Under the pieces are notes generated by a model. The model was not told where the DNA came from and did not search any database. It saw only the letters and a list, made by a program, of their open reading frames with translations. From an uncultured Ruminococcus sp. (GTDB lineage Bacteria > Bacillota > Clostridia > Lachnospirales > Lachnospiraceae): a stretch of DNA of 64,000 bases. The stretch lies in contig CAJFQC010000010.1 in the NCBI GenBank assembly GCA_904418845.1, positions 2,329 to 66,328 on the forward strand, written 5' to 3'. Below are positions 1 to 64,000 of this stretch, piece after piece (within the stretch, counting starts at the first letter, position 1; each line of letters opens with the position of its first letter). The position numbers and the translations under genes are program-made.

Positions 1-579
1 ACCATTTTTATACAGTTCAAAGCCATAACATTCACCGCGGAGATAAGCGTCATACTGAGTAACCTCATTTCGCAATAGATCCTCGGCCTTTTTCCGGAGG
101 GCTCCGGTCATTTTCTCCCCGCCAAATTCTTTCAGCACATCCTCTTTGGACACATAAATCCATCCCACCTGTCCGCTGTCCCATTCCGCATGAACCGCCT
201 TCCCCACAAAACTTTCCGTACTCATGGCAAGGCCGGAATGGTCGTAAAGATACAACGGGAGCATGATATATTTCTTCTGGATCACGTTGAGTATTGTGTT
301 ATCCACAGCATGGGGATCAGGGCTCGGCCCGGTCATTTTCCGGCCCCAGACCATATTTACCATATTCTCGTAACGCTCCATGCCCCGCTCGTCATTTCCT
401 ACAGTATCCAGATACATTTCCCGAAGAAAATCATCTTTGTCCATGTAATTATGTTTGTCGCCCAATGCGTAATGAGGATGAAAACAGACCATCGTTCCAA
501 AATTGTCATTTACTTCACGTGGACTAATCAGCAGGTCGTCCGGCTGCACCATTAAGGCATAAGGTTCCTGTTCTGCCAT
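1..579 (-). CDS. Mobile-element hypothetical protein, partial (3' end beyond window); not in the supplied ORF track
   Basis: Open frame from ATG at 579 to the window edge: MAEQEPYALMVQPDD...LPLYLYDHSGLAMST...WDSGQVGWIYVSKE...YLRGECYGFELYKNG. AGGAG lies upstream and the gene follows the stop of 592..1674. Confidence 0.8.
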   Translation of the reverse strand, partial: MAEQEPYALMVQPDDLLISPREVNDNFGTMVCFHPHYALGDKHNYMDKDDFLREMYLDTVGNDERGMERYENMVNMVWGRKMTGPSPDPHAVDNTILNVIQKKYIMLPLYLYDHSGLAMSTESFVGKAVHAEWDSGQVGWIYVSKEDVLKEFGGEKMTGALRKKAEDLLRNEVTQYDAYLRGECYGFELYKNG

Positions 580-591
580 CAGCACAGGTTA

Positions 592-1674
592 TCAACTCCT
601 TTCCAGTTCCTTCTTTTTCTCTGGCGACTTAGGTTCTGTTTTTGCTGCTGCCTTCTTCGCATCGTCAAGTTGTTCCCGCAGCGAACCATCCCGTTTTGTC
701 TCCGGTTTCCGGACACCGCCGAAGAAATCCGGCAGTTCCTTAAATCCAATGCTGTCCACATAATAAGCCGTATCGCGTCCTTTTTCATGCAGTACAACCA
801 CATCAGAAACCGATAGAGAGTGTCCCCTAAAATCCTTGGGATGATCAATATTAAAACGGGTATAAATGTCCTCCAGCGTCTCACCGGGCGTAAGTTCTGC
901 AGCATAAACCATTTGGTAATTATCCCTGTCGATCAAAAGTCCTTTCTTTTCCAGCCAGTCAAAAGACATAAAGCGCAGATCATCAGTGTTGTTCGATAAA
1001 TCAAGCTGGTAAATAGAATAGGAACTGATCCCATACTCCTTTTCATAGGCGGCAATGCGTTCTAACAGAAAATCAGCCTCCCCGTCTAAATGTTCTTCCT
1101 GAATGATGCCCGCCACTCTCATGCGGATCTTTCCGGTCTGTCCGGAAAAAAGTTCGTCCGCCATACGCTCTTTTTCCTCATGAAAATCAGAGTGCATATC
1201 AAGATAAACATCACTGTATTCCCGAAAGAATGCATCCAGGTCAAAGGCCAGATTTACGGATTCATCCACCCTTATCTGATCCATCTGCACCTCTTGTTTT
1301 TCAGGAGAAGGGATTGGCTGCTTAACCGCCAGAATTTTCCCGGCAATGCGTACAAACTGTTCCGGATTCTCAAATTGCTTCCGGTATTTCTCCATAAGAT
1401 CTGGGGAAAGATCCGCAAATTTCTCTTCGCCAAGTCCACAGAGAAAGAAATTTCCTGCAAGAATGTCATAGATATTGCCCTCATCATCACGAAGGGCACG
1501 ATTCAATGGCAATCCCATAAGTTTGCCTTCCTCGTTGCAAACCAGAGCAACCGGATCATCATAAGGGTAAACAGCCTGAATATCCCCACCAACAGCAGCC
1601 TGCATTGCTTCCAGACCATCGCCAATATCAACTGCATAGGGAATTTTCCCAGGCTCAACCAGTAACACATTCAT
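592..1674 (-). CDS. DUF3846 + YodL-like domain protein (ICE)
   Basis: N-term VLLVEPG...VGGDIQAVYP...LVCNEEGK...GNFFLCGL (DUF3846-like). C-term YSIYQL...LEDIYTRFNIDHPKDFRGHSLSVSDVVVL...YYVDSIGF (YodL-like). Confidence 0.8.
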   Translation of the reverse strand: MNVLLVEPGKIPYAVDIGDGLEAMQAAVGGDIQAVYPYDDPVALVCNEEGKLMGLPLNRALRDDEGNIYDILAGNFFLCGLGEEKFADLSPDLMEKYRKQFENPEQFVRIAGKILAVKQPIPSPEKQEVQMDQIRVDESVNLAFDLDAFFREYSDVYLDMHSDFHEEKERMADELFSGQTGKIRMRVAGIIQEEHLDGEADFLLERIAAYEKEYGISSYSIYQLDLSNNTDDLRFMSFDWLEKKGLLIDRDNYQMVYAAELTPGETLEDIYTRFNIDHPKDFRGHSLSVSDVVVLHEKGRDTAYYVDSIGFKELPDFFGGVRKPETKRDGSLREQLDDAKKAAAKTEPKSPEKKKELERS

Positions 1675-2498
1675 AACTGCATATCCTCCTTCTTTTTTGT
1701 TGTGCCAGAAACGTCAGGTGCTTTTTCCTGGGATTTTGCTATCGTCAATTTTCCAAGAACGGAAGGCTTCTCTGCCTTTTCAGGCAAGGAAATACCGCCC
1801 TCCGTAACTTCGGTGGCGGTATGCGCTGCTTTGACCGGTTCCTGGCCTTCCAATGTATAACCCGGCAAAAGTGCTCCATGCACAGTAAAATGTTTCTCAT
1901 ACTGTTTAGGAATTGGTGGAGAAATCTCCGTAAATAAATGTGAATAGGCTTTCTTGCGGCCTTCCAGATACTTCATGGCAGCCGCCTTATCCGTATAACG
2001 TTTCTGATTTTGTCCGGCAATCCTTTCTGTATATCCCTTATTAGGAGAATTCACATACACATACCAGGTCACATACCAGGCAACCGGAACACTTTGTTTT
2101 GTCTCCCGGTCATATTTTGTATCTTCCCAAATACTGCAGGTCATCTTATAAACTCGGTTACTGATTTCCTGACTGTTTCTCCAGTTATTTTCCTGTTTCC
2201 ATTGGTTTGATGTATGACTGACTTCCGGAGTACGAAGATATTCCAGCGCCCGATTGATCATCTGTGTCGCGGCAGCCTGCTTTTCCCATTGCTTTGCCGC
2301 TGCCTGCACAATACTATAGGCTTTCTGCTCACCGTCGATACTTCCCTGACGCATAGCCTCTAAACTTTCGGTTCCCATTGTAATAAGAGATGAAATATCC
2401 ACATCTTCACAAAAAACGCTGTGTTCTATCTTAAGCTCATATCCAGGTTTCAGATTATCACCATATCGATAAACACGATAATCCTGATTTTCTTCCAA
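1671..2498 (-). CDS. ICE hypothetical protein
   Basis: 275-aa ORF with a TTG start and GGAGG RBS; 4-nt overlap with the downstream gene. Confidence 0.75.
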   Translation of the reverse strand: MEENQDYRVYRYGDNLKPGYELKIEHSVFCEDVDISSLITMGTESLEAMRQGSIDGEQKAYSIVQAAAKQWEKQAAATQMINRALEYLRTPEVSHTSNQWKQENNWRNSQEISNRVYKMTCSIWEDTKYDRETKQSVPVAWYVTWYVYVNSPNKGYTERIAGQNQKRYTDKAAAMKYLEGRKKAYSHLFTEISPPIPKQYEKHFTVHGALLPGYTLEGQEPVKAAHTATEVTEGGISLPEKAEKPSVLGKLTIAKSQEKAPDVSGTTKKKEDMQL

Positions 2499-2513
2499 TA
2501 TATCAGCACCTCC

Positions 2514-4544
2514 TTATATCTCCGGCATATGAGCCTTTTTTGAAGCCGCCTGCACTGGTGTACTTTTTTCTTCCGGTTTTGTCGCCGCAAGCTGCCCGAT
2601 CACCGAAGGACGCTCCATTGCAAATATAGAAATCTGCTCGTTTTCGGCCAGTGGTACCTCTGGAACCGCAAGAGGTAGCGTTGTTTCTACATGAGTAAGA
2701 ATGTGCTGTAATTTCAGATCCGCAACAATCTCGTCAAATACTGTATTGATTGCTCTGCGTTCCTCGCCCTGAGGATAGGCTTTCAAAACCTCTGTTTCCC
2801 CGGATTTATCCATAACAATAGCTACTGCACAATCTGCATGACCCGCCAGATAATCAGAAACATAAGGCAGTTTATCTTTGACATAGCAGGCGAACGCTCT
2901 TGCTGTCATTTCTACATTGCTGTCCCAATAGCCTCCATCTTTTTCGCATTCCTTTCCCATCCGCACAGAATTGCGGTAGTAATCGGTTTCTGTCCGCCCA
3001 ATCTGCGGAGTTTTCTGCTCCTGTATCCCATGAAGTATATGCTCAAACATTTCCAGACGGTCACGCTCACTTTTAGGAATCACATGTCCGCTGACAGATT
3101 TTTTTAAAGTACTGATCTTATCCACCGAACCGACTTCCCCGGCGAGGAAAGCTGCCTTTAATGCTGCATATTGCTCTAACACACTATCATCCCCATACCG
3201 TTTCAGAGAACCAAGCATCGCTGAATCCAACCAGCTTTCCGCATTTTTCTTTGTCCGGCTGTTCTGTGCCTCAATACATTTTGCAGCCTGTTCAGGTGTC
3301 TCCGGCTTGTACTTCATGGTATCAATGAGCTTTTGAAATAGTGGGTAAAGACGAGGCTGTTCTGAAAGCATCCCTTTTGCACCCATCTTTGTTCCCAGAT
3401 AATCATCAAAACCATGCCACCATTCATGTGCCAGTGAACCGGCTCCGTGCATCTTCGTAAGGTTAATGACTTTGCGAAGTGGTTCATAATGAGCTGCAGC
3501 ATTTCCGCTGCCTCTGGCACCAAAAGCAATGGCAAGCGTACCATCAAAGGCAATATCCTGATCGCGGATCTTTAAGACAGCCGCCAGGTCTTTCAAGGCT
3601 TCAAACCCCATATCCAGGGACGCTTGCCGGTCATTCTGGTTCATCCAGTTTCCAAATTCACCTCCACGAAATCCAAAAGTATCAAGATAATGCTGGCCGG
3701 TAATTTCTTGACCGCTCCGGTAGTCCGGACCTGTTCTTCTTACATGCGAAAGCTGCGGAGGGGTAAACCGAACCTTTCCGCCTTTGCTTCGCTGCCTGGC
3801 AAAATCCTGTACCCATTTCAATGCCGCCTCACGAGACTCCAAATTAGTCTGCAATATGGAATAACCCTTCGTCACGTAATAAGTGCCAGATTTCCAGTCG
3901 TTATTTTTTGAATAGGTATTTTTCCCGTCATTGAAATGGATGGCATATCCCTTTGGCACCTTTTGGTCTTTGGAAACGCCAAACTGTTCCCGCTGTGCTT
4001 TCTGTGTGAAGTTCCGTTCAAAGTAGGAAGCGGAACGGATATACAGGATTTGTGCCAGCTTATTGGTTATAACCGGATTATCCTGACCTTTCTTGGTAGC
4101 ACGATAGTGAATTCCACTGCTCCAGCCCTGTACCTGCTCCACATATCCATTCTTTACCAGAAAGCGGTCATAGGCTTGCATAGCGTCATCCAATGTACGC
4201 ACATCCTCAATTACTGCCTGTAACTGCCGGACAGTCTCGATATATTCCTCTTGTCTGGCGCGTTTAAGTTCCGGAGTCATATCACTGTAATGATACTGGG
4301 GAGAAGCCCCAAGACTATCGCGGGCTTTTTTGATGAAGTAAACTACACCAAGAGGAACGCCATCATCAAGCATGGCCTGATAATCCGGCTTTTTCCAGAC
4401 ATTATCCTTCCTGACAAACTTCTCTGCCTCCCGCTCATTCATGCTGCCAAGATCATCCACATACAGGCCACGGTCTTTCCATAGATCTTTTTTTGCGCCT
4501 CCAATCTTTTCACCAAAATCTTCATGTTGTAAATTGTCTGCCAA
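2514..4544 (-). CDS. LPD1-domain polyvalent protein with zincin-like HExxH motif
   Basis: FGEKIGGAKKDLW N-terminus; FRGGEFGNW; AFGARG..AAAHYEP..VINLTK..GAGSLAHEWWH; YW..EMTARAF. TTG start with GGAGGTGA RBS. Confidence 0.75.
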   Translation of the reverse strand: MADNLQHEDFGEKIGGAKKDLWKDRGLYVDDLGSMNEREAEKFVRKDNVWKKPDYQAMLDDGVPLGVVYFIKKARDSLGASPQYHYSDMTPELKRARQEEYIETVRQLQAVIEDVRTLDDAMQAYDRFLVKNGYVEQVQGWSSGIHYRATKKGQDNPVITNKLAQILYIRSASYFERNFTQKAQREQFGVSKDQKVPKGYAIHFNDGKNTYSKNNDWKSGTYYVTKGYSILQTNLESREAALKWVQDFARQRSKGGKVRFTPPQLSHVRRTGPDYRSGQEITGQHYLDTFGFRGGEFGNWMNQNDRQASLDMGFEALKDLAAVLKIRDQDIAFDGTLAIAFGARGSGNAAAHYEPLRKVINLTKMHGAGSLAHEWWHGFDDYLGTKMGAKGMLSEQPRLYPLFQKLIDTMKYKPETPEQAAKCIEAQNSRTKKNAESWLDSAMLGSLKRYGDDSVLEQYAALKAAFLAGEVGSVDKISTLKKSVSGHVIPKSERDRLEMFEHILHGIQEQKTPQIGRTETDYYRNSVRMGKECEKDGGYWDSNVEMTARAFACYVKDKLPYVSDYLAGHADCAVAIVMDKSGETEVLKAYPQGEERRAINTVFDEIVADLKLQHILTHVETTLPLAVPEVPLAENEQISIFAMERPSVIGQLAATKPEEKSTPVQAASKKAHMPEI

Positions 4545-4636
4545 TCGACATCACCTCCAGTCTTGCAAAAATATGAAGCTCATAAGCAAATGTAATAAGA
4601 TCTGTATTACGAATCAGACAGATCTGTGGAAGGGGT

Positions 4637-4930
4637 TCATTTTTCAATCAAATTCCTCCTGTCCGGCAAGTGCTGTCCACCGGCAATCTTGTTTACGATT
4701 TCCGGCCCGGTTTCATAAATCTGCATCAACCGTTTTGCTGTACCACTTGGCTGAACGGCACCGCTGGTCCAAAGCCTGACAGTGGAAGGCGTAACATTCA
4801 TCAAAAGTGCAAAGCCCTTTTCATTCATATCCAGCCTGTCCATTAAGATCTTGATCATATCGGGACCGTAATCCGGGCACCGGGCAGTTTCGGCAATCAT
4901 CTGCAAAACGGTATTTTTTGCTTTTGTCAT
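4637..4930 (-). CDS. XRE-family helix-turn-helix protein
   Basis: MNEKGFALLMNVTPSTVRLWTSGAVQPSG HTH; AGGAGG RBS. Confidence 0.8.
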   Translation of the reverse strand: MTKAKNTVLQMIAETARCPDYGPDMIKILMDRLDMNEKGFALLMNVTPSTVRLWTSGAVQPSGTAKRLMQIYETGPEIVNKIAGGQHLPDRRNLIEK

Positions 4931-4945
4931 ATTAAAATCCTCCTG

Positions 4946-5923
4946 TTAAATGGAAACAGCCGCCTTTTTCTGGCGGCATTGTAGTTGGCGGTCTTTGATT
5001 TGTTCTCTCATACGCAGCAGTTTTTCGTTATAATCTTTTCCGATCCGGGGTGGGTTGATACCTACCCGGATTTGCTTAAATCGTTGGTCCTCATGGAGCA
5101 TATCTTTTATTTTCCGGGCATTAGTAAGTCCGGCAAGATCATTATCCATATAAAGTGTAACTCGCTTTATTTCTGGGTGACGTTCTAAAAATGCGATCAG
5201 AGCCACATGAGAAGTGCCTCCCAGAGATAAGCGGTAGCCGTCCCATTCCCAACCTTCCAGTTCCTGCAGTGTGGCATGTGAGAGAGCATCAATAGGAGCC
5301 TCAAAAACTGCTACATGACGACTGTCCGGACTCTTTGGCGGGTAACAGAAGCTAAATTCCTTGTTACTGCCGTAAACATCCTTTTTGAAATTACCGGTAA
5401 TGCTGCGCATACAGGCAAACTTCGCTTTTCCTGTACTGTCTTTTCCAACAAATACACAGACTGGTTCACCATGATACCGTGCCTCATAAGCAAGTCCACT
5501 CCGAAAGCACCGGCTGATCACATTCGTGCTGATTCCACGGCGTTGCAAATACGAAACAGCAGCAGTGGCACAGCGTCTGGCCCAGGGAAGTGTAAATGGT
5601 TTCTTCTCCGGTTCTTTCTGTTCCTGCCTTACCGTTGTTCGACAAACCGGCATCTGCTGAATTTCTGCACCTATCAGTGTATGAACAGCATCCACCAGAC
5701 CAAATCCTCGAATCTGGATCAGGTAATCCAGAGCGTTAATGCTTCGACCTCGACTGTTCCAGTACCAGTATTTTTTCCCAGTCACATAGACCAGACTGTC
5801 ATGCTCCTTATGGCGGTAATTGGGTCCATCCCGTTTCAGCACACCTGGTTCATGAAATTGCAGATAAGCAAATAGGTCTGCCTCCCGTGCTGCCTGGATC
5901 TGCTCTTTAGTTACGCCTGGCAT
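4946..5923 (-). CDS. DUF3991/toprim domain protein (primase-like, ICE)
   Basis: YLQRRGIS, VFEAPIDALSH, LYMDNDLAG, GKDYNE toprim motifs. The original start is probably at 5946 (see findings). Confidence 0.8.
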   Translation of the reverse strand: MPGVTKEQIQAAREADLFAYLQFHEPGVLKRDGPNYRHKEHDSLVYVTGKKYWYWNSRGRSINALDYLIQIRGFGLVDAVHTLIGAEIQQMPVCRTTVRQEQKEPEKKPFTLPWARRCATAAVSYLQRRGISTNVISRCFRSGLAYEARYHGEPVCVFVGKDSTGKAKFACMRSITGNFKKDVYGSNKEFSFCYPPKSPDSRHVAVFEAPIDALSHATLQELEGWEWDGYRLSLGGTSHVALIAFLERHPEIKRVTLYMDNDLAGLTNARKIKDMLHEDQRFKQIRVGINPPRIGKDYNEKLLRMREQIKDRQLQCRQKKAAVSI

Positions 5924-5976
5924 ACATTTGGCGTATTATTTTTCATTGTGCCTTGCCTCCTTTCCCTCAATCACAT

Positions 5977-5997
5977 AAAAAAAACGCCTCCTGGCGT
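5977..5997 (-). terminator. Short intrinsic terminator inside the ICE operon
   Basis: Minus strand ACGCC-AGGA-GGCGT followed by T7, directly after the DUF6017 stop. Confidence 0.55.
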
Positions 5998-6871
5998 CTA
6001 ACAACCGTACAGATCATGATTGACCTCGGCACGATAATAACTATCCATTGTTGCCGGAGCATTATATAATGCCGCCAGCAGATAAGCCTTGATATTGTTG
6101 ACTTTCGTATTGTTCTTGTCAATACAGTCAAAAACATACTCTAAGTGACCGGAATTGATCTTTAAGAACCGGCTCCGGACAATCTCCCGCGGAAAGTCAT
6201 CTCCAGCAATGCGAATATATGGCCGTCTTGAAAGCACCGTTTCCAACATAAGTTCCACCGTCTCGTCCATGCGCTCCCGGCCATAACGGGGAACCAGAAA
6301 ATCATACTCGATATTTTCTTTGATAATTTCACGGTATGTATCTGCCATATCCATCATATCAATCCCGTCCTGACTGCTTACCTTTTCTGGCTCTGTAGGA
6401 TAGATTGATTGATGTGTTCTTGATATATTCGTTTTTAATTTTTTAGTTTTTTGTTGATTAGTATTTAATTGTGCGGGATTTTCCTGTTCAGGTTCTGCCT
6501 GTTCAGGTTTTGCCTGTCTTGGATTTACCTGTCTTGGATTTTCCCGTTTAGGTGGCCCCCCCTTGTTTTACGTCGGTTGAGGGCTTTTCATGGATTGTAT
6601 ATTCAATATCGCCGAGCTGTCCGTTATTATGTCGGAGGCGCTGCCTGGTAAGATACCCATGCCGCTCCAGTTCCTTCAGGGCGGTAGTAATAGAATCTAC
6701 ACCGTCCTTACAGATATGGGCAAGTCCCTTTGTGGTATAATCCCAATCTTCCGGCAGCGACAGCATAAGGGAAAGAAGCCCCTTCGCCTTTAAGGACAAT
6801 TCCGTATTACGCAGATGATGATTACTCATAACCGTAAAGTCCTTTGTTTTCTCTACACGGAATACCGCCAT
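5998..6871 (-). pseudogene. HTH + DUF6017 replication-initiator-like gene, split by a +1 frameshift in a G7 run (ORF-track pieces 6548..6892 and 5998..6357)
   Basis: The MAVFRVEKTKDFTVMSNHHL...EYTIHEKP frame stops just after the C7 run at 6556-6562. Removing one base gives a continuous 290-aa frame through PKRENPRQVN... into MMDMADTYREIIKENIEYD...KAYLLAALYNAP. The span 5998-6871 is 874 nt = 3n+1. Confidence 0.8.
6476..6550. repeat. Five tandem 15-bp iteron-like repeats inside the initiator-like gene
   Basis: GGATTTTCCTGTTCA / GGTTCTGCCTGTTCA / GGTTTTGCCTGTCTT / GGATTTACCTGTCTT / GGATTTTCCCGTTTA, next to an AT-rich tract at about 6420-6470. Confidence 0.8.
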
Positions 6872-6900
6872 TTCACAGCCTCCTTTCTTCAATAATTCTG

Positions 6901-7422
6901 TTACAAAGCGCGGTCTCTGCGGTCATAGTGAAGATGTCCGCCTGAGACCTTCGCATGATTTTTCAGTTTTACTTCTCCCCGTTCCTGACTCTCTAAAAAC
7001 TTCTGGTAGCCGGTCTCTGTAAGAAACAGGCGCATCTTGTCGCCCTTATCCCCGACAGGGGAACCATAAGACAGTACATCAAAGACGATCATGTGCCTTA
7101 CCTCCGGGTCAAAACGTTCCAGGGCCATAATGTCGTGCCCCTTTAATTTCTCGGCACCGGACTGCTGCCTGGCCTCGGCAATCTTTTCTCCAATAGTCCG
7201 AGGCGGGTGGGGAAGCCGGTAATTCTTCTGAATATCTTTCACCAGATCCATGCACTCACCATCCGACAGAACACGTATCTTCGCCATAAGACTTTCTGCG
7301 GTCTTTCGTTGTTCAGGATTGTTTGAATAACGAACAGTCATATAAAGCTCATTCATGATCTTTGTCTGGCAATCTCCCTCGACCTGAAAAAGCAGATTTT
7401 TTTCCATTTCATTCAATTCCAT
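6901..7422 (-). CDS. Mobile-element hypothetical protein (DUF5720-like by recollection), first gene of the ICE operon
   Basis: 173-aa ORF with AAGGAG RBS. The KLKGHDIMALERFDP...RLFLT..GYQKFLE motif is typical of Clostridiales elements. The family name is not verified. Confidence 0.65.
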   Translation of the reverse strand: MELNEMEKNLLFQVEGDCQTKIMNELYMTVRYSNNPEQRKTAESLMAKIRVLSDGECMDLVKDIQKNYRLPHPPRTIGEKIAEARQQSGAEKLKGHDIMALERFDPEVRHMIVFDVLSYGSPVGDKGDKMRLFLTETGYQKFLESQERGEVKLKNHAKVSGGHLHYDRRDRAL

Positions 7423-7452
7423 GTAAGGCTCCTTTCTTCGTAAATCAGGTAT

Positions 7453-7490
7453 AAAAAAAGGGTGCTCACCAAAAAATGATGAAACACCCT
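7453..7490 (-). terminator. Intrinsic terminator in the leader of the ICE operon
   Basis: Minus-strand AGGGUGUUUCAUC-loop-GGUGAGCACCCU followed by a U run (G.U pairs on this strand), about 30 nt upstream of the 7422 start. Confidence 0.7.
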
Positions 7491-7760
7491 ACCTGGCAAT
7501 ATTTTTTTATATGAGAGCATACTTCTCGTAATGAGATATAAACCACTTCCAAATCAGGACTCCCATCACTCAAAGTATCGCCAATAATTCTGGTACATAT
7601 TCAACAGTACCAGAATCCAATCCCTCCTTTCTACATCGGGTTTTGGTCTGAAAACTTGGACAAAATCAGCGAAAACCCCAGTGTTTTCAAGGTTTCTTAC
7701 CTTTTGTCCCTATTATAACTCAATAGTCTATCCTTCTGACTATCCCCGTTGCTTTCATAT

Positions 7761-7841
7761 AAAAAATCCTCCGTCTTGCAAATATCTACAAATCTTACTC
7801 ATTTCTGTCAGTAAATGTAGTATTTGTAAAACAGAGGAATT
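7761..7841 (-). terminator. Long imperfect hairpin plus U tract ending the Na/Pi-transporter transcript before the ICE
   Basis: Arms 7764-7784 and 7821-7841. Most mismatches become G.U on the minus strand, and a T run follows. Confidence 0.6.
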
Positions 7842-7906
7842 TATTCGCTGCCGCAGTATAAAACATGTTCTACATCTTGAAGTATCGTAACTGCAGCGCC
7901 ATTGTG

Positions 7907-9535
7907 CTACAGCATTTCTTTATACTGCTCTGCAATATTAAGAGTGTGGTCTCCCATTCTTTCAAAATCCGTCAATATCTCAGAGAATACAATACCACTC
8001 TGCGGCTTACATTTTCCTTTCTTTAAGCGCTGAAGCTGCTTCTTAAAATACTTGTCCCGCATATCATCGTTCTTCTGTTCCATAACAACTGCCTTGGCAA
8101 GGACTTCGTTCACATTCGCTGCCGTGACATCCCTTACATTATCAAGCGCTGTCATGCACTGCCGCTTCATCTCTCCAAGTTCCTCCAGCACATTTTCCGA
8201 GAACTGCTGATCCCATTTCTTCATATCATCGGCATATTCCAGCAGATTTACCGCATGGTCGCCGATACGTTCCAGATTGCTGATAATCACATAGTAGCCA
8301 TTGATCTGGAGTGAATCTGACATAGACTTCTCACTTGTCATAAGTGACACGATATACTCTGAAATCCCTTTGTTCAGATAATCTATGTACTCCTCCCTCT
8401 CATTGATCTTCGACTTGAGTTTGTCGTCGTACTGGATCAGAATATCAAAAGCATCTGCGATATTTTTGGACACCATGCCAAGCATGCGCCCTACTTCGTC
8501 GCGTACCTGAGATACAGCCATCGCGCTGTGTCCGATCACATAAGAAGTCTCAAAAGGGCGGATGTATTTGAGCCGCAGTTCCTCGTCATCCGTCTTCTTG
8601 CTGTCCGGAAGAATATGTACCGCTGCGTTTGCCAGAGTAGTGCCAAACGGAAGAAGAAGAAGTGTCGTCACAATGTTGAATATGGTATGTGCGTTTGCAA
8701 TCTGCGCCACCGGATTGCCCGGGGTAAGCGACTCGACCATCTCCACATACGGTGTGGTCATACATACGATTGTGAATATGACAGTGCCGATCACGTTGAA
8801 CAGCATATGGATAATCGTTGTCCTCTTCGCATTTACCTTAGTACCGATAGAGGCAAGGACTGCCGTGATACATGTTCCGATATTCTGTCCAAAAAGCACA
8901 TACACCGCGCTGGAAAGCGGGATCATGCCTGTGGAGGCAAGCGCCTGGAGAATACCGATAGAAGCAGAAGATGACTGGATCAATGCTGTAAAGAGCGCTC
9001 CGACCAAGATACCAAGCACTGGATTGCTGAACTTCGTCATCATCGCGATAAACTCTTCAGACTCTTGAAGCGGAATCATTGCCGCGCCCATCATGTCCAT
9101 GCCCATGAACAAGATACCAAGCCCGGCGAAAATGCTGCTGATATGGTGCACTCGATCGTTTTTGACGAACATAATCGCCCCCACGCCGCCGATGGCGAAA
9201 ATCGGAGCGATGGCCCCCATGTCAAGGGCAATGAGCTGTCCGGTGATCGTTGTACCGATGTTTGCGCCCATGATGACCCATACCGCCTGTTTCAGAGTCA
9301 TGAGCCCTGAGTTTACGAAACCAACGAGCATAACCGTCGTCGCAGAGGACGACTGGATGACCGCAGTGATGCCGGCGCCTACCAGCACGCCTTTCACACG
9401 GTTTGACGTCAGTTTCTCAAGAATGGCCTTCATTTTATTTCCCGCTGCCGCTTCAAGTCCGTTGCTCATCATCTGCATTCCATACAGGAAAAGCGCAAGA
9501 CCTCCGAACAGAGAAAGCACGTCTGTTATTCCCAT
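7907..9535 (-). CDS. Na/Pi cotransporter family protein with C-terminal PhoU-like domains
   Basis: GLALFLYGM, two QSSSA repeats, GANIGTT/GQNIGT, ERIGDH/ERMGDH PhoU motifs. Confidence 0.95.
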   Translation of the reverse strand: MGITDVLSLFGGLALFLYGMQMMSNGLEAAAGNKMKAILEKLTSNRVKGVLVGAGITAVIQSSSATTVMLVGFVNSGLMTLKQAVWVIMGANIGTTITGQLIALDMGAIAPIFAIGGVGAIMFVKNDRVHHISSIFAGLGILFMGMDMMGAAMIPLQESEEFIAMMTKFSNPVLGILVGALFTALIQSSSASIGILQALASTGMIPLSSAVYVLFGQNIGTCITAVLASIGTKVNAKRTTIIHMLFNVIGTVIFTIVCMTTPYVEMVESLTPGNPVAQIANAHTIFNIVTTLLLLPFGTTLANAAVHILPDSKKTDDEELRLKYIRPFETSYVIGHSAMAVSQVRDEVGRMLGMVSKNIADAFDILIQYDDKLKSKINEREEYIDYLNKGISEYIVSLMTSEKSMSDSLQINGYYVIISNLERIGDHAVNLLEYADDMKKWDQQFSENVLEELGEMKRQCMTALDNVRDVTAANVNEVLAKAVVMEQKNDDMRDKYFKKQLQRLKKGKCKPQSGIVFSEILTDFERMGDHTLNIAEQYKEML

Positions 9536-9755
9536 TCCTTTTTCTCCTTTGCATAATTCAATTTTTTGTCAGTATACTATTTTTATTGTGAACTCCTTTG
9601 ATGATCTGCACTTTGACGCATCATCCTAAAATTAACACGCTGTACTCAGACGTGTCAATCAGATTTTACTTTTTTCTTATATTTTCTTTTCCTGCTTTTA
9701 ACAATACGTCCTGAGCGCCGTATATCAGAACTGTTATACAGTTTCTCATCATCTA

Positions 9756-9784
9756 TTGAAATGCGCATTTTATTCTGATAAAAT
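9756..9784 (+). promoter_or_regulatory. SigA-type promoter of the pduL operon
   Basis: TTGAAA-17 nt-TAAAAT with extended -10 TG. Confidence 0.55.
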
Positions 9785-9809
9785 CATGGACATGAGGAAG
9801 TGAAAGAAC

Positions 9810-10451
9810 ATGAGTTTAAAAATACCGATTGAAACCTCTGCACGGCACATCCACATCACACAGGAGGATTTTGAAACTTTATTCGGACCCGGAACCAAGC
9901 CCACATTTTCAAAAGAATTAAGTCAGCCCGGACAGTATGCCTGCAAGGAAAGACTCACTGTAGTCGGACCGAAGGGCAGATTTGAGAAGGTCGTTATCCT
10001 CGGCCCATACAGGAAGGAAACACAGGTGGAGATCTCAGTGACAGACGCACGCCGCCTCGGCATCAAGAGTGTAATCCGCCAATCCGGAGACATAGAAGGC
10101 ACGCCGGGATGTACTCTTATCGGTCCTAAAGGAACGATCGAGCTGTCCAAAGGTGTCATTGTCGCCAAGCGGCACATCCACATGACTCCCGTGGACGCGG
10201 TCCGCGCTCACGTCAAGGACAATGATATTGTGTTCGTCATCACCACGAGCTATGAGCGTTCGCTCATCTTTTCGGACGTGGTCGTGCGTGTCAGCCCGTC
10301 ATTCTCTCTTTCCATGCATGTGGACACTGACGAGGCAAATGCTTTCGCAAATGAAGAGAATCCCACAGGCGTAATCTTGAAGCTCTTTAACGGGCATACA
10401 TACAGTCTCCAGAACTGGGCCGATGAACTCCAGTCAGGCATCAGCCGCTGA
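9810..10451 (+). CDS. pduL: Phosphate propanoyltransferase / phosphotransacylase PduL
   Basis: SARHIH, KELSQPGQYA, RQSG..EGTPG, RHIHM, MHVDTDEANA motifs. Confidence 0.9.
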   Translation: MSLKIPIETSARHIHITQEDFETLFGPGTKPTFSKELSQPGQYACKERLTVVGPKGRFEKVVILGPYRKETQVEISVTDARRLGIKSVIRQSGDIEGTPGCTLIGPKGTIELSKGVIVAKRHIHMTPVDAVRAHVKDNDIVFVITTSYERSLIFSDVVVRVSPSFSLSMHVDTDEANAFANEENPTGVILKLFNGHTYSLQNWADELQSGISR

Positions 10452-10520
10452 GTGTTCCCGTGTGACACGGCGCCCATATACTGGCGCTGTCTGAAAAGAA
10501 AAAGAAAGGATATTCACCTT

Positions 10521-11438
10521 ATGTTCGTATTAATATTCGAGCAGCTAATGAAGATGTTCTTCATCATGCTGCTCGCCTTCGTGTGTTACCGTCTCAAACT
10601 TGTAAATCAAGAAGGGAACCGCTCCGTTTCCAACCTTCTCCTTATGGTCGTCAATCCTTTTGTCATCCTGACCGTATACCAGACCGACTATGATCCTGAG
10701 CTGGTGCACGGGCTTCTGCTGGCGTTCGCCGCCGCGGCCCTTACACATATTCTCGGTGTTTTTGTGGTCACCATCCTGATCCGTCCTAAAAACGGCCCGG
10801 ATTATTGTATTGAACGCTACAACGCTATGTACTCTAACTGCGCTTTCATCGGCATTCCGCTGATCAGCAGCGTCCTCGGGGACACAGGTGTCTTTTACCT
10901 GACCGCGTATATGGTCGTGTTCAATCTTTTCACATGGACACACGGAGTCGTGCTCATGGAGAAAAGATGCTCCCTGAAAAACTTAAAGGAAGGCCTTTTA
11001 TCGCCCATGTTCATTGCAACGATCCTTGCGGTAGTCTTATTCTTCGTCCAATTTAAGATCCCGGACGTACTTTTAGATTCCATGACTTATGTAGCTGATA
11101 TGAACACACCGCTTGCAATGATGGTAGCAGGCTTCTCCGTGGCTCAGGCTGACCTCACAAAGATGCTTCGCAATATGAGACTTTATGCAGTCTGCGCCAT
11201 CAAGCTGATGATAATGCCTTTGCTCCTCCTTCCATTCCTCATGCTCATGCAGCTTCCTCAGGCGGTGTCTCTCACCACTCTCATTGCCACAGCTTGTCCT
11301 TCAGCGGCAACAGGAACCATGCTGGCAATACGTTATAAACAAAACTATACTTATTCCTCAGAAATATTTGCACTGTCTACTGTGCTTTCCGTCGTTGCGA
11401 TCCCTGTAATCGTGATGATCGCAGAGCGCTTTCTTTAA
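10521..11438 (+). CDS. AEC (auxin efflux carrier) family transporter
   Basis: SNCAFIGIPL motif and about 10 TM segments; start moved to the ATG after the AAAGGA RBS. Confidence 0.9.
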   Translation: MFVLIFEQLMKMFFIMLLAFVCYRLKLVNQEGNRSVSNLLLMVVNPFVILTVYQTDYDPELVHGLLLAFAAAALTHILGVFVVTILIRPKNGPDYCIERYNAMYSNCAFIGIPLISSVLGDTGVFYLTAYMVVFNLFTWTHGVVLMEKRCSLKNLKEGLLSPMFIATILAVVLFFVQFKIPDVLLDSMTYVADMNTPLAMMVAGFSVAQADLTKMLRNMRLYAVCAIKLMIMPLLLLPFLMLMQLPQAVSLTTLIATACPSAATGTMLAIRYKQNYTYSSEIFALSTVLSVVAIPVIVMIAERFL

Positions 11439-11500
11439 TAATATACCAGAACAGCTTTAATGTGCCAGTTCCGTTATAACATTTTGATGTGTCAGTTCAT

Positions 11501-11549
11501 AAAAAGAGCGCCGGTCTTAAAAGTATTTCCGCGAACCGGCGCTCTTTTT
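11501..11549. terminator. Bidirectional intrinsic terminator
   Basis: Perfect 15-bp inverted repeat AAAAAGAGCGCCGGT...ACCGGCGCTCTTTTT between convergent genes. Confidence 0.9.
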
Positions 11550-11588
11550 ATGTATCTTTACACTGATGTGCCAAGAATAAAACCAAAA

Positions 11589-14500
11589 CTACTCAACGCT
11601 CTTTAACGATTCTACCATATTAATCTTCTTTAACTTAAAGTACATAGCTCCATTTACCAGACAGGAGAACGCTGCTGTCAGCAGGAAACCATATACAAAG
11701 CTGCTCACGTCAATATTTCTCCCGAACATAACGTTTTCGATCTCCACAGTAACGATAATGAAGCGGTGCAGAATCTTTCCAAGCACCATACCAAACAGCG
11801 AGCCAAAAAAAGTGAGCACGATATTTTCCCTATACACATACGCACAGATTTCATTGTTGTAGAAACCGAGCACTTTTAGAGTAGCCAGTTCTCTCTTTCT
11901 TTCTGTGATATTGATGTTGTTCAGATTATACAGCACAACGAAAGCAAGCATTCCCGCGGACATGATGAGCACCACGATAACAATGTCCAGAGAACCGAGC
12001 ATATCATCTACCTGCCGCCTCATATCTGTCGTATAGCTTATGCTTAAAGTGCCGTCATGCTTAAGCACCGTCTCTCCGACCTCTTCTGCCTCTTCGGTTG
12101 TCCGTTCTATTGTCTTGTAAAACATACAGTTGTAATCAGGGATCTCGCCATACACTTTTTCATAATATCCGGGCGTCATGTAAAGATAATGCCCCATATA
12201 GTTTTCACACACTGAACTGATCTTTACGCTGAGATCACCCTTGTCCTCATCACGTATCACTATACTGTCTCCGGCTTCTACTTCCAGCTCTTTTGCCATC
12301 TTCTCTGTCAGAATAGCGCCGTCCTCACTGAGCCGGTACTCTTCACCTGTGATCCGGTCCTGAAGAACGACAAATTCGGAAAATCCATCCACATCTTCCG
12401 GCACATCAATATAAACGTCATGCCACTCATCATTATTTCCCAGCGTGATCTGAGTAAGGAGTCCTTCCGCTGACCCTGACACATTTTTATCCGACTGAAG
12501 AACCTTCAACAATCCTGCACGCTCTTCCTCTGTGATATCTTCCTCGAGTATAATGTTCCCGTCATAGAGCTGGATCTCCCCATACTGGATATCAACAATG
12601 GCAAAAATCGAATCTTTCAGACCGAATCCGACCAGCATCAATGCCATACAGCCGCCGATACCAAAAATCGTCATGAAGAACCTTTTCTTATAGCGAACCA
12701 GATTCCTTATGCTCGCTTTCCACGAGAAATTCAGGCGTTTCCATATGAAAGGCGCTCTCTCAAGAAGCACCCTCTGTCCCTGCTTCGGCGTGGGCGGGCG
12801 CATCAGTTCAGCCGCCTGTTCCTTCAATTCGTTAAAGCATGACATAAATGTCGCTGCCAACGTACATGCCAGCGCGGCGGCGGCAGCTCCAAGACCGTAC
12901 TGGATATTATATGGAATGGACAATTCATTCATATACGGGAACATGATTCCATATGCGTTGATTATAATATACGGAAAAACCTTCTCCCCGAATAAAATGC
13001 CCACTGTGCTTCCTGCTACCGTCGCCAAAAGAGCATATCCCAGATATTTTCCTGCTATAGAGTGTCTCTCATAGCCCAGCGCTTTGAATGTACCAATGAG
13101 CGTTCTCTGCTCCTCTACCATCCTTGTCATTGTTGTAAGACTGATCAACGCTGCCACAAGGAAGAAAATGACAGGGAACACTTCCCCAATAGCTTTCATC
13201 CTATCTGCATTATCACCATACGACGTGTAATCAGGAAGATTATTTCTATCGTATACATACCACTCTGGTTTTTCCAGTTTCTCTAACTCCTGTTCCGCGG
13301 CGGCGAATTCCTGCCATCCTTTATCAAGATCAGCCCTTGCATCTTCAATCTGTTGTTCACCGTCCTCAATCTCGGCCCGGGCTTCAGCTTCGCTCTCATA
13401 GTATTCCTTCCAGCCGTCGTTGACCTCGTTCTGAGCAGCCACCAGTTCAGCCTGTCCTGTCTCGATCTGACCGGCGGCATCCTGAAGCTGCTGCTGTCCG
13501 CTCTCCAATTGTTCCCACCCGCTGTTAATCTGATCCTGGCCAGATATAAGCTGTGACTTTGCGGCATCTATCCGGGCCTGTCCCTCTCCGATAGCTGTCT
13601 CTGCGTTCTGTATCTCAGCATACAGCCCGCTCATCATCCCAAGCGTGTAGTCGTCTGTCTGACCGCTGGCGGCGAGTGCATTATACTGTTCTTTCACCTC
13701 ATTTAACTGTTCAATCTGTTCATTTAAAGTGTCAATATTGGCATTTAGCTCTGCCTGTCCCTGATCGATCTCCTCCTGTCCGTTCAACAGCTCCTGTCTC
13801 AAAGTCTCCATCTGCTCCTGCGAGGATATAAGCTCTGCTTTTGCAGATTCCATCTGACTTTTTCCGTTGTCGATCTCTGTCTGCGCGTTTTCCAACTGCT
13901 TCCTGGCATCGGTCAGCTCTGCCTCGGCCTCGGCTTTTCCTTCTTCCAGCTCCTGCTGTGCGACGACAAGCTCCTGCTCCCCGTCTTCCAGCTCCGCCTT
14001 CGCCTCCTTGATCTCTTCCTCTGCCTCAGCCAGGACTTCTTCATAACGGGCTTCTTCCCGTTCTTTCTTAATAGCTTCCACATTATCCAGCGCTTCTGCC
14101 ACTGCATCGTCATAGGCATTGGTAAAAGCTGTCAATTCCTTAGCCCCTTTTACCTGTGCGTATATCTCTGTATATACATCAAGGGTAAAACTCTCCTCAG
14201 GCACGCAGATGAACGCGGTAACACTTCCACTTCCAATGGTCGTGTTCCCTCTCTGAAAAGAAATATAATTGGGGCTGCTCACCGCGCCTGTGACGGTAAA
14301 GGTATCCCCTGCAAGTGTATCTGTGATCTCGTCCTCAGTCCCGCTCAAAAGTGTGATCTTATCCCCGATCTCTATCTCGCTCTGAGACAAATAATCCGCA
14401 TCCACTGCGCACTCATTCTCTGCCTCAGGAAGTCTTCCCTCTTCAAGCTGCAGCTGGTTCATCGTCGGCAGCATAGACATGACATGGACTACGATCTGGC

Positions 14501-14801
14501 TGTCGCCATCTGTGCAGAGTGCGTCCACGGAATACCCGCCCTCTGCATACGCGATGCCGTCCACCTCTTCTATGGCGCTGACGTCATCTTCCGTAAGACC
14601 CAATGTACTGATCACCTGTATATCCATCAGATTCTTCGCGTCAAAATAGGCGTCGCCCGAATATCTCATATCAGGTTCTGAAGCACGGATACCGGAGAAA
14701 AACGCACATCCAATGGCAACGATAAAAAAGATAGACAGAAAACGTCCGAGACTGCGCCGGATCTCCATATAAAAGTCTTTTCTCAAAGCCTGTTTCTTCA
14801 T
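11589..14801 (-). CDS. FtsX-like ABC transporter permease with a long coiled-coil extracellular region
   Basis: FPVIFFLVAALI..TTMTRMVEEQR, ERKRELATLKVLG; heptad E/Q-rich stalk. Confidence 0.92.
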   Translation of the reverse strand: MKKQALRKDFYMEIRRSLGRFLSIFFIVAIGCAFFSGIRASEPDMRYSGDAYFDAKNLMDIQVISTLGLTEDDVSAIEEVDGIAYAEGGYSVDALCTDGDSQIVVHVMSMLPTMNQLQLEEGRLPEAENECAVDADYLSQSEIEIGDKITLLSGTEDEITDTLAGDTFTVTGAVSSPNYISFQRGNTTIGSGSVTAFICVPEESFTLDVYTEIYAQVKGAKELTAFTNAYDDAVAEALDNVEAIKKEREEARYEEVLAEAEEEIKEAKAELEDGEQELVVAQQELEEGKAEAEAELTDARKQLENAQTEIDNGKSQMESAKAELISSQEQMETLRQELLNGQEEIDQGQAELNANIDTLNEQIEQLNEVKEQYNALAASGQTDDYTLGMMSGLYAEIQNAETAIGEGQARIDAAKSQLISGQDQINSGWEQLESGQQQLQDAAGQIETGQAELVAAQNEVNDGWKEYYESEAEARAEIEDGEQQIEDARADLDKGWQEFAAAEQELEKLEKPEWYVYDRNNLPDYTSYGDNADRMKAIGEVFPVIFFLVAALISLTTMTRMVEEQRTLIGTFKALGYERHSIAGKYLGYALLATVAGSTVGILFGEKVFPYIIINAYGIMFPYMNELSIPYNIQYGLGAAAAALACTLAATFMSCFNELKEQAAELMRPPTPKQGQRVLLERAPFIWKRLNFSWKASIRNLVRYKKRFFMTIFGIGGCMALMLVGFGLKDSIFAIVDIQYGEIQLYDGNIILEEDITEEERAGLLKVLQSDKNVSGSAEGLLTQITLGNNDEWHDVYIDVPEDVDGFSEFVVLQDRITGEEYRLSEDGAILTEKMAKELEVEAGDSIVIRDEDKGDLSVKISSVCENYMGHYLYMTPGYYEKVYGEIPDYNCMFYKTIERTTEEAEEVGETVLKHDGTLSISYTTDMRRQVDDMLGSLDIVIVVLIMSAGMLAFVVLYNLNNINITERKRELATLKVLGFYNNEICAYVYRENIVLTFFGSLFGMVLGKILHRFIIVTVEIENVMFGRNIDVSSFVYGFLLTAAFSCLVNGAMYFKLKKINMVESLKSVE

Positions 14802-14810
14802 CCGTTTCTC

Positions 14811-15515
14811 CTACCATTCTATCTCATCGATGGACATCGGATTTACATTTAATTCCATTTGAGATACTTGTCCGTTCTTGATATGTATGAGACGGTCCGC
14901 CATAGGCGCAATCGCCTGATTATGCGTAATCACGATAACTGTCATCCCGCGCTCCCTGCACATATTCTGCAAAAGCTTCAATATGGCCTTTCCCGTATTA
15001 TAGTCCAGCGCTCCTGTAGGCTCGTCACAGAGCAGGAGCTTTGGATTCTTTGCCAGGGCCCTTGCAATGGACACCCTCTGCTGCTCCCCGCCCGAGAGCT
15101 GCGCCGGGAAATTGTCCAGCCGGTCACCCAGTCCCACTTCACAAAGCACTTCCCGCGCGTCGAGCGGATTCCTGCATATCTGGAGTGCCAGCTCCACATT
15201 TTCAAGAGCAGTCAGATTTGGTACCAGATTGTAGAATTGAAATACGAATCCGATATCTTCTCTCCGGTATCCTGTCAGCTGCTTTGCATTGTACGCCGTG
15301 ATTTCTTCCCCGTCCACAGTCAGAACTCCGTCTGTGGCGGTATCCATTCCACCGAGAATATTGAGCACCGTCGTCTTTCCTGCTCCGCTGGGGCCGACAA
15401 TCACAACAAATTCGCCTTTATTGATAGAAAAATTGATATTGTCCGCCGCGCGGATCTCCACCTCTCCCATCTTATAGACCTTTGTAATGTCCTGTAATCT
15501 CACGAACTCTTCCAT
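14811..15515 (-). CDS. ABC transporter ATP-binding protein (LolD/MacB-like)
   Basis: [28 protein letters not shown]. Confidence 0.95.
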
Positions 15516-15664
15516 ATGTATACTCTCCCAAAACACGCTCTCTTATAAAATCAGGGCGGATACCAGTATCCGCCCTGTCTGATCTCCTTCCCTATATTAT
15601 AACATGATAACTGCACATTTTCTGTGTTTTTAAACTAATTTCAGAATTTTTTATAACAGTGTCG

Positions 15665-16903
15665 TCAGCCTCTGTTGAGCTTCGCAGCATACCTGAACAG
15701 CACCAGCCCGATCAGAAACATAACTGACAGAGCACTCACCCCGAAATTCACGCTTCCCGTCACCTGACTTAAAAATGACACCAGCGCTGTACCGAGCACG
15801 GAAGCCCCTTTACCGCAGATATCATAGATGCCGAAGTATTCCCCAGATTTATCTGCGGGAATGATCTTGGCGAAATACGATCTGGAGAGTGCCTGTATCG
15901 TCCCCTGAAACATTCCCACAAGGACGGCAAGTATCCAGAAATCAACCTGGCTGTCCAGCCAGTAAGCATATACCGCGATGCAGAAATATGCCGCAATACA
16001 GACCGTGATGATATTTTCTGCTTTGACCTTCTTCACGAGTCTGCTGAAGATGAGCACTGCGGGAAATGCTACGATCTGCGTCACCAGAAGAGCCAGAAGA
16101 AGACCTGTACTGTCCAGTCCGAGAGCCTGACCGTATGCCGTAGCCATATCAATCACTGTATACACGCCATCAATATAGAAAAAGAACGCCAGCAGAAATA
16201 TAAAGATGTGTTTGTCCTTCACCAGTTCTACGAATGTATATCCAAGACGGCGGAAACTGTTTCTGACTACATGTGTCCCCGCATCTACATAATATCTCTG
16301 CTTATAGGAACACAGAAGCGGCACGGAAGAGCCCAGCCACCACAGCGCCGTGATGATAAACGCAAGTATCATCGCAGTCTGCATCCCGATTCCGATGGAA
16401 TCTGCACCGAGCACAAGGACAAGGCACGCTACAAATGGGATGCAGCTTCCGATATAGCCCCATGCAAACCCATGGGAGGATACAGAATCCATACGTTCCG
16501 GCTCTGTGACATCGGTAAGCATGGCGTCATAAAATACCAGACTTGCCGAATATCCGGTCTTGGCAATGATAAATACGCCCAGGAACCAGAGCCACGACGA
16601 CAGAAATCCCAGCAGAACACAGCCAAACACACCCACACCCATGGCGATGGTAAAGATGATCTTCTTAAAATTCTTCGTGTCCGCCACCGCTCCCAGCGTG
16701 GGGCCTAAGAACGCCACAAGAAGCGTACAGATAGATGTGGCATATCCCCAGTATGCCAGATAGTCCACATCTGAGATTCCTGCGCCTCCTGCAAGAGAGT
16801 TAAAATAAATAGGGAAGATGGTGGCTACCATCATAGTAAAGGCAGAATTCCCCACATCATAAAGTACCCATTTCTTCTCGATCGAAGTCAGTTTGAATTT
16901 CAT
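15665..16903 (-). CDS. MFS transporter (UMF1-like)
   Basis: WVLYDVGNSAF, 12 TM segments, QALSRSYFAKIIP. Confidence 0.88.
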   Translation of the reverse strand: MKFKLTSIEKKWVLYDVGNSAFTMMVATIFPIYFNSLAGGAGISDVDYLAYWGYATSICTLLVAFLGPTLGAVADTKNFKKIIFTIAMGVGVFGCVLLGFLSSWLWFLGVFIIAKTGYSASLVFYDAMLTDVTEPERMDSVSSHGFAWGYIGSCIPFVACLVLVLGADSIGIGMQTAMILAFIITALWWLGSSVPLLCSYKQRYYVDAGTHVVRNSFRRLGYTFVELVKDKHIFIFLLAFFFYIDGVYTVIDMATAYGQALGLDSTGLLLALLVTQIVAFPAVLIFSRLVKKVKAENIITVCIAAYFCIAVYAYWLDSQVDFWILAVLVGMFQGTIQALSRSYFAKIIPADKSGEYFGIYDICGKGASVLGTALVSFLSQVTGSVNFGVSALSVMFLIGLVLFRYAAKLNRG

Positions 16904-16995
16904 TGTTCTTTCTCTCTTTCCTAATTTCTAACTTTAAACACGTCCGCCTGGAACCAGTTCCCCCCTATGCTGTTCCATAAACACTGATACTTAAA

Positions 16996-17817
16996 TTATA
17001 CCTTGAGATTCTCCCAGTCATCTCCGGCACCAAAGGTCCTGTGGAAACGCTCCGGAAGTTCAGTTCCCTCAAATAAGGCTTTCTGATAACGGATAATCAG
17101 TCCTGCCGCCAGCGGAACTGCGCCTGAATACAGCTTTTTTAGAAACTGACAATACTCCCTGCATTCCGGATTAGGCTCAAGACTCATAACCATTCCACTC
17201 ATTGATTTATACATGCCCGCAATCTTCATTCCGCCGAAAAGAACCTTACGTTTAAGCATTCCCGGCGCATGGAGCAGCTTATGGTAAAAAATCATTCCCT
17301 TCAATGTTTTTTCTATGTTCTCCGCTGTAAGTTCCTCATAAAACGGCGCAATAACCTCTCCATTCTCTCTGCTTGGATGGATGTGCCCTGTCGCCAGATA
17401 ACGAACCGGGTTGATATAGTCTCCCTTTAACAGAAAACGGTCAAACTCCATCTCAATCTCCGAATGGCTGATACCTCTGGTCTGTATCATTTTCTCAATA
17501 TACGGATGGCACTCGCTGTCCAGCGCGAAATGGCAGATGACCCCATAGATATATGCCCGCGCAGCTGCAGGATTCTGAGCACTCTTCACCACATCCAGTC
17601 CGTGGAGGAAAAACTTGTCCGCCATCTTATCGTGCAGTCCATATCCCTGTGCAGTCACAGGATTTTTCTTTATCGGATTATAATAAAAGAGAATGTCCGG
17701 GCCGTGAACGCCGATATCAAAGAGCTCCCTGTTGTTCTCAATGGCGCTTTGCAGCGGACGTGGAAGTGCACTTATGACCTCTTTTCCGAATTTGTAATGT
17801 GCGTATGTTGTTGGCAT
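16996..17817 (-). CDS. Zinc-dependent phospholipase C family protein
   Basis: N-terminal MPTTYAHY, GVHGPDILF, CHFALDSECHPY. Confidence 0.8.
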   Translation of the reverse strand: MPTTYAHYKFGKEVISALPRPLQSAIENNRELFDIGVHGPDILFYYNPIKKNPVTAQGYGLHDKMADKFFLHGLDVVKSAQNPAAARAYIYGVICHFALDSECHPYIEKMIQTRGISHSEIEMEFDRFLLKGDYINPVRYLATGHIHPSRENGEVIAPFYEELTAENIEKTLKGMIFYHKLLHAPGMLKRKVLFGGMKIAGMYKSMSGMVMSLEPNPECREYCQFLKKLYSGAVPLAAGLIIRYQKALFEGTELPERFHRTFGAGDDWENLKV

Positions 17818-18054
17818 TAATGTCCCTCTTTTCTGTTTTTCTGACCTTCCCCGTCCAAAGACAGGAAATAATCCCTCTGGTTATTTATTATCACATACAC
17901 AGGAGAAAAAATCCAGATATATAGATAGTCTGAATGTTAATTTTTTGTGAGATTGTGTTTAAACCTTGACTTTTTACTGTTCTCCTCCTATATTAGGTAT
18001 AGTATAGATGACTGTGCATATAATATCATGCATTATCTGTCATTCTTATATCTT

Positions 18055-18397
18055 GGGCTTGTACTGGTTTCGACAGGGATCTTGAAGATGGAGAAGCTAT
18101 CCGCAGGCTGATGCGTCAAATCGCAAATCTAAAATTAAACGCTAACGACAATTACGAATTAGCTGCAGCCTAAATGCTGCATGCCGCCTCTAAGGCACTC
18201 ACACCATAGAGATCCGGCATCAAACATGTGAGAAACGATGACGGCAAAGCTTTGAGCCGTCAGGCGTATCATGAAGCTACTGAAACCGCAAGGATGTCAG
18301 TTTTCCGTGCGGCGGAGGGAATGAAAAAGAACTGACTATGATAGTAGAAGTACATGGGATAGGTTTTTGGACGCGGGTTCGATTCCCGCCAGGTCCA
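18055..18397 (+). ncRNA. ssrA: tmRNA; tag peptide (A)ANDNYELAAA* at 18141-18173; CCA not encoded
   Basis: 5' GGGCTTG pairs with 3' CAGGTCC including G3.U70; T-arm GCGGG-TTCGATT-CCCGC; tag reading frame ends LAAA-TAA. Confidence 0.97.
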
Positions 18398-18609
18398 TAA
18401 TCAAGGGGAACAGCGAAAATCTGCTGTTCCCCTGCAACGAGATCGGCCGCTGTGCGGCATCCCACTGAATGAAAACGGCGTATGTCCAAAATGTGGTTAT
18501 AGAAAACGCTGATCCTATGGGAAAGCCTTTAATATATGCTATTACAAAAAGCCTTTACTTGTGCGCAGACTTTTATTCTATAGTGGGCTGCGCCCTATAT
18601 TATATAAAG

Positions 18610-18659
18610 AAAAGAGGAGACATCTGAATTTATGCAGCCATTCAGATATCTCCTCTTTT
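18610..18659. terminator. Bidirectional terminator between ssrA and the tRNA pair
   Basis: AAAAGAGGAGACATCTGAAT...ATTCAGATATCTCCTCTTTT inverted repeat. Confidence 0.85.
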
Positions 18660-18680
18660 TTGCAGTACTTAAGCTTTGCA

Positions 18681-18753
18681 TGGAGTATACGGGATTCGAA
18701 CCCGTGGCCTCAACAATGCGAATGTTGCGCGCTCCCAACTGCGCTAATACCCC
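18681..18753 (-). tRNA. tRNA-Ala (CGC)
   Basis: Cloverleaf with GGGGTAT/ATACTCC acceptor stem (G3.U70) and anticodon loop TT-CGC-AT; CCA not encoded. Confidence 0.95.
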
Positions 18754-18762
18754 GGATGATAA

Positions 18763-18835
18763 TGGAAACAACGGGGCTCGAACCCATGACCTCCCGCTAG
18801 TCAGGCGAGCGCTCTCCCAGCTGAGCTATGTTTCC
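18763..18835 (-). tRNA. tRNA-Val (GAC) with atypical U37
   Basis: GGAAACA/TGTTTCC acceptor stem, anticodon loop CT-GAC-TA, T-loop TTCGAGC. Confidence 0.9.
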
Positions 18836-18880
18836 ACATCTGTCGTTTATTATATCACTCATTGGCATAGATGTATAGAC

Positions 18881-19561
18881 TTAATTTTTCCTTTCTCCGT
18901 CTTTCCGCACTACTGCCACCGCCTGCATATGCTGGGCGCAGTGCCTTTCCTCAACTATAGCTTTCGGATAATGAATGAGTCCATTTCCCTCATACGGATC
19001 ATTAAAATAATATCCTTTTTCGTCATATCCAACAAGGAGCATGCAATGTTCGTTAGATACCCATGTAAATACTTCCCCTGTGTCCATGAATCTCCACTCT
19101 GGTCCGATAACTGGCTCCCGCATATTGATACACGCCCAGCACACAACAGGCATTCCACTGTCAATATATTGGTGAATCAGTTGCGGAAGCGGGGTTCGCG
19201 TCTCATCCACAACTTCATACACTGGCATGCGCTCTCCGCACGCCTCTTCTGACGCCTTGCCTCTCACTGTCCTCTCTGATAATACTTTGTCAAGCGCTTT
19301 GGCGATCACCGGAGCATAGCACCCAAAGGACTCGTCATCATACGGACTTCCACAGAAATATTTGCGCGGGTCGGGGCCATAAAGCTCTCCGTCCCGCTGT
19401 TCAAATTCCTGTTTATCCAGATAATTTTCTATAAACTCATCTACCGTGATATCCACTCCCAGAAAACGGAGCAGCATCACTGCAGATACGCTCTCACATC
19501 CAGTCGGATATGCGCCGCTCTGATCGATATACGGCGCATCGATCAGTACACGATCAGGCAT
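18881..19561 (-). CDS. C39-like cysteine peptidase (no signal peptide)
   Basis: YIDQ...PTGCESVSAVMLL, EHCMLLVGYD, YFNDPY; start overlaps the nhaC stop. Confidence 0.85.
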   Translation of the reverse strand: MPDRVLIDAPYIDQSGAYPTGCESVSAVMLLRFLGVDITVDEFIENYLDKQEFEQRDGELYGPDPRKYFCGSPYDDESFGCYAPVIAKALDKVLSERTVRGKASEEACGERMPVYEVVDETRTPLPQLIHQYIDSGMPVVCWACINMREPVIGPEWRFMDTGEVFTWVSNEHCMLLVGYDEKGYYFNDPYEGNGLIHYPKAIVEERHCAQHMQAVAVVRKDGERKN

Positions 19562-21080
19562 TACCTTTCTCCCGACTCTTTCCGAGAACAACCTTCATAC
19601 CGGTGAGCACTGCCAGAAGAACGATCAGGCTGACCCCCAGAGCGACCCACCAGATATGCACAACCCCTGCCAGGATGTACCCGAAGAAACAGATAGCCGC
19701 CACGACCGCCGCATACTGCATCTGTGTGGACACATGGTTGATGTGGTTACTCTGCGCTCCGGCCGAGGACATGACAGTCGTATCTGAGATCGGGGATACG
19801 TGGTCGCCGCACACTGCTCCTGCCAGTACTGCAGATACGGAAATGATCATCATCTGCATATTGTTACTTCCCGAGAACATACCTGTCGCAATAGGTACTA
19901 GGATTGCAAATGTCCCCCACGATGTACCCGTAGAAAACGACAGGAACACCGCCGCCGCGAACAGAACCGCAGGAATGAAGATACTGGCAGAGGCATTGTC
20001 TCCTACGACATGTCCCACTAAGTCAGCAAGCCCAAGAGCATCGCCCATGCCTTTTAAGGACCATGCAAAGATAAGGATCGTAACCGCGGGTATCATCAGC
20101 TTGAACCCTTCTACAAGGCTGTCCATAAATCCTCTGAATGTCACGACTTTCCTGGGCAGATACAAGAGCACCATAAAGAAGATGGTCACCATAGTGGCAA
20201 AAACCAGACTGATCTCAGCGTCACATCCGGAAAACGCCGTAATAATATCCGCCGCGCCGCCCAGATATCCTGTGTAGATCATAGCGCCAATTGCCGAGAC
20301 AATGAGCACGGCAACGGGAAGCACCAGATCCATGACCCTTCCGTTCTGATTCACTTCTTCTTCGGATACCTGCTCGAACTCCTCAGCGCCGCTTGTAAAC
20401 AGATCGCCCTTCGCGGCGTTATCTTCATGCTTTTTCATAAGACCAAAGTCGAATGCTGTGATCGTGACAAAAAATACCATCACAAGTGTCAAAATCGCAT
20501 ATAGATTGTACGGTATTGTATTGAGGAAAAGCTGGAACCCACTGATCCCCGCGTCCTCCGGCACATAAGAGTTGACTGCCGCCGCCCAGCTCGAAATCGG
20601 CGCTATGATACAGACTGGAGCCGCTGTCGCGTCGATGATATACGCCAGCTTTGCTCTTGATACTTTGTAGCGGTCTGTCACCGGGCGCATCACAGAGCCC
20701 ACAGTCAGGCAGTTGAAATAATCATCTACAAAAATCAGGATACCAAGCCCTGTCGTCGCCAAAAGAGCGGTCTTCTTTGACTTGATCTTCGTCTCCGCCC
20801 ATCTGCCGTAAGCGCCGGAACCTCCCGACTTCGCCATTAGCACGATGATCATGCCGAGCAGCACGTCAAAGATCAGGATATTCAGATTCATGCTGTTCTT
20901 CATGATATCAAAGAAATTCACAAAAGCATTCCACGGATGGAATCCACTGTAGAGCAGAGCGCCCACTGCCACGCCAATAAAGAGGGAACTGTATACTTCC
21001 TTCGTGACCAGCGCAAGAATGATCGCCAGAAGAGGCGGAACTAACGCCCACCATGTTCCGATAAACATTGAACCGTCCAT
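19554..21080 (-). CDS. Na+/H+ antiporter NhaC family protein
   Basis: FVDDYFN, DATAAPVC, GTSWGTF, GDHVSPISDTTVMSS. Confidence 0.92.
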   Translation of the reverse strand: MDGSMFIGTWWALVPPLLAIILALVTKEVYSSLFIGVAVGALLYSGFHPWNAFVNFFDIMKNSMNLNILIFDVLLGMIIVLMAKSGGSGAYGRWAETKIKSKKTALLATTGLGILIFVDDYFNCLTVGSVMRPVTDRYKVSRAKLAYIIDATAAPVCIIAPISSWAAAVNSYVPEDAGISGFQLFLNTIPYNLYAILTLVMVFFVTITAFDFGLMKKHEDNAAKGDLFTSGAEEFEQVSEEEVNQNGRVMDLVLPVAVLIVSAIGAMIYTGYLGGAADIITAFSGCDAEISLVFATMVTIFFMVLLYLPRKVVTFRGFMDSLVEGFKLMIPAVTILIFAWSLKGMGDALGLADLVGHVVGDNASASIFIPAVLFAAAVFLSFSTGTSWGTFAILVPIATGMFSGSNNMQMMIISVSAVLAGAVCGDHVSPISDTTVMSSAGAQSNHINHVSTQMQYAAVVAAICFFGYILAGVVHIWWVALGVSLIVLLAVLTGMKVVLGKSREKGNA

Positions 21081-21166
21081 ATTTTATTCTCCATTCCTTT
21101 TTACTGTATCTCACGTCAGAAATCCAAGACAGTCTCTTCTGCCTTTGTCTTCCGGCGTTATCTTCT

Positions 21167-21195
21167 ATTGTATAGAACCGCCGGGAAATTGACAA
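21167..21195 (-). promoter_or_regulatory. SigA-type promoter of the nhaC-C39 operon
   Basis: TTGTCA-17 nt-TACAAT on the minus strand. Confidence 0.65.
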
Positions 21196-21379
21196 GCACG
21201 ATTCATATCAGGGCCTGTGTTTCGTACAAAATCAAGCGGGATCTCGCTTAAACAGAGCGGACACGCCTTTGTTGTCGAGGCTTCCGTATTTGAAAAAACA
21301 CTAAAATAATATTTTTCATTACCCTTCGGCGTTCTATCTGCTATAATGTCTTTAAAATGTCAAAAAGGAAGGTTTGATC

Positions 21380-21853
21380 ATGTCTGTTGAAATCGTGAGA
21401 AATTATTTTAAAGAAAACAATATAGATAAGGATATCTTAGAATTCCCTGTTTCCAGCGCTACAGTAGAACTTGCCGCACAGGCAGTCGGTGTGGAACCGG
21501 CTCGTATCGCCAAGACGATGTCCTTCTATACAAAAGACAAGGAAGCTGCCATCCTCGTGGTCACAGCCGGAGACACGAAAGTAGATAACAGTAAATTCAA
21601 ACACTGCTTTGGGATGAAAGCAAAGATGCTCACCGCAGAAGATGTAGAACGTCTGACCGGACATGCCATTGGAGGCGTATGTCCATTCGGGAATCCGACC
21701 CCTGTCACCGTATATCTTGACATTTCCATGCAGCGCTTCGAAAGCGTATTTCCCGCAGCAGGAAGCGGGAACTCCGCAGTGGAGATGACGTGTGAAGATC
21801 TGGAAAAGTATTCCGGCGCCAAAGAGTGGGTAGATGTTTGCAAGCTGATCTAG
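21380..21853 (+). CDS. YbaK/EbsC family aminoacyl-tRNA deacylase
   Basis: IAKTM, GHAIGGVCPFG, PAAGSGNSAV; extended -10 TGcTATAAT at 21339-21347. Confidence 0.9.
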   Translation: MSVEIVRNYFKENNIDKDILEFPVSSATVELAAQAVGVEPARIAKTMSFYTKDKEAAILVVTAGDTKVDNSKFKHCFGMKAKMLTAEDVERLTGHAIGGVCPFGNPTPVTVYLDISMQRFESVFPAAGSGNSAVEMTCEDLEKYSGAKEWVDVCKLI

Positions 21854-21909
21854 ATAAAAGCGGAGAGATGTGAAAGCTGACACCGCTCCACACATCTCTC
21901 CGCTTTTAT
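21854..21909. terminator. Bidirectional intrinsic terminator
   Basis: Perfect 19-bp inverted repeat ATAAAAGCGGAGAGATGTG...CACATCTCTCCGCTTTTAT. Confidence 0.9.
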
Positions 21910-21911
21910 TT

Positions 21912-22676
21912 TTACACACTCAGTTTCTTATCTGCGACCCATCCGGACGCTCCAAACAGGATAAAGGATATGATAATATAGTACACGATGTCCCATGGAT
22001 TCCATCCGGCAAAAACTCTCATGTCCGCGAGCACCGGGATGCCATGCAGGAGGCTCATTCCTTTGTCCACGACGATGTTCAGTACAAAGAAAATAATAAC
22101 TGCCAGAAGTCCCGCAAACCTTGATCTGATCAGCACTGTACGCGCAAGTATTACAGACAGGAATCCAAGGAAGATCATTTGCGCCCACCCAATGAATACA
22201 GAAAGACAGAACATAAACAGATCACCCCAGGATATATTGATCTCCAGAGTCTTCCGTATGAATACCTCCGCAATCTCAAAGACCGAGCGAATGCCGCCGT
22301 ACTCAACTACGGCAACGCCCATGCAGATACATCCCGCCGCCATAAATGCCGCAAACACAACGAACATCTGTAAAATGGCAGAGACAAACTTTGCCCCCAA
22401 TATTTCCCATATAGACTTAGGGACCATCCAGAGCATATAGCTCTGCTTCGTCCGCAGATCACGGTTCAGCACAAGGATACTCTCTATCCCCGTGTAAAGA
22501 AGGACAAGGAATGCCATGCTGAACATCAGCACCACCACCACTCCTGCCGCACCGCCATTTCCCCTGTCAAAAATCAGTCCCCATACAAAGGCAAGTATCC
22601 CGACCACCAGCATTGCCAGAATGACCATTCTCGAAGTCCTCTGCTTCTTCCATTCATATTTGATCAGTTTTCCCAT
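21912..22676 (-). CDS. ABC-2 type permease
   Basis: MGKLIKYEW start, 6 TM segments, downstream of an ABC ATPase. Confidence 0.8.
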   Translation of the reverse strand: MGKLIKYEWKKQRTSRMVILAMLVVGILAFVWGLIFDRGNGGAAGVVVVLMFSMAFLVLLYTGIESILVLNRDLRTKQSYMLWMVPKSIWEILGAKFVSAILQMFVVFAAFMAAGCICMGVAVVEYGGIRSVFEIAEVFIRKTLEINISWGDLFMFCLSVFIGWAQMIFLGFLSVILARTVLIRSRFAGLLAVIIFFVLNIVVDKGMSLLHGIPVLADMRVFAGWNPWDIVYYIIISFILFGASGWVADKKLSV

Positions 22677-22702
22677 TTTCGATTCCTCCTAAACAAAACG
22701 CT

Positions 22703-23389
22703 TTACATCAAGTCCATATAGATCTCTGCCAAAGACCGGCCGCTCCTCATGCGCTCGGATTCAAGGTCGATCTTATCTACGAGATGTCCGTCTCTGATAA
22801 ACACCGCATAGTCGATAAAGCTCTCTACTTCTTCCAGCAGATGTGTAGAGATCACAAACGTTCTCTTCTCATCTGCCTCCTCGAGAATCAGCTTTATGAT
22901 CTCCTCCCTGGCCTTGTAGTCGATACCGTTTAACGGTTCGTCAAGAAGACACAGGCTCGCGCGGCGTGACAGTGTTGCCGCCAGTTTCAGCTTCGCGCTC
23001 ATGCCGCTGGAGAGATTTCTCACCTTCTGTGCAGGCATTAGATTCATTTTTCCTATTAGTTCTTCGAATCGTTTCCTGTCAAAATCAGGAAAGAAATCCG
23101 CATAATAGTCTCCCACATCATTCACCTTCATAAAATCATAGAAAAACGGTTCTGTCGCCATGTAAGCGATCTCCCCTTTGTCTTTGTAACCGAGCAGATG
23201 CCCTTTGTAAATGATCTCGCCGTGGCCCGGCTTTGTAAGCCCTGCCACCATTTTCATCCATGTGGTCTTGCCGCTTCCGTTCTCTCCGAGAAGCCCGTAG
23301 ATTTTTCCCTCGGCCAGATTCAGCGTAAGATCTGCCACCGCCGTTGTATCACCATACCATTTTGTCAGTTCTTTACACTCCAGGATCAT
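22703..23389 (-). CDS. ABC transporter ATP-binding protein (YtrB-like)
   Basis: GENGSGKTT, LSSGM, LLDEPLNG, ISTH. Confidence 0.93.
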   Translation of the reverse strand: MILECKELTKWYGDTTAVADLTLNLAEGKIYGLLGENGSGKTTWMKMVAGLTKPGHGEIIYKGHLLGYKDKGEIAYMATEPFFYDFMKVNDVGDYYADFFPDFDRKRFEELIGKMNLMPAQKVRNLSSGMSAKLKLAATLSRRASLCLLDEPLNGIDYKAREEIIKLILEEADEKRTFVISTHLLEEVESFIDYAVFIRDGHLVDKIDLESERMRSGRSLAEIYMDLM

Positions 23390-23751
23390 TTTTCTTCCTC
23401 CTCTTTATAGTCCTCTATCTGGGAGATAATGTCTTTCTTCTCAAATCCCAAGTCGCTCATCTCACGCATAAAACTTTCAAGAAGCTCCCCTGCCATCTCT
23501 TTTTTCACATTCTCAAACATATGCTCCTCCTCCGAGACGAACGTACCGATACCCCGTCTCGTAAAACAATATCCTTCCAGTTCCATCTCCCGGTATATCC
23601 TCGCCGCCGTATTCTGGTTGACCTTATACATAACTGCCAGTTCACGGCTCGCCGGCATCTTTCCCCCGGGTCTGAGCTCCCCTTTTACCATCTTTTTCTT
23701 CAGGTCATTTATCACTTGAAGATAGATGGGAGACACCGCGTTGTATTCCAT
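23386..23751 (-). CDS. GntR family regulator, YtrA subfamily
   Basis: Short GntR (PIYLQV...MPASRELA..YKVNQNTAARIYREME...RGIGTFV) heading an ABC operon. Confidence 0.9.
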   Translation of the reverse strand: MEYNAVSPIYLQVINDLKKKMVKGELRPGGKMPASRELAVMYKVNQNTAARIYREMELEGYCFTRRGIGTFVSEEEHMFENVKKEMAGELLESFMREMSDLGFEKKDIISQIEDYKEEEEK

Positions 23752-23834
23752 ACTCATCCTCCTCTGCGGACCCTCCGCCGTAACAATACGGCCCGGCTTT
23801 ATTGTCCACATCATTTTCATTTATTTGTTTATGC

Positions 23835-23880
23835 ACTAGTGTTATAGTTAAATAGTACACTAGTATTTCTTGTGTGTCAA
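23835..23880 (-). promoter_or_regulatory. Promoter with overlapping palindromic YtrA-type operator
   Basis: TTGACA (23875-80)-17 nt-TACTAT (23852-57); ACTAGTGT-N14-ACACTAGT (23835-23864) covers the -10. Confidence 0.75.
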
Positions 23881-23974
23881 TACCTTTTTATTTTTTCATT
23901 CAGTTTTCAAGTTGTCCGCAAAAGGTCACTATGCTAAAATATATCCAACACAGAAAACAGAAAGGAGATCTGCC

Positions 23975-24625
23975 ATGATTAAAGATGTACCGGCATCAAG
24001 CCCACTGATCGATGAGAAACTAAAGAGCGATTTATCCGGCATTTTCCAACGTCTCGAAGATGCTGTCACCATTAAAGCTGTCATTGACACATCCACAGAG
24101 AAAGGAAATGAGCTGGCGGGATTCCTGTCCGTGATCGCTTCTTTAAGTGAAAAGATCACCCTTGAAATGTATGCTCCGCAAGAGTCGGAATGCCCGCAGG
24201 AGCTGGACACGCAATGGCTTCCCGCAAGCGGGCTGTATAAGGACGGACAGTACTGCGGCATCGCTTTCCACGGCGTCCCCGGCGGTCAGGAGATCAACTC
24301 CTTTGTACTCGCCATCTACAACCTGTCAGGCCCTGGTCAGAAACTTGATATGTGGACAAAAAGACGTATCCGCAAACTTACAAAAAAAGCAAATATTAAA
24401 GTCTGTGTCTCACTGGCATGTCATCACTGTCCGAAAGTCGTTACTGCCGCGCAGCAGATTGCTGCCCTTAACGACAATATTGAAGCTGAGATGATCGACG
24501 CCGGGCTGTATCCTGATCTGGTAGAGAAATATGAGATTGAGAGAGTCCCTGTGATCATCATTGATGACAACCAAAAATATATTGGTGCAAAAACAATAGA
24601 TGAGCTCATGGATCTTGTTAAGTAA
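23975..24625 (+). CDS. Thioredoxin-family protein resembling the AhpF N-terminal domain
   Basis: FHGVPGGQEINSFVLAIYN, VSLACHHCPKVV, VERVP; two Trx folds and one CxxC. Confidence 0.8.
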   Translation: MIKDVPASSPLIDEKLKSDLSGIFQRLEDAVTIKAVIDTSTEKGNELAGFLSVIASLSEKITLEMYAPQESECPQELDTQWLPASGLYKDGQYCGIAFHGVPGGQEINSFVLAIYNLSGPGQKLDMWTKRRIRKLTKKANIKVCVSLACHHCPKVVTAAQQIAALNDNIEAEMIDAGLYPDLVEKYEIERVPVIIIDDNQKYIGAKTIDELMDLVK

Positions 24626-24731
24626 ATATCAATATATTTGTCAAATTTTGCTTATTTTCTCGGAAATTCCATGTCGTTTTCCGATACACCTTGTATAATT
24701 TGCGCAATTTGCTGTTATTTTTCAGATTATA

Positions 24732-24760
24732 TTGATTTTATTTATGCATTATGATATATT
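24732..24760 (+). promoter_or_regulatory. SigA-type promoter of the glp operon
   Basis: TTGATT-17 nt-TATATT with extended TG. Confidence 0.55.
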
Positions 24761-24792
24761 TAATCCAAACAGAAATGGAAGTGCTTTGAGAG

Positions 24793-24843
24793 GAGAGCGG
24801 ATTAATACAACAGAAATGTTGTTTTTAATCATGCTCTCTTTTT
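24793..24843 (+). terminator. Leader terminator (attenuator) upstream of glpP
   Basis: GAGAGC..ATTAA.ACAACA-GAAA-TGTTGT..TTAAT..GCTCTC followed by T5, between promoter and start codon. Confidence 0.7.
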
Positions 24844-24913
24844 AGCACACAGAAATTTTTCAGGACTCCCCTGGAGAAAACCATCATAAAATGCAGTAGG
24901 TCGGAGATATATT

Positions 24914-25483
24914 ATGGAACAGAGATTTTACGATATGATAGAAAACAATCCTGTGATAGCAGCCGTCAAGGATGCGGACGGACTTAAAAGATGCTGTGAG
25001 CTCGAGGAGATTAGGGTGGTCTTTATCCTTTTTGGTGATATCTGTTCCATCACGGATATCGTAAAGCAGATCAAAACAGCAGGAAAAATGGCGATCGTGC
25101 ACATTGACCTTGTGGCCGGTTTAAGCTCCAAGGAAATTTCGGTTTCTTTTATTAAAAAACACACGGAGGCAGACGGCATCATCACAACAAAACCCGGTCT
25201 TATCAAAAAGGCAAAGGAACTGTCCCTGCTTACTGTCCTTCGATATTTTCTGATTGATTCCATGGCGCTGGAAAATATCTACCAGCAACAGCACAGCATC
25301 CGCCCTGATTTTATCGAAGTGCTCCCCGGACTGATGCCGCAGGTCATCCGCCAGGTCACAGCCTCTATCAAGACCCCTGTGGTTGCCGGTGGCCTCATCT
25401 CGGACAAAGAGGCGGTAGTAGCGGCGCTGAAAGCGGGCGCGATCTCTGTATCCACTACAAATCAGGACGTATGGCTGATGTAA
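24914..25483 (+). CDS. glpP: Glycerol-3-phosphate responsive antiterminator
   Basis: NPVIAAV, VHIDLVAGL, ITTK, IEVLPG, AGGLI, STTN. Confidence 0.95.
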   Translation: MEQRFYDMIENNPVIAAVKDADGLKRCCELEEIRVVFILFGDICSITDIVKQIKTAGKMAIVHIDLVAGLSSKEISVSFIKKHTEADGIITTKPGLIKKAKELSLLTVLRYFLIDSMALENIYQQQHSIRPDFIEVLPGLMPQVIRQVTASIKTPVVAGGLISDKEAVVAALKAGAISVSTTNQDVWLM

Positions 25484-25545
25484 ATTTGGGCAAGATGGTT
25501 TTTCATTAAGTTCTTAAGCCGCCTCTGATCGGCAGGGTGGTTTAG

Positions 25546-27096
<1,551 letters not shown>

Positions 27097-27113
27097 GAAA
27101 AGGAGGTTATTTT

Positions 27114-27824
27114 ATGCTGCCATACATAGCTGAATTTATTGGGACAATGATGCTGATCTTATTGGGCGACGGAGTTGTTGCCAACGTAACCCTCAACAAA
27201 TCCGGCATGAAGGGTGCAGGCTCCATCCAGATCACATTTGCATGGGGTCTTGCCGTTATGCTTCCTGCGTTCATCTTCGGGGCAGCCTCCGGAGCCAGCT
27301 TCAATCCGGCTCTCACGCTGGCTCTCGCTATTGATGGAAGCTTTGACTGGGCGCTTGTACCCGGATATATCATCGCACAGTTCGCAGGAGCGTTCTGCGG
27401 CGCCGTCCTTGTTTATATCCTGTTCAAAGGACAATTTGATGCTACCGAAGATCCGGGAACGAAGCTGGGCGTATTCAGTACCGCCCCGTCTATCCCTAAC
27501 ACAGGCCTTAACATTTTAAGTGAAGCGATCGGAACATTTGTACTTGTATTCGCGATCAAAGGCATCGCCCAGGTAGAAGGCATCGCCGGAGGGCTTGACA
27601 AATTCCTCGTATTCGGAATCATCGTTTCTGTCGGTATGTCACTTGGCGGACTTACCGGATATGCGATTAATCCGGCCCGTGACTTAGGCCCCCGCCTTGC
27701 TCACGCAATCCTGCCGATCAAAGGCAAAGGAAGCTCCAACTGGGGATATGGCATCGTTACTCTTGTAGGACCGATCCTCGGCGCTGTCGCTGCCGTACTA
27801 CTCTATGGTGCAATCCCGTGGTAG
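27114..27824 (+). CDS. glpF: Glycerol uptake facilitator (MIP family)
   Basis: SFNPA and INPARD NPA motifs; directly follows glpK. Confidence 0.93.
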   Translation: MLPYIAEFIGTMMLILLGDGVVANVTLNKSGMKGAGSIQITFAWGLAVMLPAFIFGAASGASFNPALTLALAIDGSFDWALVPGYIIAQFAGAFCGAVLVYILFKGQFDATEDPGTKLGVFSTAPSIPNTGLNILSEAIGTFVLVFAIKGIAQVEGIAGGLDKFLVFGIIVSVGMSLGGLTGYAINPARDLGPRLAHAILPIKGKGSSNWGYGIVTLVGPILGAVAAVLLYGAIPW

Positions 27825-27860
27825 GACAGACTTAAAAATGAATATCCAAGTTGCATGAGT

Positions 27861-27918
27861 GAAGAGAGTCTGGCAATTCCTGCGCATCGAAAGATGCGCT
27901 ATCTGTCAGGCTCTTTTC
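27861..27918 (+). promoter_or_regulatory. Long GAAA-capped hairpin between glpF and the oxidoreductase genes (internal attenuator or stabiliser candidate)
   Basis: 15-bp outer stem with G.U pairs and an inner GCGCATC-GAAA-GATGCGC stem. Confidence 0.6.
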
Positions 27919-27943
27919 CAAAGCAGGAAAGGAAGATTGAAAA

Positions 27944-29380
27944 ATGTATGATGTAATCATAATCGGCGCCGGAGTATCCGGCTCAGCATCTGCCAGGGAG
28001 TTATCCCGTTATAAGCTGAATGTCTGCGTGCTGGAACGCGAGGAGGACGTCTGCTGCGGGACTTCCAAGGCAAACAGCGGGATCGTCCATGCCGGTTTCG
28101 ACGCCGCAAGCGGTTCACTTATGGCAAAATTGAATGTCCGCGGCAACCAGATGATGGAACAGCTTTCCGTGGATCTCGATTTCCCATTCAAGAAAAACGG
28201 CTCTCTCGTCGTTTGTTTAAGCGAAGACGATATGCCAAAGCTCCGCGAGCTATATGACCGCGGTATCACTAACGGCGTAAAAGAGCTGCGCATCTTAAGC
28301 CGTGAAGAGCTCAGAGAATTGGAGCCCAACATCAGCGATGACGCTTACGCCGCGCTGTACGCTCCCACCGGCGGCATCGTCTGTCCTTTTAATCTGAATA
28401 TCGCTCTGGCGGAGAACGCCAGCATGAACGGTGTAGAATTCAAGTTTGACACCGAGGTCCGGGACCTCCAAAAGAACGGGGATATCTGGGAGGTGCACAC
28501 CTCACAAGGCGTATTTCAGGCAAGATGCGTCGTCAATGCGGCAGGCGTCTATGCGGATAAATTCCACAACATGGTAAGCGAAGATAAGATCCACATCACC
28601 CCAAGGCGGGGCGACTACTGTCTGCTGGACAAGACTGCCGGAGAGCATGTGAACCATACCATATTCGCCCTGCCGGGAAAATTCGGCAAAGGTATCCTTG
28701 TCACCCCCACGGTTCACGGCAACCTGCTGCTTGGTCCTACCGCTCTGGATATCGACGACAAAGAGGGAACAAACACCACAAGAGAAGGTCTGGATCAAGT
28801 GATCGCAAAAGCCGGTATGAACGTCAAAGACCTCCCCCTGCGCAAAGTCATTACTTCTTTTGCAGGGCTGCGCGCCCACGAGGACGCTCACGAATTTGTC
28901 ATCAGGGAGCTTCCTGATGCAGAAGGGTTTATCGACTGCGCGGGAATCGAATCTCCGGGCCTTACGAGCTGCCCCGCGATCGGAGAGATGGTGGCAGGCA
29001 TCATCCGCGACAAACTAAATCCTGAGGAAAATCCTCATTTTATCGCCACCCGCAAAGGTGTGCTTGATCCAGAGACACTTTCTAAGGAAGAGCGGATTGC
29101 GTTAATAAAAGAAAAACCTGCTTACGGCAACATCATCTGCCGCTGCGAAATGATCACAGAAGGCGAGATCCTCGACGCGATCCACCGTCCTCTCGGCGCG
29201 AAGTCATTAGACGGCGTCAAACGCAGGACCCGTGCGGGCATGGGACGCTGTCAGTCCGGTTTCTGCTCACCGCGCACAATGGAGATTCTCTCCAGGGAAC
29301 TCAATATGGACATGTTTGACATCACAAAGTCAGGCGGCAATTCTCATATCGTCGTCGGTACAAACAAAGACAGGATATAG
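27944..29380 (+). CDS. FAD-dependent oxidoreductase with C-terminal BFD-like [2Fe-2S] domain; probable glycerol-3-phosphate dehydrogenase catalytic subunit
   Basis: GAGVSG, TSKANSGIVHAG, GIESPGLT, CRCE...GMGRCQSGFC; located in the glp operon. Confidence 0.85.
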   Translation: MYDVIIIGAGVSGSASARELSRYKLNVCVLEREEDVCCGTSKANSGIVHAGFDAASGSLMAKLNVRGNQMMEQLSVDLDFPFKKNGSLVVCLSEDDMPKLRELYDRGITNGVKELRILSREELRELEPNISDDAYAALYAPTGGIVCPFNLNIALAENASMNGVEFKFDTEVRDLQKNGDIWEVHTSQGVFQARCVVNAAGVYADKFHNMVSEDKIHITPRRGDYCLLDKTAGEHVNHTIFALPGKFGKGILVTPTVHGNLLLGPTALDIDDKEGTNTTREGLDQVIAKAGMNVKDLPLRKVITSFAGLRAHEDAHEFVIRELPDAEGFIDCAGIESPGLTSCPAIGEMVAGIIRDKLNPEENPHFIATRKGVLDPETLSKEERIALIKEKPAYGNIICRCEMITEGEILDAIHRPLGAKSLDGVKRRTRAGMGRCQSGFCSPRTMEILSRELNMDMFDITKSGGNSHIVVGTNKDRI

Positions 29381-29397
29381 AAAGGAGGCAGCACAAT

Positions 29398-30666
29398 ATG
29401 AAATCATATGATATCGTCATCATCGGCGGCGGCCCGGCAGGTCTCGCAGCAGCCGTCTCCGCAAGGGATAACGGTGCAGACAGCCTCCTCATCCTTGAGA
29501 GGGACAAAGAACTCGGCGGCATCCTCAATCAGTGTATCCACAATGGCTTTGGCCTCCATACTTTTAAAGAGGAGCTGACCGGTCCCGAATATGCGGCGCG
29601 TTTTATCGCACAGGTCAGGGAACGCGGCATCGAATATAAATTAAATACCATGGTCATGGACATCAGCCCGGATAAGACTGTGACAGCTATGAACAGGGAG
29701 GAAGGCTTGTTTGAGATCAAGGCAAAAGCTGTCATACTGGCAATGGGATGCCGGGAGCGCTCCAGAGGCGCGCTGAACATCCCCGGCTATCGTCCGGCAG
29801 GCATCTTCTCAGCGGGCACGGCGCAGCGACTGGTCAACATGGAGGGCTATATGCCGGGGCGCGAGGTGGTCATCCTCGGCTCCGGGGATATCGGACTTAT
29901 CATGGCGCGCCGTATGACATTCGAAGGTGCGAAGGTTAAAGTCGTAGCTGAGCTCATGCCATACTCCGGCGGTCTGAAGCGCAACATCGTGCAATGTCTG
30001 GACGACTACGGTATCCCGCTGAAGCTGAGCCACACAGTTGTTGACATCAAAGGCAGGAAACGCGTGGAAGGCGTGACGATCGCTGAGGTGGACAACAAAG
30101 GAAAACCAATTCCCGGCACAGAGGAATTCTATTCATGCGACACTCTTCTGCTCTCTGTCGGCCTCATTCCCGAAAATGAGCTTTCAGACGGCATGGGAGT
30201 GAAGATGAATCCCGTAACTTCAGGTCCTGTCGTAAATGAGAGCCTTGAGACAAACATTGAGGGCGTGTTCGCCTGTGGAAACGTTTTGCACGTTCATGAT
30301 CTCGTGGACTTCGTATCCGAAGAGGCCGCAGCAGCCGGAGTTCATGCCGCTCTCTATGTAAAAGGCCGTACCCGCCCGAACAGCGGCGGCAGAGAGATTG
30401 TTTTCCGCGCAGAGGGCGGCGTCAGGTACACAGTGCCCGCCACTGTGAATCCGACACGTATGGACGAAAAACTCACTGTCCGTTTCCGGGTGGGCGCGGT
30501 ATATAAAAACTGCTATACATCTGTCTATTTTGATGAAGAACGGGTACTTCGCCGTAAAAGACAGATCCTTGCCCCGGGTGAGATGGAAGAGATCCATCTG
30601 ACAAAAGAACAGCTCAAAAAGTATTCTGACCTGAAAACAATCACAGTTAAGATAGAGGAGGCGTAG
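29398..30666 (+). CDS. NAD(P)/FAD-dependent pyridine nucleotide-disulfide oxidoreductase
   Basis: GGGPAG, GGILNQCIHNGFG, GSGDIGL, FACGNVLHVHDLVD. Confidence 0.88.
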   Translation: MKSYDIVIIGGGPAGLAAAVSARDNGADSLLILERDKELGGILNQCIHNGFGLHTFKEELTGPEYAARFIAQVRERGIEYKLNTMVMDISPDKTVTAMNREEGLFEIKAKAVILAMGCRERSRGALNIPGYRPAGIFSAGTAQRLVNMEGYMPGREVVILGSGDIGLIMARRMTFEGAKVKVVAELMPYSGGLKRNIVQCLDDYGIPLKLSHTVVDIKGRKRVEGVTIAEVDNKGKPIPGTEEFYSCDTLLLSVGLIPENELSDGMGVKMNPVTSGPVVNESLETNIEGVFACGNVLHVHDLVDFVSEEAAAAGVHAALYVKGRTRPNSGGREIVFRAEGGVRYTVPATVNPTRMDEKLTVRFRVGAVYKNCYTSVYFDEERVLRRKRQILAPGEMEEIHLTKEQLKKYSDLKTITVKIEEA

Positions 30667-30668
30667 CT

Positions 30669-31028
30669 ATGGAGATCAGAACATTGACCTGTATCAGTTG
30701 TCCCATGGGATGCCCTCTGACTGTCGAGATGGACGGGGACAAGATCAAAGGCATCACAGGAAATACCTGCAAAAGAGGCGAGATATATGCCCGCAAGGAA
30801 GTGACAGCCCCCACCCGCATTGTCACTTCCACGGTAAAGGTTACAAACGGAAGCGCTGATATGGTGTCTGTAAAGACAAAGACAGATATTCCCAAAGATA
30901 AGATATTTGACTGCGTCAAATGCTTAAAAGGCATATCTGTAGAAGCTCCGATCCACATCGGGGACGTGATCGTTCCCAATGCGGCAGAAACAGGGGTTGA
31001 TATTGTTGCTACAAAGGATGTAGAATAG
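30669..31028 (+). CDS. DUF1667-like small Cys (CxxCxxxC...C) protein
   Basis: TCISCPMGC...TCKRG..YA..EVTAPTR; the usual third gene of this oxidoreductase trio. Confidence 0.85.
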   Translation: MEIRTLTCISCPMGCPLTVEMDGDKIKGITGNTCKRGEIYARKEVTAPTRIVTSTVKVTNGSADMVSVKTKTDIPKDKIFDCVKCLKGISVEAPIHIGDVIVPNAAETGVDIVATKDVE

Positions 31029-31051
31029 GAAAGATGAAAGGAGGCAATGCC

Positions 31052-31246
31052 ATGAAAAAGAAACTAAGCATCACCAATCTCAACGGAATCACAGAAGATG
31101 ACAAGACCTGCGGACTGACTGATATGAACTGCGTTGACGAAGAGGACGACAAGACCTGTGGATTAACTGATATGAACTGTGTTGCCGACGAAGACGATAA
31201 GACCTGCGGACTGACTGATATGAACTGCATCGGTGATGAAGAATAA
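31052..31246 (+). CDS. 64-aa Cys/acid-rich triple-repeat peptide, unknown function
   Basis: AGGAGG RBS 7 nt before ATG; MKKKLSITNLNGITE-(DDKTCGLTDMNC-[VI]xxE)x3; only synonymous differences between the cores. Confidence 0.85.
   Translation: MKKKLSITNLNGITEDDKTCGLTDMNCVDEEDDKTCGLTDMNCVADEDDKTCGLTDMNCIGDEE
31097..31240 (+). repeat. Three 48-bp tandem coding repeats
   Basis: Units start at 31097, 31145 and 31193. Confidence 0.95.
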
Positions 31247-31259
31247 CCTGATACAACAA

Positions 31260-31290
31260 AGAGACAGAGCCCGGAATGGGCTCTGTCTCT
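31260..31290. terminator. Terminator hairpin between the convergent glp and dha operons
   Basis: Perfect 13-bp stem AGAGACAGAGCCC/GGGCTCTGTCTCT; T-rich tail on the minus strand. Confidence 0.8.
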
Positions 31291-31376
31291 GACTGTAGAC
31301 TCCTCTTTCTGAATATCCTCTGAAATACGCTCTTATATCCCACTTGTTGTTTTCGGACATATTCTGAAAAAACTTC

Positions 31377-31757
31377 TTAAAATTTAACCGCATTCTTTGT
31401 ACTTACTGCCGCTTCCGCCACTTCCGCAAGAGACAGTCCGCCTACGGATGCCATGGTCGCTGCAACAGCTCCCTCAGCGATCGGGCAGTCCAGCATCTGG
31501 ACATTTTCATAGGGGAGATCTTCCAGTACCATCTCCGTTGTCATCGCAGCACTTCCAATATCAAACAGTACGACAACTCCTTCCTTACTATACACGGATT
31601 CGATTGCCTTCATGATCTTCCCGTAGCTCGTTCCGTATCCGCCGTCTTCCATACCTCCGGCAGTTGCCAGCGGACACCCGTGCGTCATCATCTCTGTCAG
31701 ATCCACCACTCCTTGCGCCAGCTTTTCACTGTGTGACACAATCACAATCCCTACCAT
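31377..31757 (-). CDS. dhaM: PTS-dependent dihydroxyacetone kinase phosphotransferase subunit (EIIA-like)
   Basis: MVGIVIVSHS, AGG...GTS, DIGSA, CPIAEGAV. Confidence 0.92.
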   Translation of the reverse strand: MVGIVIVSHSEKLAQGVVDLTEMMTHGCPLATAGGMEDGGYGTSYGKIMKAIESVYSKEGVVVLFDIGSAAMTTEMVLEDLPYENVQMLDCPIAEGAVAATMASVGGLSLAEVAEAAVSTKNAVKF

Positions 31758-31843
31758 AAATTGTTTCCTCCTTCATAGCCCGTATGTACTTCTGACTGCA
31801 CGTACTTTCGGCTGTGTCTGCTTCTGATCTTCTCATCTCCGTT

Positions 31844-32464
31844 CTACACGCTCTGCGCAATCACTTCGAGGATATCTGTAAATGATGTCGCTCCCGGATC
31901 TTGATAGCCAATGCTCCGTTCACCCAGGTAGCTTGCACGTCCTTTTGTGGCAATAATCGTCTTTGTATATTCCACGCCCTCCTGAGCAGCCTTCACACCT
32001 GCCGCAAGAACTGCTCTGTTGTCCAGACCGCCGGAAAACGCCTGTCTCATCGCCTGCTGTGCCGGGATCATCGCATCCAGCATCGTCTTCTCTCCCTGCT
32101 GTGCCTTTCCCCGTGCCTGTACTCCGCTTATGGCCTCATCCATGCAGGAAAGAAAGTCTTGCATGTCAAGCTCTGTCTTGTCTGCCATAGCCATGCCTGC
32201 CTTCATTAAAGCAGTCCCATACAGTGGTCCTGAGGCGCCGCCCACATTGGATACAAGCGCCATGCCTGCTGTCCTTAAAATCGTTCCGATGTCTCTGTCC
32301 TCGAGTCCTTTCAGCTTTTCATCCACCGCGTGGAATCCTCTTGCCATATTGATGCCGTGATCTCCGTCTCCGATGATATTGTCAAGCATTGTGAGAAAAT
32401 CCTTCTCTTCTTCGATCCTGATGCCAATCGCTTTGATGACTTCTATCAGTTCTGCACTGTTCAT
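31844..32464 (-). CDS. dhaL: Dihydroxyacetone kinase ADP-binding subunit
   Basis: LDNIIGDGDHGINM, GGASGPLYG, KTMLDA, KGRASYLGERSIG..DPGA. Confidence 0.96.
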   Translation of the reverse strand: MNSAELIEVIKAIGIRIEEEKDFLTMLDNIIGDGDHGINMARGFHAVDEKLKGLEDRDIGTILRTAGMALVSNVGGASGPLYGTALMKAGMAMADKTELDMQDFLSCMDEAISGVQARGKAQQGEKTMLDAMIPAQQAMRQAFSGGLDNRAVLAAGVKAAQEGVEYTKTIIATKGRASYLGERSIGYQDPGATSFTDILEVIAQSV

Positions 32465-32482
32465 ATACTTCCGCCCCTTCCT

Positions 32483-33472
32483 CTATGCTTTAAACGCGGG
32501 CGTATCAGCTTTCGCGTCGAGAAGCCCTTTCAGCTCGTCATCCAGCTTCAGAAGGGAGATCGAGAAGCCTTCCATCTCCAGAGATGTCATGTACTCCCCC
32601 ACAAAAGTCTTATATACTTTGATGCCCTTCTCCACCAAAATATCGGCCACCCGGTTATTTACGATAAACAGCTCCATCAGGGGGGTCGCCCCCGCTCCAT
32701 TGATCATAACCGCAGCCTCGCATCCGCTGTAATCGATATCAGCAAGAATCTTATTCATCAGCATATCTACGATCTCATCCGCTGCCTTAATTGGCTCTCT
32801 GTGCGTTCCCGGCTCACCGTGGATGCCGATACCGACTTCCATCTCCTCATCTGACAGTTCGAAGCCCGGCACACCGGATGCCGGCACAGTACATGGACGT
32901 ATCGCCATGCCCATCGTCCGCACATTGGCGATCACCTTTTCCGCCACTGCCTGCACCTCTTCAAGCCCTGCCCCGGCCTCTGCGAGGGCGCCCGCGATCT
33001 TATGCACAAATACCGTTCCCGCAACACCGCGGCGTCCCACTGTATAAAGACTTCCGTCAACCGCAACATCATCATTCGCAATAACCTGCGCGACCTTTAT
33101 CCCCTCCATCTCCGCCATCTCACGGGCCATCTCAAAGTTCATAACATCGCCCGTATAATTTTTAATTATCATAAGCACGCCTTTATCCGTAGCGACTGCC
33201 TTTATACCTTCATAGATCTGATCCGGCGTCGGTGACGTGAAAACAGCTCCCGCGACCGCAGCGTCCAGCATGCCTTCTCCCACATATCCCCCATGGGCCG
33301 GCTCATGTCCACTGCCTCCGCCGCTGATCAAAGCGACTTTTCCCTCCTTTTTATCAGCCCGCACGACTACATTTCCGCAATCCAATTTTCTTAAATACCG
33401 GGGATACGCTTTCACCATACCTTCTACCATCTGGTTTTCCACTTGATCAACAGCATTGATGATCTTTTTCAT
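32483..33472 (-). CDS. dhaK: Dihydroxyacetone kinase substrate-binding subunit
   Basis: SGGGSGHEPAH, KNYTGD, GRRGVAG, GIGIHGEPG. Confidence 0.97.
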   Translation of the reverse strand: MKKIINAVDQVENQMVEGMVKAYPRYLRKLDCGNVVVRADKKEGKVALISGGGSGHEPAHGGYVGEGMLDAAVAGAVFTSPTPDQIYEGIKAVATDKGVLMIIKNYTGDVMNFEMAREMAEMEGIKVAQVIANDDVAVDGSLYTVGRRGVAGTVFVHKIAGALAEAGAGLEEVQAVAEKVIANVRTMGMAIRPCTVPASGVPGFELSDEEMEVGIGIHGEPGTHREPIKAADEIVDMLMNKILADIDYSGCEAAVMINGAGATPLMELFIVNNRVADILVEKGIKVYKTFVGEYMTSLEMEGFSISLLKLDDELKGLLDAKADTPAFKA

Positions 33473-33576
33473 GTCTCCATCCTCCTTTCAACTACTAAGA
33501 AAAAACGCGTCTCTATAATATAGATGATACACCATCCGGCAGGGGATATCAACGGAATCTCCTCTTCTTAACAGAG

Positions 33577-33627
33577 AAAAATCCCCTGCTTAAGGTGCGA
33601 AAAGCTTCGTTTCCCTAAGCAGAGGAT
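33577..33627 (-). terminator. Terminator after the LysR gene
   Basis: ATCCTCTGCTTA...TAAGCAGGGGAT followed by a T run on the minus strand. Confidence 0.6.
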
Positions 33628-33648
33628 ATCATTTTCCAAGATATATAA

Positions 33649-34524
33649 TTATGCGCAAAACCGCCGGAATATTTCTCTGTATCTATCCACATAAATACTC
33701 CCCCGGCGCCAGATAAAAGCAAACTCATGGGACAACTTGAAATCTTTCAGCGGAATGCGGACCAGTGTGCCGTTGTTCAGTTCTTCCTGCACTGCCACTT
33801 TATAGAGAAAAGTAACGCCGCACCCTGCTTTTGCCAGCTCTTTGATCGTATGCAGACTGCCTGCTTCCATCTGTTTTTCAAAATCCCCAAGACTGAAATT
33901 CTGCGAATCCAGATACCGCTCCAACACCTCTCTCGTCCCGGAACCTTCCTCCCTGAGCAGGAGCCGTTCCCCGAACAGGTCCTCGATCTGCTCCGGTGTC
34001 TGCTTAAACTGATACCCCGGCGCGCAGACCGCGATATACTCCTCCTCAGAATATTTCTGGAAATCATATTCATTCTTTTTAAAAAATCCTTCCACAAGAG
34101 CAAAATCAATCTTTCCTTCATCAAGACGTTTCAAAAGTTCTTTTGTATTCTCCACATACATATGGATATTTGCATCAGGATACTGATCCAGATACCGCTC
34201 CAATACCTCCCCCATCAGGACATCCCCCACGGTTCTCGTCGCGCCAAAACGAACTTCCTCATTTCCGCCGGACTTCTGCATCTCGCTGAGCATGGATATC
34301 TCATCGTGCATCATGGTCAGTGACGCGCTGCGCAGGATTTCTCCCGCCCGGGTAAGCTTTAACTTTTTCCCTTCATACCGGAACAGCTTCGTATCATAAT
34401 GCTTTTCCAGAAAACGGATATGCTGGGATACCGCGGGCTGTGTAATATTCAGTTTTTCAGACGCTCTTGTGAAATTCATACACTGACATACAGCCAGAAA
34501 TGTCTCCATCCTGAAATCAAGCAT
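33649..34524 (-). CDS. LysR family regulator (CysL/YeiE-like)
   Basis: NFTRASEKLNITQPAVSQHI HTH; DFALVEG, LLREEGSGTRE. Confidence 0.95.
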   Translation of the reverse strand: MLDFRMETFLAVCQCMNFTRASEKLNITQPAVSQHIRFLEKHYDTKLFRYEGKKLKLTRAGEILRSASLTMMHDEISMLSEMQKSGGNEEVRFGATRTVGDVLMGEVLERYLDQYPDANIHMYVENTKELLKRLDEGKIDFALVEGFFKKNEYDFQKYSEEEYIAVCAPGYQFKQTPEQIEDLFGERLLLREEGSGTREVLERYLDSQNFSLGDFEKQMEAGSLHTIKELAKAGCGVTFLYKVAVQEELNNGTLVRIPLKDFKLSHEFAFIWRRGSIYVDRYREIFRRFCA

Positions 34525-34799
34525 GACGTTCTCCCCTTATCCATGCACCGATCCATATGTGTCCCCTTATATAAAAGAAATCAGGCGGAGTTTTCTACGG
34601 AAAATCTCCGCCCTATTTATACAGAATTACTCCCTGCCTATTACTATAACATATTATTATAATAAAATAAATAATAATAATTATATTTTATGATTTATTT
34701 ATGATATTCTATATTCCGGTAAGGAAGATCCTGGTATTTTGCCGGACAAAATACCAGGATTTTAACACATAGCACAAGATATATTAAGGAGGTAACAAA

Positions 34800-35807
34800 A
34801 TGAATTTTATAAAAAAGAACGGAGCCGGACTGCTGCTCTGCCTCATCATTGCCATCCCCTCATGGTTTCTCGGACAGGCGGTTCCCGTTGTGGGAGGGCC
34901 TGTATTCTCAATCCTGATCGGTATGGTCGTCACACTGATCCTCACAAAGAAAGAACCCTTTACCGCAGGTATTACATTCACTTCAAAGAAGATCCTTCAA
35001 GCCGCTGTCGTATTCCTTGGATTCGGCATGAACCTGACAGAGATACTGGCGAAAGGAAAACAGTCCCTTCCCATCATCATCTCCACGATCTCAGCCTCTT
35101 TGATCACCGCCTTTATCCTATACAAGGTAATGAAACTTCGCACGAACAACGCCATCTTAGTCGGCGTAGGTTCCTCCATCTGCGGCGGGAGCGCTATCGC
35201 CGCGACAGCTCCGGTCATAGACGCCTCCGATGAGGAAGTAGCACAGTCTATCTCTGTCATCTTCCTCTTCAATGTAATCGCCGCTCTTGTTTTCCCGACT
35301 TTAGGCGGAATGCTCGGGCTCAGCAATGAAGGCTTCGGACTCTTCGCGGGAACAGCCATCAACGATACTTCTTCTGTCACCGCCGCTGCCACAGCCTGGG
35401 ACGGCATACATGGCAGCCACACACTGGAAGCCGCCGCTATCGTAAAGATGACAAGGACACTGGCAATCATCCCGATTACGCTGGCGCTGGCCATTTACAG
35501 AGGAAGAAAAGAGAAAAAGACCGAGGGCTCCTCCTTCAGTCTGAAAAAATGTTTCCCCTTCTTTGTACTGTTCTTTGTCCTTGCGTCTGTTGTGACCACA
35601 GTGTTCCAGCTTCCGGCAGAAGTGACAGCTCCCTTAAAGGAACTGAGCAAATTCCTCATCGTCATGGCAATGGCTGCCATCGGGCTGAACACAAACATTG
35701 TCAAGCTGATCAAAACAGGAGGAAAGCCGATCTTCACCGGTTTCTGCTGCTGGCTGGTCATCTCTTTGGTAAGCCTTGCGATGCAGCACACACTGGGAAT
35801 ATGGTAA
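34800..35807 (+). CDS. YeiH family putative sulfate exporter (UPF0324)
   Basis: [29 protein letters not shown]; divergent from LysR. Confidence 0.93.
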
Positions 35808-35884
35808 TATTCTTTCTGCCTTTATCTCATGCCGATATAGTGATATACTAAGTGAAATAATACATATCACAGGAGGTGTCAGCT

Positions 35885-36196
35885 ATGTTGACTGTCACAA
35901 CAGAAAAAATTCCCCAACGGGAGTACGAGATCCTCGGGCTTGTAAAAGGAAGCACAATCCAGTGTAAGAACATTGGCCGGGATATCGGAAGTTCTTTTAA
36001 GAATCTTGTAGGCGGTGAGATGAAATCTTACGTAGAAATGATGAATGAAGCGAGAGACATCGCACTCGACCGCATGATAAAAGATGCCCAGAATATCGGC
36101 GCGGACGCCGTCGTATGCATGCGGTTCGCCACCAGTGCCATTGCGCAGGGTGCGGCGGAAGTCATAGCATACGGAACAGCGGTAAAATTCAGATAA
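35885..36196 (+). CDS. YbjQ/UPF0145 family protein
   Basis: GRDIGSSFKNLVGGE, GADAVV..RF, AYGTAVK. Confidence 0.92.
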   Translation: MLTVTTEKIPQREYEILGLVKGSTIQCKNIGRDIGSSFKNLVGGEMKSYVEMMNEARDIALDRMIKDAQNIGADAVVCMRFATSAIAQGAAEVIAYGTAVKFR

Positions 36197-36203
36197 TTTG
36201 AAT

Positions 36204-36241
36204 AAAAGAGGCAGACGCCTTTTCAAGCGTCTGCCTCTTTT
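36204..36241. terminator. Bidirectional terminator
   Basis: AAAAGAGGCAGACGC...GCGTCTGCCTCTTTT perfect 15-bp inverted repeat. Confidence 0.9.
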
Positions 36242-36306
36242 TATATTTCTGCCTGTATATTTGATTTACAGAGTCCTGTTTTGCAGTCAACAGCCTTGTC
36301 TTACTA

Positions 36307-37593
36307 TTACAGATTCCCTAAAAGTTTATCGATACTCACCAGCTTTACGCTAAGCACGAAGATGTCTGCCGCTACAGACAGTTCCTCTGGTGTCGGATAG
36401 GACGGGGCAATACGGATGTTGCTGTCATGCGGATCTTTCCCGTAGGGAAAGGTCGCACCTGCTCCTGTCATCACGAGTCCTGCCTCTTTCGCCTTTGCCA
36501 CAATGGCTTTAGCACAGCCGTCCATAGAGTCAAAGGAGATGAAATATCCGCCGAGAGGCTTGATCCATGAGCCGATCCCCAGACCGCCCAGTTCTTTTTC
36601 AAGAACTTCAATGACTGCCTCAAACTTCGGCCTCATGATATCCGCGTGTTTCTTCATATGTTCCACGATGCCGTGTACATCTTTGAAGAAACGCACATGG
36701 CGAAGCTGATTCACCTTGTCGTGCCCGATCGTCTGGAACTTGAGCATATCTCTGATATCCTTCAAGTTCGACTCAGAAGCCGCAATCGCCGCGATGCCGG
36801 AACCGGGGAAACTGATCTTGGAAGTAGAAGAAAATTTGTATACCATATCCGGATTGCCGGCTTTCTTACACTCCATCAGGATCTCTATCAGATAATCCTG
36901 CTTATTCTCGTACAGATGGTGTACGCAGTACGCATTGTCCCAGAAGATACGAAAATCTTCCGCTGCGGGTTTTAAGTTGGCAAAACGGTACACTGTCTCG
37001 TCTGAATATGTGATGCCCTGCGGGTTGGAATACTTCGGCACGCACCATATTCCCTTGATGGCAGGATCTTCGCTCACCAGCTTCTCTACCATATCCATAT
37101 CCGGGCCGGAAGGCGTCATCGGTACGTTGATCATTTCAATACCGAAATGTTCCGTAATTGCAAAATGTCTGTCATATCCCGGAACCGGACATAAGAATTT
37201 CACCTTGTCAAGCTTACACCATGGTGTACTTCCCATCACACCATGAGTCATGGCCCGGGCAACCGTGTCATACATTACGTTCAGACTGGAGTTTCCGAAG
37301 ATGATCACATTGTCCTTCGGTACTTCCATCATATCCGCCAGCAGACGCTTCGCCTCGCCGATACCGTCAAGACCGCCGTAGTTTCTACAGTCCACGCCGT
37401 CCTCACATGTCAGTACAGCACTGCTGTTGAGCACATCCATCATTCCCATAGACAGGTTGAGCTGGTCAGCAGCCGGCTTTCCTCTGGACATATCCAGTTT
37501 GAGGCCCTTTGCCTTTACTTCGGCAAACCGGGCCTCAAGCCCGTTTTTCAGTTCCAATAACTCTTCTTTACTTAAATCTTTGTACGCAGTCAT
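36307..37593 (-). CDS. PLP-dependent aminotransferase class I/II
   Basis: LDMSRGKP, PGYDRHF, PKYSNPQG, WDNAY, STSKISFPG, NIRIAPS. Confidence 0.92.
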   Translation of the reverse strand: MTAYKDLSKEELLELKNGLEARFAEVKAKGLKLDMSRGKPAADQLNLSMGMMDVLNSSAVLTCEDGVDCRNYGGLDGIGEAKRLLADMMEVPKDNVIIFGNSSLNVMYDTVARAMTHGVMGSTPWCKLDKVKFLCPVPGYDRHFAITEHFGIEMINVPMTPSGPDMDMVEKLVSEDPAIKGIWCVPKYSNPQGITYSDETVYRFANLKPAAEDFRIFWDNAYCVHHLYENKQDYLIEILMECKKAGNPDMVYKFSSTSKISFPGSGIAAIAASESNLKDIRDMLKFQTIGHDKVNQLRHVRFFKDVHGIVEHMKKHADIMRPKFEAVIEVLEKELGGLGIGSWIKPLGGYFISFDSMDGCAKAIVAKAKEAGLVMTGAGATFPYGKDPHDSNIRIAPSYPTPEELSVAADIFVLSVKLVSIDKLLGNL

Positions 37594-37631
37594 TGCAGGA
37601 CTCCTCCACTCTTTTTTACTCACTGTTTCAT

Positions 37632-37660
37632 ATTGTATAGAATTTATGATATATCGTCAA
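37632..37660 (-). promoter_or_regulatory. SigA-type promoter of the aminotransferase
   Basis: TTGACG-17 nt-TACAAT. Confidence 0.7.
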
Positions 37661-37787
37661 TGGTTTCCTGCATTTTTTATATTTTTTTAACGTATTTTCG
37701 GCATATCGCATTTCTATTATGAATTTTTTCTTTGCATTTCATTCATTTTTAATATAAAAGCATATCACCCCAAAAATTTACTCACGG

Positions 37788-37830
37788 TAAAAACAGGAGG
37801 AAAAGACCATCCGCGGTCTTTTCCTCCTGT
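37788..37830 (-). terminator. Strong terminator downstream of glmM and the ncRNA candidate
   Basis: Perfect 16-bp stem ACAGGAGGAAAAGACC/GGTCTTTTCCTCCTGT with a T tail on the minus strand. Confidence 0.88.
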
Positions 37831-37851
37831 CTGAACTTTATATCTCCTTTT

Positions 37852-37999
37852 GCATGAGAAGGTGAACCGGAGCCTACATACAGGAAGTATACATATCCCG
37901 CGCCCACTGCGTAAGATGCACGCTGTAATTTCAATGAATAGCTGCTACTATGGACTGTCGCGGGATAATAAAAGCCGCCGGGAATACTCTTTCTCCTCT
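37852..37999 (-). ncRNA. Structured ncRNA candidate, 6S RNA-like
   Basis: Nested long-range stems (TATCCCGCG/CGCGGGATA; CCGGcGGCTT/AGGCTCCGG with G.U pairs favouring the minus strand); no convincing ORF; terminator downstream. The family call is unverified. Confidence 0.5.
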
Positions 38000-38015
38000 A
38001 CTAAATCCGCAGTCT

Positions 38016-39359
38016 TTACTCTGCCAGTCCTTCTGCCTTGATAACTTCCACAACGCTGTCCACGTATTTGCCGCAGATCTCATCTGTTGCGGCCTCAACC
38101 ATGACACGGATTACCGGCTCCGTGCCGCTCTCGCGCACAAGGATACGGCCGTCGCTTCCAAGCTCATCCGCCGCCTTCTGCACTGCTGCCTGAACAGCCG
38201 GATTCTCCCGTGCTGTTTTCTTGTCTGTGACACGCACATTTTTAAGAAGCTGCGGGAATATCTTCACCTCATCAGCCAGCTTTCCGAGGGGCTGCTTCTT
38301 CTCCAGGATCACTTCCATAATCATAAGAGATGTGAGGATGCCATCGCCTGTTTTCGCATGCTTGCTGAAAATGATATGTCCGGACTGCTCTCCGCCCAGT
38401 ACATATCCGTTCTTCAGCATATTCTCGTATACATACTTATCGCCTACTGCTGTCTGCTCATACTTCATGCCGATCTTATCGCATGCTTTGTAAAGCCCCA
38501 GATTGGACATGACAGTGGTTACGATCGTATTATCCTCAAGGCGGCCCTGCTCCATGAGGTATTTCCCGCAGACATACATGATACGGTCGCCGTCTACGAC
38601 ATTCCCATTCTCATCCACTGCGATACATCTGTCGGCGTCTCCGTCGTAAGCAAATCCCACGTCAAGTTTCTTCTCTTTCACAAACTGCTGGAGTATCTCA
38701 ATATGAGTAGAGCCGCAGTTTGTATTGATGTTTGTTCCGTCTGGTTCATTGTTGATAACATATGTCTTTGCTCCAAGGGCATCAAACACACTCTTTGCGA
38801 TGGCAAACGCGCTTCCGTTAGAGCAGTCAAGGCCGACTCTCTTATCCTCAAAAGAACGTGTCGCCAAAGAGATCAGATGTCCCATATAACGGTTTCTTCC
38901 CGCCGCATAATCCACTGTACAGCCGATATTCTCTTTTGTAGCAAGCGGAAGTTCCTCTGTCTCACCGTCAATATATGCCTCAATCTTATCTTCAACCTCT
39001 ACTTCCATCTTATGCCCGGCGCTGTTGATCACTTTGATGCCATTATCATAGAAGGGATTGTGGCTCGCTGAGATCATAATGCCGCAGTCAAAATCCTCTG
39101 TCCTGACAACGTAGGAAACGCTGGGAGTTGTTGTCACGTGAAGAAGGTATGCATCTGCGCCTGACGCTGTCAGTCCTGCTGCCAGCGCGTACTCAAACAT
39201 ATAGCTGCTTCTTCTTGTATCCTTTCCGATCACAACTCTCGCCTTGTGGTCCTGACCGAAATACCAGCCCAGATAACGTCCTACCTTAAATGCATGCTCC
39301 ACAGTAAGAACTACATTCGCCTCGCCGCGGAAACCGTCCGTTCCAAAATATTTACCCAT
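38016..39359 (-). CDS. glmM: Phosphoglucosamine mutase
   Basis: KYFGTDGFRG, ISASHNP, DGDADR, GGEQSGH, VRESGTEP. Confidence 0.97.
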   Translation of the reverse strand: MGKYFGTDGFRGEANVVLTVEHAFKVGRYLGWYFGQDHKARVVIGKDTRRSSYMFEYALAAGLTASGADAYLLHVTTTPSVSYVVRTEDFDCGIMISASHNPFYDNGIKVINSAGHKMEVEVEDKIEAYIDGETEELPLATKENIGCTVDYAAGRNRYMGHLISLATRSFEDKRVGLDCSNGSAFAIAKSVFDALGAKTYVINNEPDGTNINTNCGSTHIEILQQFVKEKKLDVGFAYDGDADRCIAVDENGNVVDGDRIMYVCGKYLMEQGRLEDNTIVTTVMSNLGLYKACDKIGMKYEQTAVGDKYVYENMLKNGYVLGGEQSGHIIFSKHAKTGDGILTSLMIMEVILEKKQPLGKLADEVKIFPQLLKNVRVTDKKTARENPAVQAAVQKAADELGSDGRILVRESGTEPVIRVMVEAATDEICGKYVDSVVEVIKAEGLAE

Positions 39360-39596
39360 AATTATCTTCCTCTTGGTCTTCCATAATATTTATGCCGGGC
39401 ACAGAACATTCATATCCATTTCCAGACACATCCACATTATATTACTATTACAGAACAGTTACAAGTATTTCTTTTTTGTTACAAAAGTTCATCCATAGAT
39501 ATATTGCGAATAATGCACAGTATTTACTCTTTTTTATTTTTACGTTATACTGATACAGCCACTTTTCGTCTGAACGGATTTGCGGAGGACAACATT

Positions 39597-40385
39597 ATGA
39601 TAAAACTGATCGCAAGCGATCTGGATGGCACGCTGCTCAGGAACGGTGCGCAGGAACTCTCGCCCCGGGCCGTGCACCTTATCCATGAGCTGACACAGAA
39701 AGGGATTCATTTCGTGGCAGCAAGCGGCCGTCAGTATGACAGCGAACGACATATATTCAGGGAGATCAGAGATGATATCTCTTATATTTCTGACAACGGC
39801 TCACTGTGCGTTCACCAGGGAGAGGTCATCTCATGCGGCCATATTTCTGATGATCTTGCGCTGAGGATCATTGACGAGGCACGAAAAAATCGGAAGTATG
39901 AACTTCTCATATCGCGGCTGGAGGCAAGCTACATTGAAGAGGGGAATCCGGACTTTGAGAATTATATGAAAACTGTAATGAATTTCAATATCAGGGTCGT
40001 GAAAGATATAAGAGACGTGGAACTGCCGGTCATGAAGATTGCCGTTGCCAATCTTGGAACAGATGACAATATGGAGTATTTAAATCATCTGAAAAACATG
40101 TTCGGACAGGAGATCAAAGCCGTGACTTCGGGAACGATATGGATCGATTTCATCACTCCCGGTTGCAGCAAAGGGAAGGCACTCAAGACGCTGATGAAAC
40201 TCTTTGGTATAAAGCCGGAGGAATGCATGGCTTTCGGCGATGAATACAATGATGTGGAAATGCTGGAACTGGTCGGAAAAAGCTACGCCATGTCAGACGC
40301 AGCTCCCGGTATCGCGGAACATGCCGCTTATGTAACGGATTCCGTTGAAGATATCCTAGAGGAAGTTCTTGCGGGGCTTCGGTAA
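39597..40385 (+). CDS. Cof-type HAD-IIB hydrolase
   Basis: ASDLDGTLL, ASGR, SKG, AFGDEYND. Confidence 0.93.
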   Translation: MIKLIASDLDGTLLRNGAQELSPRAVHLIHELTQKGIHFVAASGRQYDSERHIFREIRDDISYISDNGSLCVHQGEVISCGHISDDLALRIIDEARKNRKYELLISRLEASYIEEGNPDFENYMKTVMNFNIRVVKDIRDVELPVMKIAVANLGTDDNMEYLNHLKNMFGQEIKAVTSGTIWIDFITPGCSKGKALKTLMKLFGIKPEECMAFGDEYNDVEMLELVGKSYAMSDAAPGIAEHAAYVTDSVEDILEEVLAGLR

Positions 40386-40446
40386 GACAGGTGATTTTTT
40401 CTATTTTCCTCAACGCTTTGTATTCTCTCTGCCACCTGTCTTCCCC

Positions 40447-41193
40447 TCACTTTATCTCTATGATTGCGTAGGGACTCTTTCCCCCGTCGCACAGTTCGAT
40501 CACGATGCGCTCCTGCTCCATGGCAATCCTTGGATAGATTACATCCCCAAGCACCGCTGATTTCTTATAATCTACTCTGACCTGTCTGATACTCAAGTCT
40601 CCGGGCAGCATTTCCATTGCCATTTGAACATACTGGCAGTTATTCACATGTTCATTTGTATCGATATGGTATTTTCTCACCGGAAAAGCATCCTTCTCCT
40701 CGAAATCTTCTGGCACGAGAATCTTTCTGTCCTCATAGGGCATGTCCAAAGGCACGTTCATCCCATAGGGATCAATATGCTCCGGCGCCGGGCGGCACGG
40801 TCTTCCTTTCTCCAGATCCATAAATACCCATATAGAGTTAGCGCAGGCAATCCGCTTCCCTTCTCCGTCCTTCATATAGAAATTCCGGTTGCCGAAAAGT
40901 CCTCTAAACTCCGTGGCAAAGGTACCTGTGGTGATCGCTTCCCCCAATCCGGGATAGCGGTTGATAATAACCTGCCAGTAGGAGAGCACCCATGCTTTTT
41001 TATCCTGTTTGAGCCTGTCCATCCCAAGTCCTGCAAGCTCTGAATGGAATGTACTGCAATCCTGAAAGTAGTTAATCAGTGCCGGCAGTGTCAGTGTTCC
41101 CCGGTGATCGATCTCGCTGTACCTTACCCTGCTGTCAAATTCATAACGGCTCCCTTCTTTATTATTTTGTATTTCTTCTTTTTGTTCTGTCAT
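40447..41193 (-). CDS. Acyl-ACP thioesterase
   Basis: RVRYSEID, FQDCS, HIDTNEHVNN. Confidence 0.9.
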   Translation of the reverse strand: MTEQKEEIQNNKEGSRYEFDSRVRYSEIDHRGTLTLPALINYFQDCSTFHSELAGLGMDRLKQDKKAWVLSYWQVIINRYPGLGEAITTGTFATEFRGLFGNRNFYMKDGEGKRIACANSIWVFMDLEKGRPCRPAPEHIDPYGMNVPLDMPYEDRKILVPEDFEEKDAFPVRKYHIDTNEHVNNCQYVQMAMEMLPGDLSIRQVRVDYKKSAVLGDVIYPRIAMEQERIVIELCDGGKSPYAIIEIK

Positions 41194-41198
41194 CTGTA

Positions 41199-42383
41199 TC
41201 ACTCCTCAGTCTTTGCCACATACTCATAGTCCACGGTTATCACACACTCATATCTGGAATCTTCTTTTTTCAGCCGCTCTGCCAGATGTTGTGACAGGGC
41301 GTTTCTTTTCTCTTCGTCATACTCGATGGGAATGACCATATCAAAGATAAGATTAATCTGCTTCTCCCCATAGACGACGCGGAAATCATGGAGGCTGCAT
41401 GCAGGATCCAATTCCTCCATCATGCGGACAGCCTGTTCGCGGATACCCAGTACCCGAGTGTCTTTCATTTCCACTGGATCCATATGGATCACGAGGAAGA
41501 TCCCCAGCTCTTTTGCCGCCTCCCTCTCGATATGGTCGATGATCTCATGGGACTGTTCGATGTCCACATCGTTGGGCACCTCCGCATGGATGGATGCCAT
41601 GCTCCGCCCCGGTCCGTAATTATGTACGATCAGGTCATGGGTACCTTCAATCCCGTCATAGCTTTCTACAAACCGCTTGATCTGCTCGTATACCTCCGGG
41701 GTAACAGCCTCTCCAATGAGCGGTTCCAGCGTATCTTTCGCGATACCGACACCCGCCCACATGACGACAAGAGCTACACCCGCGCCGACAAAGCCGTCGA
41801 TGTTGATGCCCGTCGCCCCGAAAAAGAGGATAGATACAATAGTCGCACCTGTAGTGACAGCATCTCCCATAGAATCCGTAAACACCGCCATCATCACTTT
41901 AGAGTTGATCTTCGCTCCCAGCTTCCGGTTAAAAAGACCGAGCCAAAGCTTCACCGCTACGGACAGCACAAGGATGAGCACAGATACTGCCTGAAAATTT
42001 AAATCCTCCGGCGTGCGGATCTTGCCGATGGAGTCTTTTAAAAATGTGAAACCTACCTCCAGCACAAGGAAGGACACGATCAGCGCCGCTATGTATTCAA
42101 TGCGCCCATGTCCGAAAGGATGATCCTTATCCGCCGGCTTCCCTGCCATCTTCACTCCCACAAAGCTGATGATAGATGATCCTGCGTCCGAAAGGTTGTT
42201 GAAAGCGTCCGCAGTGACGGATACACTGTGCAGCACAAGCCCCACCGCGAACTTCACCACAAAAAGGAACACGTTACAGAAGATACCCACAATGCTGGAA
42301 AGGACACCATATGCCGTCCGCACGGATATCTTCTGTATTTCCTTATAATCTTTTACAAAATGTCTTACCAAAAATTCCGTCAT
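41199..42383 (-). CDS. Cation diffusion facilitator family transporter
   Basis: ADAFNNLSD, HPFGHGR, HDLIVHNYG, SIHAEV, IHMDP. Confidence 0.95.
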   Translation of the reverse strand: MTEFLVRHFVKDYKEIQKISVRTAYGVLSSIVGIFCNVFLFVVKFAVGLVLHSVSVTADAFNNLSDAGSSIISFVGVKMAGKPADKDHPFGHGRIEYIAALIVSFLVLEVGFTFLKDSIGKIRTPEDLNFQAVSVLILVLSVAVKLWLGLFNRKLGAKINSKVMMAVFTDSMGDAVTTGATIVSILFFGATGINIDGFVGAGVALVVMWAGVGIAKDTLEPLIGEAVTPEVYEQIKRFVESYDGIEGTHDLIVHNYGPGRSMASIHAEVPNDVDIEQSHEIIDHIEREAAKELGIFLVIHMDPVEMKDTRVLGIREQAVRMMEELDPACSLHDFRVVYGEKQINLIFDMVIPIEYDEEKRNALSQHLAERLKKEDSRYECVITVDYEYVAKTEE

Positions 42384-42392
42384 ATTTCTCCT

Positions 42393-43037
42393 CTATTTTT
42401 CTCCGAAGAAAAACCAGCTTATCTCAAAGTCCGATGTAGCGGTCACTTCCGCATACTCCTCTTCTGTCAGTACATTTTTTAGCTTCTGCTTTCCCTCCTC
42501 CGGCACGACTGCGTTCGTCGTGTCAAGAAAGCAGAGGCTCGGGTATAGAACACACCACCAGTTATGCCCTTTGGCAGCTCCGATCTCAATACGCAGTGCT
42601 TCATAATTTCCTGCCGGAAATGTAATGTCGCCGTAGCTTTTATCCGGGAACCAGCAGGTAGTTACCGCCGCGCTCACCGTCTGATCCGCCCCTGACGCGG
42701 CGACAGTATCCCGGCCCACTTCTTCAATGGCGTCGATATGTTCCCTCGCCCATGCCGTGGTTTCAGAAGCACTGTCTGTCTCCGGCATATTCTCTTCGAG
42801 AAACGCAAGTACACTGTCCCGCACCTTTATTTTTAAGGACTGATCTTCTTCGCTGTCGCTGTTTGCCAGCACATGGAACCTTAAAACTTCCTCCGCCAGA
42901 TGCTCCTGAAGCTCTGCCCGTGAAGCCGCGTCTGCTCTTTCATACATAATCCATGTAAACAATGCCGCGATGCAGAGTGCCATGATGAGGATAACTCCCG
43001 CTTTGCTGCGATCTTCCCGCACATATCTGCTGTCCAT
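42393..43037 (-). CDS. spoIIR: Stage II sporulation protein R
   Basis: LRFHVLANSDS..DQ.LK.KVRD, FP.K.YG...PAG.YEALR..IG...GHNWWCVLYP.LC. Confidence 0.95.
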   Translation of the reverse strand: MDSRYVREDRSKAGVILIMALCIAALFTWIMYERADAASRAELQEHLAEEVLRFHVLANSDSEEDQSLKIKVRDSVLAFLEENMPETDSASETTAWAREHIDAIEEVGRDTVAASGADQTVSAAVTTCWFPDKSYGDITFPAGNYEALRIEIGAAKGHNWWCVLYPSLCFLDTTNAVVPEEGKQKLKNVLTEEEYAEVTATSDFEISWFFFGEK

Positions 43038-43070
43038 ATGTATGACCTCCATAATCTGTTTGATATATGG

Positions 43071-43099
43071 AGTATAGACAGATCTTTCAGAACTTATAC
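43071..43099 (-). promoter_or_regulatory. SigF-type promoter of spoIIR
   Basis: GTATA-15 nt-GTCTATACT fits the Bacillus SigF consensus GYWTA-N15-GgnnAnAHTR; spoIIR is SigF-dependent in B. subtilis. Confidence 0.65.
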
Positions 43100-43106
43100 A
43101 CCGCCG

Positions 43107-43784
43107 TTATTCTTCTCTGTGCTTCAAAGATCCCAGCACGGTATCTGCTTGGTTATTGATATGCTGTCCCGTTACCTTCGTTGCCTTTTCTCTGTCATGG
43201 CTTTCGATGGCAGCGATGATCGCCTCATGCTCTGCCAGGAGCTTGGGGTGGCACTCTTTCTTCTTGAGATATTCGATACGGTAACGGTACATCTGTTCTC
43301 GCAGATTATTTAAGAGCTGGATCAGCCGTCCGTTGTTCGTGGCAGTGAAAATTACGTCGTGAAACGCCTCGTCTGCCTCCGCGATCTGTGTAATATCGTC
43401 ACTTCCCAGCACATCCCGAAAATGATCCGCCGCCGCGTGGAGTTCTTTTATCTCACGCTTATCGATACGCTCACAGGCGAGCTGTACGGCAAGCTCTTCT
43501 AAGGCACAACGCACCTCCAGAACGTCCCGGAGATTTTTTTCCGTGATCTCAGCGACCTCGGCACCTTTTCTTGGAATCATGAGCACAAGCCCTTCAAGTT
43601 CCAGCTTTCGTATCGCCTCGCGTATAGGGGTTCGGCTTACTCCCAGTTTATTTGCAAGCTGGATCTCCATAAGCCGCTCGCCGGGTTTGAGTTCTCCGCG
43701 CAGAATCGCACGGCGCAGTGTGTTAAATACCACATCCCTTAAAGGAAGATATTCATTCATTGTAACTTCAAAATCAATGGACAT
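43107..43784 (-). CDS. GntR (FadR/FCD) family regulator
   Basis: LRDVVFNTLR..GELKPGERL..LGVSRTPIREA; FCD domain. Confidence 0.93.
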   Translation of the reverse strand: MSIDFEVTMNEYLPLRDVVFNTLRRAILRGELKPGERLMEIQLANKLGVSRTPIREAIRKLELEGLVLMIPRKGAEVAEITEKNLRDVLEVRCALEELAVQLACERIDKREIKELHAAADHFRDVLGSDDITQIAEADEAFHDVIFTATNNGRLIQLLNNLREQMYRYRIEYLKKKECHPKLLAEHEAIIAAIESHDREKATKVTGQHINNQADTVLGSLKHREE

Positions 43785-44661
43785 CCTGATCCCTCCTTAC
43801 ACTGTGTATACTCGTCACATAGACCTGTCTGGTCAGCGACTTTTCTCTGATTCTTCTCTGCGCCTCACGAGCGGTGCCCCGGCTTTCAAAGAGTCCGAAT
43901 ACTGTGGGTCCGCTTCCGCTCATCATGGCATTTAAAGCTCCCGCGTCCACCATCTCCCTCTTGATGTCTTCGATCACGGGGTGCATGGGTATTGTCACAT
44001 CTTCCAATACATTTCCCATACAGGATGCCACCTTTTTAAGGCTTCCTGCCTTCAATCCTTCTATGATCCCGTCAATATCCGGGTGCGCCTCGATCTCCTT
44101 CGAATCGAGCGCCTCATATACGACCCTGGTAGACACACTGACAGGCGGTTTTGCAATAAGCACCGTGCATTTAGGCATCGCCGGGAGAACACTCAGTTCC
44201 TCACCTATTCCTTCTGCAAGCACGGTTCCACGCATAATACAGTACGGTACATCCGCTCCCAGACGGACGCCCCTCTCCATGAGTTCTTTCCCGGAAAGCC
44301 CCAGGCGGAACATCCGGTTCATACCGAACAGAACTGCCGCCGCGTTGGAACTGCCGCCTGCAAGTCCCGCCGCAACCGGGATATGTTTATTCAGGGAAAT
44401 GCGGACTCCCTCTTCAATATGGAACTCTTCTTTTAAAAGCTTCGCCGCCTTATACGCGATATTTCCATCCCCTGTGGGAAGAAAATTTAAGTTCGACGCC
44501 ACTTCAATCTCTGATAAAGATGTCTTCTCGATCTTCACCTCATCGTATAGATAGATGGACTGCATGACCATGCGCACATCGTGGTATCCGTTCTCTCTTC
44601 TTCCGAGTACATCCAGCCCAAGATTGATCTTTGCCAGCGCTTTTAATTCAATCTGATTCAT
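43774..44661 (-). CDS. ispE: 4-diphosphocytidyl-2-C-methyl-D-erythritol kinase
   Basis: AKINLGL, KHIPVAAGLAGGSSNAA, GADVP, MSGSGPTVF. Confidence 0.97.
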   Translation of the reverse strand: MNQIELKALAKINLGLDVLGRRENGYHDVRMVMQSIYLYDEVKIEKTSLSEIEVASNLNFLPTGDGNIAYKAAKLLKEEFHIEEGVRISLNKHIPVAAGLAGGSSNAAAVLFGMNRMFRLGLSGKELMERGVRLGADVPYCIMRGTVLAEGIGEELSVLPAMPKCTVLIAKPPVSVSTRVVYEALDSKEIEAHPDIDGIIEGLKAGSLKKVASCMGNVLEDVTIPMHPVIEDIKREMVDAGALNAMMSGSGPTVFGLFESRGTAREAQRRIREKSLTRQVYVTSIHSVRRDQDVH

Positions 44662-44704
44662 CCTGTGTCCTCCGTTATTCCTCTGTATCTTGTATACATT
44701 GTGC

Positions 44705-46264
44705 TTACAGTATACTCATATTTTCCTTCAAAATCAACAGTTTATCCCCCGGTCTGAGATTTTCGCTTTCCAGACCATTTATCTCTTTGATCCCCTCCAT
44801 GGTCGTCATATACTGTTTCGCAAGGCTCCACATATCCTCGCCGCCGCGCACGATATGACCCACAATCCCCGGACGTTTTGATAATGCTTCCACATCAAAA
44901 GGCTTCGTCTCCACCTTGGTAATCACATTTACCGGAACCATTTTCCTTAAAAAGATGTCAAATGCCAGCACTGCCTTGACTTCCACTGCCTCACTGCCCG
45001 CAAGCGTCACAGCGAGCTGTTCCACATGGCTTGACAGACTGCTCTGCGTCCCTTCCGGCATATCGGGATACTCAATCAGATAGGAAAACGGAAGTATCCC
45101 CTGCCAGCTTCCGTAAGGCTCCGTATCATCCCCTCTCACATACAGGAATGACAAGTGAAGTATTCCCTCTACCTTGATACCCTCCTTCGTGTGCTGTTCG
45201 CTCTCCATCTGGATATTTCCCTGGCTGTGGATGATCTGAAGAACATCCTCCTTAAGCTCCGGCAGGGCAAGACGCTCGGACAATTTACATCTGGACTGGT
45301 TCTGCATCAGAAGCTCTTCAAACACAGTATTCTGAGTATCAAAAGAGCACTCCTGTTCCAGCGAGTACATATCCCTTAATATTTCTGTCTCTTCTTCCTC
45401 ATAAATATTCATCCTCAGCACAAGTGTTGCCTCAATCCCTATGATCCTCATCTCCCCGTCCTCGTCAAGACGGACGTCGGACAGGCTATCCTCAAGGGAA
45501 TGTCTGATGTGGTGGAACATCCCTTCGGTCACTCCGTCGCATGGAATCCGCCCTTCATAGGGAACGCTCTGCTCAATCCAGTCTGTTTTCTCCTCCGCTG
45601 ACAGGTACATGCAGAACACAAGGAGTTCTCCCCTGATCAGAATCTCATCCTGTCCCAACCGGATGTCCATCTTCCTGCTCACGATATCCGCGGACAACAT
45701 CTGCCCGATGCTCTCCTTTGTCCCCGGCAGGATGATCTCTTCTTTGATGCGGTATGTATCCTTCTTAGAGACCGCAAGCTTTAAAAGATTCATGTTCTCC
45801 ATTTTCCGGTAGACCGGGATATCGCTCTCCACATCCACTGTCAGCTCTTCATCCCGCAGACTCTCCCTTCCGATCTCCAGCTCTGTCATAATGCGCAGGC
45901 TTAGTTTTCTTGAATGTACCACAGAGCCGGTAAATTCCGTCCGCATATTTCGGATAAAAAATGTCTCATTTCCGTCATTTTCTGCGTACACCATCTCCTC
46001 AAAGGGCAGTTTTCCCTCCAACACCGCAGGCTTTGGATCACCGGAAGCAGTGATATAAAGAATGCGGAAGTAAACTTTTCCCGTAACTTTCACATAATTC
46101 TCCACCGGACGGACATCCTCAGGTCTGCACTCCGCACTCCCTTGTATAATGCGCTGTACATCATCTTTTTGATCCGGGACATTGTAATCTTCATCCAGAT
46201 AGAACTGGTCAAAGATACTCTTTCCCTCTTGCGTATAATGGATTGGTTTTCTTATCAGCTCCAT
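44705..46264 (-). CDS. SPOCS (DUF3794) repeats + C-terminal LysM spore coat assembly protein (SipL-like)
   Basis: Three DUF3794-like units; C-terminal HIVRGGEDMWSLAKQY..I.EINGL LysM. Confidence 0.85.
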   Translation of the reverse strand: MELIRKPIHYTQEGKSIFDQFYLDEDYNVPDQKDDVQRIIQGSAECRPEDVRPVENYVKVTGKVYFRILYITASGDPKPAVLEGKLPFEEMVYAENDGNETFFIRNMRTEFTGSVVHSRKLSLRIMTELEIGRESLRDEELTVDVESDIPVYRKMENMNLLKLAVSKKDTYRIKEEIILPGTKESIGQMLSADIVSRKMDIRLGQDEILIRGELLVFCMYLSAEEKTDWIEQSVPYEGRIPCDGVTEGMFHHIRHSLEDSLSDVRLDEDGEMRIIGIEATLVLRMNIYEEEETEILRDMYSLEQECSFDTQNTVFEELLMQNQSRCKLSERLALPELKEDVLQIIHSQGNIQMESEQHTKEGIKVEGILHLSFLYVRGDDTEPYGSWQGILPFSYLIEYPDMPEGTQSSLSSHVEQLAVTLAGSEAVEVKAVLAFDIFLRKMVPVNVITKVETKPFDVEALSKRPGIVGHIVRGGEDMWSLAKQYMTTMEGIKEINGLESENLRPGDKLLILKENMSIL

Positions 46265-46275
46265 ATCTCTCCTCC

Positions 46276-46731
46276 TCAATCTAACAAGACTTCTTTTTCT
46301 ATATATTCAAGCTGTATGACCACATATGGAAATGTGGCGGCATCTTTTGTCTCTTCCCCTTTTTCGGGTCCTAACAGATTCGTATGCACATGGAGGGCGT
46401 CCTCTGTCTCATACAGGGCGTTTACTTCCACGCTGTATCCCGATGTAGGGCGCTCCCCGTATCCTCTTGCGATATAGAGGTATCCCTGGTCCGCGTAAGT
46501 CATAAAAAAAGGCTCTGTCTGCTCCCCATCAATCTGCGCGGTAAGCTCCGGCGGGATCGTATCTTTGTCCAATACAGTGAATTCTATATCTCTTAGCTTC
46601 TGTCTGTTCCCTGTCTTCGTAACACATCCTGTCATCAAACAGAGGATCACACAAAAAACAGTACCTAAGAACAGAAGACTGCGACACCCCCTGCTCCGTT
46701 TACACTCATTTTTTATCCATGACCGATCCAT
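46276..46731 (-). CDS. PrcB-family lipoprotein (start uncertain)
   Basis: Lipobox LMTGC; GYGERPTSGYSVEV, TFPYVVI. Confidence 0.75.
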   Translation of the reverse strand: MDRSWIKNECKRSRGCRSLLFLGTVFCVILCLMTGCVTKTGNRQKLRDIEFTVLDKDTIPPELTAQIDGEQTEPFFMTYADQGYLYIARGYGERPTSGYSVEVNALYETEDALHVHTNLLGPEKGEETKDAATFPYVVIQLEYIEKEVLLD

Positions 46732-46918
46732 TTCTCCTGCCCGCGAGCATATTTTCCCTATAATCATATGTCCTCAATGGTTGAATTATACCGGAAGCAG
46801 TTGAATCGTGCAGCGTAGCATAAGGCTTGTTTTTTCGATATTTCCGCTGTATAATTTAGTTTGTCCTTTTTCAAATGGGCATACTATAAAGATGAAAGAA
46901 AAATTTGAGGACTGACTT

Positions 46919-47662
46919 ATGTTTCGATTTATCTGTATTGTGATCTTCCTGATCACATTCCTCATCGTGACCATTCCCGTGCTGGCGGTGGAATGGCTTA
47001 TTGGAAAATTTAATCCAAAAGCGCGGGATATGAGTTCCATGTACATTGTACGCTGGGGATTCCGGAGTATCTTAAAGATCACAGGTGTGCAGATAACTGT
47101 CATCGGTGAAGAAAATGTTCCCGACGAACCCGCACTTTTTATCGGAAACCACAGAAGCTACTTTGATATCCTCCTGACATACAGCCTGTGTAAAAGACCG
47201 ATGGGGTATATCGCCAAAAAAGAAATGAAACGCTATCTGACTCTGACCCTGTGGATGCGCCGCATCTATTGTCTTTTCTTGGATCGGGATGATCCCAAAG
47301 AAGGCTTGAAGACAATCCTTACGGCCATTGACCATATTAAAGAGGGCATCTCCATCTGCGTATTCCCTGAAGGAACAAGAAATGACGGCGAAGAGCTGAG
47401 TATGCTTCCGTTCAAAGACGGCGCGCTTAAGATCGCCACCAAGACCGGATGCCCGATCGTTCCTGTCTCCATGAATAATACGGCAGAGATGTTTGAAAAT
47501 CATTTTCCGAGAATCAAAAAGACTCATGTGATCATCGAATACGGGAAACCTATCTACCCGGAAGAACTGGATAAGGAAACAAAAAGACATATCGGAAACC
47601 ACATAAAGGAGATCATTGTGGAGACGATCCACAGAAATGCCGCGCTGCTGGATAAACAGTGA
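46919..47662 (+). CDS. plsC: 1-acyl-sn-glycerol-3-phosphate acyltransferase
   Basis: NHRSYFD, AKKE, FPEGTR, IVPV. Confidence 0.92.
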   Translation: MFRFICIVIFLITFLIVTIPVLAVEWLIGKFNPKARDMSSMYIVRWGFRSILKITGVQITVIGEENVPDEPALFIGNHRSYFDILLTYSLCKRPMGYIAKKEMKRYLTLTLWMRRIYCLFLDRDDPKEGLKTILTAIDHIKEGISICVFPEGTRNDGEELSMLPFKDGALKIATKTGCPIVPVSMNNTAEMFENHFPRIKKTHVIIEYGKPIYPEELDKETKRHIGNHIKEIIVETIHRNAALLDKQ

Positions 47663-47705
47663 TGCACGTGGTATAAGACAAACAAACGACACAGGAGGTA
47701 ACAGT

Positions 47706-49724
47706 ATGACACGGAAATATATTTACGGCAATCCTTTCGCGACAGAGGCCGTTATCCACAGTTTCCCGGCAGAGGACAAAGCTCCTGCATACGGGAACAT
47801 CTCAACTGAAAAAGGTTTTACATTTACTTACACAATGGACGAGGAGGATATTGTCTACGGTCTTGGAGAAGCCAACAGAGGCATAAACAAAAGAGGCTAC
47901 TGCTATATCAGTGACTGTTCTGATGATCCCCTGCACACAGAGGATAAGCGTTCCCTTTATGCGGCGCACAATCTTATTATCATAGCGGGTGCGCAGACCT
48001 TCGGACTGTTTTTCGACTATCCGTCACAGATCACATTTGATATAGGTTATACAAAGGCAGACACCCTGACAGTATCCTGCGAGCGCGCAGATCTTAATCT
48101 ATATGTCATTGACGGGGACCGCCCCTATGATATCGCAAAGGAATTCCGAAAGATTATCGGACGCAGCTATATCCCGCCGAAATTCGCCTTTGGATACGGA
48201 CAGAGCCGATGGGAGTATAAGACAAAACAGGATTTCCGCAAGGTGGCGGAAGGGTACCGCAAAGCGAACATCCCTCTGGATATGATCTATATGGACATCG
48301 ACTATATGGATTCTTATAAAGATTTCACTCTGGGCAGACAGTTTGATGATTTTGCGGACTTTGTACAGGAGATGAAAGATGAGCATATCCGTCTGATCCC
48401 TATCATCGACGCGGGAGTGAAAATCGAGGACGGGTATGACGTATACGAAGAGGGTGTGAAAAACCAGTATTTCTGCCGGCGGGAGGACGGAAGCAACTTC
48501 GTAGCCGCAGTGTGGCCGGGCGATACCCACTTCCCGGATTTTCTGAATCCGGATGCCCGCAGATGGTTCGGCGACAAATACCGCCTCCTCACGGATCAGG
48601 GGATTGAGGGTTTCTGGAACGATATGAACGAGCCGTCTATCTTCTACTCCAAAGAGGGATTAGAAGAAGCGAAAGAAATGGCTCTTAAATTCGCTGAGAC
48701 AGATCCGGCAAACTGGGACGGAAGCACCGGCGGGGAAGGCATTGGCGTATGGCAGATGGGCGACAAGTTGAGAAGCCTCGCTAACAGCCATGAAGATTAT
48801 AAGCGTTTTTACCACAATATAAACGGCGAAAAAGTCCGCCACGACAAGGTGCACAACCTGTTCGGATTCAACATGACACGCGCCGCCGGTGAAGCATTTG
48901 AGCGCATTGATCCGGACAAAAGATTTCTCATGTTCTCCCGTTCCTCCTATGTGGGGATGCACCGCTACGGCGGGGTCTGGACAGGAGACAATATGTCATG
49001 GTGGTCCCATCTGCTTCTGAACTTAAAGATGATGCCTTCACTCAATATGTGCGGCTTCCTCTATACAGGGGCTGATCTGGGCGGATTCGGTGCGGATACG
49101 ACAAGAGAATTACTGCTGCGCTTCCTCGCCCTCGGCGTGTTCACCCCTCTGATGCGTAACCACTCTGCATTGGGAACGAGGAAGCAGGAATGCTATCAAT
49201 TTGAAAACACAGATGACTTCCGCCATGTGATCGGCGTAAGATACCGTCTCATTCCTTACATTTACAGTGAGTACATGAAAGCGGCGCTCACAGACGATCT
49301 GTATTTCAAGCCTCTGGCATTCGTCTATCCGGAGGATAAGATGGCGTGCCGCGTCGAGGACCAGCTCATGATCGGTAATGAGATCATGATCGCTCCGGTG
49401 TATGAGCAGAATGCGCGCGGACGTTATATATATCTGCCGGAGGAAATGAAGTTCATCAAGTTCCGCCCGGACGGCTCCATCACCGAAGGAGCCCTGTCTC
49501 AGGGTGTCCACTATGTTGATGTGGCACTGAATGAAGTACCGCTCTTTATCCGAAAAGACCGATGCATCCCGCTGGCACAGCCCGCAGAATGCGTAGATAT
49601 GATCGATACAGAACATCTGACGATGCTTGGATATGAGGGCACGGAATATGTGCTCTATGACGATGACGGAGTACATAAAGACTACGAGAACAAAGAAAAT
49701 TATAAGATATTAACAATGTCGTAA
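47706..49724 (+). CDS. GH31 alpha-glucosidase
   Basis: YMDIDYM, WPG..HFPDF, GFWNDMNEP, WTGDN, GADLGGF, MRNH. Confidence 0.93.
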   Translation: MTRKYIYGNPFATEAVIHSFPAEDKAPAYGNISTEKGFTFTYTMDEEDIVYGLGEANRGINKRGYCYISDCSDDPLHTEDKRSLYAAHNLIIIAGAQTFGLFFDYPSQITFDIGYTKADTLTVSCERADLNLYVIDGDRPYDIAKEFRKIIGRSYIPPKFAFGYGQSRWEYKTKQDFRKVAEGYRKANIPLDMIYMDIDYMDSYKDFTLGRQFDDFADFVQEMKDEHIRLIPIIDAGVKIEDGYDVYEEGVKNQYFCRREDGSNFVAAVWPGDTHFPDFLNPDARRWFGDKYRLLTDQGIEGFWNDMNEPSIFYSKEGLEEAKEMALKFAETDPANWDGSTGGEGIGVWQMGDKLRSLANSHEDYKRFYHNINGEKVRHDKVHNLFGFNMTRAAGEAFERIDPDKRFLMFSRSSYVGMHRYGGVWTGDNMSWWSHLLLNLKMMPSLNMCGFLYTGADLGGFGADTTRELLLRFLALGVFTPLMRNHSALGTRKQECYQFENTDDFRHVIGVRYRLIPYIYSEYMKAALTDDLYFKPLAFVYPEDKMACRVEDQLMIGNEIMIAPVYEQNARGRYIYLPEEMKFIKFRPDGSITEGALSQGVHYVDVALNEVPLFIRKDRCIPLAQPAECVDMIDTEHLTMLGYEGTEYVLYDDDGVHKDYENKENYKILTMS

Positions 49725-49729
49725 ACGGG

Positions 49730-49756
49730 AAAATCCTCCAAACCGGAGGATTTTTT
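49730..49756. terminator. Terminator
   Basis: AAAATCCTCC...GGAGGATTTTT. Confidence 0.8.
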
Positions 49757-49845
49757 CTATACATGCTTTTCGTTTCAGGCGACATACGTCGCTGGAACAT
49801 CCAAGATTTCCTCTTGCCTGAAACATGGAGCTGAAAATTTAGTTT

Positions 49846-52800
49846 TTATTCTGTTCTAAGCGCTGTCACCGGATCGCTCTTCGCCGCCTTTCTCGATGGA
49901 ATCAGACCGCCGATCAGAGTCAGCACCACACTTAGCAAGATCAAAATAATCGCCGGGAGGACCGGAAGCACAGCGTTTATGTCATTGGTTCCCGCCAGAT
50001 AGTGGATAAGCGCGTTGCCCGGGATGAGAAGGAGAAGAGATAAGCCGATGCCGATCAATCCCGCACACAGTCCGATAATAAAGGTTTCCGCATTAAACAC
50101 CTGGGAGATATTTCCTTTCGACGCTCCGATGGCGCGAAGTATGCCGATCTCCTTTTTCCGCTCCAGCACACTGATGTAAGTGATAACACCGATCATAATG
50201 GAGGACACGATAAGAGAGATCGCCACAAAAGCGATCAGCACATAGCTGATAATATCAATAATATCAGTCACAGACGACATAAGCGCACCAACCACATCCG
50301 TGTAAGTGATCACTTGTTCCTCTTTGCCCTCTGCCTCCATACGGGCATTATAGCTGTCCAGTATATTTACAACCTCTTCTTTACTCTCAAAGTCTTTCGG
50401 ATAGATGTCTATCCCGGCAGGCACAGCAAAATCCACATATCCCAGGTCCTTTAAATTATTTTCGTAGGTGGCATTTCCTGTGGCGCTCATGGACATCATA
50501 AGCTCCGCCAGTTCCTCTCCTGTCATATTCATCTGAAATGCCTCCGCAAATGCATCCGCGTCGATGCTCATCGCATTCTGAAGACTGCTGCCGATCTGTG
50601 ACATCATACTTCCAAGCGCTTTCTCCATGCCTGACGCAAGCTGTTCCATAATCTGCCCCATAGCAGAGGATATCTCCTGCTCTAATGCCTGGCTGACCGC
50701 ACCGCCGTAAGCTGATATTGCGCTCTGCATGTAAGTTTCAACCGCGCCGGATATCTGCTTCTCCAGACTGTCCATGTCCACCACAGCCGCCAGTCCTTCG
50801 GACAACCGCTTCTGTCCGTCTTCTGTACTTAAATAGGCAAGAAAATACTCCGGCATCCTGCTCACATCCGGTCCGTTTCCCGCAGCAGCGTACGCCAAGT
50901 ACCCTGCCGCCAGTTCGGCGGCAAGCTTCTCAATCTGCTCCTGGCTCACTGTAATGTTCTCTGTGATCCCTCCGAAGATGCTGTTCGCATATTCCGTCAA
51001 TATCTGCTGTGCCTCCGGTGTATTCAGGTAAGCCTCAAAAGAGGGATCCGACGGATTGAGAGCTGCATAAACCGCATATCCTTCCATCAAAGTGGATGCC
51101 ATCTCTGTTAACTCGTCCACTGTCACATAGATCCCATCTCCTGAATCGATGATCTCCCGGATATTATTTATAAGGATATTGCGTGCTTCCTCTGTGTTTA
51201 AATAAGCGGTGAATGCCTCTCCCAGCCCGGAATAGTCCGCCTCCGGATGTGCGGCGGCATACTCCTGATATCCTTCCATCAGGCTTGCCGCGAGTTCAGC
51301 CATCCCATCGGGGGACACGGACACGTCCAGATTTCCCAGTATATTCTCCAGACTCATAGAGGGCATATTCGGAAGATTCATGGAAATGCTCCCAGGATCA
51401 AGGGCTCCCGACAGATCGAGAGAATTTCCCGCCGAGCTGAAGATACTGGAAAAATTCATTGATCCGGAAGAGCCTGACAACGCAGACAGTGCATTTTCAT
51501 CAAACACAAAGGCCTCCTGAAGCTTCTCCTCGTCGATGGTGAATAAGGAGTCCATATCGAATCTATCCTGATCGCTGTCCTCCCCGAAAGCTTCCCCTGT
51601 AAACACATTAACCGACGGATCGGCAAGCTGCTGCACAATGTCCTTTTTTTCCGCCTGCTGTGCTACATGTTTTGTCAGTGAAGCCGGGTAGCCGATGCCA
51701 TGGGAAAGCGCAGACGCGTTGGCGTCCTCGGCTGGCTGAACGATCCCCACTATAGTCAGCTTCTCTCCATTTTCCACGAGCTTTTTCATATACTCGCCAT
51801 CGCCTGACTTATCCTTCCACACCTGATACTGGCTGTCGTATTCATAATAGTCCGCGCTGTCTACCACACGGAACGTAGTTCCCAGGATGTCCTCGTAGGA
51901 ATAGTTCTCTGCCTCCTCCGGTGTCTCCACGTCTTCCTCGTTGATAAACTGCCGGATCATCTCTTCTAATTCCAACTGATCTCTCAATCCTAATGTATAT
52001 AAAAGCTGATCGCTCATGCTGCCGCTGGTGGTAAGCACAAGCACACACTCGTTATAATTCCTGGGCCATCTTCCCGCTTTCACGTCATACTGGCCTTCGT
52101 ACAGCTCCTCTTTCTCCGGCATCTCATAGAACACATCTGTGCTCATCATGGTGGACATCATACTGTTAGAGCCTGTTGACGAGCCTAATCCCATCTCCTC
52201 AAAAGACGCGTCCGGGTGTACCTGATGAATTGCATCTTCATCCTCACGGTAGATCTGGGGCACCACATTATAGGAATACTCAATGGCATTGGTATATGTT
52301 TCTATCCCGCTCTCCCCGCTGTCCAGGTAGGACTTCAGCGATTCCAGATCATTGGAATCCAGGGTGGAGAACATATCCGTGACCATGTTGATTACCTGGA
52401 TTTCCCCTTCTTTTTTCTCCTGTCCGCCTGTCTCGCCGCCTTCGTCCCCTGTCAAAATGGAACTGAAATCAAATCCCGTACTCTGGATCTGCAGGGGATA
52501 CTCGGAGAGTGTTTCTTTTTCGATGTCTTTGATATAATCATTGACCCCTGTAGAGAGCGACAGGATCAGTGCAATTCCGATGATCCCGATCGAACCTGCA
52601 AAGGAAGTGAGCAGAGTTCTGGCCTTTTTTGTCCTTAAATTGTTAAAACTAAGAGACAATGCCGTCAAAAAAGACATGGACGCTTTCCCCATATTTCTAT
52701 GCTCTGGTTCTTCTGTGTCCTCCGGCACGAACGCATCACTGTCCGAGAGGATCTTCCCGTCCTTTAGATTCACGATGCGGGTGGCATACTCCTGCGCAAG

Positions 52801-53403
52801 CTCCGGGTTATGGGTTACCATCACCACAAGGCGGTTACTTGCCACTTCTTTTAACAGTTCCATGACCTGTACGCTCGTCTCGCTGTCGAGCGCACCCGTA
52901 GGCTCATCCGCCAGCAGGATATCCGGGTCATTGACAAGAGCGCGGGCAATGGCAACTCTCTGCATCTGCCCGCCGGAGAGCTGATTCGGCCTTTTATGGA
53001 GCTGGTCGCCCAGTCCCACCTGTGTAAGCGCCTCTTTTGCCCGTTTCCTTCGCTCCGTCTTGCCGATCCCGGAGATAGTCAGGGCGAGCTCCACATTCGC
53101 CAGAATAGTCTGGTGAGGAATCAGATTATAACTCTGAAAAACAAATCCGATCGTGTGGTTCCTGTACGAATCCCAGTCCCTGTCCTTATATTTCCTCGTA
53201 GAAATACCGTTGATGATGAGATCCCCGCTGTCGTAACGATCCAACCCGCCGATAATATTCAAAAGCGTCGTCTTTCCTGACCCGCTGGAACCTAAGATAG
53301 CAACAAACTCATTGTCCCGCAGATTAAGGCTCACGTGGTCAAGAGCTTTCTGTACTAAGCTTCCCGTACGGTATTCCTTACAGATATTTCTGATCTGAAG
53401 CAT
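49846..53403 (-). CDS. MacB-like fused ABC ATPase/permease with a very large extracellular domain
   Basis: GSSGSGKTT, LSGGQMQRV, LADEPTG; ERKKEIGILRAIGA; KSDPVTALR. Confidence 0.93.
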   Translation of the reverse strand: MLQIRNICKEYRTGSLVQKALDHVSLNLRDNEFVAILGSSGSGKTTLLNIIGGLDRYDSGDLIINGISTRKYKDRDWDSYRNHTIGFVFQSYNLIPHQTILANVELALTISGIGKTERRKRAKEALTQVGLGDQLHKRPNQLSGGQMQRVAIARALVNDPDILLADEPTGALDSETSVQVMELLKEVASNRLVVMVTHNPELAQEYATRIVNLKDGKILSDSDAFVPEDTEEPEHRNMGKASMSFLTALSLSFNNLRTKKARTLLTSFAGSIGIIGIALILSLSTGVNDYIKDIEKETLSEYPLQIQSTGFDFSSILTGDEGGETGGQEKKEGEIQVINMVTDMFSTLDSNDLESLKSYLDSGESGIETYTNAIEYSYNVVPQIYREDEDAIHQVHPDASFEEMGLGSSTGSNSMMSTMMSTDVFYEMPEKEELYEGQYDVKAGRWPRNYNECVLVLTTSGSMSDQLLYTLGLRDQLELEEMIRQFINEEDVETPEEAENYSYEDILGTTFRVVDSADYYEYDSQYQVWKDKSGDGEYMKKLVENGEKLTIVGIVQPAEDANASALSHGIGYPASLTKHVAQQAEKKDIVQQLADPSVNVFTGEAFGEDSDQDRFDMDSLFTIDEEKLQEAFVFDENALSALSGSSGSMNFSSIFSSAGNSLDLSGALDPGSISMNLPNMPSMSLENILGNLDVSVSPDGMAELAASLMEGYQEYAAAHPEADYSGLGEAFTAYLNTEEARNILINNIREIIDSGDGIYVTVDELTEMASTLMEGYAVYAALNPSDPSFEAYLNTPEAQQILTEYANSIFGGITENITVSQEQIEKLAAELAAGYLAYAAAGNGPDVSRMPEYFLAYLSTEDGQKRLSEGLAAVVDMDSLEKQISGAVETYMQSAISAYGGAVSQALEQEISSAMGQIMEQLASGMEKALGSMMSQIGSSLQNAMSIDADAFAEAFQMNMTGEELAELMMSMSATGNATYENNLKDLGYVDFAVPAGIDIYPKDFESKEEVVNILDSYNARMEAEGKEEQVITYTDVVGALMSSVTDIIDIISYVLIAFVAISLIVSSIMIGVITYISVLERKKEIGILRAIGASKGNISQVFNAETFIIGLCAGLIGIGLSLLLLIPGNALIHYLAGTNDINAVLPVLPAIILILLSVVLTLIGGLIPSRKAAKSDPVTALRTE

Positions 53404-53799
53404 TGATGTCTCTCCCTTTCCGCACTGTCCGAAGATATTCTATGTCTCCATTTTGTTTCATTTCTCAAATTGTCCGGCTTCTGCCGACAAAAAGTATTCT
53501 AACACATTCGTGAGAATTCCTCTAGCACAGAGTGAACGATACAGTCATATAGCTTGATCTTTAATAAAATTTTTATTTTTGAGGTTATTTTTTCATTTTG
53601 ATTATAGAATGGTTCATTGTGAAGGAAAGAAACTGCAAGAGATATACAAAATCGTGAAAGAAAAACAGGCGCTTGAACACTTAAGCGCCCTGATGACGAT
53701 TATTGTCCGGGGCGCCTCTTCCCTGTGTTATGTGACATGGAACTTTTCCTTCAAGATACTCGGCGCCCTCAGGACAAGCATATACATTTATTAAGGCGT

Positions 53800-54255
53800 C
53801 TACCATCCCCTGACGAAAAACAGGTACGCCCCCAGTCCTTTGCCGATGGCCACGCTTAGGATGAACGCTGTCATATAGCGCACGATCCTCATCCTTCTCA
53901 TAAATACCGGGAAAACATTCAAGATCTCGGCCAGCGCCATGGACCAGCATCCAACGAAAATACCCGCGAAAATACCAAAGACAGCCAGAATGCCTCCTCC
54001 TGTCGCGCTGACCGCCATATGTCCGGTCAATCCGTCCTTAAATACATATAACAGATTCCCTAATATCCCGCCAAGAGCAACGCTGGTCTCATAGAGAAGT
54101 ATCCTGTCTCCCGTATGGGTCCTGTCCGCAAAGTCCGCCACCACGCCCAGCTCTACGATAAAGGAGAAGAGCCCTCCCGCCACGGCAGCCCCCGCGCTAA
54201 GACCGACGACTGCCAGAAAGATCTGTTGTCCCCACTCCGCCCACATCGAGTTCAT
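53800..54255 (-). CDS. spoVAB: Stage V sporulation protein AB
   Basis: GIFVGCWSMALAEILNVFP motif; follows spoVAA. Confidence 0.85.
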   Translation of the reverse strand: MNSMWAEWGQQIFLAVVGLSAGAAVAGGLFSFIVELGVVADFADRTHTGDRILLYETSVALGGILGNLLYVFKDGLTGHMAVSATGGGILAVFGIFAGIFVGCWSMALAEILNVFPVFMRRMRIVRYMTAFILSVAIGKGLGAYLFFVRGW

Positions 54256-54871
54256 CCCCCCTTCTTGACGCGTCTTCAATCAATGTCGTCTGAATATCAT
54301 TTTCATACAGACGCATCTGCACCTCCATAGGCGTCGGATCTACGGTAAACCGTTTTTTCCCGAAATGATTAAAGAAAATCAGAATCCCGGCGGTCAGCCC
54401 GATAGAATAGGTGATCTCCAGTATCGTAAACCCGTCCGTCTCCTGCCCTGTCACCAGTTCATACATCTGTCCGAAGAGTTTTGTTACATCCACATCGTTG
54501 TTGAACGCCATGATAGAAAATGCAGCTCCGCAGAAAGTGACTGCCACGACAAACACAGTCTTCAGGATATGCCATGCAAGAGGTGGCGTCTTCTGCTCTT
54601 CGTATGTGACAATGATATCTGTCTCACCCATGTTCTGTATCTCGATTCCCGGATATTTCTCATGGATACAGGCAATGATCTTCAAAATGGACACCACGCA
54701 TCTGTGCTGTCCCGTCTTTTTAAATTTTAGGATCTTAAGCGCCTTGATCTTCGGGGGTACTGTCTTATCCGGGCACTCCAGAGTTAGGATATCCCCCAGA
54801 GTCACATCCGGCTTTGTCACTTCTACATCCCGGTCACCTTTGATATATAGCGTCGTACTGTTAGAGGACAT
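54197..54871 (-). CDS. spoVAA: Stage V sporulation protein AA
   Basis: FCGAAFSIMAFNNDV, DPTPMEVQMRLYE. Confidence 0.88.
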   Translation of the reverse strand: MSSNSTTLYIKGDRDVEVTKPDVTLGDILTLECPDKTVPPKIKALKILKFKKTGQHRCVVSILKIIACIHEKYPGIEIQNMGETDIIVTYEEQKTPPLAWHILKTVFVVAVTFCGAAFSIMAFNNDVDVTKLFGQMYELVTGQETDGFTILEITYSIGLTAGILIFFNHFGKKRFTVDPTPMEVQMRLYENDIQTTLIEDASRRGDELDVGGVGTTDLSGSRRS

Positions 54872-55019
54872 CCCGCACCTCCTCACAGGTATTTCTGATG
54901 AGGAACCCTTCTCCTGCCTGCTCCTGCGGCGTGCTCAGATAATAGAGTATCCCGATGACTATCGCTGCCAGCACGATCACCAGAAGGCAGATCCATACTT
55001 TTTTCTGTCCGTCTTTCAT
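54861..55019 (-). CDS. Small single-TM protein preceding spoVAA
   Basis: MKDGQKKVWICLLVIVLAAIVIGILYYL...; overlaps the spoVAA start. Confidence 0.65.
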   Translation of the reverse strand: MKDGQKKVWICLLVIVLAAIVIGILYYLSTPQEQAGEGFLIRNTCEEVRDVL

Positions 55020-55116
55020 GTCATCCACCGCCCTTTCATATTTCTGCGGGCCGCTTCCTGACATTTGAATACACGGCACATATCTGTCTGCCGTTTCCGG
55101 TCCGCGTTATAATGTC

Positions 55117-55145
55117 TAGTCTTCCGATTTTCCCGCAGATTATTC
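55117..55145 (-). promoter_or_regulatory. Possible SigF/SigG forespore promoter for the spoVA genes
   Basis: GAATA-N17-AAGACTA right after the sigF stop; only a loose fit to the consensus. Confidence 0.35.
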
Positions 55146-55860
55146 ATCGGCTGAGCCTTCGGAGATTTTCCATGATCCTCTTCTCCATCCGGGAGACCTG
55201 AACCTGTGATATCCCCATGAGTTTTCCCACATCAGACTGTGTTCGGTCTGCAAAATACCGCAGATAGATAAGTTTCCTCTCTTTAGCGTCCAGTGTCTCT
55301 AAAAGCTGTTTCAATACCAGACGGTCCAGAATCTTATCTTCCTGTTTTTCTTTTTCCTCCAGCTTGTCCACCAGAAGGATTTCATTTCCCTCTTTCTGAT
55401 GGATGGGCCGGTAGAGTGACTCTACCTCGCCTCCTGCTTCCATAGCCTGCACCAGTTCTTCCTTCTCTACCCCCATCTCTTCCGAGAGCTCTTCCACTGT
55501 CGGTTCGCGTCCTAGATCGGAGGTTAGTTTCTCTCTTGCCTGAAGGCTTTTATAAGAAAGTTCTTTTAAGGACCGGCTCACTTTGATCATGCCATCGTCC
55601 CGCAGGAATCGTTTAATCTCCCCGGATATCATGGGTACTGCATAAGTAGAGAACCTGACATCATAAGAAGTATCAAATTTGTCGATAGCCTTCAAAAGTC
55701 CGATGCTCCCGATCTGGAACAGATCCTCCGCCTCACATCCGCGCCCGTAAAAACGCTTTACGACACACCAGATCAGACCGACATTTTCTTCCACAAGCTG
55801 TTCTCTCGCTTCTTTATCCCCGTCGTGTGATCTCTGTATCAAAGCGATTGTGTGGTCCAT
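55144..55860 (-). CDS. sigF: RNA polymerase sporulation sigma factor F
   Basis: DLFQIGSIGL.KAIDKFD, FLRDDGMIKVSR, SQVQVSR; third gene of the spoIIA operon. Confidence 0.93.
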   Translation of the reverse strand: MDHTIALIQRSHDGDKEAREQLVEENVGLIWCVVKRFYGRGCEAEDLFQIGSIGLLKAIDKFDTSYDVRFSTYAVPMISGEIKRFLRDDGMIKVSRSLKELSYKSLQAREKLTSDLGREPTVEELSEEMGVEKEELVQAMEAGGEVESLYRPIHQKEGNEILLVDKLEEKEKQEDKILDRLVLKQLLETLDAKERKLIYLRYFADRTQSDVGKLMGISQVQVSRMEKRIMENLRRLSR

Positions 55861-56294
55861 ATCTCCCTTCCTTTTCCGATGGCCTTTTTCATCTTCACCT
55901 TCGTCCCCTCCCCCGGCTCGGACTCTACCTCCACGCTGTCCATGAAGGCTTCCATAAAGGCAAATCCCATACCGGAGCGGTCCTGCTCAGGCTTCGTAGT
56001 ATACATCGGCTGCATGGCTTCCTCGACATTTTCGATGCCCCGGCCCTGATCGCGCACTTCCACCGAAAATATATTTTCCTCAATACGGCAGCGGATATGC
56101 ACTTTATGTATCTCGTTCTCATAGCCGTGGATGATGGCATTGGTCACTGCCTCTGACACAGCGGTCTTTACATCCGCTACTTCCTCCACCGTGGGGTTCA
56201 GCTGCGTCAGAAAAGATGCCACTGCCACTCTTGCAAACCCTTCGTTCGCTGATCTGCTGTCAAAACGAATCTCCATTTCATTTGTGTTTTTCAT
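55839..56294 (-). CDS. spoIIAB: Anti-sigma F factor
   Basis: NEGFARVAV, VSEAVTNAIIHGY, SGMGF. Confidence 0.97.
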   Translation of the reverse strand: MKNTNEMEIRFDSRSANEGFARVAVASFLTQLNPTVEEVADVKTAVSEAVTNAIIHGYENEIHKVHIRCRIEENIFSVEVRDQGRGIENVEEAMQPMYTTKPEQDRSGMGFAFMEAFMDSVEVESEPGEGTKVKMKKAIGKGREIWTTQSL

Positions 56295-56605
56295 ATCCTG
56301 TCCTCCTCATATATCTGCATGATCTTTGTCACTCCTGACAATGTCAGTATCTTTTTTATCCGCTCACTGGCGTGGACTGCCCAGACCTCTCCGCCGATCA
56401 GGCAGATTGTTTTATATCTTCCCATGATGACCCCTATCCCCGAACTGTCCATAAAGTCTGTCCTCTCAAAATCAAAGATCACATATTTGATGTGATTCCT
56501 GTCAATGACCGCATCTGCCTCCCGTTTGATCTCCTCCGCGTTGTGGTGGTCCACCTCGCGGGGCAGGTAGATGGTAAGACAGTTCTCCTGCACCTGATAT
56601 TTCAT
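56291..56605 (-). CDS. spoIIAA: Anti-sigma F factor antagonist
   Basis: EVDHH, FMDSSGIGVIMGRY. Confidence 0.95.
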   Translation of the reverse strand: MKYQVQENCLTIYLPREVDHHNAEEIKREADAVIDRNHIKYVIFDFERTDFMDSSGIGVIMGRYKTICLIGGEVWAVHASERIKKILTLSGVTKIMQIYEEDRI

Positions 56606-56733
56606 GTTACTCCTCCTCGCATTTACATCTGATATGAAAAAAGAAAAGAATATACATTCGTACACTCTTTTCTTTCGTAATCTTTCCCTTATTTTTTATC
56701 AATTTATTCTTTTATGATCATCTCGGCTTCTTC

Positions 56734-58086
56734 TCATTCGGCACTGCCGGATGTGTCATCTCCGCCTGCGCTCTGCCCAATGGCGTCAAGAGCGCTCTGG
56801 GCGTCCGCGGCATAATCAGAACCGCCGTAGCTGTCCAAAATCTTTTGGTAGTAAACCGCAGCGTTTTCATTGTCTCCGTTCCCCTGATATGCCTGCGCCA
56901 GATTATAGACCGCCTGTCCGCTGTTATATCCCTCATTCATGCGCACTACTTTATAAAAAGCATCTATGGCAGTCTGGTAATCCTGTAAGGCAAGGGCCTC
57001 TGTTCCTGTCTCAAAGTTGCTGTCGCACGCGTTCGGATAGATCTCTGCTGAGATCTGGTCGTAAAGCGCCTGTGCGCTCTCGCCCAGCGCGTCCCTGCTT
57101 ACATTGAGCAGGGTGTCCGCCATCGTTGCGTCACTGTACTCTCCCGAATCATACTGATCAGACACTGCCATCAGCGCCTCATAGCTGTCGCGGGTCGTCT
57201 GCGCTGCCTGTGCATCCGCTTCCACGCTCTCACCGGTCGCCCGGTAGTTGTCCAGCGTCCTTGTCTGTGCGCTCACCTGCGCTTCCAGAGAAGTGATCTT
57301 ATCACTGTATTCCCGCATCTGATCGTTCATCTGATTCGACCGTGCCTGATTGACCGCGGGAGCCACAAGAAACCAGATCAGAGCCGCGCCGATCGCCGCG
57401 CCGATGAAAATATTCGCCACCGCCAGATGGCTGCTCATCTCCTTTAACCGGGAATGCTTAGGCTGGATGATCGTCTCATTTCCGAGATTATATTCTACCG
57501 CATCCTCTTTCTTTTTTTCACTTCTGCGTCTGCCTCTCCCCCTGTGCTGCATCAGCTCATGGATATAGTGAAGCGTAGTCTCATTCGTTGTGTCCAGCTT
57601 CCTTGCCGTGCGAAGAATCTGTCTTGCATGGGAGTACTGCTCCGTATGTAGATAGACCAGCGCCAGAAGCTGGTATGCCTTTAAGAAATCAGGATGGGCG
57701 GATATCACCTGCTTTAACTGGATGACCGCCAGATCTTCTCCGTTCTGACGGCAGTATGCCAGACATTGATTAAATTTCCTGATCGCCAGATTGATCGTCT
57801 CAAGTTCTTTTGCCGACGACTGCACATTCTTGATATAGTAATCCGCTATATTATCCCTCGGGCGCAGATTCTTGCTGATGATCCACTCTACAAGAGCCTC
57901 CGGCACCTCTCCGATGCCGTAATAGACAAGCCCCAGCAGATTCCTTGCCGCGATGTTCTCCCTGTTAAACTGCAGACTCCTGCGCAGCGACGCTATCGCT
58001 CCGGACATATCGCGTATCCGCGCTTTCCGCAGCCCGTCGTTGTACCAATAGTTCGACTGATACACGATCTTCTTCGTATAGTCCAT
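56734..58086 (-). CDS. Tetratricopeptide repeat membrane protein
   Basis: N-terminal TPRs, a TM at about aa 220-240, coiled coil, C-terminal TPRs. Confidence 0.85.
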   Translation of the reverse strand: MDYTKKIVYQSNYWYNDGLRKARIRDMSGAIASLRRSLQFNRENIAARNLLGLVYYGIGEVPEALVEWIISKNLRPRDNIADYYIKNVQSSAKELETINLAIRKFNQCLAYCRQNGEDLAVIQLKQVISAHPDFLKAYQLLALVYLHTEQYSHARQILRTARKLDTTNETTLHYIHELMQHRGRGRRRSEKKKEDAVEYNLGNETIIQPKHSRLKEMSSHLAVANIFIGAAIGAALIWFLVAPAVNQARSNQMNDQMREYSDKITSLEAQVSAQTRTLDNYRATGESVEADAQAAQTTRDSYEALMAVSDQYDSGEYSDATMADTLLNVSRDALGESAQALYDQISAEIYPNACDSNFETGTEALALQDYQTAIDAFYKVVRMNEGYNSGQAVYNLAQAYQGNGDNENAAVYYQKILDSYGGSDYAADAQSALDAIGQSAGGDDTSGSAE

Positions 58087-58107
58087 TTATATCCCCACTG
58101 TCTTTCT

Positions 58108-58242
58108 TTATTTCTTCTGATCCATTACCTGCTTCAAAAGGTCTGTCATATCAGACAGGTCCTCCTGATACACCGCGTCCTCGATCTCTTCCACCTCAAG
58201 GCTGGGCTTGAATTTTCTCAGTTCCTCTTCGTAATCCAGCAT
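58108..58242 (-). CDS. 44-aa acidic hypothetical protein (below the ORF-track cutoff)
   Basis: MLDYEEELRKFKPSLEVEEIEDAVYQEDLSDMTDLLKQVMDQKK; ATG abuts the folC stop, with a GGAGGT RBS inside the folC end. Confidence 0.7.
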   Translation of the reverse strand: MLDYEEELRKFKPSLEVEEIEDAVYQEDLSDMTDLLKQVMDQKK

Positions 58243-59526
58243 CTATATGACCTCCTGAACTAATTCCCTTATTTTCCCTGTCAGATACAGTGAGCCAAGA
58301 CAGTAGATGCGCCGTTCGCCCTGATGTTCAAGCACGAATGTAAATGCTTCCTCCACAGACTCCCTCACTATGACAGGCTGTTCCGTATATTCCCTGAAGA
58401 TTTTTGCCAGCACCCGGGCGTCTGTCCCCCGGCCTCCGCTGATATGCGTCACAACGAACAGATCAGCCTGAACCCGGCCGCACAGACACCGGATCATCCT
58501 CCTGTAATCTTTATCCTGAACTGCAGAGAACAAAACGATGTTTCTCCGCCCTTCCTGCGGAACGCTCTGTGCAAACGCTTCCATCGCGCTGACATTGTGC
58601 GCCCCGTCGATATATACCTCCGGCAGGACTTCTTCCATACGACCTGCCCATTTTAACTCCGCCAGAGTCTCCCGCCACCTCTTCGGATGACCATTCTCCC
58701 CGAAGAGATACTGCATCACTTCCATGGCAAGCATGGCGTTGTGCGGCTGGTAAACTCCGGTATTGTTTAATTTCCACGTGGTAGTTCCATAATAAGCACT
58801 GAGACAGGAAAATGCAATATGTTTGTCCTCTATTCCAAGAATTTCGAACGCATCTTTCCCGATTTTTTTACAGAAACTCCCCTGTTCCTTCGCGGCACTT
58901 TCGATCACGCAATCACTCTCCTCCGCTGTCTCCGCGTAGAACACCGGCACGCCCGGACGGATGATCCCCGCCTTTTCCCGCGCGATCTCTTCCAAAGTGT
59001 CTCCGAGATGCTCCATGTGATCCAGGCCGATAGACGTGATCGCGCAGACAATGGGATGCTCAATGGATCTGGTGGCGTCCTTCCTGCCGCCGAGCCCGGT
59101 CTCAATGACCGCGTATTCCACTCCCGCGTCGGCAAAAGCGCTCACCGCCATGCCGAACAAAAACTCGAAGAACGTCGGATGGGAGAGCCCTTCCGCCTCC
59201 ATGCGGCGTACCGCTTCCAGGGTCTTTTCAAATATCCTTGTGAAATCATCATCACTTATCTGTTCCCCGTCAATAGCGATCCTCTCATTAATGTTCACCA
59301 GATGGGGGGATGTAAAAAGCCCCGTCCGTTTTCCCTCCGAACGGAGCATGCTGTCAAGATACGCGCACACAGAGCCTTTTCCGTTGGTCCCCGCTACGTG
59401 GAGTACCTTCAGACGCTCCTGAGGGTTCCCAATATATCTTAAAAAGGTCTTTGTGTGACGCGCGTCATTCTTCTTAGTAAATTTGGGAATATTCAGTATA
59501 TATCCTGTCGCTTCAATGTATGTCAT
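58243..59526 (-). CDS. folC: Folylpolyglutamate synthase / dihydrofolate synthase
   Basis: HVAGTNGKGS, FTSPHL..ERI, ETGLGGR, IDGAHN, GSLYL. Confidence 0.95.
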   Translation of the reverse strand: MTYIEATGYILNIPKFTKKNDARHTKTFLRYIGNPQERLKVLHVAGTNGKGSVCAYLDSMLRSEGKRTGLFTSPHLVNINERIAIDGEQISDDDFTRIFEKTLEAVRRMEAEGLSHPTFFEFLFGMAVSAFADAGVEYAVIETGLGGRKDATRSIEHPIVCAITSIGLDHMEHLGDTLEEIAREKAGIIRPGVPVFYAETAEESDCVIESAAKEQGSFCKKIGKDAFEILGIEDKHIAFSCLSAYYGTTTWKLNNTGVYQPHNAMLAMEVMQYLFGENGHPKRWRETLAELKWAGRMEEVLPEVYIDGAHNVSAMEAFAQSVPQEGRRNIVLFSAVQDKDYRRMIRCLCGRVQADLFVVTHISGGRGTDARVLAKIFREYTEQPVIVRESVEEAFTFVLEHQGERRIYCLGSLYLTGKIRELVQEVI

Positions 59527-61742
59527 TCTTCCGTCTCTTCTTCCTGTTTCACGAACGCCTGTCTTCCGTTCTCCGGCGCATCCGCATCTTCCGGAAGATT
59601 CGCCAGCGTGCCTCCGCTGTACTCGTAAGATGCAGACTCCCGGAAAATTGTATTGCTGGAACCGACCTGGGCCACCATGATCGTGTCGCCGTCATTTAAC
59701 TGTGATTCTTTCAGGTCGAGCCTCGTGTTGTTCAAAAACGTCGTGGTCTGCTTCTCACCGTTGATGTAGACTTTACTCTGCTTTGTAAAATTATCGCCGT
59801 AGATACTGTAAGTTCCGTCCTTCTGTGTGACGACCTCGGAAATCCCCGCGTCCTTCACACCCATGACCATATGTCCTTCTGTGATCGGTGCTCCGCTCTC
59901 CTCGTAAACATACTGTCCGCCGTACATGATATCGTACTGTAGAAGTTCCAGATCGGCAAGATAATCTTTCGTCTGGCGCCGCTGCTGATGATAGTTGAAC
60001 ACAGTTCCCGTGTGGATATCAAGCCGCTCAAACACGTCCGCCATGACCTGATACGCGGCAATGTTCCCATCCTGTTTTTCCAGACCGATATTGTCCCATA
60101 TCACATAGTTTGTATTGTAAAGATACTTGCTCTTTAAGTCCTTGGCCTCCAGATTCATAGTCGGAAGATGATCCCCGTAAAATACAAGCACTGTGGGCTC
60201 ATTTCTGGACTCTACCGCCTCGATCAGCTCGCCTGCGAATTTGTCCATCTCATGAACCAGATTCACATAATATTCCCACGCGTTACGCTCGCCTTCCTCC
60301 TCAACTCCGCTGACGATGATCTCCGGGTTCTCCAGCACTTTCTCCGTGGGATATTCCCCATGGCCTTCCACGCTGACCGTGAATACAAAGTCCCGTCCTT
60401 CTGTGGTATCCATGGACTCCATAATGTTCGGCACAAGGATATCATCCGTCGCCCAGCCCTTCGGCGTCGTCTGCAAAATGTTCATGAACTCCTTGCTCGT
60501 ATAGTGGTCAAATCCCATATTGTTGAACACTTGTGCGCGGCTGTAGAAGTTTCCGCCGTTGTTGTGCAGCGCCTCCGCGCCGTACCCCAGCATTTTAAGG
60601 GCGGATGCCGCGCTCTCCAGCGTCTTTGTCTTCGCATAGGTCTTGTACGGATATTCACCCGGACCGAAAAAACGCATACTCATGCCGGTAAGCACCTCAA
60701 ACTCTGTGTTCGCTGTTCCCGCTCCCACGGACGGCACTTTAAAATACCCGGTGGAGTATTCATTGAACAGCTTTCTTAAGTTGGGAATCGGGTCTTCTGA
60801 GAAGCGGAGCCACTCCACTTCTGTCGGATCAAAGAAGGATTCGAGCTGCACGAATACAATATTGGGGAGCTCTTCCGCGCTTCTTCCTGTCTCACTCTTT
60901 GTAAGCTGTCCGTCACCGCTGATGCCCGCCATTGTCTCCTCGCTGTATCCGCCCGGTTTGTTGATTCCCGTATTGAACAGACTCGCTGAAAAACAGTACG
61001 GGAAACCGTAGTCCTCATAGGCAAAGGCGATATTTCCGAAGTAGTTGGATATGACCCTTTTGTCGATGGCTTCCTCGGTAAGCCACATGCACACCCCGAA
61101 AGAGGCCGCCACACCGCCCAGTGCGATGACTCGGTGCATCTTCCCGGTAAACTGCCCCCCTCTGCGCCACATAGATACGACCCAGAATGCAAGCGCCACC
61201 ACACCGATGATGATCATAACCAGCTCAAAGGTATTAAAGTAGTTCCCTGTCAGTTCCAGTGCATCCGAGAGGACTTTTAAATCCTGCGCGTTAAACGGCG
61301 TCACCCTTTTTGTCAGCAGATAGCCGTTGCAGATACCTAAGAATATCCAGAATACACTGATCAGGATCCTTGCGAACACCCTTCTTCGCACGAGATATAC
61401 GAGAGTAAATGTCACGAATATCATGAATGAATTATACAGGAACACCAGAGGCGTCCCCGCCAGATAATCCAACGCCTCAAAAAATGACAGGCGGGAGATC
61501 ATCTCGATCAAAAAGTTGATCACACAGGCAAGAAGATAATGAAGCGGCAGTGACAGGCGGTTCATCCATTTATACACCGGCTGCATCTTCCTTGCAAACG
61601 GGCTGTTGCGCCGCTTTTCAAGGATCTTCTGCCTTCTTTCTTTTCTCTCCTTAAAATGTTGTTTAAGATCTTCTTTTTTCAGATTCCTGATCTTTGTAAT
61701 AAATCCTTTGATGTCGGGCTTTTTGATGCGGATCTTTTTCAT
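59523..61742 (-). CDS. LTA synthase family (alkaline phosphatase/sulfatase superfamily) membrane protein
   Basis: 5 N-terminal TMs, [30 protein letters not shown]. Confidence 0.9.
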
Positions 61743-64000
61743 TTTCCAAGTCCTTCCATTCGCTCCCTGACCTGAGCGAGCATCTGTGTATATTTTTCGA
61801 GTTTCGCCCTCTCCTCCTGTACTTTCGCCTCCGGGGCCTTGCTGATGAACTTCTCGTTCGCAAGCATGCCTTCCGCGCGTTTAATCTCTTTCTTTAATCT
61901 CTCTTCCTCTTTTTTCAGTCTCTCGAGCTCCTGCCCTAAATCCACCAGATCCTCAAGCGGCAAATATACGACTGCGTCCGGAACGACTACAGACACCGCG
62001 TTATCTGCCACACCGTCTTTTGTCTTCTGAATCAGGACTTCATTGGCTATCATAAGCGGCTGCGCAGAGGTCTTCACTTCTTCCATGCCCGCGCTTAAAT
62101 GCTCATCCTCACAGATGATATACACCTTCGTCTTTCGGCTGTTAGGCACATCCATTTCTGAACGGATATTGCGGATTCCTTTTGTGACAGCTTTCACATG
62201 TTCCATCACATTCTCATCTGCCGGGAAGTTCCACTCATCCTTGTACTTCGGCCACTCGGACATCATCAGTGACGCTTCCTCCGGTACCAGAGCGCTGTAT
62301 ATCTCCTCTGTGATAAACGGCATGAAAGGGTGAAGCAGCTTTAACGCCTGTCCAAGCACAGTCTTTAATACCCAGAGCACGCAGTTTGCCGCTGCCGGGT
62401 CTTCCTCTGTGTGATAGATGCGGTATTTCGCAAGCTCAACATACCAGTCGCAGAACTCATCCCAGACGAAGTCGTACACCTTCTGAACCGCGATGCCAAG
62501 CTCGAACTTATCCATGTTCTCTGTTACGTCTCTTGCCAGCGTGTTCACCGCAGACAGTATCCAGCGGTCAACCGGCGTCAGAAGGGAGTCCTCCGGCTTG
62601 TTTGCCACGTTTTCCTTCATGTTCATCAGTATGAAGCGTGACGCGTTCCATACTTTATTCGCAAAGTTGCGGCTCGCCTCTACTCTCTCATTGTAGAAAC
62701 GCATGTCATTGCCCGGCGCATTTCCGGTCACCAAAGTCAGACGCAGGGCATCCGCTCCGTAATTGTCGATGATCTCCAGCGGATCGATGCCGTTTCCAAG
62801 CGATTTACTCATCTTGCGCCCCTGTGAATCTCTCACAAGACCGTGTATGAGCACAGTGTGGAACGGCGATTTTCCTGTATGCTCAAATCCTGAGAATACC
62901 ATACGGATCACCCAGAAGAAGATAATGTCGTATCCTGTCACCAGCACGTCTGTCGGATAGAAGTAGTCCAGATCCTCTGTTTTCTCCGGCCATCCCAGTG
63001 TGGAGAACGGCCACAGTGCAGAGGAAAACCATGTATCCAGTGTATCCTCATCCTGTGTGAAACGCGCGCCTCCACAGTGCGGGCACTTCTCCGGAGCCTG
63101 TCTGTCAACGACGAACTCTCCGCACTCATCACAGTAGTAGGCCGGGATACGGTGCCCCCACCAAATCTGGCGGGAAATACACCAGTCCTTAATGTTCTCC
63201 AGCCAGTGCAGATAGATCTTATCAAAACGCTCCGGCACGAATTTCAGTTCTCCGGTTTTGAGCGCGTTGGTCGCCGGTTTCGCCAATTCTTCCATCTTCA
63301 CGAACCACTGCTGTTTGATCAGCGGTTCTACCGTCGTGCCGCAGCGGTCGTGTGTTCCTACCGCATGGCTGTGGGGTTCTGTCTTCACCAGATATCCCTG
63401 AGCTTCTAGATCAGCCACGATTGCCTTTCTCGCCTCGTAGCGCTCCATGCCCGCGTATCTGCCCCCCTTCTCATTGATGGTGGCGTCGTCGTTCATAATA
63501 TTGATCTCCGGCAAGTTGTGGCGTTTGCCTACCTCGAAGTCGTTCGGGTCATGTGCCGGCGTGATTTTCACCGCACCTGTACCAAACTCTTTATCTACAT
63601 AGTAATCTGCCACAATGGGGATTTCCCTCTCTACAAGCGGCAGGATCACGTTCTTGCCTACGATATCCTTGTATCTCTCGTCATCCGGGTGTACCGCAAT
63701 GGCTGTATCACCCAGCATAGTCTCCGGACGTGTAGTCGCGATCTCAAGGAAACGGTCTGTTCCTACGATCGGATATTTGATATGCCAGAAGTGTCCGTCC
63801 TGATCTTGATGCTCCACCTCAGCGTCAGAGAGGGATGTTTTACATTTCGGGCACCAGTTGATGATACGGGATCCTTTGTAAATGTATCCCTTCTTATATA
63901 AATTGATGAATACTTCCTCAACAGCTTTGGAGCATCCTTCATCCATCGTGAAACGCTCTCTGTCCCAGTCGCAGGAGATGCCCAGCTTCTTAAGCTGGTT
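61739..64000 (-). CDS. valS: Valyl-tRNA synthetase, partial (5' end beyond window)
   Basis: The frame continues past the ORF-track Met to the window edge ([20 protein letters not shown]); ATTRPET, DTWFSS, GRKMSKS, C-terminal coiled coil. Confidence 0.98.

What the first reader, a model, noticed from the sequence alone, without database searches (positions are those of the whole stretch)
31052..31290. Orphan three-core Cys peptide with a bacteriocin-like leader at the end of the glycerol operon
Seen in sequence: a strong RBS precedes MKKKLSITNLNGITE, followed by three 16-aa units DDKTCGLTDMNC-[VI]xxE (six Cys, CX6C). Five of the 12 core codons vary between DNA copies (GAT/GAC, GAC/GAT, TGC/TGT twice, CTG/TTA), and every change is synonymous, which argues for a translated peptide under purifying selection. 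Established knowledge: double-glycine leaders follow LSxxELxxIxGG; here LSITNLNGITED matches the hydrophobic anchors but has ED in place of GG. Multi-core precursors with acidic spacers are a known RiPP design. Inference: this is either (a) a multi-core RiPP precursor whose maturase (radical SAM or lanthionine synthetase; each core has Thr and Cys) lies elsewhere, or (b) a small metal/Fe-S-binding partner of the upstream flavo-Fe-S trio. Each core also starts behind an enteropeptidase-like (D/E)nK site (TEDDK, EEDDK, DEDDK); this is speculative because there is no export signal. No maturase or dedicated exporter is in the window.
Basis: partly seen in the sequence, partly recalled or inferred. 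Interest (0 to 1): 0.85.

Follow-up and report, generated by a model that had tools for sequence, protein, structure and literature searches.

The report
Four-repeat cysteine-pair small protein family
The flagged peptide is a real, strongly conserved 64-residue protein of an undescribed four-repeat family in gut Clostridia. Its cysteine pairs occur with a neighbouring thioredoxin-like oxidoreductase rather than with any peptide-modifying enzyme, so it looks like a redox-switched small protein and not an antibiotic precursor.

Summary
Window 31052-31246 (+) encodes a 64-aa acidic peptide behind a GGAGG ribosome-binding site, with three DDKTCGLTDMNC units whose DNA differences are all synonymous.

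The interpretation mostly fails. The 'leader' LSITNLNG is a Cys-less first copy of the same 8-residue unit. The gene belongs to an unannotated family (148 or more species genomes, mainly Lachnospiraceae; pN/pS 0.11). In 161 of 166 members it has exactly four 16-aa units.

Each unit is either Φ-S-[LI]-x-[DN]-M-N-G (Φ = hydrophobic residue) or C-[GAS]-[LI]-x-[DN]-M-N-C. The two Cys appear together or not at all (326 both, 335 neither, 3 single).

No radical SAM, lanthionine synthetase or peptidase-ABC exporter lies in the window or within 7 kb of the peptide in any of 84 loci. The most constant neighbour (68 of 84 loci) is a stand-alone protein like the N-terminal domain of AhpF, with a CHHC site and often AhpC beside it, set in a glycerol/dihydroxyacetone gene cluster. 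A close relative that lacks these two genes has a peptide with no Cys.

Best reading (inferred, about 0.4): a cytoplasmic repeat protein, predicted to be disordered, whose CX6C pairs are oxidised and reduced by that oxidoreductase. The target of the repeat motif is unknown. The RiPP reading is unlikely (about 0.07).

The parts
31052..31246 (+). CDS of the 64-aa small protein (pI about 4, 18 Asp+Glu, 6 Cys); an in-frame ATG at 31034 gives the 70-aa form used by gene callers
31037..31044 (+). ribosome-binding site AAAGGAGG, 7 nt before the ATG at 31052; a GGAGG-type site is seen in most of the homologous loci inspected
31064..31087 (+). unit 1 (residues 5-12, LSITNLNG): Cys-less copy of the repeat; N9, N11 and G12 are invariant
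31109..31132 (+). unit 2 (residues 20-27, CGLTDMNC), a CX6C pair
31157..31180 (+). unit 3 (residues 36-43, CGLTDMNC); this unit is Cys-less in the 4-Cys relatives
31205..31228 (+). unit 4 (residues 52-59, CGLTDMNC), a CX6C pair
31260..31290 (.). 13-bp G+C-rich hairpin between the peptide gene and the convergent dhaM; the T-run is on the minus strand; probably a bidirectional terminator
30997..31026 (+). promoter-like TTGATA-18-TAGAAT inside the 3' end of the DUF1667 gene. Function is uncertain because the sequence is also constrained as coding sequence.
23975..24625 (+). stand-alone AhpF-N-terminal-domain-like thiol-disulfide oxidoreductase (216 aa, PF13192-type, single CHHC site); the most constant neighbour of Cys-bearing family members
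24914..25483 (+). glpP, glycerol-3-phosphate-responsive antiterminator
25600..27096 (+). glpK, glycerol kinase
27078..27824 (+). glpF, aquaglyceroporin (MIP family); the true start is probably downstream of the first ATG
27944..29380 (+). FAD-dependent glycerol-3-phosphate dehydrogenase with a BFD-like [2Fe-2S] domain (GlpTk type)
29398..30666 (+). pyridine-nucleotide-disulfide-oxidoreductase subunit ('NOX')
30669..31028 (+). DUF1667 / Fe4S4-like subunit ('MOX'); its stop codon lies 23 nt before the peptide's start
31377..33472 (-). convergent dhaM-dhaL-dhaK genes (PTS-dependent dihydroxyacetone kinase)

Best explanation
SHOWN. This is a real protein-coding gene of an unannotated small-protein family in Clostridia. 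Members are 58-70 aa with almost always four 16-residue units. The 8-residue core of each unit is x-x-[LI]-x-[DN]-M-N-x, and AlphaFold2 predicts no stable fold for the protein on its own. Positions 1 and 8 of a unit are either hydrophobic (mostly Leu/Tyr/Phe) + Gly or Cys + Cys, switched together. The Cys-bearing forms (1-3 pairs; 3 in the window) are embedded in a Lachnospiraceae gene cluster: (AhpC)-AhpF-N-terminal-like oxidoreductase-glpP-glpK-glpF-G3P dehydrogenase/NOX/DUF1667-peptide-dhaKLM. When the cluster is rearranged or partly lost, the peptide stays with the oxidoreductase.

INFERRED. Each CX6C pair is an independent redox-active dithiol/disulfide. The neighbouring two-thioredoxin-fold CHHC protein reduces or oxidises it. 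Where AhpC is adjacent, it does so as the last step of a peroxide -> peroxiredoxin -> oxidoreductase -> peptide relay. Closing the disulfide would staple each unit into the conformation that Cys-less relatives hold without Cys, so the peptide's activity becomes dependent on oxidative state.

NOT KNOWN. The function of the [DN]MN repeat itself. The fixed count of four units and the lack of a predicted fold suggest a multivalent short-motif ligand of an oligomeric partner. By position that partner may belong to glycerol/dihydroxyacetone catabolism, whose G3P-oxidising flavoenzyme complex may make peroxide when oxygen intrudes (my inference from general knowledge; not tested here).
For: - Coding: pN/pS 0.11 and third-position entropy 1.14 against 0.22-0.35; GGAGG-type sites before the start in most loci inspected; all within-gene differences synonymous.
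- Transcription in relatives: metatranscriptome contigs span the gene in an Enterocloster relative, and cover only the gene in a Roseburia relative (runs X35 and X30).
- Family: 15 close and 116 representative homologues, 148 species genomes; no Pfam or NCBIfam model and no name in any source.
- Architecture: 161 of 166 members have 4 units. Positions 1 and 8 are both Cys 326 times, neither 335 times, only one 3 times.
- Neighbours: the AhpF-N-terminal-like protein lies within 7 kb in 68 of 84 loci with distinct peptides, more often than any glycerol gene. Only 2 loci with a full 10-kb flank lack it. It remains next to the peptide where no glycerol genes are near (L005, L014, L054, L090, L015, L067, L069) or where the dehydrogenase trio is missing (L064, L065, L072, L077, L078).
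- The oxidoreductase matches the Enterococcus AhpF N-terminal domain (PDB 5h29/6il7, E about 1e-44) and the Salmonella AhpF N-terminal domain. It always has one CxxC: CHHC in 59 of 70.
- Natural contrast: L101-L104 keep the synteny of L009/L017 (GlpP 79-81%, DhaK 88-91%, GlpK 90% identical) but lack AhpC and the oxidoreductase, and their peptide has no Cys. None of the four distinct Cys-less contexts has these two genes.
- AlphaFold2: pLDDT 46.6 with no secondary structure for the window peptide; 64.9 with one local beta-bridge per unit for a Cys-less member.
Against: - No experiment shows the peptide, its redox state or any contact with the oxidoreductase.
- Co-localisation within one bacterial family could partly reflect inheritance rather than function.
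- An AhpF N-terminal domain normally reduces AhpC and needs no extra client, and in the window no AhpC lies within 64 kb.
- Two loci (L028, L079) have a Cys-bearing peptide and no such oxidoreductase within 10 kb upstream.
- In the low-confidence model of a Cys-less member, the beta-bridge joins positions 2 and 5. This does not obviously bring positions 1 and 8 within disulfide distance.
- The Cys-less peptide of L101 is very divergent from that of L009, so the 'co-loss' may be a replacement.
- RNA evidence for the window's own strain is inconclusive.
Confidence: 0.4

Rival explanations
1. Small adaptor or regulator of glycerol/dihydroxyacetone catabolism that acts only through its four [DN]MN motifs. 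The Cys pairs would be permanent structural staples (or irrelevant), and the neighbouring oxidoreductase would be there only because it serves AhpC.
For: Cys-less relatives keep the motif and the four-unit plan, and one group still sits beside glpP-dhaKLM-glpKF. Glycerol genes are in most Cys-bearing loci. The loop sequence between the Cys is the same as in Cys-less units.
Against: Other Cys-less groups lie in unrelated contexts. Cys-bearing genes persist beside the oxidoreductase with no glycerol genes nearby. Stable structural disulfides are not expected in the reducing cytoplasm of an anaerobe (general knowledge). Cys presence tracks presence of the oxidoreductase.
Confidence: 0.2
2. Small metal- or Fe-S-binding protein. 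The Cys, Met, Asn and Asp side chains would chelate a metal or cluster and serve the G3P dehydrogenase/NOX/DUF1667 complex or peroxide defence.
For: There are 4-6 invariant Cys plus invariant Met and Asn and many acidic residues. The position is directly after the Fe-S flavoenzyme trio. Some Cys-less relatives lie near ferredoxin-like, encapsulated-ferritin or ArsR-type genes.
Against: The number of Cys pairs varies among 0, 1, 2 and 3 with the rest of the protein unchanged, which does not fit one defined metal site. The trio is dispensable. There is no match to any metal-binding family. No fold is predicted.
Confidence: 0.12
3. Multi-core RiPP precursor. A maturase encoded elsewhere (radical SAM thioether synthase, lanthionine synthetase) would modify each unit and the cores would be released.
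For: The units contain C-x3-[DN] and [DN]-x-x-C spacings. From memory these resemble ranthipeptide (freyrasin CX3D) and NxxC thioether motifs. A Thr or Ser precedes nearly every first Cys. Every residue of the core is highly conserved, as for an enzyme recognition site.
Against: No maturase, RRE protein, protease or dedicated exporter lies in the 64-kb window or within 7 kb of the peptide in any of 84 loci. Copy number is fixed at four, whereas multi-core precursors, as I recall, usually vary in core number. The 'leader' is itself a unit. 43 members have no Cys, and the internal Thr is Asn in most. The putative cleavage Lys is not conserved. There is no match to SCIFF or other precursor models in NCBIfam. 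The context is a conserved primary-metabolism/redox cluster.
Confidence: 0.07
4. Gene-encoded low-molecular-weight thiol buffer or sacrificial antioxidant. The peptide's Cys and Met would scavenge oxidants stoichiometrically and be re-reduced by the oxidoreductase.
For: Linkage to AhpC and the AhpF-N-terminal-like protein. Met is invariant in every unit. To my knowledge no dedicated low-molecular-weight thiol is known for Clostridia.
Against: Cys-less members exist. The non-redox residues Asn, Leu/Ile and Gly are very strongly conserved, which a buffer would not need. There is no evidence of the high expression a buffer requires.
Confidence: 0.08

Closest known systems
Peroxiredoxin-driven thiol-disulfide relays to a client protein (yeast Orp1-Yap1, Tpx1-Pap1; ER PRDX4-PDI-substrate); recalled from the literature, not tested here
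   Same: The proposed order of players is the same: a peroxiredoxin (AhpC), a protein with two thioredoxin folds and one CxxC (the AhpF-N-terminal/PDO-like protein), and a client whose Cys pairs become disulfides.
   Different: The client here would be a 7-kDa repeat peptide, predicted to be disordered, with up to three independent CX6C pairs. All players are cytoplasmic in an anaerobe. No biochemical evidence exists.
AhpF N-terminal domain / protein disulfide oxidoreductase (PDO) family and the Clostridium pasteurianum Cp34-Cp9-Cp20 AhpC-reducing system (recalled)
   Same: The neighbour gene matches AhpF N-terminal domains (PDB 5h29, 6il7, 1zyn) and PDOs (1a8l, 1j08). Clostridia are known to split AhpC-reducing systems into separate small redox proteins.
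   Different: The peptide has no thioredoxin or glutaredoxin fold and no CxxC. It is not homologous to Cp9 or to any redoxin.
SCIFF / ranthipeptide precursors (six Cys in forty-five residues) and freyrasin-type CX3D multi-motif precursors
   Same: Both are small Cys-rich peptides of Clostridia and Firmicutes. C-x3-D spacing is present in each unit.
   Different: Those precursors sit next to their radical SAM maturase, but none is near here. There is no match to the NCBIfam SCIFF model. The repeat architecture and the Cys-less relatives have no counterpart there.
Double-glycine-leader bacteriocin / multi-core RiPP precursors
   Same: A short ORF with a basic N-terminus, repeated units and acidic spacers.
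   Different: There is no GG/GA/GS cleavage motif and no C39 peptidase-ABC exporter. The 'leader' is a repeat unit, the core number is fixed, and the context is cytoplasmic metabolism.
Beta-hairpin repeat modules with an Asn-Gly turn (e.g. clostridial cell-wall/choline-binding repeats)
   Same: The Cys-less units (aromatic-S-[IL]-x-[ND]-M-N-G-[IV]-[ST]) loosely recall aromatic...N-G hairpin repeats. AlphaFold2 places one local beta-bridge per unit.
   Different: The period is 16 rather than about 20 residues. There is no Pfam match, no signal peptide, only four units and a low-confidence model.

Membership tests
Double-glycine-leader bacteriocin / class II RiPP precursor | Leader ending in GG, GA or GS after the LSxxELxxIxGG consensus | tested here: not met
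   The N-terminus is MKKKLSITNLNGITEDDK, with no GG. N-x-N-G is a copy of the repeat core and is invariant across the family.
Double-glycine-leader bacteriocin / class II RiPP precursor | Peptidase-C39 ABC exporter (or other dedicated exporter/protease) in the neighbourhood | tested here: not met
   Pfam scan of all large ORFs of the window found only FtsX/MacB-type and generic ABC transporters. Clustering of neighbours in 84 loci found none conserved.
Multi-core RiPP precursor (any class) | Co-localised maturase (radical SAM/SPASM, LanB/C/M, YcaO, ATP-grasp, RRE protein) | tested here: not met
   None in the window. None in the contexts of 12 homologues. None among the conserved neighbour clusters. 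Distant maturases in the same genomes could not be searched.
Multi-core RiPP precursor (any class) | Variable number of core copies and conserved cleavage sites flanking the cores | tested here: not met
   161 of 166 members have exactly four units. Lys at position -2 is present in only 133 of 247 Cys units.
Multi-core RiPP precursor (any class) | Post-translational modification and release of the cores | not testable with these tools
   Needs mass spectrometry of the native peptide.
SCIFF / ranthipeptide precursor (NCBIfam TIGR03973 type) | Match to the family model and an adjacent SCIFF radical SAM maturase | tested here: not met
   NCBIfam scan at E up to 1 (window peptide) and up to 10 (relatives) gave no family. 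There is no radical SAM neighbour.
Lanthipeptide precursor | Conserved Ser/Thr and Cys placed for ring formation, plus a LanM/LanBC/LanKC/LanL enzyme | tested here: not met
   The internal Thr of GLTDMNC is Asn in most homologues (N 56-76 against T 11-21 of 87). No Lan enzyme is nearby.
Client of a thioredoxin-fold thiol-disulfide oxidoreductase (redox-switched protein) | Cys residues occur as conserved pairs able to form a disulfide | tested here: met
   Positions 1 and 8 of a unit: both Cys 326 times, neither 335 times, only one 3 times. That a CX6C spacing can close a disulfide is general knowledge.
Client of a thioredoxin-fold thiol-disulfide oxidoreductase (redox-switched protein) | Genetic association with the oxidoreductase, and Cys lost where it is absent | tested here: met
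   68 of 84 loci have it within 7 kb, and only 2 informative loci lack it. None of 4 Cys-less contexts has it, including the syntenic L101 against L009/L017. Phylogenetic non-independence was not corrected.
Client of a thioredoxin-fold thiol-disulfide oxidoreductase (redox-switched protein) | Demonstrated thiol-disulfide exchange or physical contact with the oxidoreductase | not testable with these tools
Biochemistry is needed.
Metallothionein-like or Fe-S small protein | Fixed set of ligand residues defining a metal site; match to a known metal-binding family | tested here: not met
   The Cys count varies among 0, 2, 4, 6 and 8 with an otherwise unchanged plan. There are no family matches. 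Metal content itself is not testable here.
Pfam/NCBIfam-described protein family | Score above the curated cut-off of any model | tested here: not met
   No hit for the window peptide. The only weak hit is DUF5557 for one Cys-less relative (22.4 bits against a cut-off of 25). No source gives a name other than 'hypothetical protein'.

The most novel reading that the evidence does not exclude
A peroxide-gated small protein. In gut Lachnospiraceae, a relay from peroxiredoxin (AhpC) to a PDI-like stand-alone AhpF-N-terminal protein writes up to three disulfide staples into a four-repeat 7-kDa peptide that is predicted to be disordered. This switches the peptide into the conformation that Cys-less relatives hold permanently, and so couples oxygen/peroxide exposure to the activity of an oligomeric target, possibly in glycerol/dihydroxyacetone catabolism. 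It would be the first bacterial peroxiredoxin relay ending on a repeat-peptide effector, and it would give a function to an unannotated small-protein family present in well over a hundred gut species.
Probability: 0.3. Interest if true: 0.75.

Novelty: new variant of a known kind. Interest (0 to 1): 0.6.

Why it matters
Small proteins of gut anaerobes are largely unannotated. This one has no model, no name and no mention found in the papers searched. It is under strong purifying selection in at least 148 species, including common human, mouse and chicken gut genera (Enterocloster, Roseburia, Mediterraneibacter, Lacrimispora, Hungatella, Faecalimonas).

The all-or-none switch of two positions between hydrophobic residue/Gly and Cys/Cys, together with the gain or loss of an adjacent thioredoxin-like gene, is a clean natural experiment. 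It makes the hypothesis directly testable with standard thiol-trapping and mixed-disulfide assays.

If confirmed, it would show how strict anaerobes tie oxidative-stress sensing to a catabolic pathway that may itself produce peroxide. It would also add a repeat-peptide client to peroxiredoxin relays. The result is a caution for genome mining too: Cys-rich repeats with acidic spacers are not sufficient to call a RiPP.

Tried and rejected
- RiPP reading: looked for maturases and exporters in the whole window and around 84 homologues. None found, so rejected as the main model.
- 'Partner of the flavo-Fe-S trio': rejected as stated, because the trio is absent from several peptide loci.
- Structure: AlphaFold2 of the window peptide with 16 homologues gave pLDDT 46.6. 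A Cys-less member with 47 homologues gave pLDDT 64.9 and pTM 0.29. Both are too weak for a fold search, which was therefore not run.
- Metagenome pattern scan for three spaced ATGAAYGG units returned only unrelated simple repeats.
- RNA for the window's own strain: chicken-gut metatranscriptome contigs cover the upstream genes thinly and stop at 31060. Inconclusive, and the repeats may also break assembly.
- Literature: full-text search for peptide words and for DUF5557 found nothing relevant.
- DUF5557 as the family's Pfam home: only 1 of 16 Cys-less members hits it, below the cut-off. Rejected.
- 'DNA or RNA repeat element rather than a gene': rejected by the codon-position pattern.
- Long or multi-domain hits of the profile search (P0071, P0103, P0110, P0033) are unrelated repeats or fused ORF calls, not informative fusions.
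Full report
**1. The observation**

Window 31034-31246 (+) translates to MKGGNA-MKKKLSITNLNGITEDDKTCGLTDMNCVDEEDDKTCGLTDMNCVADEDDKTCGLTDMNCIGDEE*. GGAGG lies at 31040-31044, 7 nt before the ATG at 31052. The 64-aa product is therefore the likely one, although gene callers record the 70-aa form.

Tandem Repeats Finder sees a 48-nt period with 2.8 copies.

A 13-bp G+C-rich hairpin (31260-31290) separates the gene from the convergent dhaM. The protein has pI about 4, with 18 acidic residues, 6 basic residues and 6 Cys.

**2. Context in the window**

Upstream on the same strand lie:
- glpP (24914-25483), glpK (25600-27096) and glpF (27078-27824)
- an FAD/BFD-[2Fe-2S] glycerol-3-phosphate dehydrogenase (27944-29380)
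- a pyridine-nucleotide-disulfide oxidoreductase (29398-30666)
- a DUF1667 protein (30669-31028)

These last three correspond to the GlpTk-NOX-MOX type of G3P dehydrogenase complex (PMC11962113, citing Koga et al. 2019). Downstream and convergent are dhaM, dhaL and dhaK.

Directly before glpP is a 216-aa protein (23975-24625) with one CHHC motif. It matches the N-terminal domain of Enterococcus AhpF (PDB 5h29/6il7, E about 1e-44), the N-terminal domain of Salmonella and E. coli AhpF, and archaeal protein disulfide oxidoreductases.

A Pfam scan of all large ORFs of the 64-kb window found no radical SAM, lanthionine synthetase, YcaO or C39-ABC protein.

**3. It is a gene, and a family**

A protein search found 15 close homologues. 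A species-representative genome scan found 148 genomes encoding a relative. The best 80 are almost all labelled Lachnospiraceae or uncultured Clostridia (Mediterraneibacter closest at 83-89%, then Enterocloster, Lacrimispora, Hungatella, Roseburia, Faecalimonas, Schaedlerella; a few MAGs carry Oscillospiraceae or Clostridiaceae labels). An exhaustive profile search of 1.84 billion representatives found 116.

Over 87 distinct DNA versions of the conserved blocks, pN/pS is 0.11. Entropy at codon positions 1, 2 and 3 is 0.35, 0.22 and 1.14. A GGAGG-type ribosome-binding site precedes the start in most of the loci inspected. Where the gene stands alone, a TTG...TATAAT promoter lies upstream and a hairpin usually follows.

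Metatranscriptome contigs span the gene in a relative of [Clostridium] clostridioforme. In two runs they cover only the peptide gene of a Roseburia relative. For the window's own strain the RNA data are too thin to say anything.

No Pfam or NCBIfam model matches, and no source names the protein. Nothing turned up in full-text literature searches.

**4. Anatomy of the family**

The alignments show that the supposed leader is the first repeat. LSITNLNG (residues 5-12) aligns with CGLTDMNC, and N9, N11 and G12 are invariant.

More distant members lose the Cys of the third unit (for example ASITNMNNM). A further set has no Cys at all: four units of [FY]-S-[ILY]-x-[ND]-M-N-G-[IVM]-[ST].

Of 166 distinct members, 161 have four units and 5 have five. 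Positions 1 and 8 of a unit are both Cys 326 times, neither Cys 335 times, and only one Cys 3 times. The number of Cys-pair units per protein is 0 (43 members), 1 (6), 2 (32), 3 (84) or 4 (1).

The Cys pair is therefore a self-contained, optional feature of a unit, replacing a hydrophobic residue plus Gly. The constant element is [LI]-x-[DN]-M-N.

The Lys of the 'DDK' is present before only 133 of 247 Cys units. The internal Thr is Asn in most homologues.

AlphaFold2 predicts no structure for the window peptide (pLDDT 46.6). For a Cys-less member it predicts only one local beta-bridge per unit (pLDDT 64.9, pTM 0.29).

**5. Neighbours across the family**

In 84 loci with distinct peptides, the gene families found within 7 kb are:

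| Neighbour | Loci (of 84) |
|---|---|
| AhpF-N-terminal-like oxidoreductase | 68 |
| GlpF | 61 |
| GlpK | 60 |
| G3P dehydrogenase | 55 |
| DUF1667 | 54 |
| NOX | 53 |
| GlpP | 53 |
| DhaK | 48 |
| DhaL | 45 |
| DhaM | 44 |

No other real gene family recurs; the remaining clusters look like spurious ORFs on the opposite strand of these genes. AhpC lies within 7 kb in only about 21 loci and further away in others. Most loci lacking the oxidoreductase are cut contigs. Only L028 and L079 have a full 10-kb flank without it.

The arrangements differ:
- The window type: oxidoreductase ... trio-peptide, often with AhpC in front.
- The peptide divergent from AhpC-oxidoreductase-glp.
- AhpC, oxidoreductase and peptide with no glycerol genes nearby (Roseburia; L015, L067, L069).
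- Oxidoreductase-glpPKF-peptide-dhaKLM without the dehydrogenase trio (Lacrimispora, Hungatella).

All 70 oxidoreductase sequences have a single CxxC: CHHC 59, CHYC 7, CQHC 4.

Cys-less members tell the other half. L101-L104 share the synteny of the 4-Cys loci L009 and L017 and are closely related to them (GlpP 79-81%, DhaK 88-91%, GlpK 90% identity). They lack AhpC and the oxidoreductase, and their peptide has no Cys. Three other Cys-less groups lie in unrelated contexts without these two genes.

**6. Interpretation**

Shown:
- It is a translated, selected small-protein gene of an undescribed four-repeat family.
- Cys pairs are gained and lost as pairs.
- Cys-bearing forms are genetically tied to a stand-alone AhpF-N-terminal-like CxxC protein and, more loosely, to AhpC and glycerol/dihydroxyacetone catabolism.
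- No RiPP machinery is nearby.

Inferred (about 0.4): the CX6C pairs are redox-active and are the client of that oxidoreductase. Where AhpC is present, this may be the end of a peroxide-driven relay analogous to PRDX4-PDI or Orp1-Yap1 (recalled knowledge). The disulfide would staple each unit as the hydrophobic-residue/Gly pair does in Cys-less relatives.

The link to glycerol genes is rationalised by the G3P-oxidising flavoenzyme/NOX complex being a likely peroxide source when oxygen intrudes. That is inference from general knowledge of G3P oxidases. What the [DN]MN motif binds is unknown. The fixed fourfold repetition and the absence of a predicted fold suggest multivalent binding to an oligomeric partner.

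Rivals:
- An adaptor whose Cys are incidental (0.2).
- A metal-binding protein (0.12).
- A thiol buffer (0.08).
- A RiPP precursor with a distant maturase (0.07). The C-x3-[DN] and [DN]-x-x-C spacings resemble ranthipeptide and NxxC motifs from memory. Fixed copy number, Cys-less relatives, the non-conserved cleavage site and the context all argue against it.

**7. Comparison with what is known, and verdict**

The peptide is not a member of any described family. The defining features of double-glycine bacteriocins, SCIFF/ranthipeptides, lanthipeptides and metallothionein-like proteins were tested and not met. It may work like the client of a peroxiredoxin/thioredoxin-fold relay. Two defining features of that role (paired Cys, and genetic coupling with co-loss) are met, and the biochemical one is untestable here.

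The finding is real and more interesting as a small-protein family than as a RiPP.

Interest is 0.6. Novelty is 'new variant of a known kind' under the best explanation. The family itself is undescribed.

Noticed in passing
window 592-7422 (- strand): A run of mobile-element-type genes: DUF3846/YodL, LPD34, LPD1 (large polyvalent protein domains), Toprim/DUF3991 and DUF5720. It looks like part of a conjugative or integrated element at the 5' end of the window.
   Followed up: no
window 23975-24625: The AhpF-N-terminal-like oxidoreductase stands alone before glpP. No AhpC homologue was found anywhere in the 64-kb window, whereas many related genomes have AhpC immediately upstream of it. What it reduces in this genome is open.
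   Followed up: partly
L051 9721-9805: In RNA run X47, very deep short contigs (41-60 nt, word depth 1800-4500 against about 230-350 for the flanks) pile up in the 3' end of the DUF1667 gene, with adapter sequence starting at 9805. This could be a stable processed or 3'-end RNA fragment about 200 nt upstream of the peptide gene.
   Followed up: partly
L065 about 9900-9990: In this Hungatella locus the dehydrogenase trio is missing, but the sequence just upstream of the peptide still reads like the last codons of DUF1667 (...IDIVAAKDA*). The trio was probably deleted there while the peptide was kept.
   Followed up: no
L060 about 9161-10190: One Hespellia MAG carries two divergent paralogues of the peptide gene back to back. 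It is the only locus of 99 with two copies.
   Followed up: no
L100 1-8955: A Cys-less relative (P0113) lies after a cluster of ArsR-type regulator, disulfide reductase, ferredoxin, DGC-domain proteins, GCV_H, lipoate-protein ligase, thioredoxin, DsbD-like membrane protein and ArsP permease. This is a different redox context of unknown meaning.
   Followed up: no
L228-L230 9001-11764: Another Cys-less relative (P0167, seen on 72 contigs) sits between a nucleoside-type ABC transporter and an HD-domain protein followed by an encapsulated ferritin and its encapsulin shell.
   Followed up: no
window 27078-27113: The longest glpF ORF overlaps the end of glpK by 19 nt. Relatives are called 236-237 aa against 248 here, so the true glpF start is probably a downstream ATG.
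   Followed up: no
window 42393-56294: Sporulation genes (spoIIR, sipL, spoVAA, a sigma factor with a SpoIIAB-like anti-sigma kinase) show the organism is a spore former. A cation-efflux (CDF) gene lies at 41199-42383.
   Followed up: no
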